A DNA stretch of 37,077 bases. Origin: an uncultured virus (IMG/VR IMGVR_UViG_3300025759_000001). Its lineage: Duplodnaviria; Heunggongvirae; Uroviricota; Caudoviricetes; Crassvirales. The notes under the pieces were generated by a model. That model had not been told where the DNA came from and made no database searches. It was given only the letters and a program-made list of their open reading frames with translations. Numbering within the stretch: the stretch's first letter is position 1; the number at the start of each line of letters is the position of its first letter. The stretch lies in the IMG/VR virus record IMGVR_UViG_3300025759_000001. One strand, given 5' to 3'. The translations under genes were made by a program, and so were the position numbers. This document shows positions 1-37,077 of this stretch, piece after piece.

Positions 1-756
1 CTTGAATCAGTAGAGATTATAGACAGTGTATACAACCCAACAGGGATATATAAGTACTGTCGAGATTACGCAGATAAAAATGGCAAGCATGTATATGAGG
101 ATAGAGATTTCATTAAGAAGCATAAAGATGGCACAACTAGCACTGAAACAGTGAAGGTGTACTCTCATTATATTCCTAATGATGCCAATCAAGTAAATAT
201 AGTTGTCGTCGATCATATGAGTTTATTAACACCAGAGAAAAACAAAGATACTGGCAATACAATGACTCAACATCAAACCATGGCTAAGTGGAGTACTGAT
301 TATGCTTTAAAGCAGATCACTAAACACTGGAATTGGGCTGTTGTCAATGTTATACAACAAGAACAATCAGGAGAAAGAGAACAATTCACTAATAAAGGTG
401 AAAGTATTCAGAAAAAGACTGAACCCTCACTGGCAGGATTTGCTAATAACAAAGAAATACAGCGTGATGCTAAAGTAATTATAGGTGTGTATTCACCTGA
501 TAGATATGGATTTGAAGATTATCATGGATATGATATAAGAAGATTTAGAGATACATTCAGAGCAGTAGTTATTCTGAAGAATAGATTTGGACCTCCTAAT
601 AAATATCATCACTTCTTATTTGATGGTGCAACTAACAGGTTTGTTGAGTTGCCAGCACCTAATGAATCACATGATTTGCTTAAATTTGAAGCAACAGCTG
701 ATAAATTATTAGGTAGAACTGGCGCGCCTAAACCTAAAAAGAATTTTGGAATATGA
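1..756 (+). CDS. dnaB: Replicative DnaB-family (SF4) helicase, C-terminal part; gene begins upstream of the window
   Basis: Frame is open from base 1 (LESVEIIDSVYNPTGIYKYC...), so the GTG at 151 is not the real start. Walker B-like IVVVDHMSLL, NVIQQ, IQRDAKVIIG and LKNRFG (SF4 arginine-finger motif). Confidence 0.85.
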   Translation, partial: LESVEIIDSVYNPTGIYKYCRDYADKNGKHVYEDRDFIKKHKDGTTSTETVKVYSHYIPNDANQVNIVVVDHMSLLTPEKNKDTGNTMTQHQTMAKWSTDYALKQITKHWNWAVVNVIQQEQSGEREQFTNKGESIQKKTEPSLAGFANNKEIQRDAKVIIGVYSPDRYGFEDYHGYDIRRFRDTFRAVVILKNRFGPPNKYHHFLFDGATNRFVELPAPNESHDLLKFEATADKLLGRTGAPKPKKNFGI

Positions 757-1007
757 TAGGTAATAAAAGAGAATCTGAAGATTATGGAAATCCTGAATTT
801 TTTACATTAGGAGATGACATAGATGATCAAAGAATAAGAAGAGATAGTGTTGTTAAGTATTTTGGCACCACTGATAAAGAGGAAGGATACAAGATAAAAG
901 TATTAGTGTCTACCGGAGACTCAATATCATTTACAAGTCCAGACAAAGATATTATAAAAAGAACACTTGCCAAATTAGACAAGTTATTTAATGTAAATAA
1001 GATATGA
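753..1007 (+). CDS. Hypothetical protein (84 aa)
   Basis: ATGA overlaps with both neighbours; no motif recognised. Confidence 0.7.
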   Translation: MIGNKRESEDYGNPEFFTLGDDIDDQRIRRDSVVKYFGTTDKEEGYKIKVLVSTGDSISFTSPDKDIIKRTLAKLDKLFNVNKI

Positions 1008-1225
1008 ATGAAGAGAGAGAATGTGCAGTGATTGATGAACCTCTTGTGAAAAAGGTTTGTGATAGTTGTGGATCAGATGATATTGAACATAGAAGATGGG
1101 TAAATGTAAACACCTTAGAGATTACAGATGCAGGTATAGAGGGTTGTCAAGACAATTGGTGTAACACCTGTCAATGCAACACAGATCATGTATTAGAAGA
1201 AGATTATATAGAAAGAGAAGATTAA
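1004..1225 (+). CDS. Small acidic putative zinc-ribbon protein (73 aa)
   Basis: CDSC and CNTC pairs; ATGA overlap upstream and TAATG overlap downstream. Confidence 0.7.
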   Translation: MNEERECAVIDEPLVKKVCDSCGSDDIEHRRWVNVNTLEITDAGIEGCQDNWCNTCQCNTDHVLEEDYIERED

Positions 1226-2310
1226 TGTTGACAAAAAAAGAAAGTAAAGTACTAACGCTATATAAAAAAGATAGCAAAGGTAAAATTAGATATCTCACAA
1301 TTGAAGCTCTTGATGATGAGGTTATTCAAAAGAGTGGATTGCAAGGAGGAGCAGAAGTAGTTAATATAAGTAAGTGTTCTGGAAAGAATCTTGGAAGATC
1401 CAATGAAACTTTACCAGAAGAACAAGCTGTATTGGTGGCTAAAGCTAAATATACAAAGAAGCTTAAGGAAGGGTATTTTGTAGCAATTACAGACGCTCTA
1501 AAGAGTGTAGTTATATTGCCAATGCTTGCTAAGGTATTTGAAAAAGAGAAAAATAAAGTAATATACCCTTGTTATGCACAGCCTAAATTAGATGGTATGC
1601 GTGGACTAGGAGATTGTGATCAAAATACACTAACATCTAGATCTGGAAATAATATTGAGACATTGGGACACATCACTGATGCTTTTCCTTTATTAACATC
1701 AATTAATGGATTAGTTTTAGATGGTGAGTTGTATGCTCATGGATTAAGTTTCCAAGAGAACATGCGTATTATTAAAAAGGAAAGACCTGAAACTATTAAT
1801 GTAAAGTATCATGTTTATGACTGTATATCTGATAAGCCTTTTGCTGAAAGATATGAGTTAATAAAGAATATATGTCTTAACAATACAATGTTAGAGCTAG
1901 TTGAGACTATCGAAATAGTTGATGAGGATCAATTAATGAAGTATCATTCTGTTAATATAGCAAGAGGTTACGAAGGAACTATTGTACGTTGGGGTGAAGA
2001 AGAGTATAAACTTAATGGTAGAAGCTCTAATTTATTGAAATTAAAAGACTTTGATGATTTAGCTTTAACTCTTATGGATGTAGAGGTTTCTGAGAAAAGA
2101 CCCACACATGGTAAGCCTATATTCTTTTGGGATGGGGCTGAGAATAACAGATTAGGAGCGGGATTATCAATCTCACACGCAGAAGCTGAAGACTTGCTAG
2201 CCAATAAAGCTGAGCACATCGGTAAAGTATGTGAATTAAGATTCTTTGAATACTCTGACACGGGTGTACCACGCCACCCAGTAATGCATGGATTTAGATT
2301 AGATAAATAA
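1225..2310 (+). CDS. ATP-dependent DNA ligase with N-terminal WGR-like extension
   Basis: PMLA, motif I QPKLDGMR (adenylated Lys), LDGELY, YHVYD, GYEGTIVR, LLKLK, and C-terminal OB-fold PRHPV..FRLDK. Start moved from 1174 to the ATG at 1225, which overlaps the upstream stop (TAATG). Confidence 0.92.
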   Translation: MLTKKESKVLTLYKKDSKGKIRYLTIEALDDEVIQKSGLQGGAEVVNISKCSGKNLGRSNETLPEEQAVLVAKAKYTKKLKEGYFVAITDALKSVVILPMLAKVFEKEKNKVIYPCYAQPKLDGMRGLGDCDQNTLTSRSGNNIETLGHITDAFPLLTSINGLVLDGELYAHGLSFQENMRIIKKERPETINVKYHVYDCISDKPFAERYELIKNICLNNTMLELVETIEIVDEDQLMKYHSVNIARGYEGTIVRWGEEEYKLNGRSSNLLKLKDFDDLALTLMDVEVSEKRPTHGKPIFFWDGAENNRLGAGLSISHAEAEDLLANKAEHIGKVCELRFFEYSDTGVPRHPVMHGFRLDK

Positions 2311-2324
2311 TTAAAAAAAAAGTA

Positions 2325-2612
2325 ATGTTTAAAATTATAACAGAGCAGGAGATCATCACTAGAGAAGTGATTGAAGTAGGAGTGTCCTTATTAGAGTACA
2401 TTGGATACAAGGTTAAACAAACAAGAGAAGAAGCTGATATTAATGTAGCGCAGTTGTCTAGAAGATTAAAAAATTCTGGGTATAACATCTCTGATCGTAC
2501 TATTGGAAAGATTGAAAAAGGAGTTTGCTCTCTAAAAATAGAGGATTTGCAAGCTATTTCAAATTTCTTTGAAGTAAAAATGAGTACATTCTTCCCTGAA
2601 GGAGTACTTTAA
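2325..2612 (+). CDS. XRE/Cro-C1-family helix-turn-helix protein
   Basis: IGYKVKQTREEADINVAQLSRRL...ISDRTIGKIEKG...LKIEDLQAISNFFEV matches the HTH_3 pattern. Confidence 0.85.
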   Translation: MFKIITEQEIITREVIEVGVSLLEYIGYKVKQTREEADINVAQLSRRLKNSGYNISDRTIGKIEKGVCSLKIEDLQAISNFFEVKMSTFFPEGVL

Positions 2613-2938
2613 TGGCAGGTTTAAGATATAATACTGGTAAGCTTAAATGGGGATTAGTATCATGGAAGGCTTTAGAGCCTATGGTACGAGTTCTTATGTT
2701 TGGAGCTGAAAAGTATGATGAACATAATTGGAAAGGAGGCTTAAAGTATACGGAAGTATGTGAAAGCCTTCAACGCCATATTAATTCATTTATAGATGGT
2801 GAAGACAATGATCCAGAGAGTAAATTAACTCACGTTGGACATGTATTATGCAATGCAATGTTTCTGTCTTATATGTTCCTTTTCCGGAAGGATATGGATG
2901 ATAGGTACATTGATAAAAATTTAAATAATGAAGAATAA
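2612..2938 (+). CDS. DUF5664-type dATP/dGTP diphosphohydrolase domain protein
   Basis: GLRYNTGK.KW.L, VLMFGAEKY...NW.GG, SLQRH, DPES.L.H..H..CNAMFL are the family signature. Confidence 0.85.
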   Translation: MAGLRYNTGKLKWGLVSWKALEPMVRVLMFGAEKYDEHNWKGGLKYTEVCESLQRHINSFIDGEDNDPESKLTHVGHVLCNAMFLSYMFLFRKDMDDRYIDKNLNNEE

Positions 2939-3119
2939 GTATACAATACATGTAAGTATGCCTAGCACACAGATTAATGGTGTTATTGAGGCTGATGAGT
3001 ATCTATTTGGCTCAGGAAGATTGAATTTCTATAAAAGAAACTCAGCCGGAATTGGAGTTATAATAGCAAGTTATCCGGCAGAATATACTATTCTTGAAAA
3101 AATAGAAAAGAATGAGTAG
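2928..3119 (+). CDS. Hypothetical protein (63 aa)
   Basis: Overlaps neighbours in the operon; A-rich start context. Confidence 0.65.
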   Translation: MKNKYTIHVSMPSTQINGVIEADEYLFGSGRLNFYKRNSAGIGVIIASYPAEYTILEKIEKNE

Positions 3120-3255
3120 AAGAAGAAAAAAAGATACATTAAATGGGTTTAGGGGAGTACTATTGTTTATGGCATTTTCCTTTACTTTTATTGTTTGTTG
3201 TGGATTTATAACTTTTTTAACTTACATAGCTTACATAGTTAGTAAGATATTATAG
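3112..3255 (+). CDS. Small single-pass membrane protein (47 aa), not in the ORF track
   Basis: Hand-translated: MSRRRKKDTLNGFRGVLLFMAFSFTFIVCCGFITFLTYIAYIVSKIL*. Basic N-terminus followed by a long hydrophobic stretch; fills the gap and overlaps the previous stop. Confidence 0.6.
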   Translation: MSRRRKKDTLNGFRGVLLFMAFSFTFIVCCGFITFLTYIAYIVSKIL

Positions 3256-3303
3256 AAAAGTCACACAGAAAAAAGGATTATAAATTAGGATAATACATTA
3301 AAA

Positions 3304-3609
3304 ATGAGTATATTACAGAAGAAAATAGTAGATATTCCAGAGCCAAAAGCTTATGATTTTTCCGACACAGAAAACGATATAAATTCGTGCGGATTAGAAC
3401 ATAAAACTTTTGGAGAAAGGAATAAAAATCTATTTAATGACTTTGTTGTAGATGCAAGTAAGCAGAATGTGGTAGCATTACTATGTGATAGAATGGAAAA
3501 AACTTTTAATAAAAGAGAGTTAGCATTTCTATTATCAAAACAGACACTAATGGAACACATGAAAGCTCAACAGGATCAAGAACAAGGCAAGAGTGAAAAT
3601 AATAAGTAA
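3304..3609 (+). CDS. Hypothetical protein (101 aa)
   Basis: ORF on the operon strand with A-rich leader; no motif recognised. Confidence 0.7.
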   Translation: MSILQKKIVDIPEPKAYDFSDTENDINSCGLEHKTFGERNKNLFNDFVVDASKQNVVALLCDRMEKTFNKRELAFLLSKQTLMEHMKAQQDQEQGKSENNK

Positions 3610-3628
3610 CTAAAAAAGAAGGAATTAA

Positions 3629-4378
3629 ATGATTTTACCAATGAAGAGGAGGTTTTCAACAAAAAAAGATCCAAACCGTATGCTGATATTCGGAGCACCT
3701 AAGACAGGCAAGACAACAGTTTTGGCTAACTTAGACGACTGTTTAATAGTAGATATGGAAGAGGGGTCAGACTATGTTGACGCCATGGTAGTTAAGATTA
3801 ATAACTTAACTCAATTCAAAGACTTAATGAAGTCTTTAGATGATGCAAAGAAAGCTAATGATGGCAAAATGCCATATCAGTTTATTGCATTAGATACACT
3901 AACTGCATTAGAAGAGATGAGTTTGCCATTGGCAAAGCAACTTTATATGCAAACACCTATGGGAGCAAATTTCGCAGGTAGTGACGTAAGAACCTTAGCT
4001 AATGGAGCTGGGTACTTATACACAAGGGCAGCGTTTTTTAAGATGGTTAAGCCATTTGAGAAGTACTGTGAGACATTGATCATGGTTGGTCATGTCAAAG
4101 AGAAGGACATCACTAAAGGTGGAGACACTTTTACTGAGAAGTCCATCAATTTAACTGGCAAGACTAAGGACATTCTATGTGCTTGGTGTGATAGTATAGG
4201 ATTAATTTACAGAGAGGAGAACAAAACTATAATAGATTTTGCTCCATCAGACAAGTTAATTGTAGGCTCACGTCAAAAACATTTAATTGGACAAAAAGTA
4301 GTTTTAGCAGAAAGTGATGAAGATCACAATTTAACAATAAACTGGAATGCAGTTTTTATAGATAAACAAGAAGAATAA
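3629..4378 (+). CDS. AAA_24/Sak4-like P-loop ATPase (putative single-strand annealing recombinase)
   Basis: Walker A GAPKTGKT, LIVDMEEG, Walker B FIALDTLT, LIMVGH and WCDSIG; located near SSB. Confidence 0.82.
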   Translation: MILPMKRRFSTKKDPNRMLIFGAPKTGKTTVLANLDDCLIVDMEEGSDYVDAMVVKINNLTQFKDLMKSLDDAKKANDGKMPYQFIALDTLTALEEMSLPLAKQLYMQTPMGANFAGSDVRTLANGAGYLYTRAAFFKMVKPFEKYCETLIMVGHVKEKDITKGGDTFTEKSINLTGKTKDILCAWCDSIGLIYREENKTIIDFAPSDKLIVGSRQKHLIGQKVVLAESDEDHNLTINWNAVFIDKQEE

Positions 4379-4971
4379 TGAATATAATATTTGGAACTAA
4401 GAGATTAGGAAAAGTAGATGGGTCTCATGAGGCTTATCAAAAATATGATAACAAAGCGGTAGTAACGCTTGAGGCAGATAGAGGAAAAGGTAGAACGCGT
4501 AGAATCTTATTCAACAAAACAGCAATGGAGCAGTTGAATTTAGATAAAGGAGAGGTACAGTACATATCTTTCGGAACTATTGATTCTGACGAGAATGGAA
4601 ACAGAGCAATAATTATTGCTAATGTTGATATGCTTGTAAATATAGATGACTTGACAACGTACAAGACATCTAAGAATGCAGTAGCATTTGAAGACAGTAA
4701 GGAGAAAGGTAAAGCTATCTCTTCTGCCGCATTAACGAAAGATTTGATTACATTTCTTGACTTAGATGAGAATGAAGGAGTTGAGTATGGTTTAGAGTCT
4801 CTTGATGGGACTGATATCCCTTGCGATGCGTTTAAATTTGTAGCATTAGTACCAGAAGGTCCTATTGCTGTAGTTGAAGAGGCTGACGCTGGTCACGTAA
4901 TGTTAGGATTAGGAGATAGTCCAGACCAATCATTCTTACAAAAAACTGAAGCTGAACCAGTAACAGAGTAA
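4378..4971 (+). CDS. Hypothetical protein (197 aa)
   Basis: TAATG-coupled to the Sak4-like gene; acidic C-terminal half. Confidence 0.75.
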   Translation: MNIIFGTKRLGKVDGSHEAYQKYDNKAVVTLEADRGKGRTRRILFNKTAMEQLNLDKGEVQYISFGTIDSDENGNRAIIIANVDMLVNIDDLTTYKTSKNAVAFEDSKEKGKAISSAALTKDLITFLDLDENEGVEYGLESLDGTDIPCDAFKFVALVPEGPIAVVEEADAGHVMLGLGDSPDQSFLQKTEAEPVTE

Positions 4972-5006
4972 TTGTTCAGCAATAAATAAATAACGAAGGA
5001 GATTTT

Positions 5007-5918
5007 ATGAGTAATTTTGGAAAAGGACAAGAAGTTGGCGAAGGTGGAACAAGAAAATTGTTTACTGGAGCAGAGAATTTTAAAGTAGTAGCAATTAACC
5101 CTACAAAAGCAGAGTTAGAGGCTATATATGGACGTGAGTTAAATTACGATCCAGAATATACCGGTACTACGACAGTGTCCGATGGAGATGGAGAGAGAGA
5201 AGTTAACCAAATTAGGTTAGACTTTTATTTAAGTAACGAAGATGTTAATAATCCTATTAACACTAAAGCATCATTTTATGTTGCTGATACGCATCACAAA
5301 TCACAAACTGGTAAAGTGAAAGTAATCAATGATTACGGACGTACAACTTGGTTAACCAAGGAGGACATAACTAGTGGTGATGCCCCAGCAAATATGACAT
5401 GGTATAGTATGCAAGGCGTTAAGGTAGCTAAAAGAGGTGAAGAAGAAGTAATAGACTTCTTAGTTAATCTTTTAAACTTACCTTTTGATTTAACGAAAGT
5501 TGATGATAAGTCTGATGCTTATGCTAAGATTAGTAAGGAAGAGTGGAAAGCTATATTAGGAGGAGATGTTAGCATCTTTAAAGGAGTATTAGCTTCTACG
5601 AATAACAAGATTGGCGTTGTACTTGGTGTTAAAACTAAGGCTGATGGAGGTCAAATGCAAACCATATTTAGTAGAAAGACTTTACGTCAATATACTTTAC
5701 ATGGTAAGAAAGCTGATAGATTTAAGTGGATTTTGAAAGATATCCATGATGCTAAAGCTAACGGAGCATTTGGTAATGTAGAGTTTGGTGGAGATGACCT
5801 TACTTTACGTGAATTCGTTGTAAAGCCAACTCAATTATCATTAGATAACGCACCAGGTGCTGACGATGCATTCGCAGCTCAGCCAGTGTCTGACGATGAT
5901 GATTGGTTGAATGAGTAG
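5007..5918 (+). CDS. Putative single-stranded DNA-binding protein (crAss-like type)
   Basis: KLFTG...FKVVAINPTKAEL N-terminus, acidic/aromatic C-terminal tail (SDDDDWLNE), and position between the Sak4-like ATPase and primase. Confidence 0.7.
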   Translation: MSNFGKGQEVGEGGTRKLFTGAENFKVVAINPTKAELEAIYGRELNYDPEYTGTTTVSDGDGEREVNQIRLDFYLSNEDVNNPINTKASFYVADTHHKSQTGKVKVINDYGRTTWLTKEDITSGDAPANMTWYSMQGVKVAKRGEEEVIDFLVNLLNLPFDLTKVDDKSDAYAKISKEEWKAILGGDVSIFKGVLASTNNKIGVVLGVKTKADGGQMQTIFSRKTLRQYTLHGKKADRFKWILKDIHDAKANGAFGNVEFGGDDLTLREFVVKPTQLSLDNAPGADDAFAAQPVSDDDDWLNE

Positions 5919-5945
5919 TATTAATTAATTAATTAACCAGGTTAT

Positions 5946-5973
5946 AGAGAGGGTGTTATGCACCCTCTTTTTT
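5946..5973 (+). terminator. Intrinsic terminator after SSB
   Basis: AGAGGGTG-ttatg-CACCCTCT stem-loop followed by a T run. Confidence 0.85.
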
Positions 5974-5992
5974 AACCAATAAAATCAAGTAA

Positions 5993-7033
5993 ATGGGGTT
6001 TAAAAATCATGAACATAAGAAACTCCCAAATCAAAAAGATATTCTTAGTTGTATCACAGATTCCCAGATATTTGAATTTTACCTCGGAGGTATACCAAAT
6101 AGACCTATTAAAAGTCCGTTAAGAGAAGATAAAGTTCCATCGTTTAGTTTATTCTATTCCGATGATCATAAAAGAATCTTCTTTAAAGACTTTGCAACAG
6201 GGGATACAGGTGATGCATTCGTGTTTGTAATGAGGTTGTTAGGTTACAACAGAATTACAGATGTATTTACAAGAATAGCGGCAGATTTCGGATTAACACA
6301 GTTTGAAACAAAAGAAATTCTCAAAGGAAGACAGATAAATTCATTTGTCAGCAAAACTAACATGGTAAAAAAAGTTAGCAAAGAGAGAATTAACATTCAA
6401 ATAAAGGTAAGGCCTTGGAATCTTAAAGACAAAGAGTATTGGCATGGAAAATATGGATTTACTGTAAAACAGTTAGAATACTTAGGTATATTTCCTATTT
6501 CTCATTATTTCATGAACAGTTATTGTAGAATAGCTGATGAATTAGCTTATGCTTTTGTTGAAAGGAAAGATGGATTACAAACCTTTAAAATTTACCAACC
6601 ACTCAATAAGGAATGGAAATGGGTTAATAACAATGACTTTTCCACTTGGGAATTATGGACACAGCTACCTAAAACAGGTAAGAACCTAATTATCACAAGT
6701 AGTAGAAAAGATGCAGGTGTTATTAAGTCATTATACCCCTCTCATTTGCTCACAGCGTGCGCATTACAGAGTGAAAAAACAAATGCTAAAGAAAGTGTAG
6801 TTAATGAATTAAAAGCTCGCTTCGATAACATTTATGTCTTATACGATAATGATTATGACAAGACAAACAACTGGGGAAGAATAGCAGGAAAGAAGTTATG
6901 TGACGAACACAAGCTTATCCAACTAGAGATACCAGAACCAAATGGTACTAAAGACATCTCTGATTTCAGAGAAACATATGGTGCTGATATTACAAAGAAT
7001 CTTATAAAAATGATGATTCAAAACAAAAAATAA
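5993..7033 (+). CDS. dnaG: DnaG-like primase (crAss-like type)
   Basis: Degenerate zinc-ribbon region SPLREDKVPSF...FKDFATGDTGD, KIYQP, TOPRIM-like IITSSRKD and LYDND, C-terminal KDISD. Confidence 0.85.
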   Translation: MGFKNHEHKKLPNQKDILSCITDSQIFEFYLGGIPNRPIKSPLREDKVPSFSLFYSDDHKRIFFKDFATGDTGDAFVFVMRLLGYNRITDVFTRIAADFGLTQFETKEILKGRQINSFVSKTNMVKKVSKERINIQIKVRPWNLKDKEYWHGKYGFTVKQLEYLGIFPISHYFMNSYCRIADELAYAFVERKDGLQTFKIYQPLNKEWKWVNNNDFSTWELWTQLPKTGKNLIITSSRKDAGVIKSLYPSHLLTACALQSEKTNAKESVVNELKARFDNIYVLYDNDYDKTNNWGRIAGKKLCDEHKLIQLEIPEPNGTKDISDFRETYGADITKNLIKMMIQNKK

Positions 7034-7059
7034 ATTTAAAAATTAAAATTAAGAAAACG

Positions 7060-8109
7060 ATGAGTATTAAGAGAACAATCAACACTAACTTATTAAAGAA
7101 GTTAGAGACATTTAGAGTAATGGCTTTAGGAGAGGCAGTAGGTACACCTATCCTTTTGATTGGCCCTCCTGGAGTTGCTAAAACAGCTGCAGTTATTGAT
7201 TACGCGAAAGCGGCAGGAAATGGAAACATTGACGATGCAGATTTATTTTTACTAGAAACTGATGAAGGGACTAGAAGTAATGCAATTAAAGGTAATATTG
7301 ACCTGGAAGAGTTAACGCTTAACCAAAAATATAGAGTAGATTCACCTATTACAAGCGCTAAGTTTGTAGTTATTAATGAGATTGACAAAGCGTCAGCTTC
7401 ATTACGTAACAGTTTATTAGGTATCATGAATGAGAAGATACTATTTAATGGTACAGAGAAGGTGCCATGTGAATGGCAAGCATTCATTGCTACTTGTAAC
7501 AGCATTCCTGATGATGAAGTAGGTTCACCATTCTGGGATAGATTCTTAGTAACGTTCCATGTGAACAGATTACGTCAATCTGACATCCTTGATTACTACG
7601 CTAAAGGTGGTAAAACATTTGGACAGAATCACAATATCAATATCCCTGAGCAAACTGATATTGATGCAATCACAGTTGATCCTATTAAATTAAAGAAAGT
7701 AATAGACTTGATCTATTCTTCTTTGTCTGATAGAAGTTTATCATTTTTACCTACAATCATTAAGAATATTATGGTTGTATGGAATTTCAATGAAGACAGA
7801 GCTATTGTGAAGTGTGTTGAGTTGTTAGTTGACAAGAATGCAGCTAAGACCATTTCTAAATCATTAGTATCTAAAGAGCTTCGTGCTATTTATGATGCAA
7901 TTGATGGAATTGGAGCTTGTATCTCTATGGATGCTTATTCTGCACAGTTCGATAAAGTTGAAGCTCTTTGTGAGCAACAATTTAAAGGAGGCAAGTTATC
8001 TCAAGATGATGTCGATGATATCAAGAACAGAGTTGATGAGCAAGAGGATAAGTTAGAATTCCTTAAGAAAGAGGAAGATGTATTAACTGAAATGGCTAAC
8101 AACATCTAG
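7060..8109 (+). CDS. MoxR/RavA-family AAA+ ATPase
   Basis: LLIGPPGVAKT (Walker A), VVINEIDKAS...RNSLLGIMNEK, IATCN (sensor 1), FWDRF (arginine finger). Confidence 0.88.
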   Translation: MSIKRTINTNLLKKLETFRVMALGEAVGTPILLIGPPGVAKTAAVIDYAKAAGNGNIDDADLFLLETDEGTRSNAIKGNIDLEELTLNQKYRVDSPITSAKFVVINEIDKASASLRNSLLGIMNEKILFNGTEKVPCEWQAFIATCNSIPDDEVGSPFWDRFLVTFHVNRLRQSDILDYYAKGGKTFGQNHNINIPEQTDIDAITVDPIKLKKVIDLIYSSLSDRSLSFLPTIIKNIMVVWNFNEDRAIVKCVELLVDKNAAKTISKSLVSKELRAIYDAIDGIGACISMDAYSAQFDKVEALCEQQFKGGKLSQDDVDDIKNRVDEQEDKLEFLKKEEDVLTEMANNI

Positions 8110-8110
8110 T

Positions 8111-9565
8111 ATGAGTCTATTCAGCAAAAGGGAAAACAGCGGGGAGAAGTTCAAAGCTCCTAGCTGGGATCCTTACGGAACCTGGAGTTCAGCTGGTAGT
8201 GGATTCCTAGGAATGAAAAAAGATAAGCATGTGATACTTCCCGGCGTAACAAGCTGGGAGTCACTCAGGCTTACAAAGATTAAAGATTATGTAGAAGAAA
8301 AAACAGGTGAAGAGTGTACTCTTCCTCAGCATATGATTGATGATGTATATTCAATGTACGTCAACAAAGATATCAAGAGAAAGCCTGTTGACAGAACCAA
8401 TGTTGTTAAGCAAAAGGTAATGGATAAAGTATATAATTCTTTAACTAAGGTTGTAACAGAAGACTCACCATTGTTCTCACAAGTTTTAACTCGTGAACTT
8501 GCTATGTATATGCAAAAGATTGAGAGAGAACTCAAAGAGGAACAAGAGAAAAATGGTGGAGGTTCAGGATCACCTTTCGACGGAGACGACGAAGGGGAAG
8601 ATGATGGACAAGGACAAGGAGAAGGAGAACCTGGTGATGGAGATGAAGAAGGCCAAGGGCAAACGCCTGGAGGTAAAGGAGTATCAAAAGACCACAACAA
8701 AGGTAAACACGGAGACTTGGAGGACATGGCTGATAAAGTTTTAGATAGTGCTCAAAATGAGCAACAACTAGAACAAGCTATGAATAATGCTGATAAGATT
8801 ATGAAAGATCTTACAGAGAAATTAGGAGAAGAGGCTTTAGCGGATTTAGCTAATAATGACGCTGATTTCTTAAACAGCATTGAGAAAATTAAAGGGGCAT
8901 TAGATAGAGTATCTATAAACAAAGAAAGCATTAAGCAAGTTCTTGTTAAGATCCTAGATGAGTCTCAAAACTATTTCTCACAAAAGTTCCATACCGTTGA
9001 AGAAACCTTGTTTGAGGCAGAGCAGTTTGATGATTTATTTGGTTTAGAATTTCTACACCCAATATTCAGAAATGCTGAGCTTCTTTCACCTGGTAACGCA
9101 ACAAGGGTATACAAAGGCAAACTAGATTTATATTTAGATTGCTCAGGTTCAATGGGCTCACACGAGAAATTTGAAGGAACTAACATAAGAATGATTGACC
9201 TCGTTAAAGGTATTGCAATGGTTCTATACAGAATGAATATGATAGACAAGTTATATTTCTTTGATTCTCAAATTTATGAGATCAAGAACATTAATGAGTT
9301 TACTATATTAGGTTTTGATAGATCTGGTGGAACTAACTTTGACAACGTCACACTACAATGCGCACAAAATGGAAGAAATTCTGTTGTAATCACAGACGGA
9401 GAAGATTCTGTTTCTGATTATAAGAAAAATATTTTCTGGGTTGGTGTTGGTGGAACACAATTTCATGGTTGGGGTGGAGAAGGCGCTTTTGCTACTTACA
9501 AATCCATGAGACAGTGTGTAACATATAATAGTGGTGCAAATAAGTTTGATTATGTAACTAAATAA
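8111..9565 (+). CDS. vWA-domain protein (ViaA-like partner of the MoxR ATPase)
   Basis: MIDAS DCSGS, GGTNF, VITDGED; Gly/acidic low-complexity linker; starts 1 nt after the ATPase stop. Confidence 0.88.
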   Translation: MSLFSKRENSGEKFKAPSWDPYGTWSSAGSGFLGMKKDKHVILPGVTSWESLRLTKIKDYVEEKTGEECTLPQHMIDDVYSMYVNKDIKRKPVDRTNVVKQKVMDKVYNSLTKVVTEDSPLFSQVLTRELAMYMQKIERELKEEQEKNGGGSGSPFDGDDEGEDDGQGQGEGEPGDGDEEGQGQTPGGKGVSKDHNKGKHGDLEDMADKVLDSAQNEQQLEQAMNNADKIMKDLTEKLGEEALADLANNDADFLNSIEKIKGALDRVSINKESIKQVLVKILDESQNYFSQKFHTVEETLFEAEQFDDLFGLEFLHPIFRNAELLSPGNATRVYKGKLDLYLDCSGSMGSHEKFEGTNIRMIDLVKGIAMVLYRMNMIDKLYFFDSQIYEIKNINEFTILGFDRSGGTNFDNVTLQCAQNGRNSVVITDGEDSVSDYKKNIFWVGVGGTQFHGWGGEGAFATYKSMRQCVTYNSGANKFDYVTK

Positions 9566-9568
9566 TTT

Positions 9569-10078
9569 ATGTTAAAGAAGAATAAGAAAGAGGTAAAATT
9601 CCCTGAGATGATATTCATCCCGGGGAATGTGCCCTCATTAAAGAACAGTAAAGTAAAGACTAGTAGAGGAATATTTAGTTCTCCTACTGTAAACAAATAT
9701 ATTAGGAAACTAGGTATACAGAAATTCTCATCCTCTAAACAGGAGGTAAAAGGATATGCTGATCCACTTAGGCCTAATCAATTTGAAGCTTTGAGGTCGC
9801 AATTTGCGGCAATGAAAGCAGGAAAAAGTGATCCAATAGTAATTGGGTATCACCAAGTAAGAAACAGCAAGAGATTGTTTGATTTTAGTAACAGCGTAGA
9901 GATAATACAGGATTTATTAACTGCTCACGGGTTCATAGAAGATGATAATGTTAAGTTTGTGTTTCCTGTCCCAATGACAATTAAGGGTGAACTACCTAAT
10001 GCTAAGAATATAAGAGCAAATGAAGAATTCTACTCTGTCGATAAAGAGAATCCAGGAGTATATTTAAAAATATTTTAA
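9569..10078 (+). CDS. RusA-like Holliday junction resolvase
   Basis: IPGNVPSLKNS, R.FDFSN....IQDLL...GFIEDDN acidic pattern typical of RusA-like proteins. Confidence 0.72.
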   Translation: MLKKNKKEVKFPEMIFIPGNVPSLKNSKVKTSRGIFSSPTVNKYIRKLGIQKFSSSKQEVKGYADPLRPNQFEALRSQFAAMKAGKSDPIVIGYHQVRNSKRLFDFSNSVEIIQDLLTAHGFIEDDNVKFVFPVPMTIKGELPNAKNIRANEEFYSVDKENPGVYLKIF

Positions 10079-10329
10079 TGGAAAAAAAACAATTATTACA
10101 ATTAGCAGCAAAGATCTTCTATAAAGAGGATTGGAATGAAGTATTAGATTTGATTACAAATGATCGAATTAAAATTCTAATGAGGATATCTGAGAAGAAA
10201 TTATTCTTAGCTCAGGATGAGGTATTAGATAGTGTTTATAAAGGTGACTGTGACTTCGTGTTATTTGATCATTATAAGCATTGTAGAAACTTCGATAATG
10301 CTGTTACACAATATGAAGAAGAGAGATGA
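10078..10329 (+). CDS. Hypothetical protein (83 aa)
   Basis: TAATG and ATGA overlaps with neighbours. Confidence 0.7.
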   Translation: MEKKQLLQLAAKIFYKEDWNEVLDLITNDRIKILMRISEKKLFLAQDEVLDSVYKGDCDFVLFDHYKHCRNFDNAVTQYEEER

Positions 10330-11420
10330 TAGAAGATCACAATTTAAATATTCCGGTATCGGAGTATAGGGACTTGGATTTACCATCTTATAGTATGCTT
10401 GCATCTATATCTAAACATGGAGTTGATGTCGTTAATGGCATTAAAACAGGAGGATTTGTATTGAAATTTGGTAGCTTAGTAGATGATATGTGTTTCGAAC
10501 CACTTACGTTATCTAGCAAGTATTATACCGGAAAGTCAGTAAAGAATCCTACCACAAATGTTAAGAACATACTTGATGCTCTACTTGATACTATTAATGC
10601 TCCAATAGGAGATTTTAATAGTACTAGTGGTATATTAGGAGGTAAAAAATCACAAGTAGTAACAGATAACTTAGATGACTATAAACAACAAATTTGTGAT
10701 ATAGCAACTTCGTTAGGAATTTACAAAAATTACACTGTCACAAAAACATTAGAGGCAGTCAACAATGGAAAAGATTATTTTAAAGATAAATTACAAGCAA
10801 GAGGTAAGATGTTAATTAAGCCTGAAATGTGGGCATTAGCCTATGAGACAGCACAAACTCTTATTACGCATGATTTCTCTTCAAAGTATTTTGATCAGAA
10901 TCAAAGTGGCATTGATCTTATATACCAATATAAGTTTGTTACTGAAGTAGGAGGTGTGCAATGTAAAGGCATGCTAGATTGTGTTATGATAGACCACAAT
11001 GAAAAGAAAATCTATCCAGTAGATTTAAAGACAGGAGAATCTCCTGCTGAAAAGTTTAATGAAGTTATTCTTATACACAAGTATTACATTCAAGGAGCTC
11101 TATACAAAGAGGCCTTGCGTACTATTGTGGCTAATGACCCTGACCTTGTTGGATATACAGTAGAGGAGTTTGAATTTCTTTATATCTCTAAAATGAATCC
11201 ATATAAGCCAATCGTCTGGGTTATGCCTGAAGAATTACATGTGAATGCCATGAATGGTTTTAAAGATGTATTTGGGTATAAACATAGAGGAGTGACTAGC
11301 CTTTTAGAGGATTACTATAACTGCAAAGATGGCAGATATTGTGAGTACTTGCAAGAGGTGTATGAAAATGAAGGAAGAATAATGTTAGATGGAATAGTAG
11401 ATGAATATAAAGAAGAATAA
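10326..11420 (+). CDS. PD-(D/E)XK nuclease (RecE/Exo VIII-like exonuclease)
   Basis: SYSML, FGSLVD, KGMLD...VDLKT, YYIQGALY (QxxxY). Confidence 0.85.
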   Translation: MIEDHNLNIPVSEYRDLDLPSYSMLASISKHGVDVVNGIKTGGFVLKFGSLVDDMCFEPLTLSSKYYTGKSVKNPTTNVKNILDALLDTINAPIGDFNSTSGILGGKKSQVVTDNLDDYKQQICDIATSLGIYKNYTVTKTLEAVNNGKDYFKDKLQARGKMLIKPEMWALAYETAQTLITHDFSSKYFDQNQSGIDLIYQYKFVTEVGGVQCKGMLDCVMIDHNEKKIYPVDLKTGESPAEKFNEVILIHKYYIQGALYKEALRTIVANDPDLVGYTVEEFEFLYISKMNPYKPIVWVMPEELHVNAMNGFKDVFGYKHRGVTSLLEDYYNCKDGRYCEYLQEVYENEGRIMLDGIVDEYKEE

Positions 11421-11988
11421 AATAGAAATCATTCTTAATAAAAGTCTTACTTATTTTCTACCTATGGTTGATGCACAAATAGACTTCAAATACTTACATT
11501 TACTTAGAAATTCGTATTTAAGTAATGGAGAATTAGATGAGTTTTGCGTGTTGTATGAATGGAGTTCAAATCCACAATACACAGCATGGGAAAAAGAATT
11601 AATGGAAAGTCATCTTTATATTGGTCATGAAGACTATGATAATATGGTACTTTATAAGTTCAGATTATCATCAAATATGAAGGATGCAAAGACTTTATTT
11701 ATTAATGGAAAATATAGTATGTTCAGTGACGAACACAAGACTGCAATAGATAATTTCTTGAAAAAGAAAGGAGCCTCTAATAGGGCTAAGATTATGAAAA
11801 TACTCTCAAGAGATGAAGGGTTACGAATAAAGATGAATCAGGCATTAAAGGTCAAAATAGATCCTAATCATGAATTGTCAAGTAAACCTGATTTAAATAA
11901 TGAGGATTTTTCTAATTTTTGTAGTGTAACAAAGTTCAGTATTGATCAATTTTTAAACAAGGATGAAAATGAAGGAGAGAAAAGTTAA
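11401..11988 (+). CDS. Hypothetical protein (195 aa)
   Basis: Overlaps both neighbours; no motif recognised. Confidence 0.75.
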   Translation: MNIKKNKIEIILNKSLTYFLPMVDAQIDFKYLHLLRNSYLSNGELDEFCVLYEWSSNPQYTAWEKELMESHLYIGHEDYDNMVLYKFRLSSNMKDAKTLFINGKYSMFSDEHKTAIDNFLKKKGASNRAKIMKILSRDEGLRIKMNQALKVKIDPNHELSSKPDLNNEDFSNFCSVTKFSIDQFLNKDENEGEKS

Positions 11989-13867
11989 ATGGGGCCCATT
12001 GGGTTACATCACCCATGCTAGAACATATTCTAGAACAAAAAAAGATGGAAGTAAAGAAACTTTTACAGAAGGTGTTGAGCGCGAACTAACGGGAATTTCT
12101 CGGCAGTTGAAACTTACTCTTAATGATGAGGAGAAGGAATTCTACCGAGACATGAGACACAATATGGAAGGATCTGTGGCAGGAAGATTCATGTGGCAGT
12201 TAGGTACAAAAACAGTTGATGAATTAGGTTTGCCTAGTCTACAAAACTGTGCCTTTACTGTTGTAGATGATCCTATAAGACCATTCACATGGTGTATGGA
12301 CATGTTAATGCTAGGAAGTGGAGTAGGTTACTCTATAAAGCGTGAGCATGTTTATAAATTACCAAAAGTGAATAACAAAAAGTTAAAAATAGAGAGGTTT
12401 GATGACAAGCAAGCTGATTACATAGTCCCAGATACTAGAGAAGGATGGGTTAAGTTACTTGGAAAAGTACTTAAGGCACACTTTTATGGCGGTAAGGGAT
12501 TCACTTATAGCTGTCAATTAATACGTGGCTATGGTGAAGATATACAAGGATTTGGTGGAGTAGCTTCTGGACCTACTATTCTTGTAGAAGGACTTGATAA
12601 GATTATCACAGTCCTACAAAATAGAAGAGGTAAGCAACTGCATCCTATTGATTGTTTAGATATTATGAACATCATTGGAAGTATAGTTGTAGCAGGAAAT
12701 GTTAGACGTTCCGCTCAAATAGCAATAGGTGATTACGATGACCTAGAGTTTTTAAGAGCCAAAAGGTGGGACCTTGGCCAAGTGCCGAATTGGAGAAATA
12801 TGTCTAATAATTCTGTTGATTGCCCAGATGCAAAATTACTACCTCAAGAGTTTTGGGATACGTATAAGCAGGGCGAACCTTATGGTCTAGTTAATGTAGC
12901 TTTATCAAAAAAGATTGGGAGAACAGGAGATTTTAAGTATCCTGATCCAAGAGTAGAGGGATACAATCCTTGTGCTGAGCAATCATTAGAGGATAAAGAA
13001 ACATGCTGTTTAGCAGAAATTTACTTACCTAATATTAAAACCTACGAAAGGTTTAAGGAGGTAATGACTATGCTATATAGAGTTAACAAACATTCGTTAG
13101 CTTTAAAATGTCATCACCCAGAGACTCAGAAAGTAGTGAATACCAATATGAGAATGGGAATTGGCATAACAGGAGTAATGATGAGCTCAGATGAGCAATT
13201 AAGTTGGTTAGATCCAGGATACACGTACTTAAGAGAATATGATAAAACATACTCTAAGGCGATGGGATTCCCAGAAAGCATTAAGCTTACTACGGTAAAA
13301 CCAAGTGGAACATTATCATTATTAGCAGGAGTAACACCGGGAGTACATCCCTCAGTTGCAGGGCAATATTACATTAGAAGAATAACCATAGGATCAACAT
13401 CACCTTTAATAGAGGTATGTAAGTCTCATGGATTCCATGTTGAGTATAAAGAAAACTTTGACGGTACTCTAGATAGATCTAGCATGATAGTGGAATTTCC
13501 TTGTAAATACCCGGACGGAGTAGTATCATTTGAGGATATGACAGTATTTGAGCAATTAGATACAGTTAAATTTATGCAGAAGAATTGGTCAGATAACTCT
13601 GTATCAGTTACTGCTTACTATTCCAAAGAGGATTTACCGGCGTTAAAGGAGTATGTAGAAGAGAATTTTTCTGAAAACTTCAAAACGCTTAGTTTCTTAT
13701 TAAAAGGATCTGCTTCAGGATTTAAGCAAATACCTGAAGAATCTATTACTAAGGAGCAATATAAGTACTTAATGGAAAGAGTTGTCCCAATAACCTCAGT
13801 AGAGATTAATGAAGATGACATCGAAGACTTAGGTGCATGTGGTATCGGAGGATGCCCAATTAAGTAA
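11963..13867 (+). CDS. nrdJ: Class II (adenosylcobalamin-dependent) ribonucleotide reductase, monomeric RTPR type
   Basis: SLQNCAF, GNVRRSA, NPCAEQ (thiyl radical Cys), TCCLAE, TTVKPSGT, C-terminal CGIGGCPIK; no small-subunit gene adjacent. The start could also be the second Met at 11969. Confidence 0.92.
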   Translation: MKMKERKVKWGPLGYITHARTYSRTKKDGSKETFTEGVERELTGISRQLKLTLNDEEKEFYRDMRHNMEGSVAGRFMWQLGTKTVDELGLPSLQNCAFTVVDDPIRPFTWCMDMLMLGSGVGYSIKREHVYKLPKVNNKKLKIERFDDKQADYIVPDTREGWVKLLGKVLKAHFYGGKGFTYSCQLIRGYGEDIQGFGGVASGPTILVEGLDKIITVLQNRRGKQLHPIDCLDIMNIIGSIVVAGNVRRSAQIAIGDYDDLEFLRAKRWDLGQVPNWRNMSNNSVDCPDAKLLPQEFWDTYKQGEPYGLVNVALSKKIGRTGDFKYPDPRVEGYNPCAEQSLEDKETCCLAEIYLPNIKTYERFKEVMTMLYRVNKHSLALKCHHPETQKVVNTNMRMGIGITGVMMSSDEQLSWLDPGYTYLREYDKTYSKAMGFPESIKLTTVKPSGTLSLLAGVTPGVHPSVAGQYYIRRITIGSTSPLIEVCKSHGFHVEYKENFDGTLDRSSMIVEFPCKYPDGVVSFEDMTVFEQLDTVKFMQKNWSDNSVSVTAYYSKEDLPALKEYVEENFSENFKTLSFLLKGSASGFKQIPEESITKEQYKYLMERVVPITSVEINEDDIEDLGACGIGGCPIK

Positions 13868-13877
13868 TTTTAATTTT

Positions 13878-13908
13878 ATAGGGATGGTGTAATGCCATCC
13901 CTATTTTT
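13878..13908 (+). terminator. Intrinsic terminator after nrdJ
   Basis: ATAGGGATGG-tgtaatg-CCATCCCTAT followed by a T run. Confidence 0.88.
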
Positions 13909-13925
13909 AACATAATAGAAAGAAT

Positions 13926-14372
13926 ATGTTTTTAAGTAAAAAAGCAATGAGACCGGTTGGTCAAGGATCATTTTGTATTATACCAGATGATTTAAAAAAA
14001 GAAATGAAAAAAAAGAAAAACTACCTATCAAATAATGGACAACAATGGAATACTAAGTTTATACACTTAGCTGATGCAGATGTATTATATGTAGTAGATA
14101 CCGACGTATTTGATCAAGAAGACTTATGTAGAGTCCTACCTTTATCATTCGACGGAGATGGTTATTGGGCAGAAAAGGCATTAATGTCAGCTCAAAAGAA
14201 AAAATCATTCACTGTAAGTAAGAGTAAATTAACTTTACTCGTTAATGGATGGAGAGAGAGAGACTCTGTTATATCTTATCAAGCAGGAAGATTTAGACAA
14301 GTAATAGAGACCTCTAACAGTAATTATAATTTAGACAAAAAGAATATTTCATTAAAATGGGAAAACAATTAA
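13926..14372 (+). CDS. Hypothetical protein (148 aa)
   Basis: ORF on the module strand; no motif recognised. Confidence 0.7.
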   Translation: MFLSKKAMRPVGQGSFCIIPDDLKKEMKKKKNYLSNNGQQWNTKFIHLADADVLYVVDTDVFDQEDLCRVLPLSFDGDGYWAEKALMSAQKKKSFTVSKSKLTLLVNGWRERDSVISYQAGRFRQVIETSNSNYNLDKKNISLKWENN

Positions 14373-14451
14373 CATTAGATGAGGTGATAAAAATATGTGA
14401 AGATGAATCTATTGAAGAAGAAGAAACAAGAGAGAGCAATGAAAGGATTTA

Positions 14452-14778
14452 ATGATAAGTTTATGCCTAAAAACACGTATGACTTCAAAGCAAAAGCAAC
14501 AGCAACGCCGTAAAGAAGAAGCTATAAAGGCTGAAGAGAAAAGAAGATACTATCATAGGAACATAGAGGCTCAGCTCTGGTGCAATAAAGAGGGATTTAC
14601 CTTATATGCAGCGGCACAAGCACACAATAGTTCCTATATTAAGGTATTTAAACAGAAAGGAGAAAAGTTTTTACCACTTAATGACATAGAATATAATCAA
14701 AATGAACCTAATGAAGTAATTTCTTATATAGCGGTTATAGATGCTGAATATGAGAGAATTTATAACTTAAAAAAATAA
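14452..14778 (+). CDS. Hypothetical protein (start 14452 or 14479)
   Basis: ORF on the module strand; start ambiguous because short overlapping ORFs lie upstream. Confidence 0.65.
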   Translation: MISLCLKTRMTSKQKQQQRRKEEAIKAEEKRRYYHRNIEAQLWCNKEGFTLYAAAQAHNSSYIKVFKQKGEKFLPLNDIEYNQNEPNEVISYIAVIDAEYERIYNLKK

Positions 14779-14780
14779 TT

Positions 14781-15092
14781 ATGTTAAAGAAGAAAAGAAG
14801 TATATATGATACCGCTCCACCTTATCATATATTTAAGGAGGTTCAAGATAAGTGCGTGGCATACTGGTGGGATAATTTCGATGATACACATGGTTATGTT
14901 GCTGGAAAAGTAGTAAGAATATTAGGGATGTATAATATAGACGATGATTATTTATTCATATTAAATATGTTTGATTCAGTTCATGAGAACGCGTGTACTG
15001 CAACAATGAATTTAGAAACAAGAAAGTACATAGTGAAATCTAAATTTGCTAAAGGGTATATAACAAGAGATAATTCAGATGAACTATGGTAG
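14781..15092 (+). CDS. Hypothetical protein (103 aa)
   Basis: Tightly packed ORF with MLKKK start. Confidence 0.7.
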   Translation: MLKKKRSIYDTAPPYHIFKEVQDKCVAYWWDNFDDTHGYVAGKVVRILGMYNIDDDYLFILNMFDSVHENACTATMNLETRKYIVKSKFAKGYITRDNSDELW

Positions 15093-15352
15093 GATTAAGA
15101 AAAAAGAAAGCAGTATTAGATCCACACGAAGCGACAGCAACACATCTTATAGCAATAAAAGATGGTGTTATGAAAGGAAGTGGATATAAATTTTCCTATT
15201 CCGGTAAAGCATACAAGATAACAAAAAGAACAGAAGATGAGTTCTTTATTATAGACGAAATGTACATGGATCATTCATTTAATATAGTAGCTGATGAAGA
15301 TCATCACTCTTACAGAGAATGGTTCAAATTAGATAGTAAATTAGAAAAATAA
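15086..15352 (+). CDS. Hypothetical protein (88 aa)
   Basis: Overlaps both neighbours. Confidence 0.7.
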   Translation: MVGLRKKKAVLDPHEATATHLIAIKDGVMKGSGYKFSYSGKAYKITKRTEDEFFIIDEMYMDHSFNIVADEDHHSYREWFKLDSKLEK

Positions 15353-15840
15353 TGTTAAAAAAAAAAGAAAAGAAGTCATATGGGGCTTACAACGACTACT
15401 TCTTAGATGACTGTGAAGTAGTCACAAAAAGTTATGATATAACACATGTTCATGTTAAAGAATTCAAAGGTGTTCCTGAAGGAATATATAGGTATGAACC
15501 TGGGACAGGTATATTGAGTTTAGATGAGGAACATTTTGGTGTTATGAACTTTAAAGCAGCAATAAGAGCATCTCAAGATGGTGGTAGAGTTGTGTTATTA
15601 AAACACAAAACAACATGGTCAGACCTGGAAGAAAGAGGAATTGTAAAGAAATCAGAAGAAGCAGATGTTGCTCAGGCAGCACAATCTATGATGGCAGGTA
15701 TGACAAAGAATGTTAATGGTCTTGTTAAAGCCGCGACAGCAATAAATCCACGCAATCAACCTATACAGTTACCACCACAAGCGCCAACACCTCCAGAAAC
15801 TAAAACAGGAGGCTTTTTAAAAAAATTATTCAATAAATAA
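15352..15840 (+). CDS. Hypothetical protein (162 aa) with Pro-rich linker and amphipathic C-terminus
   Basis: TAATG-coupled; ends PPQAPTPPETKTGGFLKKLFNK. Confidence 0.75.
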   Translation: MLKKKEKKSYGAYNDYFLDDCEVVTKSYDITHVHVKEFKGVPEGIYRYEPGTGILSLDEEHFGVMNFKAAIRASQDGGRVVLLKHKTTWSDLEERGIVKKSEEADVAQAAQSMMAGMTKNVNGLVKAATAINPRNQPIQLPPQAPTPPETKTGGFLKKLFNK

Positions 15841-15902
15841 AAATATAGATGGAATACTCGGGACTACTAAGTAGTTCCTTGGCTGTGTTTTGAAAGACCG
15901 CT

Positions 15903-15932
15903 AAAACCCTGAGAGAAATCTTGGGGTTTTTT
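15903..15932 (+). terminator. Intrinsic terminator with GAAA tetraloop
   Basis: AAAACCCTGAGA-gaaa-TCTTGGGGTTTT(TT), including two G-U pairs. Confidence 0.82.
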
Positions 15933-15952
15933 AATTAAAGACGAAAGAGAGA

Positions 15953-16576
15953 ATGGAGAAGAAGACATGTACAAATTGTAATGAAGAAAAAGAATTAAGT
16001 GAGTTTAGTAAAAATGATTATGGAAAAGGAGGTGTATATTCAATTTGCAAATACTGCATGAAAAAAATAAATAGTAAAAAATATATTAAAATGAAAAATG
16101 ATGGTGTAAAATTTCCATCATACAAGGATTTTTCAAATGAAAGAAAAAAGGAAAGATTAGAATATATGAAAAAATATAGAAAATCTAAAAAAGTAAAAGA
16201 TGCAAGAAATAAACACAGAAGAAAAAGACACAAAGAAGACAGCTTATACAATCTGACATCTAGAATAAGGAGGAGAACTCTAAGGGCTTTTAAGTCAAAA
16301 AAATGGATAAAAAATTCAAGCAATTTATCAATGTTAGGATGTGATTTTAAAACAGCACATAAACATATAGAAAAACAATTTACAGAAGGTATGTCTTGGG
16401 ACAATAGATCTGAGTGGCACATTGACCACATAATACCATTAGCTTCAGCTAAGACTGAAGAAGAATTGGCAAAACTCTGTCACTATACGAATTTACAGCC
16501 TTTATGGGCTGAAGATAATTTACGTAAAGGAGACAAGCTTAATTATAAAATACAAAAAAACTCTGAAGGCTTATAA
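15953..16576 (+). CDS. Free-standing HNH endonuclease (putative homing endonuclease)
   Basis: N-terminal CTNC...CKYC, very basic middle region, WHIDHIIPLAS...CHYTNLQPLWAEDNLRKG. Confidence 0.88.
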   Translation: MEKKTCTNCNEEKELSEFSKNDYGKGGVYSICKYCMKKINSKKYIKMKNDGVKFPSYKDFSNERKKERLEYMKKYRKSKKVKDARNKHRRKRHKEDSLYNLTSRIRRRTLRAFKSKKWIKNSSNLSMLGCDFKTAHKHIEKQFTEGMSWDNRSEWHIDHIIPLASAKTEEELAKLCHYTNLQPLWAEDNLRKGDKLNYKIQKNSEGL

Positions 16577-16594
16577 CCAACAGAGTTTTTTTTT
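16554..16594. terminator. Probable bidirectional terminator between the convergent modules
   Basis: AAAAAAACTCTG ... CAGAGTTTTTTTTT inverted repeat with A7 and T9 flanks; overlaps the HNH stop and lies 24 nt beyond the RNAP stop. Confidence 0.7.
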
Positions 16595-16618
16595 ATTGTC
16601 CACAACTACTTTTAGCTG

Positions 16619-19600
16619 TTAGTCCATGATCTGTAAGAATCGTAACGATGCTTTGTAATCCTTCTCAGTTTGGGCCCACCATGGAAAAGCTTTCTTAGTC
16701 TTAACCCATAGTTTAAGCCTACCTTCATTCTTACCTTGTTGATATACTTCAGTAGGAGATGTCATCTGGCCTAAAATCTTAGTAAATCTCTCTATAACAG
16801 AGATACTTGCTGTTGGATTCTTCATTAGCTTAATGGTCTCTGCAGGATTAAGATAGAAAGTAAGTTCTGATAGTTCTCTTCTTAGGTAATACCTAGCAAG
16901 TAAAGTATCATCATCTGGCTCTTCATCAAATCCTCCCATAGCAGTATAAGCTAACAGAGTTAATGCCATCATACCAAACTCTGCCGTTATTCTACGAATA
17001 TTAGCTTTCTCATGCTTAGATAAGTTTTTATAGTTACCTGTAATTACTTCAAACTTAAACTCTTTTACTGCTTGAGGTAATGTGTGCTTTAGAAATCTAA
17101 ATGCTGTTACATAATAACCTTCTTGATATTGCTTCATATCTTCAGAATAGAACCTATCAACATCGCGTAATTCTTCAGAAGCTTTAAGTGCCGTAGCATA
17201 TCCTCTGAATCTACGAAGAGTAGTTGACTCCATCCATTTCTTTAAGAAGAAAAGTAATTTACCCCACCATTCTCTCTGAGCTTGATTTTTTAAGTCATTG
17301 TCATAGTTACCGTGAAGATCTATAATTTTCTTTTTGATCAGTCCCCTAGCCTCTGTAAGAATATCATCTTGTTTACCTGGTTGAGGAGAAAAAGTTGTAG
17401 CAGCGGCCCATTTAGGCAACTTCATGTGTGCTTCACCTTTCTTATCTTTCTCAAAATACATCACTTCATCTAATGTAGCAGCCTTGTCGACATCTTTTGT
17501 CACTTTGCCGTCCTTTGTTAAAAATTCCCCCTTCTTGTTAAGGACTTTAATTCTATCCAAGACCGCGTACATTACTTTAGCCTGCATCATATGTTCACCA
17601 CCCTGTGCAATAGGTCTTAACTTGCTTGTTTTTATCATAGACTTAAGTCTAGAGTTATCCTCGAAGTTGTTATTTAAACTTTCTCTTGATCCAAGTACGT
17701 TGAATATATCTAGCATCATGTTAGTTCTAGATGAGTGAGTATTACTACCCATATCTCCTACTAAACCTTTTGCATCTTTCCAGTACTTAAGTCCTGCATT
17801 TTTCCAGTTCTTCATACCGTATGTTTCACCGCCCCATGCTTCTATTAAGTTATTTACTGTACCAGTAGTAGCATTCACAAATGAGTTAACGAAGTTACCA
17901 ATAAGTGCAACAGAACCAGAATATTTCAAGAGAGTAGTAGTTGCCTTCTGCATATTTACACCAGCCGCGCTACCTGCATCTTTCTCTTTTATACCATAGA
18001 TTCTACTTTCCATTATAGAAATAAGAGTCTTAACATCCTCAGGTAATTGCTCCTTAGGTAAATGCATCTGTATCTCTTTATCTCTACTGAACCCGTGCAT
18101 TACCGCAAGCTTCTGTAATCCTGAATGATTAGGAATAAGTCTATTACTCATTACATCAATCATAACATGTACTTGAGCCTCAAGTTTCTTTTTCTGCTCA
18201 TAATTCTTAGCCTCTTTCAGGTTCATAAGTAAAATAGTATGTACATCTAAACTCTGATCAGACTTAGCTAATTTAGATCTAAAAGGAATAGGCACATCAA
18301 ACTTCTGCTTATTAGTTAAGTCAGCCATTCTTTTAATAGAATCTTTTCCTTTATTTTCAGCTTTAGTTCCTGTATCTTCTAATTCGAATTCATCTTCTTT
18401 CTTCTTAAACATGTCAGTCACACTGTCACTAACAAGAGATTTTAAATCACCTGCAATAGCTCGAGCTTGACTAGATCTAGTTATACCTGGTAATCTATAA
18501 AAGTCTACCACGCCTGCTTTCTCTATTAAACTCTGCTTACCTCCAGTCAATACATTAGCATCAACTATCATCTTCTTCATAGCCTTAAGATGTTCTCTAT
18601 CTTTTACAGATAAAGCATCATAAGCCTTATTAGACCAAAGTTTCTTTTTAGGTTTAATATCTAGACCATATGTAGTCTTTTTAGAATCAGTATTAGCTTC
18701 AATCCAGTTAGCACGCTCAGTCTTTCCTATGGCCTCTTCCAAGGTCATTGAGTAAACTATTCCAGCTTCGGTATAAAACACATGAGTACCTTCTACCTTT
18801 AATCCATTACTTGGTAAATGAAGGCTTTTCTTTTCTCCATTCAATGTGTATGAGCCATCTTCTGATATCTCTATTCCTTTAAATTTCTCCTCATATACAG
18901 ACCTGTTCATCCACGAGTTAGCCTCATAGTATTTAGATAGGAAACCTGGGTTATATTCAGATATTAAATACGAGCCCTCATCAGTTTGATCAATAAATTT
19001 TCTATATCTCTCTTCGCTTCCAATTGAACTAGGGTATGCTTTAGAGAAATTCTCATAAGCTTCTTCAACTAATTTAGCTTGAGACTGGACCCATCTATCA
19101 ACTTCGAAATCTGCAGCATCTATCATTGCAGATACTGTTTGAATCTCAGCATTAGCAATATTCTTTTCAGAAACTAACCAACCTGTTGACGCGTGTATAT
19201 CAGACAAACTCTTTTTAGCTTGTTCTTCATAGAATTCGAATGCTTCTGCTTGTATTGTATCAGCATTAGCTATCATCTTTTCATTAACCCAAACATGAAT
19301 ACTTTCATCAGGCTTAGAATTCTTAGCTTCTAACTCAGCATATTCTTTTTCATACTTAGTTCTCCATACTGTAACATGTTCATTAGAATTATCTACCATT
19401 GTTTTAGCATAGATTCTTCTAGAAACACCTAGCATCTCTTGATTTAAAGTATCATAATCAGCAATAATCTTATCCAATACGTCCATTCTCTTTTTCTTCT
19501 GACCATTATCATTCTTAAGATATCCTTTATTATACTGTTCAAGCATTAATTGCTTAACATCCGGAATCATAGTAAATACAGAAGTAAAGAACTTGATGTT

Positions 19601-22600
19601 TTTTATTTCCTCAGGTGTAAGTTTACCTCTTTCAGCTAATCTACTAACAAGAGCTTTATATTGATTGACACTCTTCTCAGAGAAGTCAACATACCTAATC
19701 ATAGCTCTAGCGTTAGCTGTATTATTAAGCTTATCCATCTCTTCAGTCAATTTCTTATCTAAGTCTTTAACTTCTTGAAATTTAGTTTTCTCACCTTTAT
19801 CTAGACCAGCTTTTTTGAGCTCTTCAGCAGCAATTTCATTCTTAGTACGAGGCTCAATAGCTTGTCTTAAGTTAGATATAGACGATATGATTTGCTCATA
19901 TGTATTATCTAAAATTACCGCTTCTGGATCTTTCTTTTTCTGTCCAAAGTTCTTTTCTTGCTGAGCAAAATTAGATAAATTATCTAATAAATCAGACTTA
20001 ACAGTATTACTCAATAACTCTTTAGTAAGACTTGTAACCTCACTTTGTTTCAAGTTAAAAGTTCTGCGTAAGAAGTCAAAGAACCAATCCTTGAATGCTG
20101 TCCACATACTCTCTTTTTCTTTACTATCCCATATATCAGCACCCTCTCTACCAATTGCAGTAGCTAAAAGTTCTTTCTGGAACATTTCATTATCTAATTC
20201 AGGATACGCTTCCTTAACTTCGTCATATAAAGCAGTTCCTTCAAGGTCTTTTAAAGCTCTCTGAAGCCTTTTATTTTTAAGTCCACCTGGAAATGCATCA
20301 ATGAAAACGTGAGCAAACTCATGTATTGCAGTCGTCTTGAATACAGCTTTTGGATTAATAAGTATAACAGGTTTTCCTGCAGCAATAGTTCTTGGGTCAT
20401 TAGCGGATAATACCCTTGAAGTAGGGATTGTAGGATCCATGATAACTTCTACATTCATGCTTTTTTGCATATGAGCAATCTTAGCATTAAACACACTAAG
20501 CTCTTCAAGAAGGTAATCATTGCTACTAGATAGCATTCTTTCCTCTTGAACTCCATCACTTAAGTCATCAAGTTTAACTTCTGTGTATTGTAATCCAGTT
20601 TGTAAATCAACATCAACTACTACGAACTCACCAGTAATCTGGTCAATCATGTCATATCTCTCGTTCTTATTAATCATCCATAAATGACTATCTAGCATTT
20701 TACCTTTACCTTCAGTTTTGCTATCTTTAATTTCAGCAAACTTAGTCATATTAGTAAAGAATGTTTTAGGAAACTTTCCTCCAGACTTTGAAAGATAATT
20801 TTTAAATGCAGTTATATCATTAGGATCTAATACCATTGTAGATATTTCACGAACATTCTTAGAAGGAGCTGTATCTTTAGTGATAGTAGCTGAGCCCTCC
20901 CAAAATAAAGGATCACTTCTAAGTTCAGACATCACTTTCGTAATCTCTTTATTAATAGCAACAGGTATATTGTTTCCTTCTATTACAGACTTAGCAGGAG
21001 TGTTCTTTTCATTATATTCAAAGATACTTCCTTTACCAGACTTATGTCCTAACTTATGAGTACGAGTGTATATAGGATTCCCTTCTTTTTCTCCTCTAAA
21101 GATAAACAAGGCATAGTTTGGCATTGAAGCATCTCTTTCACTAATATCTACTTTAACAAATTTAGGAAATAATTTTATTCCAGTATCTTTGTCTTCTTCA
21201 AGAGCTATTGATGATTTAGATTCATCACTTATGAATCCTGTTCCATTACTATATGTTCCTCCAAATCCTTTAACTCTATCAAATCTTAATTCAGGAACTA
21301 GCTTGTACCCAATAGTCTTGTTATCCCACTGATGTCTTATCATTTGGTCTTGAAAATCCTCACCTCCAACAATCTTGTCAGCAGTTCTAAACATCTCATC
21401 AATCTCTCTATTAATACCATTCTCCGCAAAAAAGTTATGAGGTATGTGAGCAAAGAATTGATTAAGATTATTGTTAAACCCTGACTGGGAGTAAGCGTAT
21501 CTTATCAAATCTATTCCAAGTTCTTTCTCACTTGGATCAGAAGAATTAAGTAACCTAGACCATGCTCTGTACATTTTATTATTAAAACTCTTAGTTGCAG
21601 CTCTAGAATCTATACCTAAGAATTCATATCCTCCAGAAGAGTCTATTCTTAATTCCTTAACTAGAAAATTAGTAGAACCAGCCTCTTTTAAAGCATGTAT
21701 CTTTTCAGGTAATTGTTTAAATAAGTAATCATGATCAGCATTGTTGTTCTTAAACACAGATAATCCTGACATAGAATAACTTCTAAAAGAAGCTTCTAAA
21801 ACTCTTCCAAGCTCTGGGTCTTTTAATACTCCTTTTCCAAGCGTTATAGATATCTCATTGAAAGCACTTAATACCTCATTCTTACCAACTAAGAATAAAT
21901 CACTAGCTTGTAATATATCACCAACCCACAATACTGCTTGTTTGTAATAATGACCCATCATTGTTTCATTAAGATGCTTACCAGTGAATCCTTTAGTTTC
22001 AAATCCTAGTATTCTTCCAGAATTAAGAACCTCGTTAACTTTGTTCTCAGCAATCTGTCTAGCTACAACTCCACCTCCGTTACCTTTGGTATCAGCTTTT
22101 GCCGCGTTAACAGAAGCGCTAAAAGATTTAGAATGATCTTGTAAGAACTCAAATATATCTAATATCTTACCTTGTTCAATTTTCTGTTCAGTAGTTAATG
22201 GTCCTGTTCTTCTTATAGCAGCCTCCATTTTAGACTCACTTAAACCAGCTACATCTATCTCGTTAGCCTCAGACTCATTCACTTTATACTTTAATCTTAC
22301 ATACTCATAAGGAGTAACAGTCTTTCCTTTACCATCTTTTTGGAATACTAGTCTTTGAGCAGTCTTACCTTCAGACATGTTGATTATCTCAACAAGATCT
22401 TTAAGTATAGGCTGTCCTATAAGTCTATTAACCCATGATATAGGGGCACCTGCGCGTATAAGCATAGATGTTACATTGGATGTAGTTATATTATGATTAC
22501 CTCTAGATATATAAGGATCTTTAGCTATATCAACATATGCATTCAAGAATGCAGATAACACATCACTAACACTATTCTTACCATTTGTATCGTGTGTTCT

Positions 22601-25600
22601 ATCAAATTTAGTATGACCTTTAGAATCTTTATGTCCAATGCCTAAATAACCTTGAAGACTTATATTTAAACTCTGATTAGAAGCGTGATCAACTAATTGA
22701 TTAGCAATCATAGCTACACCAAACTTACCACTTAAGTATTGAAACTTAGTTTTAATTTGTTGTATAGGGCTCATAAACTGAAGAGACTTCATTTCTGGTG
22801 CAGGAAAAAGATCCTGCATGTCATCTTTCAAGAAACCTGCGTCAATTGAAGTCATCATTGCATCATAGGTATGAGGTGACAACAACACACTAGAATATAA
22901 ATCTACTAACATGTTCTGTTTACCTTTCTTAGAATCAGTATTACTTGGTATTTTCTGTATTTTACCATCTTTCACCTCAAGGTGATGAGTCATAACATAC
23001 ATCTTATCAATATCAAAATCTGAACCTGTCTTACCTGGCACCGCATCGTAAGCAATTATACTATCTCCAAGCTCTGGAGGAAGTATACCTACAATTTCTA
23101 AAGCATCATTCGAACTCATACCTTGATTAGGTATCCTATATGAAACCATTTGTAGAGCGCTAGGGTCTAAGATTTCTTTAAGCTTCTCAGCCGTCATGTT
23201 CCATGGCTTGATAAAGTCTGGGTGATCCTCAATCTTGTTAAGATCACCTTTCTCTAATGATCTATTATGCTTATCAATTGTAGCTCTTATTGCACTGTAA
23301 GGCAACATAGCTTGTCCTGGCAATACTTTACCATTTTCTATACGTGGTGGTTTTAAACCTTTACCATCGTAGTTATCACTAACTATTTTTATACCTGATC
23401 TAAGTACTTTAGCTGGTCCTTTACCGGACGAATCTTTTACAATTTCTTGTACAGACTCAAGTCCAAATGGAGATACCTGAATAAAACTACCGCCATTGGT
23501 TTTAACTTTAACAAGTTCTTTGTTAAAAATAGACATAAAGATGCTCTGCACTCTACCTGATAATTGAGGTATTGCATCAAATCTCATTTCCTTCTCTAAT
23601 GCTGAGATGATATTTTCATCTCCACCTCTTGATTTAAATTCATCAATTAGCGCATCATAGACTCCAGTCATGTCAGTAATCTTATTATCTTCTCCTATTC
23701 CAAACCTTTCTTGCAGTGAGGCTCTGCCTTCGCTAACTAAAGAACCAATAGTATCATGAATTAACTCCATAATTTCTCCACCAGTCTTAGGTTCACCATT
23801 CAACTCATAATTAGCATCACCGGATGTTAAATCAATACCAGCTAATATATTTTTCTGAATTTGAGATCCAGTTAAAGTATCATGTATAAGTTTAGTAGGT
23901 AAATCTTGTTGTAACTTCCATCCACCATTAAGTAAAGGTGTTGAATTAAGTTCGAATTCATCCATTAATTCCAGTGTACCTGGCTTATGTATATCTGTAA
24001 TACCCTTTGCTCCAACTTTTACACCATCTCGAGTAATAACCTCATGAAGTTCATCTTTCTTATTCTCATAAGGCTTCTTAGTTGCAGGATCAATAGTCAT
24101 CTTATCATACATCTTCTGCATTGGAGTATTTTTGACTAAACTAGGAACTAGTACAGCTTGAGAATATTTCAAATATACGGGACGTCCCTCATTAATTTCA
24201 AAGTATACACCCTTAAGTGGTTGTGCAGCAAGTTTAAGCTCCTTAGGCTCTAACTCTTTACCTGCCATCATCTTATCAAATACCTTTTCATGCTGAGCAC
24301 CCCATTTACCTAATCTCTCTTTAAGAAACTTCCATCTATGAGGAGTTATCCATGCTTGAGCATCAGTAGTGTTAATGTTCTTATATGCCTCTATTAAGCT
24401 TTTGTCAGTAAGTGAATCTTGAATCTCCTTAATATAAGAAGAAGCAACCTCGACTCCATTAACAGTAGCCTGGTTAAAGTACTTGTGATCATTCTTACTA
24501 AGTCTTAATTGTAGTCCATCAGTATATGTAGCAGGTACACGCTTAATTAAATCACTTTGATTCTTGTAATAAGCTTGGTCACCTGAAAATAACTTAGTAT
24601 ATTCAATTGTAGATATTAATCCATTTACAACATAGTCACCTACCATAGTGTGAATAGGAGATTCTTGTGTCCCATAACTTTCCATCAAGGTGTTATCAAT
24701 AGTAAGTGGTTTCAATTCGCCTTTTGCTTTAGGATTTACTTCTATGATTCTATTTGTTCTTAATTCAACAAGAGTTTCTTTCATCCTGTCTTTAATAGCT
24801 TGTTCAACAAATGGCTTTAATGCTTCTTTTTGAGAACTAGTTAAACCAGTCATTGTAGACTTCTTAGGATGTCCATTCTTATCATATAAGATGGCCTTAA
24901 GTTTAGGCTCAGCTTCAGAAGGATTAAATTCTGGAAATAGTTGAGACTTAAGCGCATTCATGCTTTTAGTATGATAGTGCTCTATCTTTTCTGAATCAGG
25001 TAAGTTAGCTATCTCATCAGCTGCCTCAGACATTCTGTTATACTCATCTTCAAAATAGTCTACAAAGATTTCAATAGTAGCATTATCAATGCTCACACCC
25101 TTCCCTTTAGTATATACTATCCCAGTTTGATGCATGTCAAATCCACCAATATCCATCTTACGGGACTTGTCCGCTGGAACAATAGTAGGAAAGATAGATT
25201 TTTGTAATGTACCTTTCTTACCAAGAATCTTTACCATACTATCATTAATAGCATCAGCAATTGTTATCTTGGTATTGTCAACACCATCATTCTTATTTTT
25301 AGATTTAATAGAACTAGATAGACTTATTTCAACAGATTTTATTCTTTCTAATGATTTTGCTTCTCTTTCACTGTCATTAACTATGTCAGAAGCTAATAAG
25401 AACTTCAACCATCTAGAGTTTTTGTTATATGTTTGACCAGCTAGTTCTTTGATATCAATTGTACTATCATCTCCAGCTTGCTGTTTCCAGGCATTTATTT
25501 TGTTATGTAAATAGCTTAAAGAAGAATAGGTCCAATATGTCTTACCTTCATTACCTACTATTGTATTCTCAGATAATTGTATAGCACTTAATGCTTGAGC

Positions 25601-27196
25601 ACCAGCAACTCTACTTAATACTTTCTGAAAGTCAAATGGATTTTTGAATTCACCAACAGTAGTTACAAAAGGAGATTTCTCATCTTTTATATGCTTCATA
25701 GTTTCCTCCATTCCTTCATACAATGCTTTTACTTCTCCATATCTCTTTTTAGGATCAGCAACTTGAAGTATAAAATTACGCATGTCAAGGCTATTAACAT
25801 TAATACCAAGAGCGTTCATAGCTTGCATTAATATAGGTAGATTCTCACTAATACTTTTTATTTGAGAAGCAGCAGTACCTCTAGTACCAGCTTGTTTAAT
25901 AAACTTATTCTTAGACTCGGTAATTAGATCTGAAATTTGATCTACATCAAGAGCCTTTTTCATCTTACCCTTATTGGTTAAGAACTTTTTTCTAAATCCA
26001 CGTCCCCATTCACCTTTAAGCTTACTAGTTCTAGAGTTAGTAGCAGAAGCGTTGATTACTTTAATATTTCTACCATCAACTTCAGTTACATAATATGTAA
26101 GGCTTGCTTTTGAAAACGCTTGAAAGAATTCAGTGATTTTGTTTCTCTCACCAATCTTATCAGAAGTGTTTAACTCTCTTAACCTATCAGCTAATCCCTT
26201 AGTCCATGGCTTAACTAATTTTAATCCATCAATTTTCTCAACCATAAGGTCAAATACGTCTTGAACATCTCCACCTAAGTTAAAGTTTACTAAATCAGAT
26301 AACATAGGCTCCAATGTAGTCCATACATCATCGAATTCAACAAATTGAGGCTTACCTAGAAACCTACCTGAAACAGTATCAAGTTTAGCTTCAGTCTTGC
26401 CATTATTATTTATATATACACTGCCGTCAGCATTCTTTCTAACAACAACTTCTGAATCTAATACGGTAGATAATAATAATTTTACATTTACAGATGCGCT
26501 ATCTTTAGAGTTCTTTGTGAAGTTTTCAGCAAAGTTCATACCAGTAGATTTATCCTCTTCAGATATTTCACTTTCAGGATTACCCTGCTCATCAGTAAGA
26601 TCTTGAATCTGATCTTTTCTAGCTCCTGCTTTAATACGCTTGCTAGATGTAAGACCCATGTCTTCTATCTGAGTTCTTACTTCAATTATAAAATCTTCTT
26701 TGTATTTTTGGACTAGATCTGCCCGTTGTATTGCGTCAGGATCTCCTGCATTCTCTGACCTGTAAGAGTCAATACTAGATTGTATTGATTCACCTATTTT
26801 AAGACCCTTAATCTCATCAATGTTATTGAAATCAAACCCTTCTTTAGTTGAGAATAATTCATACTTAAGTTGATTAGTAATTTCGTAAACATCATCAGGA
26901 TCTATTTCAGGAAACTTAATTTTATTTAAAAAATGTTTCTTCCCGTCTGCAAGTTTGTAGTAGTGTTCATTACCAGACTTGTATAATTTAGGATAACCAT
27001 TGTCATCCTGTCTTAAAGCACCGTACTTATCAACCCAGTTTGCTTCTTTGTTTCCTTCCCAGTCACCAAATACTTCTTTGAATTCGTCAGATGCAATTTT
27101 ACGTGCCTCTGCATTAGCTAACTCTAGTGTACCTAGAACATCAACCAACTTCTCTTCAAATTTCATGGCGCCTATACAATTCGATTTATTACCCAT
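16619..27196 (-). CDS. Giant virion-packaged RNA polymerase (crAss-like two-barrel type) fused to a zincin-like domain and C-terminal helical region, 3525 aa
   Basis: YRIPNQG and KTGSDFDIDK (catalytic DxDxD, 23003-23020), TDAQAWIT, QPLKGVY, VDIAKDP; HEFAH at 20309-20323; one Cys in the whole protein. Confidence 0.92.
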   Translation of the reverse strand: MGNKSNCIGAMKFEEKLVDVLGTLELANAEARKIASDEFKEVFGDWEGNKEANWVDKYGALRQDDNGYPKLYKSGNEHYYKLADGKKHFLNKIKFPEIDPDDVYEITNQLKYELFSTKEGFDFNNIDEIKGLKIGESIQSSIDSYRSENAGDPDAIQRADLVQKYKEDFIIEVRTQIEDMGLTSSKRIKAGARKDQIQDLTDEQGNPESEISEEDKSTGMNFAENFTKNSKDSASVNVKLLLSTVLDSEVVVRKNADGSVYINNNGKTEAKLDTVSGRFLGKPQFVEFDDVWTTLEPMLSDLVNFNLGGDVQDVFDLMVEKIDGLKLVKPWTKGLADRLRELNTSDKIGERNKITEFFQAFSKASLTYYVTEVDGRNIKVINASATNSRTSKLKGEWGRGFRKKFLTNKGKMKKALDVDQISDLITESKNKFIKQAGTRGTAASQIKSISENLPILMQAMNALGINVNSLDMRNFILQVADPKKRYGEVKALYEGMEETMKHIKDEKSPFVTTVGEFKNPFDFQKVLSRVAGAQALSAIQLSENTIVGNEGKTYWTYSSLSYLHNKINAWKQQAGDDSTIDIKELAGQTYNKNSRWLKFLLASDIVNDSEREAKSLERIKSVEISLSSSIKSKNKNDGVDNTKITIADAINDSMVKILGKKGTLQKSIFPTIVPADKSRKMDIGGFDMHQTGIVYTKGKGVSIDNATIEIFVDYFEDEYNRMSEAADEIANLPDSEKIEHYHTKSMNALKSQLFPEFNPSEAEPKLKAILYDKNGHPKKSTMTGLTSSQKEALKPFVEQAIKDRMKETLVELRTNRIIEVNPKAKGELKPLTIDNTLMESYGTQESPIHTMVGDYVVNGLISTIEYTKLFSGDQAYYKNQSDLIKRVPATYTDGLQLRLSKNDHKYFNQATVNGVEVASSYIKEIQDSLTDKSLIEAYKNINTTDAQAWITPHRWKFLKERLGKWGAQHEKVFDKMMAGKELEPKELKLAAQPLKGVYFEINEGRPVYLKYSQAVLVPSLVKNTPMQKMYDKMTIDPATKKPYENKKDELHEVITRDGVKVGAKGITDIHKPGTLELMDEFELNSTPLLNGGWKLQQDLPTKLIHDTLTGSQIQKNILAGIDLTSGDANYELNGEPKTGGEIMELIHDTIGSLVSEGRASLQERFGIGEDNKITDMTGVYDALIDEFKSRGGDENIISALEKEMRFDAIPQLSGRVQSIFMSIFNKELVKVKTNGGSFIQVSPFGLESVQEIVKDSSGKGPAKVLRSGIKIVSDNYDGKGLKPPRIENGKVLPGQAMLPYSAIRATIDKHNRSLEKGDLNKIEDHPDFIKPWNMTAEKLKEILDPSALQMVSYRIPNQGMSSNDALEIVGILPPELGDSIIAYDAVPGKTGSDFDIDKMYVMTHHLEVKDGKIQKIPSNTDSKKGKQNMLVDLYSSVLLSPHTYDAMMTSIDAGFLKDDMQDLFPAPEMKSLQFMSPIQQIKTKFQYLSGKFGVAMIANQLVDHASNQSLNISLQGYLGIGHKDSKGHTKFDRTHDTNGKNSVSDVLSAFLNAYVDIAKDPYISRGNHNITTSNVTSMLIRAGAPISWVNRLIGQPILKDLVEIINMSEGKTAQRLVFQKDGKGKTVTPYEYVRLKYKVNESEANEIDVAGLSESKMEAAIRRTGPLTTEQKIEQGKILDIFEFLQDHSKSFSASVNAAKADTKGNGGGVVARQIAENKVNEVLNSGRILGFETKGFTGKHLNETMMGHYYKQAVLWVGDILQASDLFLVGKNEVLSAFNEISITLGKGVLKDPELGRVLEASFRSYSMSGLSVFKNNNADHDYLFKQLPEKIHALKEAGSTNFLVKELRIDSSGGYEFLGIDSRAATKSFNNKMYRAWSRLLNSSDPSEKELGIDLIRYAYSQSGFNNNLNQFFAHIPHNFFAENGINREIDEMFRTADKIVGGEDFQDQMIRHQWDNKTIGYKLVPELRFDRVKGFGGTYSNGTGFISDESKSSIALEEDKDTGIKLFPKFVKVDISERDASMPNYALFIFRGEKEGNPIYTRTHKLGHKSGKGSIFEYNEKNTPAKSVIEGNNIPVAINKEITKVMSELRSDPLFWEGSATITKDTAPSKNVREISTMVLDPNDITAFKNYLSKSGGKFPKTFFTNMTKFAEIKDSKTEGKGKMLDSHLWMINKNERYDMIDQITGEFVVVDVDLQTGLQYTEVKLDDLSDGVQEERMLSSSNDYLLEELSVFNAKIAHMQKSMNVEVIMDPTIPTSRVLSANDPRTIAAGKPVILINPKAVFKTTAIHEFAHVFIDAFPGGLKNKRLQRALKDLEGTALYDEVKEAYPELDNEMFQKELLATAIGREGADIWDSKEKESMWTAFKDWFFDFLRRTFNLKQSEVTSLTKELLSNTVKSDLLDNLSNFAQQEKNFGQKKKDPEAVILDNTYEQIISSISNLRQAIEPRTKNEIAAEELKKAGLDKGEKTKFQEVKDLDKKLTEEMDKLNNTANARAMIRYVDFSEKSVNQYKALVSRLAERGKLTPEEIKNIKFFTSVFTMIPDVKQLMLEQYNKGYLKNDNGQKKKRMDVLDKIIADYDTLNQEMLGVSRRIYAKTMVDNSNEHVTVWRTKYEKEYAELEAKNSKPDESIHVWVNEKMIANADTIQAEAFEFYEEQAKKSLSDIHASTGWLVSEKNIANAEIQTVSAMIDAADFEVDRWVQSQAKLVEEAYENFSKAYPSSIGSEERYRKFIDQTDEGSYLISEYNPGFLSKYYEANSWMNRSVYEEKFKGIEISEDGSYTLNGEKKSLHLPSNGLKVEGTHVFYTEAGIVYSMTLEEAIGKTERANWIEANTDSKKTTYGLDIKPKKKLWSNKAYDALSVKDREHLKAMKKMIVDANVLTGGKQSLIEKAGVVDFYRLPGITRSSQARAIAGDLKSLVSDSVTDMFKKKEDEFELEDTGTKAENKGKDSIKRMADLTNKQKFDVPIPFRSKLAKSDQSLDVHTILLMNLKEAKNYEQKKKLEAQVHVMIDVMSNRLIPNHSGLQKLAVMHGFSRDKEIQMHLPKEQLPEDVKTLISIMESRIYGIKEKDAGSAAGVNMQKATTTLLKYSGSVALIGNFVNSFVNATTGTVNNLIEAWGGETYGMKNWKNAGLKYWKDAKGLVGDMGSNTHSSRTNMMLDIFNVLGSRESLNNNFEDNSRLKSMIKTSKLRPIAQGGEHMMQAKVMYAVLDRIKVLNKKGEFLTKDGKVTKDVDKAATLDEVMYFEKDKKGEAHMKLPKWAAATTFSPQPGKQDDILTEARGLIKKKIIDLHGNYDNDLKNQAQREWWGKLLFFLKKWMESTTLRRFRGYATALKASEELRDVDRFYSEDMKQYQEGYYVTAFRFLKHTLPQAVKEFKFEVITGNYKNLSKHEKANIRRITAEFGMMALTLLAYTAMGGFDEEPDDDTLLARYYLRRELSELTFYLNPAETIKLMKNPTASISVIERFTKILGQMTSPTEVYQQGKNEGRLKLWVKTKKAFPWWAQTEKDYKASLRFLQIMD

Positions 27197-27221
27197 TTGT
27201 TTTTATAGCGTTTAAATTTGT

Positions 27222-30200
27222 TTATAATATACAATCCCACTCACCTTGTTCAGTGAAACCTTCGTCTTTATTAGGATCTTCTTCTTTAATTTTTCTTTCT
27301 TTACTTATTTCTTCAGCTTGTTTAGCTTCATTAGCAGACTCAAACTCAATATTTGTTTGCTTAATCTTCATCTCTCTTTCTGCCATCTTGTTTCTAGCTA
27401 TTACTTCATCTTTTGCTTTAAGATCAACTAGTATTTTATTAACCTCAGCAGTCTTGTCTGTAAATATAGCCTTTTCTCTGGTAGAAAGCAAATCATTCGA
27501 CATAATTTTATTAGCAATCTTATTTAACTGCATTTTAGATACGGTGCCATTGTCTACAAACTTCTTCCAGATATCATTTGATATTGGTTCATTACTTTTA
27601 GCTCTTTCTGCAGCGAATCCATCAAAAGATTCATCAAATCCTTCATATTCAGGAGACTCTTTAACAACCCCACTAGTTTGTTGTGTTGGTTCTAAAGCAG
27701 CTATTTTAGCATCATACTTAGTATTGATTTCATTTATTTTTTTAATTGTTTTAGAACTAATTGCTTTATTAAATTCTTCTTTATTTTTTAGATAAGGAGA
27801 AAATTTTGGTTCATACGAGAAATTACCAGCTTCTAATGAACTATAAGTTGGAGTTGTATCTGGTCTATGATTGTCAGAAGTACTCATCAAGCTATAATGC
27901 TTTGAATTCGGCATACTTGCATCACTATCCTTTACAATTATATAGTAAGGATATTGTTTTAACTCAGCTTTTCTTTCAGCTTCTATTTTATCTATTTCAA
28001 CTTTAGCTCTATCTTCTTTAGCTTTTTTAAATTTATCTAACTCAGAATCTCTTGCATCATTTGCCACATCTAAATTACCAACTACTGTTCTACCTTTAGC
28101 CCCATCAAACTTAGAAACAATACCTCTTTTTTCAAGAAGATCCATTATTCTACCAGCTTGCTCGTATCCTATTTGTAGTTTTCTCTGAATTAGAGATGCA
28201 CTAGCACTAGCGGCATCAATGACTATTTTCTTAGCTCTCTCATATAAGCTCTCATCAGTTTCACTATCGGGAACTTCTTTAATGACAGTTGCAGCTTTCT
28301 GAGCAGGAGCATCTAATCTCTCTGCATCATATCTAGCTTTAATAAGTTCTTTAACATGTGCTTCATTCTTTCCGTATACAGGAATTCTATTTCTTTGTTT
28401 ATCAAAGAATACACCGGCAAAGCCTTTTTCTCTTTCATTAACTACACCAGCCTTGTTAGATAGAGCTTCTCTTTCGGAAACTTTCTTATTAACAGCTGTT
28501 GGGTTCTTAGGCACAACCTTTGTTGCCTCAGGAGTTCCGTCAGGTACCTTGAACATAATATCAGACTTGAATGCTCCTAGTTCATTTTCACGACCAATAG
28601 TTTCATTCTCTGAGAAAGTAGTATTTTCAGACCCAACAACAGCATCAGTAGATATAACAGTGTTAAGCATCATTTCTCTGTACTTAGCTCCATAACTACC
28701 ATGGTTCCATTGATTAAGATTCAGCTGACGTCTCTTCTCATTCATTATAAAGCCTATTAAAGCTTCTCTATTATCACCAACATTATCAGGTGTAACAATA
28801 CCTTTAAAACCACCTTCAGTATCAGGGTCTAAACCATATCTAATCCATTCACCACTTAAATGTAAATGTGTGGCTTTACCTGCAGTTTCAGATGTCATAT
28901 GAACAAATAGCTTAGCTACATCCATAACTTTAGCATCTTTACCTAGTACAGCAAATTCATTAGGATGATCTTCTTTAAATGTTTTGAATAAATCAGCATC
29001 ACTACTTAATAATGCTTCTTTTCCAATCTTTTTAAGCATAATAGCTATCAATATATCTGCTACAAAAGTAGACTCTGCTATATTAGGCTTTCTAAGATTA
29101 AGTTTCAATGGAAAAGGATCACCATTAGCCTTAGGAATGTTTAAAAACACTCCGCCTTTATAAGGAACCGGGTTTGTATTATCATCTTGAACACCTATTA
29201 CATCTATTTGTAATCCTTCAAAGTCAGGATGATCAGACTTGTCACTAGCTCTAACTAAAGTGCCGTGCTCATTTGTAACCATTAAGTCAACCTTACCCAT
29301 ACTTCCATTAATAAATGGAAATTGCATTACATTGTTTTCAGGTATAGCGCCATTCTCTTCTTTAATTTCCTGAACATTTAAATTACCACCAAATTGATGA
29401 GTAACTTGTGTTTGAGTATTACCCAAGAACATTTGTCTAATGATATTCTCTCTTTTAGGAAGTTCATTAGTTTTATAAAATGCATTTGTCTTACTATAAG
29501 CAGGTATATGTGACCATATATCATCAGTAAGTTGTATCTTAATAGGAAGATGATTAAATAAAATATCTTTCTCTTCAGCTGTTAATTTTATCTTAGGATT
29601 CTTCTTGGCTTTATTGAATATCTCAATAGCTTGTTGTCCTAGTTTAGAATGTATTCCACCAGGAGTTCCAACAACATAGTCAAGCAATACTGGCTTACCA
29701 TCTTTAGCTCCTGTTTTATCTTTACCATTAAATACCCAGTCTTTCCAGCCTGGTCCATTTAAGTTAGCGTATAAAGGAACCTTGATATTACTACTAACTT
29801 TATCCGTATTAATAGCTCTATCCTTTCCTTTCTCTTGAGACTTAGTAGTCTTAGTTACATTTGTTGAGTCTTCTGCATGCTCATCTTCAATATTATCTGC
29901 AACACTAGCTTTGTTAGCGTTACTTACAGTTGTTGTATTAGCAGATCTAGCAGCTTCTTCAGCTAATCTTTCAGCCTCTCTGGCATCGTCATTAGCATAC
30001 TCTCTTGCAACAGCTTCTTCATTAGCAAGCTCTTCTATGTTTTCATTAACAACAGCTGCATTCTTAATCTTCTCATCTTTAGTTAAAAAATCAGACTCCT
30101 CTATTTCTTTCTGAAGTTCTTGTCCTTGCTCTTCAGTTTCAAGTGGAGTATTAACTCTATGAGTTAGCTCTTGCTTTTTAAGACCTTTTCTATAAGACTC

Positions 30201-32354
30201 TTTACGAATATCTCCATTCTCTGATTGATTAAGTGATATCTCTGCGTTGTTACGCTCCTTAATCATGTAAGCCTCTGTTAGTTCAGCAGTAACGTCTTCA
30301 TCGAAGCCTTGAGCAAGTCTAGCATCTTTTCTTTTTTGTTCAGCATCTCGTGGGTCATCACCTTTGATAGCCTGATAGTCAAGCGTCATCTTAGCAATAC
30401 GCTTCTCATTGTCTTTTATTAATTTCTCAATATGTGGTTTTCTTAACTCACTAACACCTTCTTGTTCAAGTTGTTTCTTAAATGTCTCATTCATTTGAGT
30501 CAAAGCCTTAACCTTCATAAGACCCTCAATCTTTTCCATTTGAGTAGTCGATATAGCACTAGCATTAGGAACTCCATAAGTAACCTTCTGAATCTTTTCA
30601 TCCATCTTGGCAGAGTTCTCTACAAATCTTTTTGTTCTATAATTGTTTTGGGCCATTTTAGCCGCAATGTTAGCATCATACTTATTAGAGAATTTTAAAT
30701 AATCCATCCTCATCTCTTCAGACTTTTTAATAACAGATGGTATATTTTTCTTAGCTAACTCTAGGTTGAAATCACTACCTCCTTGTTCTTTTAAAGCAGC
30801 AGCCTCTTCTTTAGTCATGCTTGCAATACCTTCTAAAGCTTCAATATGTTGATCGAATTTACCGCGATGTAATGAATCAGTAGTCATCATTAACATCATC
30901 TCATCCAATACCATCTCTCTTGCTTCAAGATTGTTGTTATTATCAGCATCTGATAATTTTTGTTGCATAGACATAAAGTTACGAGCTCTATCATTTAGAG
31001 TCGTAGCATATGTTTTCTCATATTCTTTTTCAAAGGTTCTTTTTTTCTTTCCCTTTTTAAGTTCACTCAAACCTTTACCTGCAAAATGAAATAAGTTACC
31101 ACCAAGACCACCAAAGAATGCAGATGTTTTCATTTCATCTGAGCCCATGGCATCTTCCATTATTTCGTCATACTTTTCCCTTGTAATAATCCCAGCATTA
31201 AGATCAGCCATAGCTTTGGCATTCTCAGCAATTAAGTATTGATAAGATTCTTCAGCACCTTCTGAAACGAAAGTACCTACTCCACCTGAAACTTTTTGCA
31301 TCCAAGGTTTCATTTTAACTCCAAGACCTCTACTAGATGCTTTAGACAAAGCATTCTCCATCCTACTAGTGTGAGGATTGAATATCTTACCAAGTGCTAG
31401 ATATTGAGGAATATCTTGTAATAACATGGCCCAACCTTTATTATAGTTATCAGACGCAGCTGTTGATGCTATTTGAGTAGCTTTCTCTTCTGTGAAAGGT
31501 AAGCCTGTTTCTTTATCTATTTTATTTAATAACTCTTCACGTTTAGATTCAAATGTACCGGATGCTTCCATAGAGTTTTCTATGTGTCTAGATACAACAG
31601 CTTGGGATATACCCTCTGTCATCCATGTAGACTTTTTACCCATGTTTTCAGCAACATCTAGTACGCGAGAAAATTTTCCACCAAGCTTTGAAGCTCCCTT
31701 ACCTAGAAATCCTAAAGCTTTAGTTGCAGCCATAGAAGGTATAAGCATGCTTAATGTACTAGCAACAGATACTCCGTTACTGAACCACCATCCTGAATCA
31801 GAAGGATCGAACTTACCAGGTGCTTTTTGATGAATAGCCATAGCGTCTTGTCCCCATGTTCTTAACCCTTTACCAGCATCTGTCATAAAGTTTCCCCACT
31901 CAGTCTCGTTACCAGTCATGTAATCCATAACACTGCCTAAGTCAAGTAAGTAACCTAATCCTTCAACAGTACCACCAATTATCTCACCAACAACAGCTTG
32001 ACCAATCATATTACCAGCTTGTTGCCATCCTGATTGTAACTCACCACGACGTCTATTTAATTCTTCAACGCCACCAGTAGGCATAAATATAGTACTACCA
32101 AGATAATCAGTGTAATCCTCTACATCTAAACCTTCGTACCTGTTATCCTCCATGATACTAGGACCGTCGTCTACAATTGAAATCTCATCATCTTTAGGAT
32201 CAGTTTTCTCAACCTCGACTGGATCAGTATCAACAATAGATATGTCAGCAGTGTCTTTTACAGGCTCTGTCTTGTCTAATTCAGTGAATTCATTCTCCAC
32301 TACAATAGCATCTGGTGTGCCAGCAAAATCTTGATTATTCTGTGTTTCCGCCAT
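27222..32354 (-). CDS. Large virion cargo/ejection protein (1710 aa) with an internal FtsK-gamma domain
   Basis: Directly upstream of the vRNAP; Gly-rich hydrophobic helices in the N-terminal quarter, long charged helical region, FtsK-gamma at 28080-28256, one Cys. Confidence 0.78.
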   Translation of the reverse strand: MAETQNNQDFAGTPDAIVVENEFTELDKTEPVKDTADISIVDTDPVEVEKTDPKDDEISIVDDGPSIMEDNRYEGLDVEDYTDYLGSTIFMPTGGVEELNRRRGELQSGWQQAGNMIGQAVVGEIIGGTVEGLGYLLDLGSVMDYMTGNETEWGNFMTDAGKGLRTWGQDAMAIHQKAPGKFDPSDSGWWFSNGVSVASTLSMLIPSMAATKALGFLGKGASKLGGKFSRVLDVAENMGKKSTWMTEGISQAVVSRHIENSMEASGTFESKREELLNKIDKETGLPFTEEKATQIASTAASDNYNKGWAMLLQDIPQYLALGKIFNPHTSRMENALSKASSRGLGVKMKPWMQKVSGGVGTFVSEGAEESYQYLIAENAKAMADLNAGIITREKYDEIMEDAMGSDEMKTSAFFGGLGGNLFHFAGKGLSELKKGKKKRTFEKEYEKTYATTLNDRARNFMSMQQKLSDADNNNNLEAREMVLDEMMLMMTTDSLHRGKFDQHIEALEGIASMTKEEAAALKEQGGSDFNLELAKKNIPSVIKKSEEMRMDYLKFSNKYDANIAAKMAQNNYRTKRFVENSAKMDEKIQKVTYGVPNASAISTTQMEKIEGLMKVKALTQMNETFKKQLEQEGVSELRKPHIEKLIKDNEKRIAKMTLDYQAIKGDDPRDAEQKRKDARLAQGFDEDVTAELTEAYMIKERNNAEISLNQSENGDIRKESYRKGLKKQELTHRVNTPLETEEQGQELQKEIEESDFLTKDEKIKNAAVVNENIEELANEEAVAREYANDDAREAERLAEEAARSANTTTVSNANKASVADNIEDEHAEDSTNVTKTTKSQEKGKDRAINTDKVSSNIKVPLYANLNGPGWKDWVFNGKDKTGAKDGKPVLLDYVVGTPGGIHSKLGQQAIEIFNKAKKNPKIKLTAEEKDILFNHLPIKIQLTDDIWSHIPAYSKTNAFYKTNELPKRENIIRQMFLGNTQTQVTHQFGGNLNVQEIKEENGAIPENNVMQFPFINGSMGKVDLMVTNEHGTLVRASDKSDHPDFEGLQIDVIGVQDDNTNPVPYKGGVFLNIPKANGDPFPLKLNLRKPNIAESTFVADILIAIMLKKIGKEALLSSDADLFKTFKEDHPNEFAVLGKDAKVMDVAKLFVHMTSETAGKATHLHLSGEWIRYGLDPDTEGGFKGIVTPDNVGDNREALIGFIMNEKRRQLNLNQWNHGSYGAKYREMMLNTVISTDAVVGSENTTFSENETIGRENELGAFKSDIMFKVPDGTPEATKVVPKNPTAVNKKVSEREALSNKAGVVNEREKGFAGVFFDKQRNRIPVYGKNEAHVKELIKARYDAERLDAPAQKAATVIKEVPDSETDESLYERAKKIVIDAASASASLIQRKLQIGYEQAGRIMDLLEKRGIVSKFDGAKGRTVVGNLDVANDARDSELDKFKKAKEDRAKVEIDKIEAERKAELKQYPYYIIVKDSDASMPNSKHYSLMSTSDNHRPDTTPTYSSLEAGNFSYEPKFSPYLKNKEEFNKAISSKTIKKINEINTKYDAKIAALEPTQQTSGVVKESPEYEGFDESFDGFAAERAKSNEPISNDIWKKFVDNGTVSKMQLNKIANKIMSNDLLSTREKAIFTDKTAEVNKILVDLKAKDEVIARNKMAEREMKIKQTNIEFESANEAKQAEEISKERKIKEEDPNKDEGFTEQGEWDCIL

Positions 32355-34623
32355 TTTGTTTCTTTAAGTCTTTTACTAATTCTTCATACAAATACGTAGC
32401 CATATCTGCCTCTCCAAACAACTCTCTTGATTGGAATTCTCCAACTTTTATTCTCCAGACATCTCTGGAACCAACTTGAGCCTTAACCCAAGAAATTGGA
32501 GTTTCAACTCCTTTTATTTTTATATTCTTACCTTGCACTGTTCCTTCAATATTGCCACTTCTTATTTCAGAAGCTTTAATCTTAGGCATGTATTCTGCAC
32601 TGGCAATCATCTTTCTGCCTTTAGCAGCTAATCCTGGGTCACTAGAAACAGCTAGTTCTTTTCCAGCACTAAGTTGTGTTGATTTACCAAGATCTCCTCT
32701 TGTTATAGTTTTAACCTCTATTACAGATCCATTCTTATCCTTAACAACTAAGTGCTCAATAGGATATCCTTTTTCATCATGTCCATCAGTTACCCTAACA
32801 TCATAATCAACTTTAGCTTCACCAGTACTTGGATCCGGTGGATAAGTCTCAGACAAGTAAGAGAACATATCTTTACCTGAATAAGCTTCTGAATAACCTG
32901 ATCCCTTAAATCCATCACTCAATACTTCATTCAATCCACCAATCTTACTTGAGTACTTACCATTATTAAGAGCACTGAATTCTGTATATGACTCAGAGTA
33001 TAAGTTCTGACTAGACTCTAAATGCTTTCTTACGAGATCATTAGCTCTACTTTTAATATCATCAAATGATTCCCAAGCCCCTCTAGGATCTAATTCATTT
33101 CCAACAAATCTGTTAGTTATATTCTTTTTATCTAAATAATGCCTAAGTAACTCATCAGATTTATTTACCGGAACAATATTATAATTACCAGTTTTATTAT
33201 TTAATACTCTCCCTTCTCCAGTTATATCTAAATCATCAGGATTAACCCCAAGCTTAATAAGCTCTTTTTCTAAGTAGTCAACTTTAGTAGCTTCATCTTG
33301 AGTTCTAAGCTCACTTATTTGTTCAGCAAATTCGTATTCTTTCTTTTCTTCATCTGTAAAACCTTCTAACGCTTTAGTTTCAACTCTATTAATAAGGTTG
33401 TTTAATTTATGATACTTTACTTTAGAATCATTAAGTTCTTTTTTAGCTTGTTCAAAAGCAACAGGATTAGACTTTCTTCTAGCTTCAAATTCATCTTTCT
33501 TGGCTTTATCAAAGTTAGGGTCAAGCATTTGTTCATCAGTTCCCCAAAATGCATTATTTTCTGATGTCTGTCTCTCAAGCTCATTAAGGGCCAATCCTGT
33601 ATTTTCTTTAATTTCATCAATATTATCAGGTGTAACTGTGGTAAGAACACCATTAGCAGCTCTAACCAGATCAGCAGCTTCTCTAGCATCAAGTCCTCTT
33701 TCGTGTAACTCTTTAGCTGCTGTATCAGTATTAAAGTGATATTTTAAACTTTGCTCTCTAGATTGCCCACCTGCAGCGGCTCCAAATAGTTGTCTACCAA
33801 ATTGATTACCTGGAATAAATACATCTTTCTTAGTTCCGTCAGCTCTATATCTAACTTCCCACTTACCTATATTTCTAGCATCACCTGCATTAGGGTCAAA
33901 GAATTGTTGTTGTTTCAATGAGGCCTGTAAATCAGGATCATTAGAAGCCATAGTGGTTAAGGAAGACATAATCTTATTGAAATCTCTTTCTTTTATTATA
34001 CCAGAAGCATAAGCCTGTGTAAACTGATCTAAGTTACCTGTATATTTCATTGCATCTTGCGAGGCATCTGCCTGTACAAGCTTTAAATTTTTGTTAATCC
34101 AATCATTAGTACCAACTTTAGTAGATAGGCCAGTTCCTGAAAACTGTTTAAAATTACCTAACTCATCAAAAGAACTACCAAAATCACTTACTTGCTTTGT
34201 AGCCCATACTTTTGCCTCTTGTGGTGACCAACCTGCTTGTGATATTTTCTTAGTGGCAAGATCATTTATATATTTCTGTGCAGAAGTGTAATTAGCTTTA
34301 GCTTGACCTACAACGCCAGAAGCACCGAAAGATTTCTTTTGAGATGATCTCAATTTACGAAGCTTATTTGACAAACCTCTGTCTACTCCACGATCCATCA
34401 AATCTTTGGATATCTGCTCAGATTCCTTTCTGATTCTTTCTAATTCTGCATCAACAACACCTGCATCACCTTCAAGTCTTTTTGTCTCAAGAGCCTCTAG
34501 CTCATCAGTTGCAGCCAATGAAGCATCTTGCCTAGCTTGTTTAGCTAAAGGCACTGCCATTATCTCATCTAGAGAAAGACCTTTAAATCCTGCTGTTGTT
34601 ATGTTACTAAATCTATTTGCCAT
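32335..34623 (-). CDS. Putative virion cargo/ejection protein (762 aa)
   Basis: In the cargo cluster, Cys-free, largely helical and charged; stop overlaps the start of the next gene. Confidence 0.7.
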   Translation of the reverse strand: MANRFSNITTAGFKGLSLDEIMAVPLAKQARQDASLAATDELEALETKRLEGDAGVVDAELERIRKESEQISKDLMDRGVDRGLSNKLRKLRSSQKKSFGASGVVGQAKANYTSAQKYINDLATKKISQAGWSPQEAKVWATKQVSDFGSSFDELGNFKQFSGTGLSTKVGTNDWINKNLKLVQADASQDAMKYTGNLDQFTQAYASGIIKERDFNKIMSSLTTMASNDPDLQASLKQQQFFDPNAGDARNIGKWEVRYRADGTKKDVFIPGNQFGRQLFGAAAGGQSREQSLKYHFNTDTAAKELHERGLDAREAADLVRAANGVLTTVTPDNIDEIKENTGLALNELERQTSENNAFWGTDEQMLDPNFDKAKKDEFEARRKSNPVAFEQAKKELNDSKVKYHKLNNLINRVETKALEGFTDEEKKEYEFAEQISELRTQDEATKVDYLEKELIKLGVNPDDLDITGEGRVLNNKTGNYNIVPVNKSDELLRHYLDKKNITNRFVGNELDPRGAWESFDDIKSRANDLVRKHLESSQNLYSESYTEFSALNNGKYSSKIGGLNEVLSDGFKGSGYSEAYSGKDMFSYLSETYPPDPSTGEAKVDYDVRVTDGHDEKGYPIEHLVVKDKNGSVIEVKTITRGDLGKSTQLSAGKELAVSSDPGLAAKGRKMIASAEYMPKIKASEIRSGNIEGTVQGKNIKIKGVETPISWVKAQVGSRDVWRIKVGEFQSRELFGEADMATYLYEELVKDLKKQNGGNTE

Positions 34624-34624
34624 A

Positions 34625-34816
34625 TTAATTATTGTTAAGCTTTTCTAACAGTGCGTCTTTATCGTTCATAAATATAGTTATAAAATCCTTAACATCCTCA
34701 CGATTGATGACAATTTTTTCATCATTGTAGGTGAGTACGAATCTTTTCTTCTTGTGATCTATGTAGATATCGTCATTATCTACTATATTGAGTAATAATA
34801 AATACGCTCTTGTCAT
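34625..34816 (-). CDS. Hypothetical protein (63 aa)
   Basis: Fills the gap between two cargo genes with 12-nt and 1-nt spacers; A-rich leader. Confidence 0.65.
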   Translation of the reverse strand: MTRAYLLLLNIVDNDDIYIDHKKKRFVLTYNDEKIVINREDVKDFITIFMNDKDALLEKLNNN

Positions 34817-34828
34817 CTTATTTGTTTA

Positions 34829-36391
34829 TTATAGTTTACCTTTTTTCTTTTTATTCTTAGTTTTCATGTATTTACCAAGTGCATCAAAGTCCATACCCAT
34901 TAACTCAGGATACTTTTTAAACAACTGTTCTTTTCCAACTTCTCCAAGATTAGAACCTAATTGAGATATTAACTGACTCTTTTGAGCATCATATGCTCCT
35001 TTGTTTTGTTCATTAGCTAATTGCTCAGCATTAGATTGTTGAAGATTAGTTTGATCAACTCCTAAATTGAATTGTTGTCCTGCTCTATTCTCTTGTCTAT
35101 TTTCTGAACCAGCTTGTGCCATTGCACTAGATAAAGCTTTAGTTCCCTGTAAGCTTAATCCAAGTAAGTTGGCTCTAGCAGCTGCTTGAGAACCACCAGA
35201 AGATCCTAGAATAGCATCTCTTTGATTGTTTACACCTTCTTGAACTCCTTTAACTAATTGTCTCTCATCTACTCTTTGTGGATCATAAGTATTTCCAAGT
35301 TTGTTTCTTGACACTTGATCAGGTTTATCTAATGTAGCTAATTGATAAGCATCTGTAACTGCAGGAGCGTATCTTAACAAACTAGAAGGGTCATATTTAC
35401 CTTCTACATTACCTTCTACATTACCTTCTTCTTCAGTACTATAATTTGCAGCTTTTCTAGCATCAGCCTCAGCAGCAAAAGCATCATTACTTGCGCTATG
35501 TGCCGCATCTTTAGAATCTGACATTGCTTTTTTATCAGCCTCACCTGCAAAATAATTATTACTTGCGTCAAATGCCGCTCTTTTATCAGCTTCTCCGGCA
35601 AACATATCATTACTAGCATCAAATGCAGCCCTTTTATCTGCTTGACCTGCAAAATAATCTTTAGTTGGATCTGTTTCACCTAACATACTAATTAGTTCAT
35701 TTGGATCTGTACTATCCATAAATCCACCATTAGCAAAAGGATTGTTAAATTGCTTGGCTTTAGTTGCAGTATCATTAACTGCTAAATCTTGTGCTTCTTG
35801 CTTCGCCTGTCCATTACCAACAAATTTTGTTGCCATATCTAAAATTGGAGAAGCTATCGCTCCTACACCAGGAATCATACTAGCCGCACCACTAGCTGCA
35901 CTCATTATGCCTTTTGCAGCATTACCAGACTTAAAATGACCAATAGCTTCTGGAGCTTTACTTAGTAATCCCATTCCAGGAATAGCACCTCCACCAACTT
36001 TACCTAGTAATCCAGATGCACCGCCTGCTGCTGCTCCCGCTCCCGCCGCGCCTGCAGCTGCACCTCCAGCACCACCAAGACTACTCATGATACCCCCTAG
36101 GAAGTAATCATTAGACTCTCCACCAATTTGACCACCCATAGACATTGGATCTTGAGGCTGTTCTTGTTGTGGAGCTTGTTGTGGAGCTTGTTGTGGCTGT
36201 GACTTAGCCTTAACGTACTCTTGAGCTTGTTGTAATCTTCCTTGAAGCTCCTGAAGTGTCTCAGTAGACTCTTTGTCCTTTCTGCCTTCAAATTTCTTAG
36301 CAATGGCCTTGCTCGCTTCAGCAAAAGTCTTACCTTTTGTATAAGAAGGAAGATTAAACTTATCCATTATGCTGTCTTGTTTCTTTTTCAT
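34829..36391 (-). CDS. Putative virion cargo/pilot protein (520 aa)
   Basis: Gly/Ala-rich hydrophobic segment, 17-aa tandem repeats, Gln/Asn-rich C-terminal helix, Cys-free, basic termini. Confidence 0.72.
   Translation of the reverse strand: MKKKQDSIMDKFNLPSYTKGKTFAEASKAIAKKFEGRKDKESTETLQELQGRLQQAQEYVKAKSQPQQAPQQAPQQEQPQDPMSMGGQIGGESNDYFLGGIMSSLGGAGGAAAGAAGAGAAAGGASGLLGKVGGGAIPGMGLLSKAPEAIGHFKSGNAAKGIMSAASGAASMIPGVGAIASPILDMATKFVGNGQAKQEAQDLAVNDTATKAKQFNNPFANGGFMDSTDPNELISMLGETDPTKDYFAGQADKRAAFDASNDMFAGEADKRAAFDASNNYFAGEADKKAMSDSKDAAHSASNDAFAAEADARKAANYSTEEEGNVEGNVEGKYDPSSLLRYAPAVTDAYQLATLDKPDQVSRNKLGNTYDPQRVDERQLVKGVQEGVNNQRDAILGSSGGSQAAARANLLGLSLQGTKALSSAMAQAGSENRQENRAGQQFNLGVDQTNLQQSNAEQLANEQNKGAYDAQKSQLISQLGSNLGEVGKEQLFKKYPELMGMDFDALGKYMKTKNKKKKGKL
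35397..35428 (-). repeat. 12-bp in-frame tandem repeat (EGNV)
   Basis: ttaccttctaca x2 plus ttaccttc, encoding EGNVEGNVEGK. Confidence 0.8.
35441..35659 (-). repeat. In-frame 51-bp (17-aa) tandem repeat, about 4 copies with progressive decay
   Basis: YFAGQADKRAAFDASND / MFAGEADKRAAFDASNN / YFAGEADKKAMSDSK... / AFAAEADARKAANY. Confidence 0.9.
36163..36198 (-). repeat. 12-bp in-frame tandem repeat (PQQA)
   Basis: cttgttgtggag x2 plus a partial copy, encoding QPQQAPQQAPQQ. Confidence 0.8.
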
Positions 36392-36392
36392 A

Positions 36393-37076
36393 TTATGCTA
36401 ATCTATATTCATCATCAGATTGACCACCTGTTGAAGCTATTGTGTTTAATGCTTTAGTTATATTTTTATCATTGAATACCTTGTAAAAGTTCTCATCATC
36501 AAGACCTTTTGCTTTTACTCTTTTCTTTAATTCTTTTTCAGTGATTTGTTCACCTGGCTTAAGACCAATCTTTTCTCTGAATTCTGAGAAGTTACCGTAA
36601 GCTTCGTGTGGAAGCTTCATATAACTCTTAAATTTATTAAATGTATTTTTACCTTCTTGTTGAAAAGGGCTTCCTAATACATCAAGCAAGTTTTCACCTT
36701 GCGCGGCGTCAAACATAGAAGAGTGAACTCTTTCGTGTGTTTCAACACCAGGAGCATTGTTATACTTCTCAGCAACATTGATGATGTTACCCTCTCTGTT
36801 GACAGAAGCTTTAGAGTCTGGTTCATTACCACCTATTACTTTTTCAGGAGATAAACCACGTAGTATCATGTTATCTATATCATTACTACTAAGACCAGTT
36901 TGCTCCATCATAAGCTTTCTAGTCTTAGGATCATTGTATCTATTTAAGAACTCCATACCTCCTTCATCTTGCACTGCGCTCTGGAAGTTTACAGTATCTT
37001 GAGGTCCTGTTGATACATAATTCTTATCCATGAAATCTTCTCTCACATCCGGTACAGTGAATTCTTCTGATACTTT
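36393..37076 (-). CDS. Zincin-like (HExxH) domain protein, C-terminal part; gene begins beyond the window
   Basis: Frame stays open to the window edge (KVSEEFTVPDVREDF...). ETHERVHS (36723-36737) followed by LPHEAY as a candidate third metal ligand. Confidence 0.72.
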   Translation of the reverse strand, partial: KVSEEFTVPDVREDFMDKNYVSTGPQDTVNFQSAVQDEGGMEFLNRYNDPKTRKLMMEQTGLSSNDIDNMILRGLSPEKVIGGNEPDSKASVNREGNIINVAEKYNNAPGVETHERVHSSMFDAAQGENLLDVLGSPFQQEGKNTFNKFKSYMKLPHEAYGNFSEFREKIGLKPGEQITEKELKKRVKAKGLDDENFYKVFNDKNITKALNTIASTGGQSDDEYRLA

Positions 37077-37077
37077 C

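What the first reader, a model, noticed from the sequence alone, without database searches (positions are those of the whole stretch)
27176..27233. Only two cysteines in ~6,800 residues of virion cargo, facing each other across one gene junction: a possible head-to-tail disulfide tether
Seen: in a manual scan of all minus-strand proteins (3525, 1710, 762, 63, 520 and the partial ~228 aa) I find exactly two Cys. One is Cys1708 of the 1710-aa protein (...GEWDCIL*, codon 27231-27233). The other is Cys7 of the virion RNAP encoded immediately downstream (MGNKSNC..., codon 27176-27178). Plus-strand proteins use Cys freely. Known: ejected virion proteins such as the N4 virion RNAP avoid Cys, consistent with unfolded transit through the oxidising periplasm. 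Inference: the two retained terminal Cys covalently link (or co-ligate a metal between) the tail of one cargo protein and the head of the next. This would form a redox-cleavable chain that fixes stoichiometry and ejection order, and would release the RNAP in the reducing cytoplasm. The A-rich context (ATAAAAACAAATG) favours Met1 over Met11 (GGCGCCATG), so Cys7 is probably translated.
Basis: partly seen in the sequence, partly recalled or inferred. Interest (0 to 1): 0.85.

Follow-up and report, generated by a model that had tools for sequence, protein, structure and literature searches.

The report
Terminal cysteines tether crAss cargo proteins
In this crAss-like phage, two giant injected proteins (one is its particle-borne RNA polymerase) have no cysteine except one each at the two ends that face each other, a rule relatives keep wherever these genes are split and drop where they are fused, which points to an untested end-to-end disulfide link.

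Summary
The six minus-strand ORFs (6,807 aa) hold exactly two Cys: Cys1708 of the 1710-aa protein and Cys7 of the 3525-aa virion RNA polymerase (vRNAP). The plus strand has 74 Cys in 5,342 aa.

The 3525-aa protein is a fusion of Cellulophaga phage phi14:2 gp66 (vRNAP) and gp65. The 1710-aa protein is gp67-like.

- In 64 non-redundant relatives, 103 of 103 junctions between separately encoded module proteins have a Cys within 16 residues of both facing ends.
- 0 of 47 outer N-ends and 0 of 61 outer C-ends have one.
- Fused forms lack the pair, and a fully fused 4,726-aa protein has no Cys at all.
- The rule holds in phage crAss001, where the first gene lies on the opposite strand, so it acts on the proteins.

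Relatives with Lys in place of Met11 support Met1 as the start.

The only structural precedent I found is cyanophage A4, where cryo-EM shows a gp27 Cys1715-gp26 Cys5 disulfide (PMC12002296). Those proteins are not detectably homologous. No paper found states the crAss rule. The bond itself is untested. This scan has noted the same rule before on other genomes.

The parts
27222..32354 (-). Gene for the 1710-aa protein 'A' (phi14:2 gp67-like giant cargo protein). Its only Cys is residue 1708, three residues from the C-terminus.
   Evidence: BLASTP to phi14:2 g067, E 2e-17. 78 homologs found. C1708 is an invariant column in the 38-sequence alignment A2, although the tail around it is not conserved.
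27231..27233 (-). TGT codon of Cys1708 (...GEWDCIL*)
27197..27221 (-). 25-nt spacer between the stop codon of A and the ATG of the vRNAP gene. It has no terminator-like site.
27176..27178 (-). TGT codon of Cys7 of the vRNAP (MGNKSNCIGAM...)
   Evidence: The MGxxSxC(I/L)GA head is kept in P0080 and P0082-P0085. P0084 and P0085 have K at position 11, so Met1 is the start.
16619..27196 (-). Gene for the 3525-aa fused 'BC' protein. Residues ~12-2061 match phi14:2 gp66 (vRNAP catalytic protein) and residues ~2269-3522 match gp65 (RNAP-associated protein). Its only Cys is residue 7.
   Evidence: E 4e-173, 8e-58 and 1e-116. PDB 6VR4, E 5e-215. Family profiles place B at 3-2179 and C at 2187-3525.
23006..23020 (-). 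DFDID, the DFDxD catalytic motif of crAss-type vRNAPs (residues 1393-1397)
   Evidence: GKTGSDFDIDKMYVM. D1393, D1395 and D1397 are invariant in alignment A1. The motif is named in the abstract of 10.1101/2020.03.07.982082 (listing).
20636..20662 (-). Approximate B-to-C fusion point (residues ~2179-2187). Split relatives carry a C-terminal and an N-terminal Cys here; this protein has none.
32335..34623 (-). 762-aa Cys-free upstream cargo-module protein (N-terminus MANRF...). Relatives have a Cys-free counterpart at the same position.
34829..36391 (-). 520-aa Cys-free protein with a weak, sub-threshold match to the crAss cargo protein 1 domain
   Evidence: PF25725, E 3.7e-4, 21 bits against a cut-off of 27..
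34625..34816 (-). 63-aa Cys-free ORF
36393..37076 (-). 5'-open 227-aa Cys-free ORF at the window edge

Best explanation
The window carries the ejected-protein module of a marine crAss-like phage. It holds a gp67-like 1710-aa protein (A), followed by a 3525-aa fusion of the virion RNA polymerase (B) and its associated protein (C). Across the order this module behaves like one giant polyprotein that can be cut at gene level between A, B and C. Every cut is flanked by one Cys a few residues from the new C-terminus and one a few residues from the new N-terminus. The rest of the module is almost free of Cys.

Most likely, Cys1708 of A and Cys7 of BC form an intermolecular disulfide in the virion. 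This re-joins the two polypeptides head to tail into one thread of about 5,200 residues.

The following steps are inferred. Both Cys sit within 7 residues of the ends, so the branch stubs are short and the linked chain can pass the portal and tail channel like a single unfolded polypeptide, N to C, with A leading. The near-total lack of other Cys avoids wrong cross-links. Host cytoplasmic reductants then separate the parts.

Shown here: the counts, the homology, the co-variation with gene splits and fusions, and independence from gene adjacency. Shown elsewhere: a real disulfide of this exact geometry in cyanophage A4. Inferred: the bond in crassviruses, when it forms, and its role in ejection order and release.
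For: (1) Window counts: 2 Cys in 6,807 aa, both at the A|BC junction.

(2) phi14:2, about 25-32% identical: gp67 (1797 aa) has one Cys, its last residue. gp66 (2180 aa) has two, at positions 3 and 2179. gp65 (1421 aa) has one, at position 3.

(3) Protein families:
- A family: 75 of 78 have a Cys in the last 16 residues, and 72 of those have no other Cys.
- C family: 72 of 73 have a Cys in the first 16 residues and none has one at the C-end.
- B family (best 120 of 554 hits): 103 of 107 proteins under 3300 aa have both terminal Cys.
- All 13 B-family proteins of 3300 aa or more contain the C domain. 0 of 13 have a C-terminal Cys and 11 of 13 have the N-terminal one. Of the other two, one was called from Met11 and one is truncated at the N-end.
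- 11 B proteins carrying extra C-terminal domains keep the Cys at the new end.

(4) Genomic loci:
- 78 IMG/VR loci reduce to 64 non-redundant ones.
- 103 of 103 junctions have a Cys on both facing ends.
- 0 of 47 outer N-ends of A and 0 of 61 outer C-ends of C have one.
- 207 of 238 Cys (87%) lie in the junction-facing windows, which are 1.0% of 326,407 residues.
- The N-terminal Cys is at position 2-7 in 102 of 103 junctions. The C-terminal Cys is within the last 7 residues in 102 of 103.
- AB|C forms (for example L048: 4392 aa [-2] | 1329 aa [4]) keep only the B|C pair.
- The fully fused L060 (4,726 aa) has zero Cys.
- An extra split in L054 adds an extra pair (3890 [-2] | 1167 [4,-2] | 1308 [4]).

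(5) The rule does not depend on gene adjacency. crAss001 gp47 [-3] is encoded on the opposite strand from gp50 [5...,-9] and gp49 [5]. L032 and L042 have Cys-rich genes inserted between B and C. 10 of the 103 junctions span more than 200 nt.

(6) The rule is seen in Steigviridae, Intestiviridae, Suoliviridae and Flavobacterium phage FpV4.

(7) Precedent: the A4 cryo-EM structure shows a disulfide between gp27 Cys1715 and gp26 Cys5 (passages read). In the A-4L record each of these is the sole Cys of its protein, at -3 and at 5.

(8) Purified crAss001 virions contain inter-subunit disulfides in the tail (passages of PMC10172136).
Against: - No experiment shows this bond in any crassvirus. The RNAP-associated cargo proteins were not resolved in the crAss001 maps.
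- The phi14:2 preprint does not mention Cys or covalent gp65-gp66-gp67 species (term search).
- Virions assemble in a reducing cytoplasm and gut crassviruses live without oxygen, so when and whether the thiols oxidise is unknown.
- Two thiols could equally share a metal ion. Sequence data cannot tell these apart.
- The rule has loose edges. In L062 the upstream A-like protein (labelled A by BLAST, not by the profile) has its Cys at -32. The AB fusion L038 has a single Cys (1786) near the A/B boundary. IAS virus and the Intestiviridae genome ctbg_1 carry 7-10 internal Cys besides the terminal ones.
- N-terminal positions rest on my rule of taking the first ATG.
Confidence: 0.7

Rival explanations
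1. The facing terminal Cys do join the two proteins end to end, but through a shared metal ion (a Zn-hook-like bridge, possibly using several copies) rather than a disulfide. Such a bridge could already form in the reducing cytoplasm during assembly.
For: It has the same co-variation evidence as the disulfide reading. A metal bridge would solve the problem of forming a bond in a reducing cytoplasm (inference).
Against: There is only one Cys per terminus. The flanking residues are not conserved and no recurrent His, Asp or Cys co-ligands appear (tails such as DWDCII, GCGF, TDQC, KCKK; neighbours are mostly K and N). The one solved case of this geometry is a disulfide.
Confidence: 0.15
2. The terminal Cys do not pair with each other. 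Each binds something else, for example the same Cys of a second copy (homodimers), a capsid, portal or scaffold protein, or it acts as a packaging or processing signal.
For: A and C each carry a lone Cys that could in principle pair with any thiol. Other cargo proteins have Cys pairs of their own (crAss001 gp45 at 390/398, DAC15 gp080).
Against: This does not explain why the Cys appear and vanish strictly in facing pairs with each split or fusion (103 of 103 junctions; no outer end; ABC fusion Cys-free). It also does not explain why each junction pair exists alone in some architecture (A|BC and AB|C), which leaves head-to-tail as the only pairing that uses every thiol in all architectures.
Confidence: 0.08
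3. The pattern comes from chance or a nucleotide-level effect. Cys might simply be tolerated at unconstrained ends, or the TGT codons might belong to a translational signal (coupling, or a bypass between the two ATTGTATA copies 55 nt apart).
For: ATTGTATA covers both Cys codons in the window.
Against: The 8-mer is not enriched: 5 matches against 2.97 expected, and 13 of 100 shuffles reach 5. phi14:2 uses TGC/TGT in a different sequence context. The Cys persist when the genes lie on opposite strands or are separated by up to 6,169 nt. Outer ends never carry a Cys (0 of 47 and 0 of 61), so mere tolerance at ends fails.
Confidence: 0.01

Closest known systems
Cyanopodophage A4 (Anabaena phage A-4L, Saffermanviridae) pre-ejectosome pair gp27-gp26, with a Cys1715-Cys5 disulfide seen by cryo-EM (PNAS 2025, PMC12002296; passages read)
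   Same: These are two consecutive genes for packaged ejection proteins. The upstream protein's only Cys is 3 residues from its C-end (1717 aa) and the downstream protein's only Cys is residue 5 (1114 aa). This is the same geometry as Cys1708 and Cys7 here.
   Different: There is no detectable sequence homology (BLASTP best E 0.009; my A/B/C profiles give no hit at E<=10). A4 has one pair, no vRNAP, and no reported co-variation with gene fusion. The passages I read treat it as a local stabilising bond and state no general rule.
phi14:2 gp67/gp66/gp65 and crAss001 gp47/gp50/gp49, the virion RNAP module of Crassvirales (bioRxiv 10.1101/2020.03.07.982082, passages; PMC10172136, passages)
   Same: The window's proteins are homologs and carry the DFDxD motif. 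The preprint states that all three proteins are in virions and that in some phages they are fused into one polyprotein.
   Different: These papers do not mention the terminal Cys. The term 'cysteine' has 0 occurrences in both, and 'disulfide' refers only to tail and portal-vertex proteins in PMC10172136. The preprint proposes cleavage of the fused forms, not re-joining of the split forms. The window has the B+C fusion.
Schitoviridae (N4 gp50-52, DEV gp71-73) Cys-free ejection proteins (PMC11445570, passages)
   Same: A giant packaged vRNAP and its co-ejected proteins are almost devoid of Cys, which is explained there by passage through the periplasm.
   Different: There the depletion is complete and the rare Cys are treated as annotation errors. 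No terminal pairs are described. The N4 vRNAP is a different polymerase type (T7-like, recalled). No similarity was found in the Pfam or PHROGs scans of the window protein.
Structural inter-subunit disulfides of the crAss001 tail and portal vertex (PMC10172136)
   Same: They show that crassvirus particles, as purified, do hold intermolecular disulfides.
   Different: They join folded structural subunits side by side. They do not join the ends of ejected cargo proteins.

Membership tests
Crassvirales virion RNAP module (phi14:2 gp67-gp66-gp65 type) | Homology of the large protein to gp66, the two-barrel vRNAP | tested here: met
   BLASTP E 4e-173 and 8e-58. PDB 6VR4 E 5e-215.
Crassvirales virion RNAP module (phi14:2 gp67-gp66-gp65 type) | DFDxD catalytic motif | tested here: met
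   DFDID at residues 1393-1397. The three Asp are invariant in 36 homologs.
Crassvirales virion RNAP module (phi14:2 gp67-gp66-gp65 type) | gp65-like and gp67-like partners present | tested here: met
   gp65 matches residues 2269-3522 (E 1e-116), fused to B. gp67 matches the 1710-aa protein (E 2e-17).
Crassvirales virion RNAP module (phi14:2 gp67-gp66-gp65 type) | Proteins packaged in the virion | not testable with these tools
   The phi14:2 record annotates the homologs from MS/MS proteomics, and crAss001 gp47, gp49 and gp50 were detected in virions. There are no data for this phage.
A4-type end-to-end disulfide pair of ejection proteins | Sole Cys of the upstream protein lies next to its C-terminus and sole Cys of the downstream protein lies next to its N-terminus | tested here: met
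   Cys1708 of 1710 and Cys7 of 3525. In A4, -3 and 5.
A4-type end-to-end disulfide pair of ejection proteins | Disulfide physically observed | not testable with these tools
   Seen only in A4. No crassvirus structure resolves these termini.
A4-type end-to-end disulfide pair of ejection proteins | Sequence homology to A4 gp27 and gp26 | tested here: not met
   BLASTP best E 0.009. hmmsearch with the A/B/C profiles gave no hit. The resemblance is in how it works, not in family membership.
Cys-depleted ejected phage proteins (Schitoviridae-type rule) | Cys frequency far below that of the rest of the proteome | tested here: met
   0.029% against 1.39% in the window. 0.073% over 326,407 residues of relatives.

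The most novel reading that the evidence does not exclude
The giant cargo proteins of all crassviruses are one functional 'split polyprotein'. Wherever evolution cut the gene, a pair of terminal cysteines stitches the pieces back together by a disulfide into a single thread of 5,000-7,000 residues. The thread is ejected N to C through the tail as if it were one polypeptide. The host's reducing cytoplasm then unzips it, releasing and so timing the activation of the virion RNA polymerase. This would be a redox-gated, covalent ordering device for protein injection, found independently in cyanopodophage A4.
Probability: 0.45. Interest if true: 0.9.

Novelty: new variant of a known kind. Interest (0 to 1): 0.78.

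Why it matters
Crassviruses are the most abundant viruses of the human gut. How they deliver about 5 MDa of cargo protein, including a multi-part RNA polymerase, through a narrow tail is an open question (PMC10172136).

A simple sequence rule that held at all 103 junctions examined gives a concrete and cheap test. One can run non-reducing gels and disulfide-peptide mass spectrometry on phi14:2 or crAss001 virions.

If the rule reflects a real bond, it would explain three things:
- how stoichiometry and ejection order are fixed;
- why the genes can be fused or split freely in evolution;
- why these proteins shun cysteine.

The rule also gives annotators a practical marker for true starts, true ends and the order of these giant genes. 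It links crassviruses to a bond seen so far in a single cyanophage structure.

Tried and rejected
- **Complex prediction.** I folded residues 1-600 of the vRNAP with residues 1480-1710 of the 1710-aa protein, without alignments. The result was no verdict (score 0.00, partner fold uncertain), so it is evidence neither way. A version with alignments did not run.
- **Translational bypass or coupling signal** based on the repeated ATTGTATA. Rejected: the 8-mer is not enriched, it is absent in phi14:2, and the Cys persist without gene adjacency.
- **Terminator or promoter at the junction.** No terminator was found, and promoter-like hits are at chance level.
- **Homology between the crAss module and A4 gp26-gp29.** None was found.
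- **Near-identical named phage.** Megablast of the 20-kb block against the phage collection found nothing. PHROGs found nothing for the vRNAP.
- **Intramolecular N-to-C disulfide within B.** Rejected as the general rule, because A|BC and AB|C architectures each leave just one facing pair.
- **Native-chemical-ligation or intein-type chemistry.** Rejected by reasoning: the Cys is not residue 1 and there is no intein-sized domain at the ends.
- **Literature.** Searches found no paper stating the crAss rule. Subscription-only papers and supplements (for example Extended Data of PMC10172136) were not seen and could hold relevant gel or mass-spectrometry data.
Full report
**1. The observation**

The window's minus strand from 16619 to 37076 carries six ORFs of 3525, 1710, 762, 63, 520 and 227 (5'-open) aa. 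A script count gives 6,807 residues with exactly two Cys. One is Cys1708 of the 1710-aa protein (...GEWDCIL*, TGT at 27231-27233). The other is Cys7 of the 3525-aa protein (MGNKSNCIGAMKFEE, TGT at 27176-27178); the sequence was read. The genes are 25 nt apart. The 25 plus-strand ORFs hold 74 Cys in 5,342 aa, or 1.39%. At that rate about 94 Cys would be expected in the minus-strand block.

**2. What the genes are**

- Pfam finds only an FtsK-gamma domain in the 1710-aa protein, and a sub-threshold crAss cargo-protein-1 match in the 520-aa protein. PHROGs finds nothing for the large protein.
- The nearest named phage is Cellulophaga phage phi14:2, Crassvirales.
- BLASTP shows that the 3525-aa protein is phi14:2 gp66 (residues 12-2061) fused to gp65 (residues 2269-3522). 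It also shows that the 1710-aa protein is gp67-like.
- The solved gp66 structure 6VR4 matches at E 5e-215.
- The catalytic DFDID motif is present and its Asp residues are invariant in 36 homologs.
- The phi14:2 preprint says gp65, gp66 and gp67 are all in the virion and are fused into one polyprotein in some phages (passages only).

I call the three modules A (gp67-like), B (gp66-like vRNAP) and C (gp65-like). The window's architecture is A|BC.

**3. The start codon**

Relatives P0084 (64% identical) and P0085 (56%) begin MGKKSDCLGAKA and MGNSSNCIGAKN. They have Lys where the window has Met11, and they keep the Cys. Met1 is therefore the conserved start. One database entry (P0081) was called from Met11 and so appears Cys-free, which is a gene-calling choice.

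**4. phi14:2**

phi14:2 is only about 25-32% identical, yet it shows the pattern twice:
- gp67 (1797 aa) has one Cys, its last residue.
- gp66 (2180 aa) has two, at positions 3 and 2179.
- gp65 (1421 aa) has one, at position 3.

The window, where B and C are fused, lacks exactly the B|C pair.

**5. Protein families**

Three searches of the large protein collection were counted by script.

- A family: 75 of 78 have a Cys in the last 16 residues, and 72 of these have no other Cys in 1,350-2,700 aa. Two Cys-free entries look truncated and one has its Cys at -62.
- C family: 72 of 73 have a Cys in the first 16 residues, and none has one at the C-end.
- B family (the best 120 of 554 hits were listed and counted): 103 of the 107 proteins under 3300 aa have both terminal Cys. 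Two have only the N-terminal one and two only the C-terminal one; these four look truncated or mis-started.
- All 13 B-family proteins of 3300 aa or more contain the C domain. 0 of 13 have a C-terminal Cys.
- Eleven B proteins that gained extra C-terminal domains (2,566-3,187 aa) carry the Cys at the new end, so it follows the terminus and not a domain.
- In alignment A2 the C-terminal Cys is an invariant column inside an otherwise unconserved tail.

**6. Genomic context**

An alignment-based scan of IMG/VR returned 78 loci. I called plus-strand ORFs from the first ATG and labelled them with BLAST and with profiles built from the three families. I then removed loci with 90% or more identity in the B domain, which left 64.

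Architectures found:

| Architecture | Loci |
|---|---|
| A\|B\|C | 40 |
| B\|C (A off the contig, undetected, or part of a long AB-like protein) | 17 |
| AB\|C | 3 |
| A\|BC | 2 |
| A\|B (cut) | 1 |
| ABC | 1 |

Results:
- 103 of 103 junctions between consecutive module proteins have a Cys within 16 residues of both facing ends.
- 0 of 47 outer N-ends of A and 0 of 61 outer C-ends of C have one.
- The module proteins hold 238 Cys in 326,407 residues (0.073%). 207 of these (87%) lie in the junction-facing windows, which make up 1.0% of the residues.
- The N-terminal Cys is at position 2-7 in 102 of 103 junctions. The C-terminal Cys is within the last 7 residues in 102 of 103.
- Telling cases: L048 is 4392 aa [-2] | 1329 aa [4]. 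L082 is 5322 aa [-2] | 1108 aa [4]. L054 has an extra split and an extra pair (3890 [-2] | 1167 [4,-2] | 1308 [4]). L060 is one 4,726-aa ABC protein with no Cys at all.

Loose edges:
- In L062 the upstream A-like protein (A by BLAST, not by profile) has its Cys at -32.
- L038 (an AB fusion) has one Cys near the A/B boundary.
- L018 has a truncated A without Cys; it was removed as redundant.

**7. The rule acts on proteins, not on DNA**

- In crAss001 the A-type gene gp47 (2341 aa, sole Cys at -3) lies on the opposite strand. Its 3' end is about 11 kb from the start of gp50 (2412 aa; Cys at 5, -1079, -9), which is followed by gp49 (1349 aa; Cys 5).
- DAC15 and IAS virus behave alike, with more internal Cys in IAS.
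- L032 and L042 have Cys-rich genes inserted between B and C and still keep the terminal Cys. Ten junctions span more than 200 nt, up to 6,169 nt.
- The ATTGTATA copy over both Cys codons in the window is not enriched. No terminator lies in the spacer.
- The rule also holds in an Intestiviridae genome (2312 aa [...,-2] | 4407 aa [3...]), in two stop-recoded Suoliviridae genomes (4328 [...,-3] | 1381 [4]; 4491 [...,-4] | 1803 [3]) and in Flavobacterium phage FpV4 (4287 [-2] | 1596 [3,-136]).

**8. Mechanism**

Each junction pair exists alone in some architecture: the A|B pair in A|BC and the B|C pair in AB|C. The fully fused form has none. Head-to-tail pairing is therefore the only scheme that uses every thiol in every architecture. 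The most economical reading is an intermolecular disulfide that replaces the missing peptide bond.

The following points are inferences. The Cys hug the ends so that the branch stubs stay short enough for the linked chain to thread the portal and tail as one unfolded polypeptide. Cys is purged elsewhere to avoid wrong links. The host cytoplasm reduces the bond and frees the parts.

Partial unfolding of cargo and N-to-C ejection are proposed for crAss001 by Bayfield et al., who also report real inter-subunit disulfides in its tail (passages). A metal bridge between the two thiols cannot be excluded from sequence. When oxidation would happen, given a reducing cytoplasm and an anoxic gut, is unknown.

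**9. What is known**

The paper shows a disulfide between Cys1715 of gp27 and Cys5 of gp26 in the pre-ejectosome (passages).
- In the A-4L record these are the only Cys of a 1717-aa and a 1114-aa protein encoded by consecutive genes.
- The A4 proteins show no detectable homology to the crAss module. The likeness is therefore in mechanism, not in family.
- Cys suppression in ejected proteins is documented for Schitoviridae.
- Eight literature searches and term searches in the two key crassvirus papers found no statement of the terminal-Cys rule for crassviruses. Papers outside the library, and supplements, were not seen.

**10. Verdict**

The bond and its function remain to be shown at the bench.
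- I rate it a new variant of a known kind. The kind is the end-to-end disulfide pair of ejection proteins, known from one structure. Here it extends to an order-wide rule covering two to four proteins and co-varying with gene fusion, and it includes the virion RNA polymerase.
- The same rule has been noted by this scan on many other genomes. I scored on what I tested here.

Noticed in passing
window 28080-28256 (-), residues 1367-1425 of the 1710-aa protein: There is an FtsK-gamma domain (PF09397, E 1e-20) inside the giant cargo protein; I recall this as a winged-helix DNA-binding domain. Only some homologs carry it (precomputed Pfam column). It may tie the leading cargo protein to DNA.
   Followed up: no
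1710-aa protein residues ~186-330 (window ~31365-31799, -): This is the most conserved stretch of family A. It has many invariant residues (D186, G188, W190 ... Q317, F325) and a hydrophobic consensus (DSGWWFSNGVSVASTLSMLIPSMAATKAL). It looks like a membrane-inserting segment, which would fit A leading the chain.
   Followed up: no
homologs P0019, P0069, P0091, P0094, P0095, P0119, P0123, P0140, P0180 and others: Relatives of A and B carry varied extra enzyme domains by precomputed Pfam accession: PF13604/PF13245/PF13538 (helicase-type), PF13532, PF08719, PF18760, PF25176. The names are recalled and were not checked. These look like injected accessory effectors riding on the chain.
   Followed up: no
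L060 5273-19453 (+): A single 4,726-aa ORF covers A, B and C with no Cys at all. It is the fully fused form.
   Followed up: partly
L080 16969-17730 (+): A 253-aa ORF sits between B and C. It ends ...IKRIKNCN, much like the tail of the preceding B protein (...QTRIKECN). It has no N-terminal Cys, so it does not fit the rule.
   Followed up: no
L085 1096-2892 (FpV4 gp30): The sole Cys of this 598-aa protein is at position 5 (MKKKCATKK...). It lies upstream of the Cys-free gp31 and the AB fusion, and no facing partner was identified.
   Followed up: no
L087 5988-8516 (crAss001 gp45); L088 3177-5675 (DAC15 gp080); L001 3512-4774 (phi14:2 g069): These upstream virion proteins (cargo protein 1 in crAss001) carry closely spaced internal Cys pairs: 390/398; 211/219 and 273/281; 369/378. 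This recurrent spacing of 8-9 residues could be a small metal or disulfide loop.
   Followed up: no
L092 and L093 (Suoliviridae cr113_1, cr4_1): Under table 11 the late genes hold many in-frame stops (for example 73 in the 4328-aa protein). This fits the stop-codon recoding known in some crAss-like phages. The terminal Cys rule still holds.
   Followed up: no
window 1004-1225 (+): A 73-aa ORF has 7 Cys (9.6%), the most Cys-rich in the window. It is probably a small zinc-binding protein of the plus-strand module.
   Followed up: no

What the first reader, a model, noticed from the sequence alone, without database searches (positions are those of the whole stretch)
28080..28256. Host-type FtsK gamma (KOPS-reading winged helix) domain inside a virion cargo protein
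Seen: DESLYERAKKIVIDAASASASLIQRKLQIGYEQAGRIMDLLEKRGIVSKFDGAKGRTVV follows the FtsK/SpoIIIE gamma consensus (D.LY..A...V......S.S.LQR.L.IGYNRA.RI...LE..GIV....G.K.R.V). No FtsK motor ATPase is recognisable in the protein. The SLIQRK and AGRIMD variants resemble Bacteroidota FtsK as I recall it. The usual GYNRA is GYEQA here, changing residues of the putative recognition helix. Known: gamma reads polar KOPS/SRS motifs and activates XerD. Inference: a captured host domain delivered at infection could orient or grip the incoming genome, guide the vRNAP to early promoters, or act as a decoy for host FtsK/XerCD.
Basis: partly seen in the sequence, partly recalled or inferred. Interest (0 to 1): 0.75.

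Follow-up and report, generated by a model that had tools for sequence, protein, structure and literature searches.

The report
FtsK-gamma DNA-binding cassette in crassvirus cargo protein
An aquatic crAss-like phage carries a small DNA-binding domain of the kind found at the end of the bacterial chromosome pump FtsK, inserted as an optional, swappable cassette in a giant virion protein encoded next to its injected RNA polymerase; this is a real example of a known theme, and its function is untested.

Summary
Window 28080-28256, read on the minus strand, encodes aa 1367-1425 of a 1710-aa ORF (27222-32354, -). This stretch is a clear FtsK_gamma domain: Pfam gives 73.5 bits against a cut-off of 30.6, and the AF2 model matches solved FtsK-gamma structures. 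The protein has no FtsK motor.

The ORF belongs to the crassvirus cargo module. It lies after the muzzle, C1-like and gp69/gp68-like genes and just before the vRNAP. It is homologous to phi14:2 gp67, a virion protein by MS/MS.

The domain sits 14 nt inside a sharply bounded variable cassette (aa ~1363-1587).
- It is absent from the closest orthologues (66-70% identity over the matched part), including a complete 98-kb genome.
- It reaches the Pfam cut-off in only 6 of 77 homologues.
- Two proteins with 99% identical cores differ by a clean 208-aa insertion that carries it.
- Other homologues carry NADAR, a 2OG-Fe(II) oxygenase, DUF7831 or an ART-PolyVal-like module in the region C-terminal to the core.

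Residues needed for KOPS reading and XerD activation in E. coli are kept (R, R, D, E). The GYEQA change falls at the family's most variable position. Descent from Bacteroidota FtsK is only weakly supported and, if true, old (52% identity to the host consensus). No polar k-mer was found.

The best reading is an accessory dsDNA tether in a polyvalent-type ejected protein. Iyer et al. 2017 already listed the FtsK wHTH in such proteins. An earlier scan note (e1-6020887) reached the same reading on another genome.

The parts
28080..28256 (-). FtsK_gamma winged-helix domain, aa 1367-1425. Helices at aa 1367-1381, 1386-1393 and 1397-1409 (recognition helix YEQAGRIMDLLEK), then the wing.
   Evidence: Pfam 73.5 bits; PDB phmmer; AF2 model; Foldseek top matches all FtsK gamma
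27594..28269 (-). Variable cassette (aa ~1363-1587) that carries the gamma domain. It is followed by a long helix, a low-confidence stretch and an INTKYDAKI helix.
   Evidence: DNA homology to two 66-70% orthologue loci (L002, L003) stops at window 28270 and resumes at 27593/27581. Protein alignment. AF2 model of aa 1240-1710 shows folded beads between low-pLDDT linkers.
27222..32354 (-). 1710-aa cargo-type virion protein (phi14:2 gp67 / crAssphage gp45-type 'RNAP-associated protein'). Conserved core aa ~70-1360, variable slot, conserved C-terminal domain.
27702..27728 (-). INTKYDAKI motif (INAKYDAEL-like) inside the variable region
   Evidence: Regex hit in P0001 and 15 of 77 homologues. Conserved DNA island in L002/L003.
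27357..27614 (-). Conserved C-terminal helical domain (aa ~1581-1666), shared with close orthologues
   Evidence: Alignment; pLDDT 86-93 in the AF2 model
28311..28496 (-). Small alpha/beta domain (aa ~1287-1348) at the end of the conserved core, just before the cassette
   Evidence: AF2 model, pLDDT 85-90; conserved in orthologues
16619..27196 (-). 3525-aa virion RNA polymerase ORF directly downstream: gp66-like vRNAP (DFDID at aa 1393) fused to a gp65-like RNAP-associated part
   Evidence: blastp to phi14:2 g066, E 3e-175; DFDID motif; C-terminal part vs g065, E 3e-119
32335..34623 (-). 762-aa upstream gene with weak similarity to phi14:2 g068 (structural protein)
   Evidence: blastp E 1.7e-5
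34829..36391 (-). 520-aa upstream gene, homologue of phi14:2 g069 (structural protein), with a weak crAss_CARG1 hit
   Evidence: blastp E 2.9e-49; Pfam crAss_CARG1 21 bits, below cut-off
36393..37077 (-). C-terminal part of a 630-aa cargo-protein-1-like gene (complete in G002)
   Evidence: The full ORF in G002 (L089:8005-9897) hits crAss_CARG1 at 66.9 bits. Window/G002 correspondence.

Best explanation
Shown: this is a genuine FtsK-gamma winged-helix domain without any translocase motor. It is embedded as a separately folded bead in the variable C-terminal slot of a giant crassvirus virion protein of the gp67 / 'RNAP-associated cargo' type. That protein is encoded between the other cargo genes and the virion RNA polymerase. 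The domain is an accessory cassette that has been gained, lost or swapped repeatedly among orthologues.

Inferred: the protein is packaged and ejected ahead of, or together with, the genome, as its homologues are thought to be. The gamma bead then binds double-stranded DNA through helix 3 and the wing. With one gamma per chain, useful affinity would come from the several cargo copies per virion, because three gamma monomers bind one KOPS in FtsK. The most likely target is the phage's own DNA. Binding would tether the cargo/vRNAP assembly to the incoming genome, or coat and shield it in the first moments of infection. This is the role Iyer et al. proposed for DNA-binding domains of polyvalent proteins. 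Because the cassette is optional, it modulates infection (efficiency, host- or defence-specific fitness) rather than being required for delivery.

Identity and architecture: about 0.9. The DNA-tether mechanism: about 0.4.
For: - Domain identity and fold.
- Functional residues mapped onto E. coli numbering from the alignment: R1289->R1391, R1300->R1402, E1303->D1405, E1306->E1408. These are the majority residues of the family (253, 154, 219 and 258 of 282 domains). R1300/E1303/E1306 are the 'KOPS-blind' positions (PMC2680272, passages read). R1289 is the key XerD contact, and the XerD contacts are a subset of the DNA contacts (PMC5052618, sections 4 and 5 read).
- Cargo context: blastp and synteny to phi14:2 g070-g066. 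g067 is annotated as a virion structural protein from MS/MS. The N-terminal third matches crAssphage 'RNAP associated protein' genes (22 records). The same phage in G002 has Crass_capsid, ring proteins 1-4, muzzle (670 bits) and CARG1 (66.9 bits) upstream. PhiCrAss001 virions hold C1, C2 and three RNAP-associated proteins as cargo (PMC10172136, passages read).
- Cassette nature: sharp DNA breakpoints 14 nt before the domain. FtsK_gamma is over the cut-off in 6 of 77 homologues and below it in 1. It is absent from all 7 nearest orthologues (P0003-P0009) and from the complete DTR genome G003. P0023 and P0024 have 99% identical cores and differ by a 208-aa insertion that carries gamma.
- Other payloads C-terminal to the core in homologues: NADAR, 2OG-FeII_Oxy_2, DUF7831, and a sub-threshold ART-PolyVal (E 8.8e-6).
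- Bead-on-string model.
- The FtsK wHTH is listed among rare dsDNA-binding domains of polyvalent proteins (PMC5512222, section 27 read).
- The gamma-bearing allele recurs at 99+% identity in contigs of 4 further runs from 4 studies.
Against: - No DNA target was found. No genome-polar 6-8-mer exists in about 66 kb of this phage: at k=8, 0 same-sign pairs with min|z|>=2 against 67 transcription-polar ones. The test has low power, and a motorless binder need not use polar sites.
- A single gamma monomer binds KOPS weakly in FtsK (PMC3384302, passages read).
- Virion presence and ejection of this protein rest on homology only. Direct homology to PhiCrAss001 gp47 was not seen (0 of 22 records).
- Absence from a complete sister genome shows that the domain is dispensable.
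- Recognition-helix positions vary among the 7 cargo gammas while they are invariant in 76 host FtsKs. This could mean relaxed constraint rather than retargeting.
Confidence: 0.5

Rival explanations
1. Host-directed effector. The ejected gamma engages the host Xer/FtsK system. It could bind XerD through the retained R1289-type arginine and so activate or titrate it. Or it could occupy host KOPS-type sites and disturb FtsK loading, chromosome dimer resolution or division.
For: R1391 (equivalent to R1289) and the alpha2-loop-alpha3 surface are kept (PMC5052618 sections 4-5). There is weak phylogenetic affinity to Bacteroidota FtsK, the likely host phylum. An isolated gamma fused to XerC or XerD is enough to activate recombination (PMC5052618).
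Against: R1289 is kept in 253 of 282 gamma domains whatever their context, and it is also a DNA contact, so it does not discriminate. The domain is only 29/56 identical to the very uniform Flavobacteriaceae FtsK gamma, and it differs at 1296/1297, which are invariant in the 76 host sequences. Crassviruses are not known to integrate, and no recombinase was seen among the window or G002 ORFs scanned by Pfam. No benefit to a lytic phage is evident.
Confidence: 0.15
2. Intravirion or assembly role. The domain binds the packaged genome inside the capsid. This would position or retain the cargo protein near the portal, or help its encapsidation. It would then have no role after ejection.
For: FtsK_gamma is fused to the small terminase in Bacillus phages Sam46/Sam112, which is a packaging-stage use (PMC8190038, passages read). 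Crassvirus cargo lies in a capsid zone in contact with DNA (PMC10172136, passages read).
Against: Close relatives package an orthologous protein without the domain. The conserved C-terminal domain and the core are better candidates for packaging signals.
Confidence: 0.15
3. Passenger module with no selected function. The cassette is a by-product of frequent recombination in a hypervariable linker and is on its way to loss.
For: Patchy distribution (6 of 77 over the cut-off). P0025 has a decayed copy (24.7 bits, below the cut-off). Recognition-helix positions vary among cargo copies. A complete sister genome lacks the domain.
Against: The fold-defining and DNA-contact residues are intact, and the Pfam score is high (73.5 bits; 80 bits in P0015) despite about 40% divergence between cargo copies. 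The same allele occurs unchanged in contigs of runs from several studies and years. The slot elsewhere holds plausible effector domains.
Confidence: 0.15

Closest known systems
Gamma subdomain of FtsK/SpoIIIE translocases (Pfam PF09397; PDB 2J5P, 2J5O, 2VE8, 2VE9, 5DCF)
   Same: Same fold and family. It keeps the R1289, R1300, E1303 (as D) and E1306 equivalents.
   Different: No alpha/beta motor, linker or membrane domain. It is internal to a 1710-aa phage virion protein rather than C-terminal. N1296->E and R1297->Q. Identity is 36-38% to the solved chains and 52% to the Flavobacteriaceae consensus.
FtsK wHTH domain in polyvalent proteins of phages and conjugative elements (Iyer, Burroughs, Anand, de Souza, Aravind 2017; PMC5512222, section 27 read)
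   Same: A large multi-module protein encoded among virion genes and predicted to be delivered with the DNA. The FtsK wHTH is listed there as a rare dsDNA-binding module. A relative's slot holds an ART-PolyVal-like module.
   Different: That paper does not mention crAss phages (0 occurrences of 'crass'). Here the scaffold is the crassvirus gp67-type cargo protein next to the vRNAP, and only one Pfam-recognisable module is present in this copy.
Crassvirus cargo / RNAP-associated virion proteins (phi14:2 gp67; crAssphage gp45-type; PhiCrAss001 cargo set, PMC10172136)
   Same: Sequence homology to phi14:2 g067 and to the N-terminal part of crAssphage gp45-type proteins. Same gene order: muzzle, C1..., this gene, vRNAP.
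   Different: No gamma-domain hit in phi14:2 or in the gut crAssphage homologue records, which matched other parts of the query only. Gut crAssphage homologues are annotated with a zincin protease instead. 'FtsK' does not occur in PMC10172136.
Small terminase with N-terminal FtsK_gamma in Bacillus phages Sam46/Sam112, and standalone phage FtsK_gamma genes (PMC8190038; PHROG 13700 and five others)
   Same: A phage-borne gamma domain without a motor, presumed to read DNA. Its role is stated there to be unknown.
   Different: Different carrier (TerS or small standalone proteins, often with 2-4 tandem gammas) and different stage (packaging) compared with a virion cargo protein.

Membership tests
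FtsK_gamma domain family (PF09397) | Match to the family HMM above the curated cut-off | tested here: met
   73.5 bits vs 30.6, E 1.1e-20
FtsK_gamma domain family (PF09397) | Three-helix winged-helix fold superposable on solved FtsK gamma | tested here: met
   AF2 model. The 12 best listed Foldseek matches are FtsK gamma, TM on target 0.75-0.90.
FtsK_gamma domain family (PF09397) | Residues needed for KOPS reading (R1300, E1303, E1306) and XerD activation (R1289) | tested here: met
   R1402, D1405, E1408 and R1391 by the alignment. Column counts. Residue roles from PMC2680272 and PMC5052618.
FtsK_gamma domain family (PF09397) | Sequence-specific binding of a polar 8-bp motif | tested here: inconclusive
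   No genome-polar 6-8-mer in about 66 kb. Power is low, and binding itself is not testable with these tools.
FtsK/SpoIIIE DNA translocase | RecA-type motor (FtsK_SpoIIIE PF01580, FtsK_alpha PF17854) | tested here: not met
   No such Pfam hit at E <= 0.01 in the 1710-aa protein
FtsK/SpoIIIE DNA translocase | N-terminal 4TM membrane anchor | tested here: not met
   No FtsK_4TM hit. The highest 19-residue hydropathy is 1.48.
Crassvirus virion cargo / RNAP-associated protein (gp67 type) | Sequence homology to characterised members | tested here: met
   phi14:2 g067: blastp E 5.9e-17 over aa 868-1241. crAssphage gp45-type: E to 2e-18 over aa ~77-403.
Crassvirus virion cargo / RNAP-associated protein (gp67 type) | Position in the muzzle - cargo - vRNAP gene block of a crassvirus | tested here: met
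Crassvirus virion cargo / RNAP-associated protein (gp67 type) | Physical presence in virions and ejection into the host | not testable with these tools
   Known only for the homologue phi14:2 g067 (MS/MS note in the record) and for the PhiCrAss001 cargo set (PMC10172136)
Polyvalent proteins (Iyer et al. 2017) | Two or more modules of the polyvalent repertoire in one polypeptide encoded with virion genes | tested here: inconclusive
   Only gamma is recognised in this copy. Homologues carry NADAR, 2OG-FeII_Oxy_2, DUF7831 or a sub-threshold ART-PolyVal C-terminal to the core. Gut homologues are annotated with a zincin protease.

The most novel reading that the evidence does not exclude
The cargo gamma domains have been retuned to DNA words of the phage itself or of its host's defences. 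The evidence for retuning is that their recognition helix varies, while it is invariant in 76 host FtsKs. On this reading they act as a first-minute specificity or shielding factor. One version: they load the ejected vRNAP assembly on the leading end of the genome. Another version: they occupy sites that host gamma-guided effectors would otherwise read, i.e. an injected DNA-level anti-defence decoy. Gamma is found fused to TIR, Mrr-type nuclease, Schlafen/AlbA and DUF4062 modules among the nearest relatives.
Probability: 0.1. Interest if true: 0.7.

Novelty: new member of a known kind. Interest (0 to 1): 0.35.

Why it matters
Crassviruses are among the most abundant phages, yet what their ejected proteins do in the first moments of infection is largely unknown. 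This locus shows that the gp67-type cargo protein has a sharply bounded slot in which small modules are exchanged between near-identical phages. The modules seen C-terminal to the core are an FtsK-gamma DNA binder, NADAR, an AlkB-like oxygenase and an ART-PolyVal-like domain. That makes the slot a natural catalogue of 'what is worth injecting'. It also offers natural plus/minus pairs for testing. The gamma cassette itself is a compact, testable DNA binder. On its own, however, it is an instance of a theme already described for polyvalent proteins, so the finding is useful rather than surprising.

Tried and rejected
- Whole-genome access: none is held for this window. I worked from the virus records G001/G002, which hold the same phage at 99.99-100% identity, and from G003/G004.
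- Earlier-notes look-ups by place and by sequence gave nothing.
I compared window 1-16600 with G002 1-49650, whose genes run in opposite directions. Same-sign (genome-polar) skews are far weaker than transcription-polar ones. For min|z|>=2 the counts are: k=6, 4 vs 227; k=7, 5 vs 201; k=8, 0 vs 67. No KOPS-like candidate emerged, but power is low.
- Base composition across 26500-29500 shows no anomaly at the domain (GC 0.38-0.40 against 0.23-0.41 around it). It says nothing on recent transfer.
- Large tree (138 rows x 56 columns): unresolved, with 3 starred branches of 135. The AU test on that set did not finish in two 300-s runs. I replaced it with a 42-row subset chosen partly at random, where monophyly of the cargo gammas is not rejected (p-AU 0.133). 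P0025 and one long-branch row were left out of these trees.
- The genome-contig scan is biased, because candidates had to share an exact 8-residue word with the query. The 76:4 Bacteroidota:Bacillota split is therefore not a fair sample of phyla.
- Pfam on the P0005 insert: nothing credible (DUF6075, E 0.037).
- Expression: no RNA holder listed.
- Population variants: contigs of 4 runs showed no joint across the cassette. Contigs cannot show absence of rare variants.
- Contigs of the gamma-bearing orthologues (P0015, P0017-P0023) were not fetched, since the look-up tool for encoding contigs is closed. Their neighbourhoods and genomes were therefore not examined.
- Supplements of the papers cited were not opened.
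Full report
OBSERVATION. The plus strand reads through stops. It is aa 1367-1425 of a 1710-aa ORF, 27222-32354 (-). Pfam assigns it to FtsK_gamma (PF09397) with E 1.1e-20 and 73.5 bits against a cut-off of 30.6, covering profile positions 3-61 of 63. No other Pfam family is found in the protein at E <= 0.01, so there is no FtsK motor, alpha domain or 4TM anchor. Six PHROG families match the same stretch; one of them (phrog_13700) is annotated 'FtsK/SpoIIIE-like protein'. phmmer against PDB sequences returns six distinct sequences, all FtsK gamma or constructs containing it. An AF2 model of aa 1355-1435, built with 21 short gamma proteins as the alignment, gives three helices and a wing (mean pLDDT 75.7, about 88-90 over the helices). 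Its 12 best listed Foldseek matches in the PDB (ranks 1-13; rank 12 not shown) are all FtsK gamma chains, including the KOPS-bound 2VE9 (TM on target 0.75-0.90).

WHAT CARRIES IT. The window belongs to a crassvirus. The same phage is held as virus records G001 and G002 (99.99-100% identical over 29-34 kb). Upstream of the window's end, G002 encodes a Crass_capsid protein (547.8 bits), tail ring proteins 1, 2 and 3/4, the auxiliary capsid protein, a muzzle protein (670 bits) and a 630-aa protein with the cargo-protein-1 domain (66.9 bits). Then follow, all on one strand:
- a 520-aa gene (phi14:2 g069-like, E 2.9e-49);
- a 762-aa gene (weakly g068-like);
- the 1710-aa gene;
- a 3525-aa gene whose first ~2060 aa match the phi14:2 gp66 virion RNA polymerase (E 3e-175) and contain DFDID.

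The 1710-aa protein matches phi14:2 g067 over aa 868-1241 (blastp E 5.9e-17). The GenBank record annotates g067 as a virion structural protein from MS/MS. Its N-terminal third matches the 'RNAP associated protein fused to zincin protease' genes of gut crAssphages (22 records). PhiCrAss001 virions carry C1, C2 and three RNAP-associated proteins as cargo, thought to be ejected partly unfolded (PMC10172136, passages read). So 'virion cargo protein' is well supported by homology and synteny, though not shown for this phage. I did not detect direct similarity to PhiCrAss001 gp47.

THE DOMAIN IS AN OPTIONAL CASSETTE. The word-indexed protein search found 77 homologues. They share a core of about aa 70-1360 and differ after it. 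Pfam on all 77 gave these results:
- FtsK_gamma over the cut-off in 6 (P0015, P0017, P0018, P0019, P0022, P0023);
- FtsK_gamma below the cut-off in 1 (P0025, 24.7 bits);
- another domain C-terminal to the core in 3 (2OG-FeII_Oxy_2 in P0020, DUF7831 in P0056, NADAR in P0070);
- nothing in 67.

The seven closest homologues (P0003-P0009, 66-70% identity over the matched part) all lack gamma. P0009 ends before the slot. In the others the alignment is colinear up to '...KAATVIKEVP' and again from '...ISNDIWKKF', with unrelated sequence of very different length between. At the DNA level, similarity of the window to two such loci stops at window 28270, which is 14 nt before the domain, and resumes at 27593 or 27581. 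G003, a complete 98,436-bp genome with terminal repeats that encodes the 69% orthologue, has no FtsK_gamma anywhere. In a second lineage, P0023 and P0024 have 99% identical cores and differ by a clean 208-aa insertion that contains gamma. The slot of P0007 gives a sub-threshold hit to ART-PolyVal (E 8.8e-6, 27 bits vs 31.2). An AF2 model of aa 1240-1710 shows folded beads separated by low-confidence linkers: a small alpha/beta domain, gamma, long helices and a C-terminal helical domain. In P0001 and P0015 gamma sits at the same place and is followed by a similar 'DKIEAER-AEL' helix. In the P0017-P0023 group it lies about 200 residues further on.

ORIGIN. The exhaustive HMMER search of 1.84 billion representatives found 11,455 proteins at E <= 1e-3, 374 at <= 1e-10 and none at <= 1e-30. 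The highest identity among the 150 listed is 57%. All 150 contain FtsK_gamma. Only 21 have the FtsK_SpoIIIE motor. Most are proteins of 74-260 aa, often with two to four tandem gammas, and some are fused to DUF4236, Mrr_cat, SLFN_AlbA_2, TIR_2, DUF4062, DnaJ or receiver domains. Taken domain by domain, the best matches to ours are true FtsKs of unknown taxon and standalone gammas at 56-59%, the same as the cargo gamma of P0015 (59%).

A scan of one genome per prokaryotic species required an exact shared 8-residue word and is therefore biased. It kept 80 loci: 76 Bacteroidota (66 Flavobacteriaceae) and 4 Bacillota. In all of them the match lies in the C-terminal region of its reading frame, which is ~740-850 aa (FtsK-sized) wherever the contig does not cut it short. 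Identity to ours is 45-56%. The Flavobacteriaceae gamma is nearly invariant, and ours shares 29 of 56 positions with its consensus. A 42-row tree (56 columns, quick IQ-TREE) places all seven cargo gammas with the Bacteroidota FtsKs in one group at SH-aLRT 84. The P0017-P0023 set is nested among Flavobacteriaceae FtsK (92), and our domain sits with P0015 in the sister group (89). A single origin of the cargo gammas is not rejected (p-AU 0.133). The 138-row tree is unresolved. Descent from Bacteroidota FtsK is thus plausible but weakly supported, and if true it is old. Base composition gives no signal.

FUNCTIONAL RESIDUES. I mapped E. coli numbering from the alignment to 2J5P. This is my own mapping; it is consistent with the residue types named in the papers. 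R1289->R1391, N1296->E1398, R1297->Q1399, R1300->R1402, E1303->D1405, E1306->E1408. R1300A/E1303A/E1306A is the 'KOPS-blind' triple (PMC2680272, passages read). R1289 is the main XerD contact, R1297A behaved like wild type, and the XerD contacts are a subset of the DNA contacts (PMC5052618, sections 4 and 5 read). Across 282 gamma domains, our residues at 1289, 1300, 1303 and 1306 are the majority ones. Position 1296 is the most variable (A108, S48, G35, N32..., E6), and position 1297 is R201, K33, Q13. So 'GYEQA' is a real but in-family variant at a likely specificity position. Among the seven cargo gammas, positions 1296, 1297, 1299 and 1300 vary, whereas they are invariant in the 76 host FtsKs.

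MECHANISM. Shown:
- a motorless, intact gamma winged helix;
- located in a cargo-type virion protein;
- within a swappable slot.

Inferred:
- It binds dsDNA. A single gamma binds weakly, because three monomers bind one KOPS (PMC3384302), so avidity would have to come from the several cargo copies per virion.
- The most economical role is to tether or shield the phage's own DNA at or just after ejection. Iyer et al. proposed this for DNA-binding modules of polyvalent proteins, and they already list the FtsK wHTH among rare ones (PMC5512222, section 27 read).
- Because a complete sister genome lacks the domain, it cannot be essential for delivery or for promoter choice by the vRNAP.

All strong skews follow transcription direction. 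The test has low power, and a binder without a motor need not use polar sites. Rival readings are XerD/KOPS interference in the host, an intravirion packaging role, or a neutral passenger. None is excluded.

POPULATION DATA. The stretch is held by contigs of 23 listed public runs from 13 studies, labelled mostly freshwater with some marine; 6 of these runs may be the source of the window's DNA. In four further runs from four studies, contigs at 99+% identity cover the gamma domain. No contig joins across the cassette. No RNA holder is listed.

LITERATURE.
- 'crAss-like' + 'FtsK' gave 8 papers (7 listed) and 'Crassvirales' + 'FtsK' gave 5 (4 listed). By title and abstract these concern other topics. 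[quoted passage not shown]
- 'FtsK' does not occur in the PhiCrAss001 atlas.
- Phage-borne gamma is known from small terminase fusions and from standalone genes whose role is stated to be unknown (PMC8190038, passages read).

Within these searches I found no description of gamma in a crassvirus cargo protein. It is not independent evidence, and I re-derived each point here.

VERDICT. This is a real FtsK-gamma domain in a crassvirus cargo-type protein. It is a new member of a known kind (DNA-binding modules in polyvalent or ejected virion proteins). It is accessory and function-untested. Interest is moderate to low (0.35). The more useful result is the sharply bounded payload slot of the gp67-type protein.

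Noticed in passing
window 16619-27196 (-): The 3525-aa 'vRNAP' ORF is a fusion of two phi14:2 genes. Aa 12-2061 match gp66 (vRNAP, E 3e-175; DFDID at aa 1393). The C-terminal ~1250 aa match gp65, the 'RNA polymerase associated protein', over nearly its full length (E 3e-119), including an HEFAH (HExxH-type) motif.
   Followed up: partly
window 27702-27728 (-); L002 14213-14267; L003 14788-14842 and 15233-15272: An INAKYDAEL-like nine-residue motif recurs in the variable C-terminal region of P0001 and 15 of 77 homologues, including distant ones. It is a small conserved DNA island (79-88% identity) inside an otherwise unalignable cassette, and it occurs twice in L003. Short 85-90% matches from otherwise unlike contigs appear in three runs. 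It could be a junction or recombination module, or a docking or cleavage motif.
   Followed up: partly
P0007 aa ~1549-1645; P0070 aa 1233-1354; P0020 aa 2392-2561; P0056 aa 1809-1918: Other modules C-terminal to the core in orthologous cargo proteins: a sub-threshold ART-PolyVal-like module (E 8.8e-6), NADAR, a 2OG-Fe(II) oxygenase (AlkB-like superfamily) and DUF7831. This suggests an exchangeable injected-payload position.
   Followed up: partly
window 27225-27251 (-): The protein ends in ...EQGEWDCIL. Close orthologues end in ...EQGDWDCII. This is a conserved extreme C-terminus after a low-confidence acidic/basic tail, and its meaning is unknown.
   Followed up: no
proteins P0080-P0229: Among the 150 nearest gamma-containing representatives, 129 lack an FtsK motor. 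Many are 150-260-aa proteins with 2-4 tandem gammas. Some fuse gamma to TIR_2, Mrr_cat, SLFN_AlbA_2, DUF4062, DUF4236, DnaJ or receiver domains. Gamma is therefore a widely reused DNA-reading module, including in defence-like architectures.
   Followed up: no
G002 58287-58834 vs window 1-8003: Identity between the window and record G002 ends at window 8004 / G002 58286. The last 548 bases of G002 do not match the window, which could be an assembly end or a variant junction.
   Followed up: no
window 7060-8109 (+) and 11963-13867 (+): The replication-side block encodes a MoxR-type AAA+ protein (bpMoxR, 77 bits), an ATP-dependent DNA ligase, an AAA_24 protein, a PDDEXK-like DUF3799 protein and a B12-type ribonucleotide reductase.
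   Followed up: no
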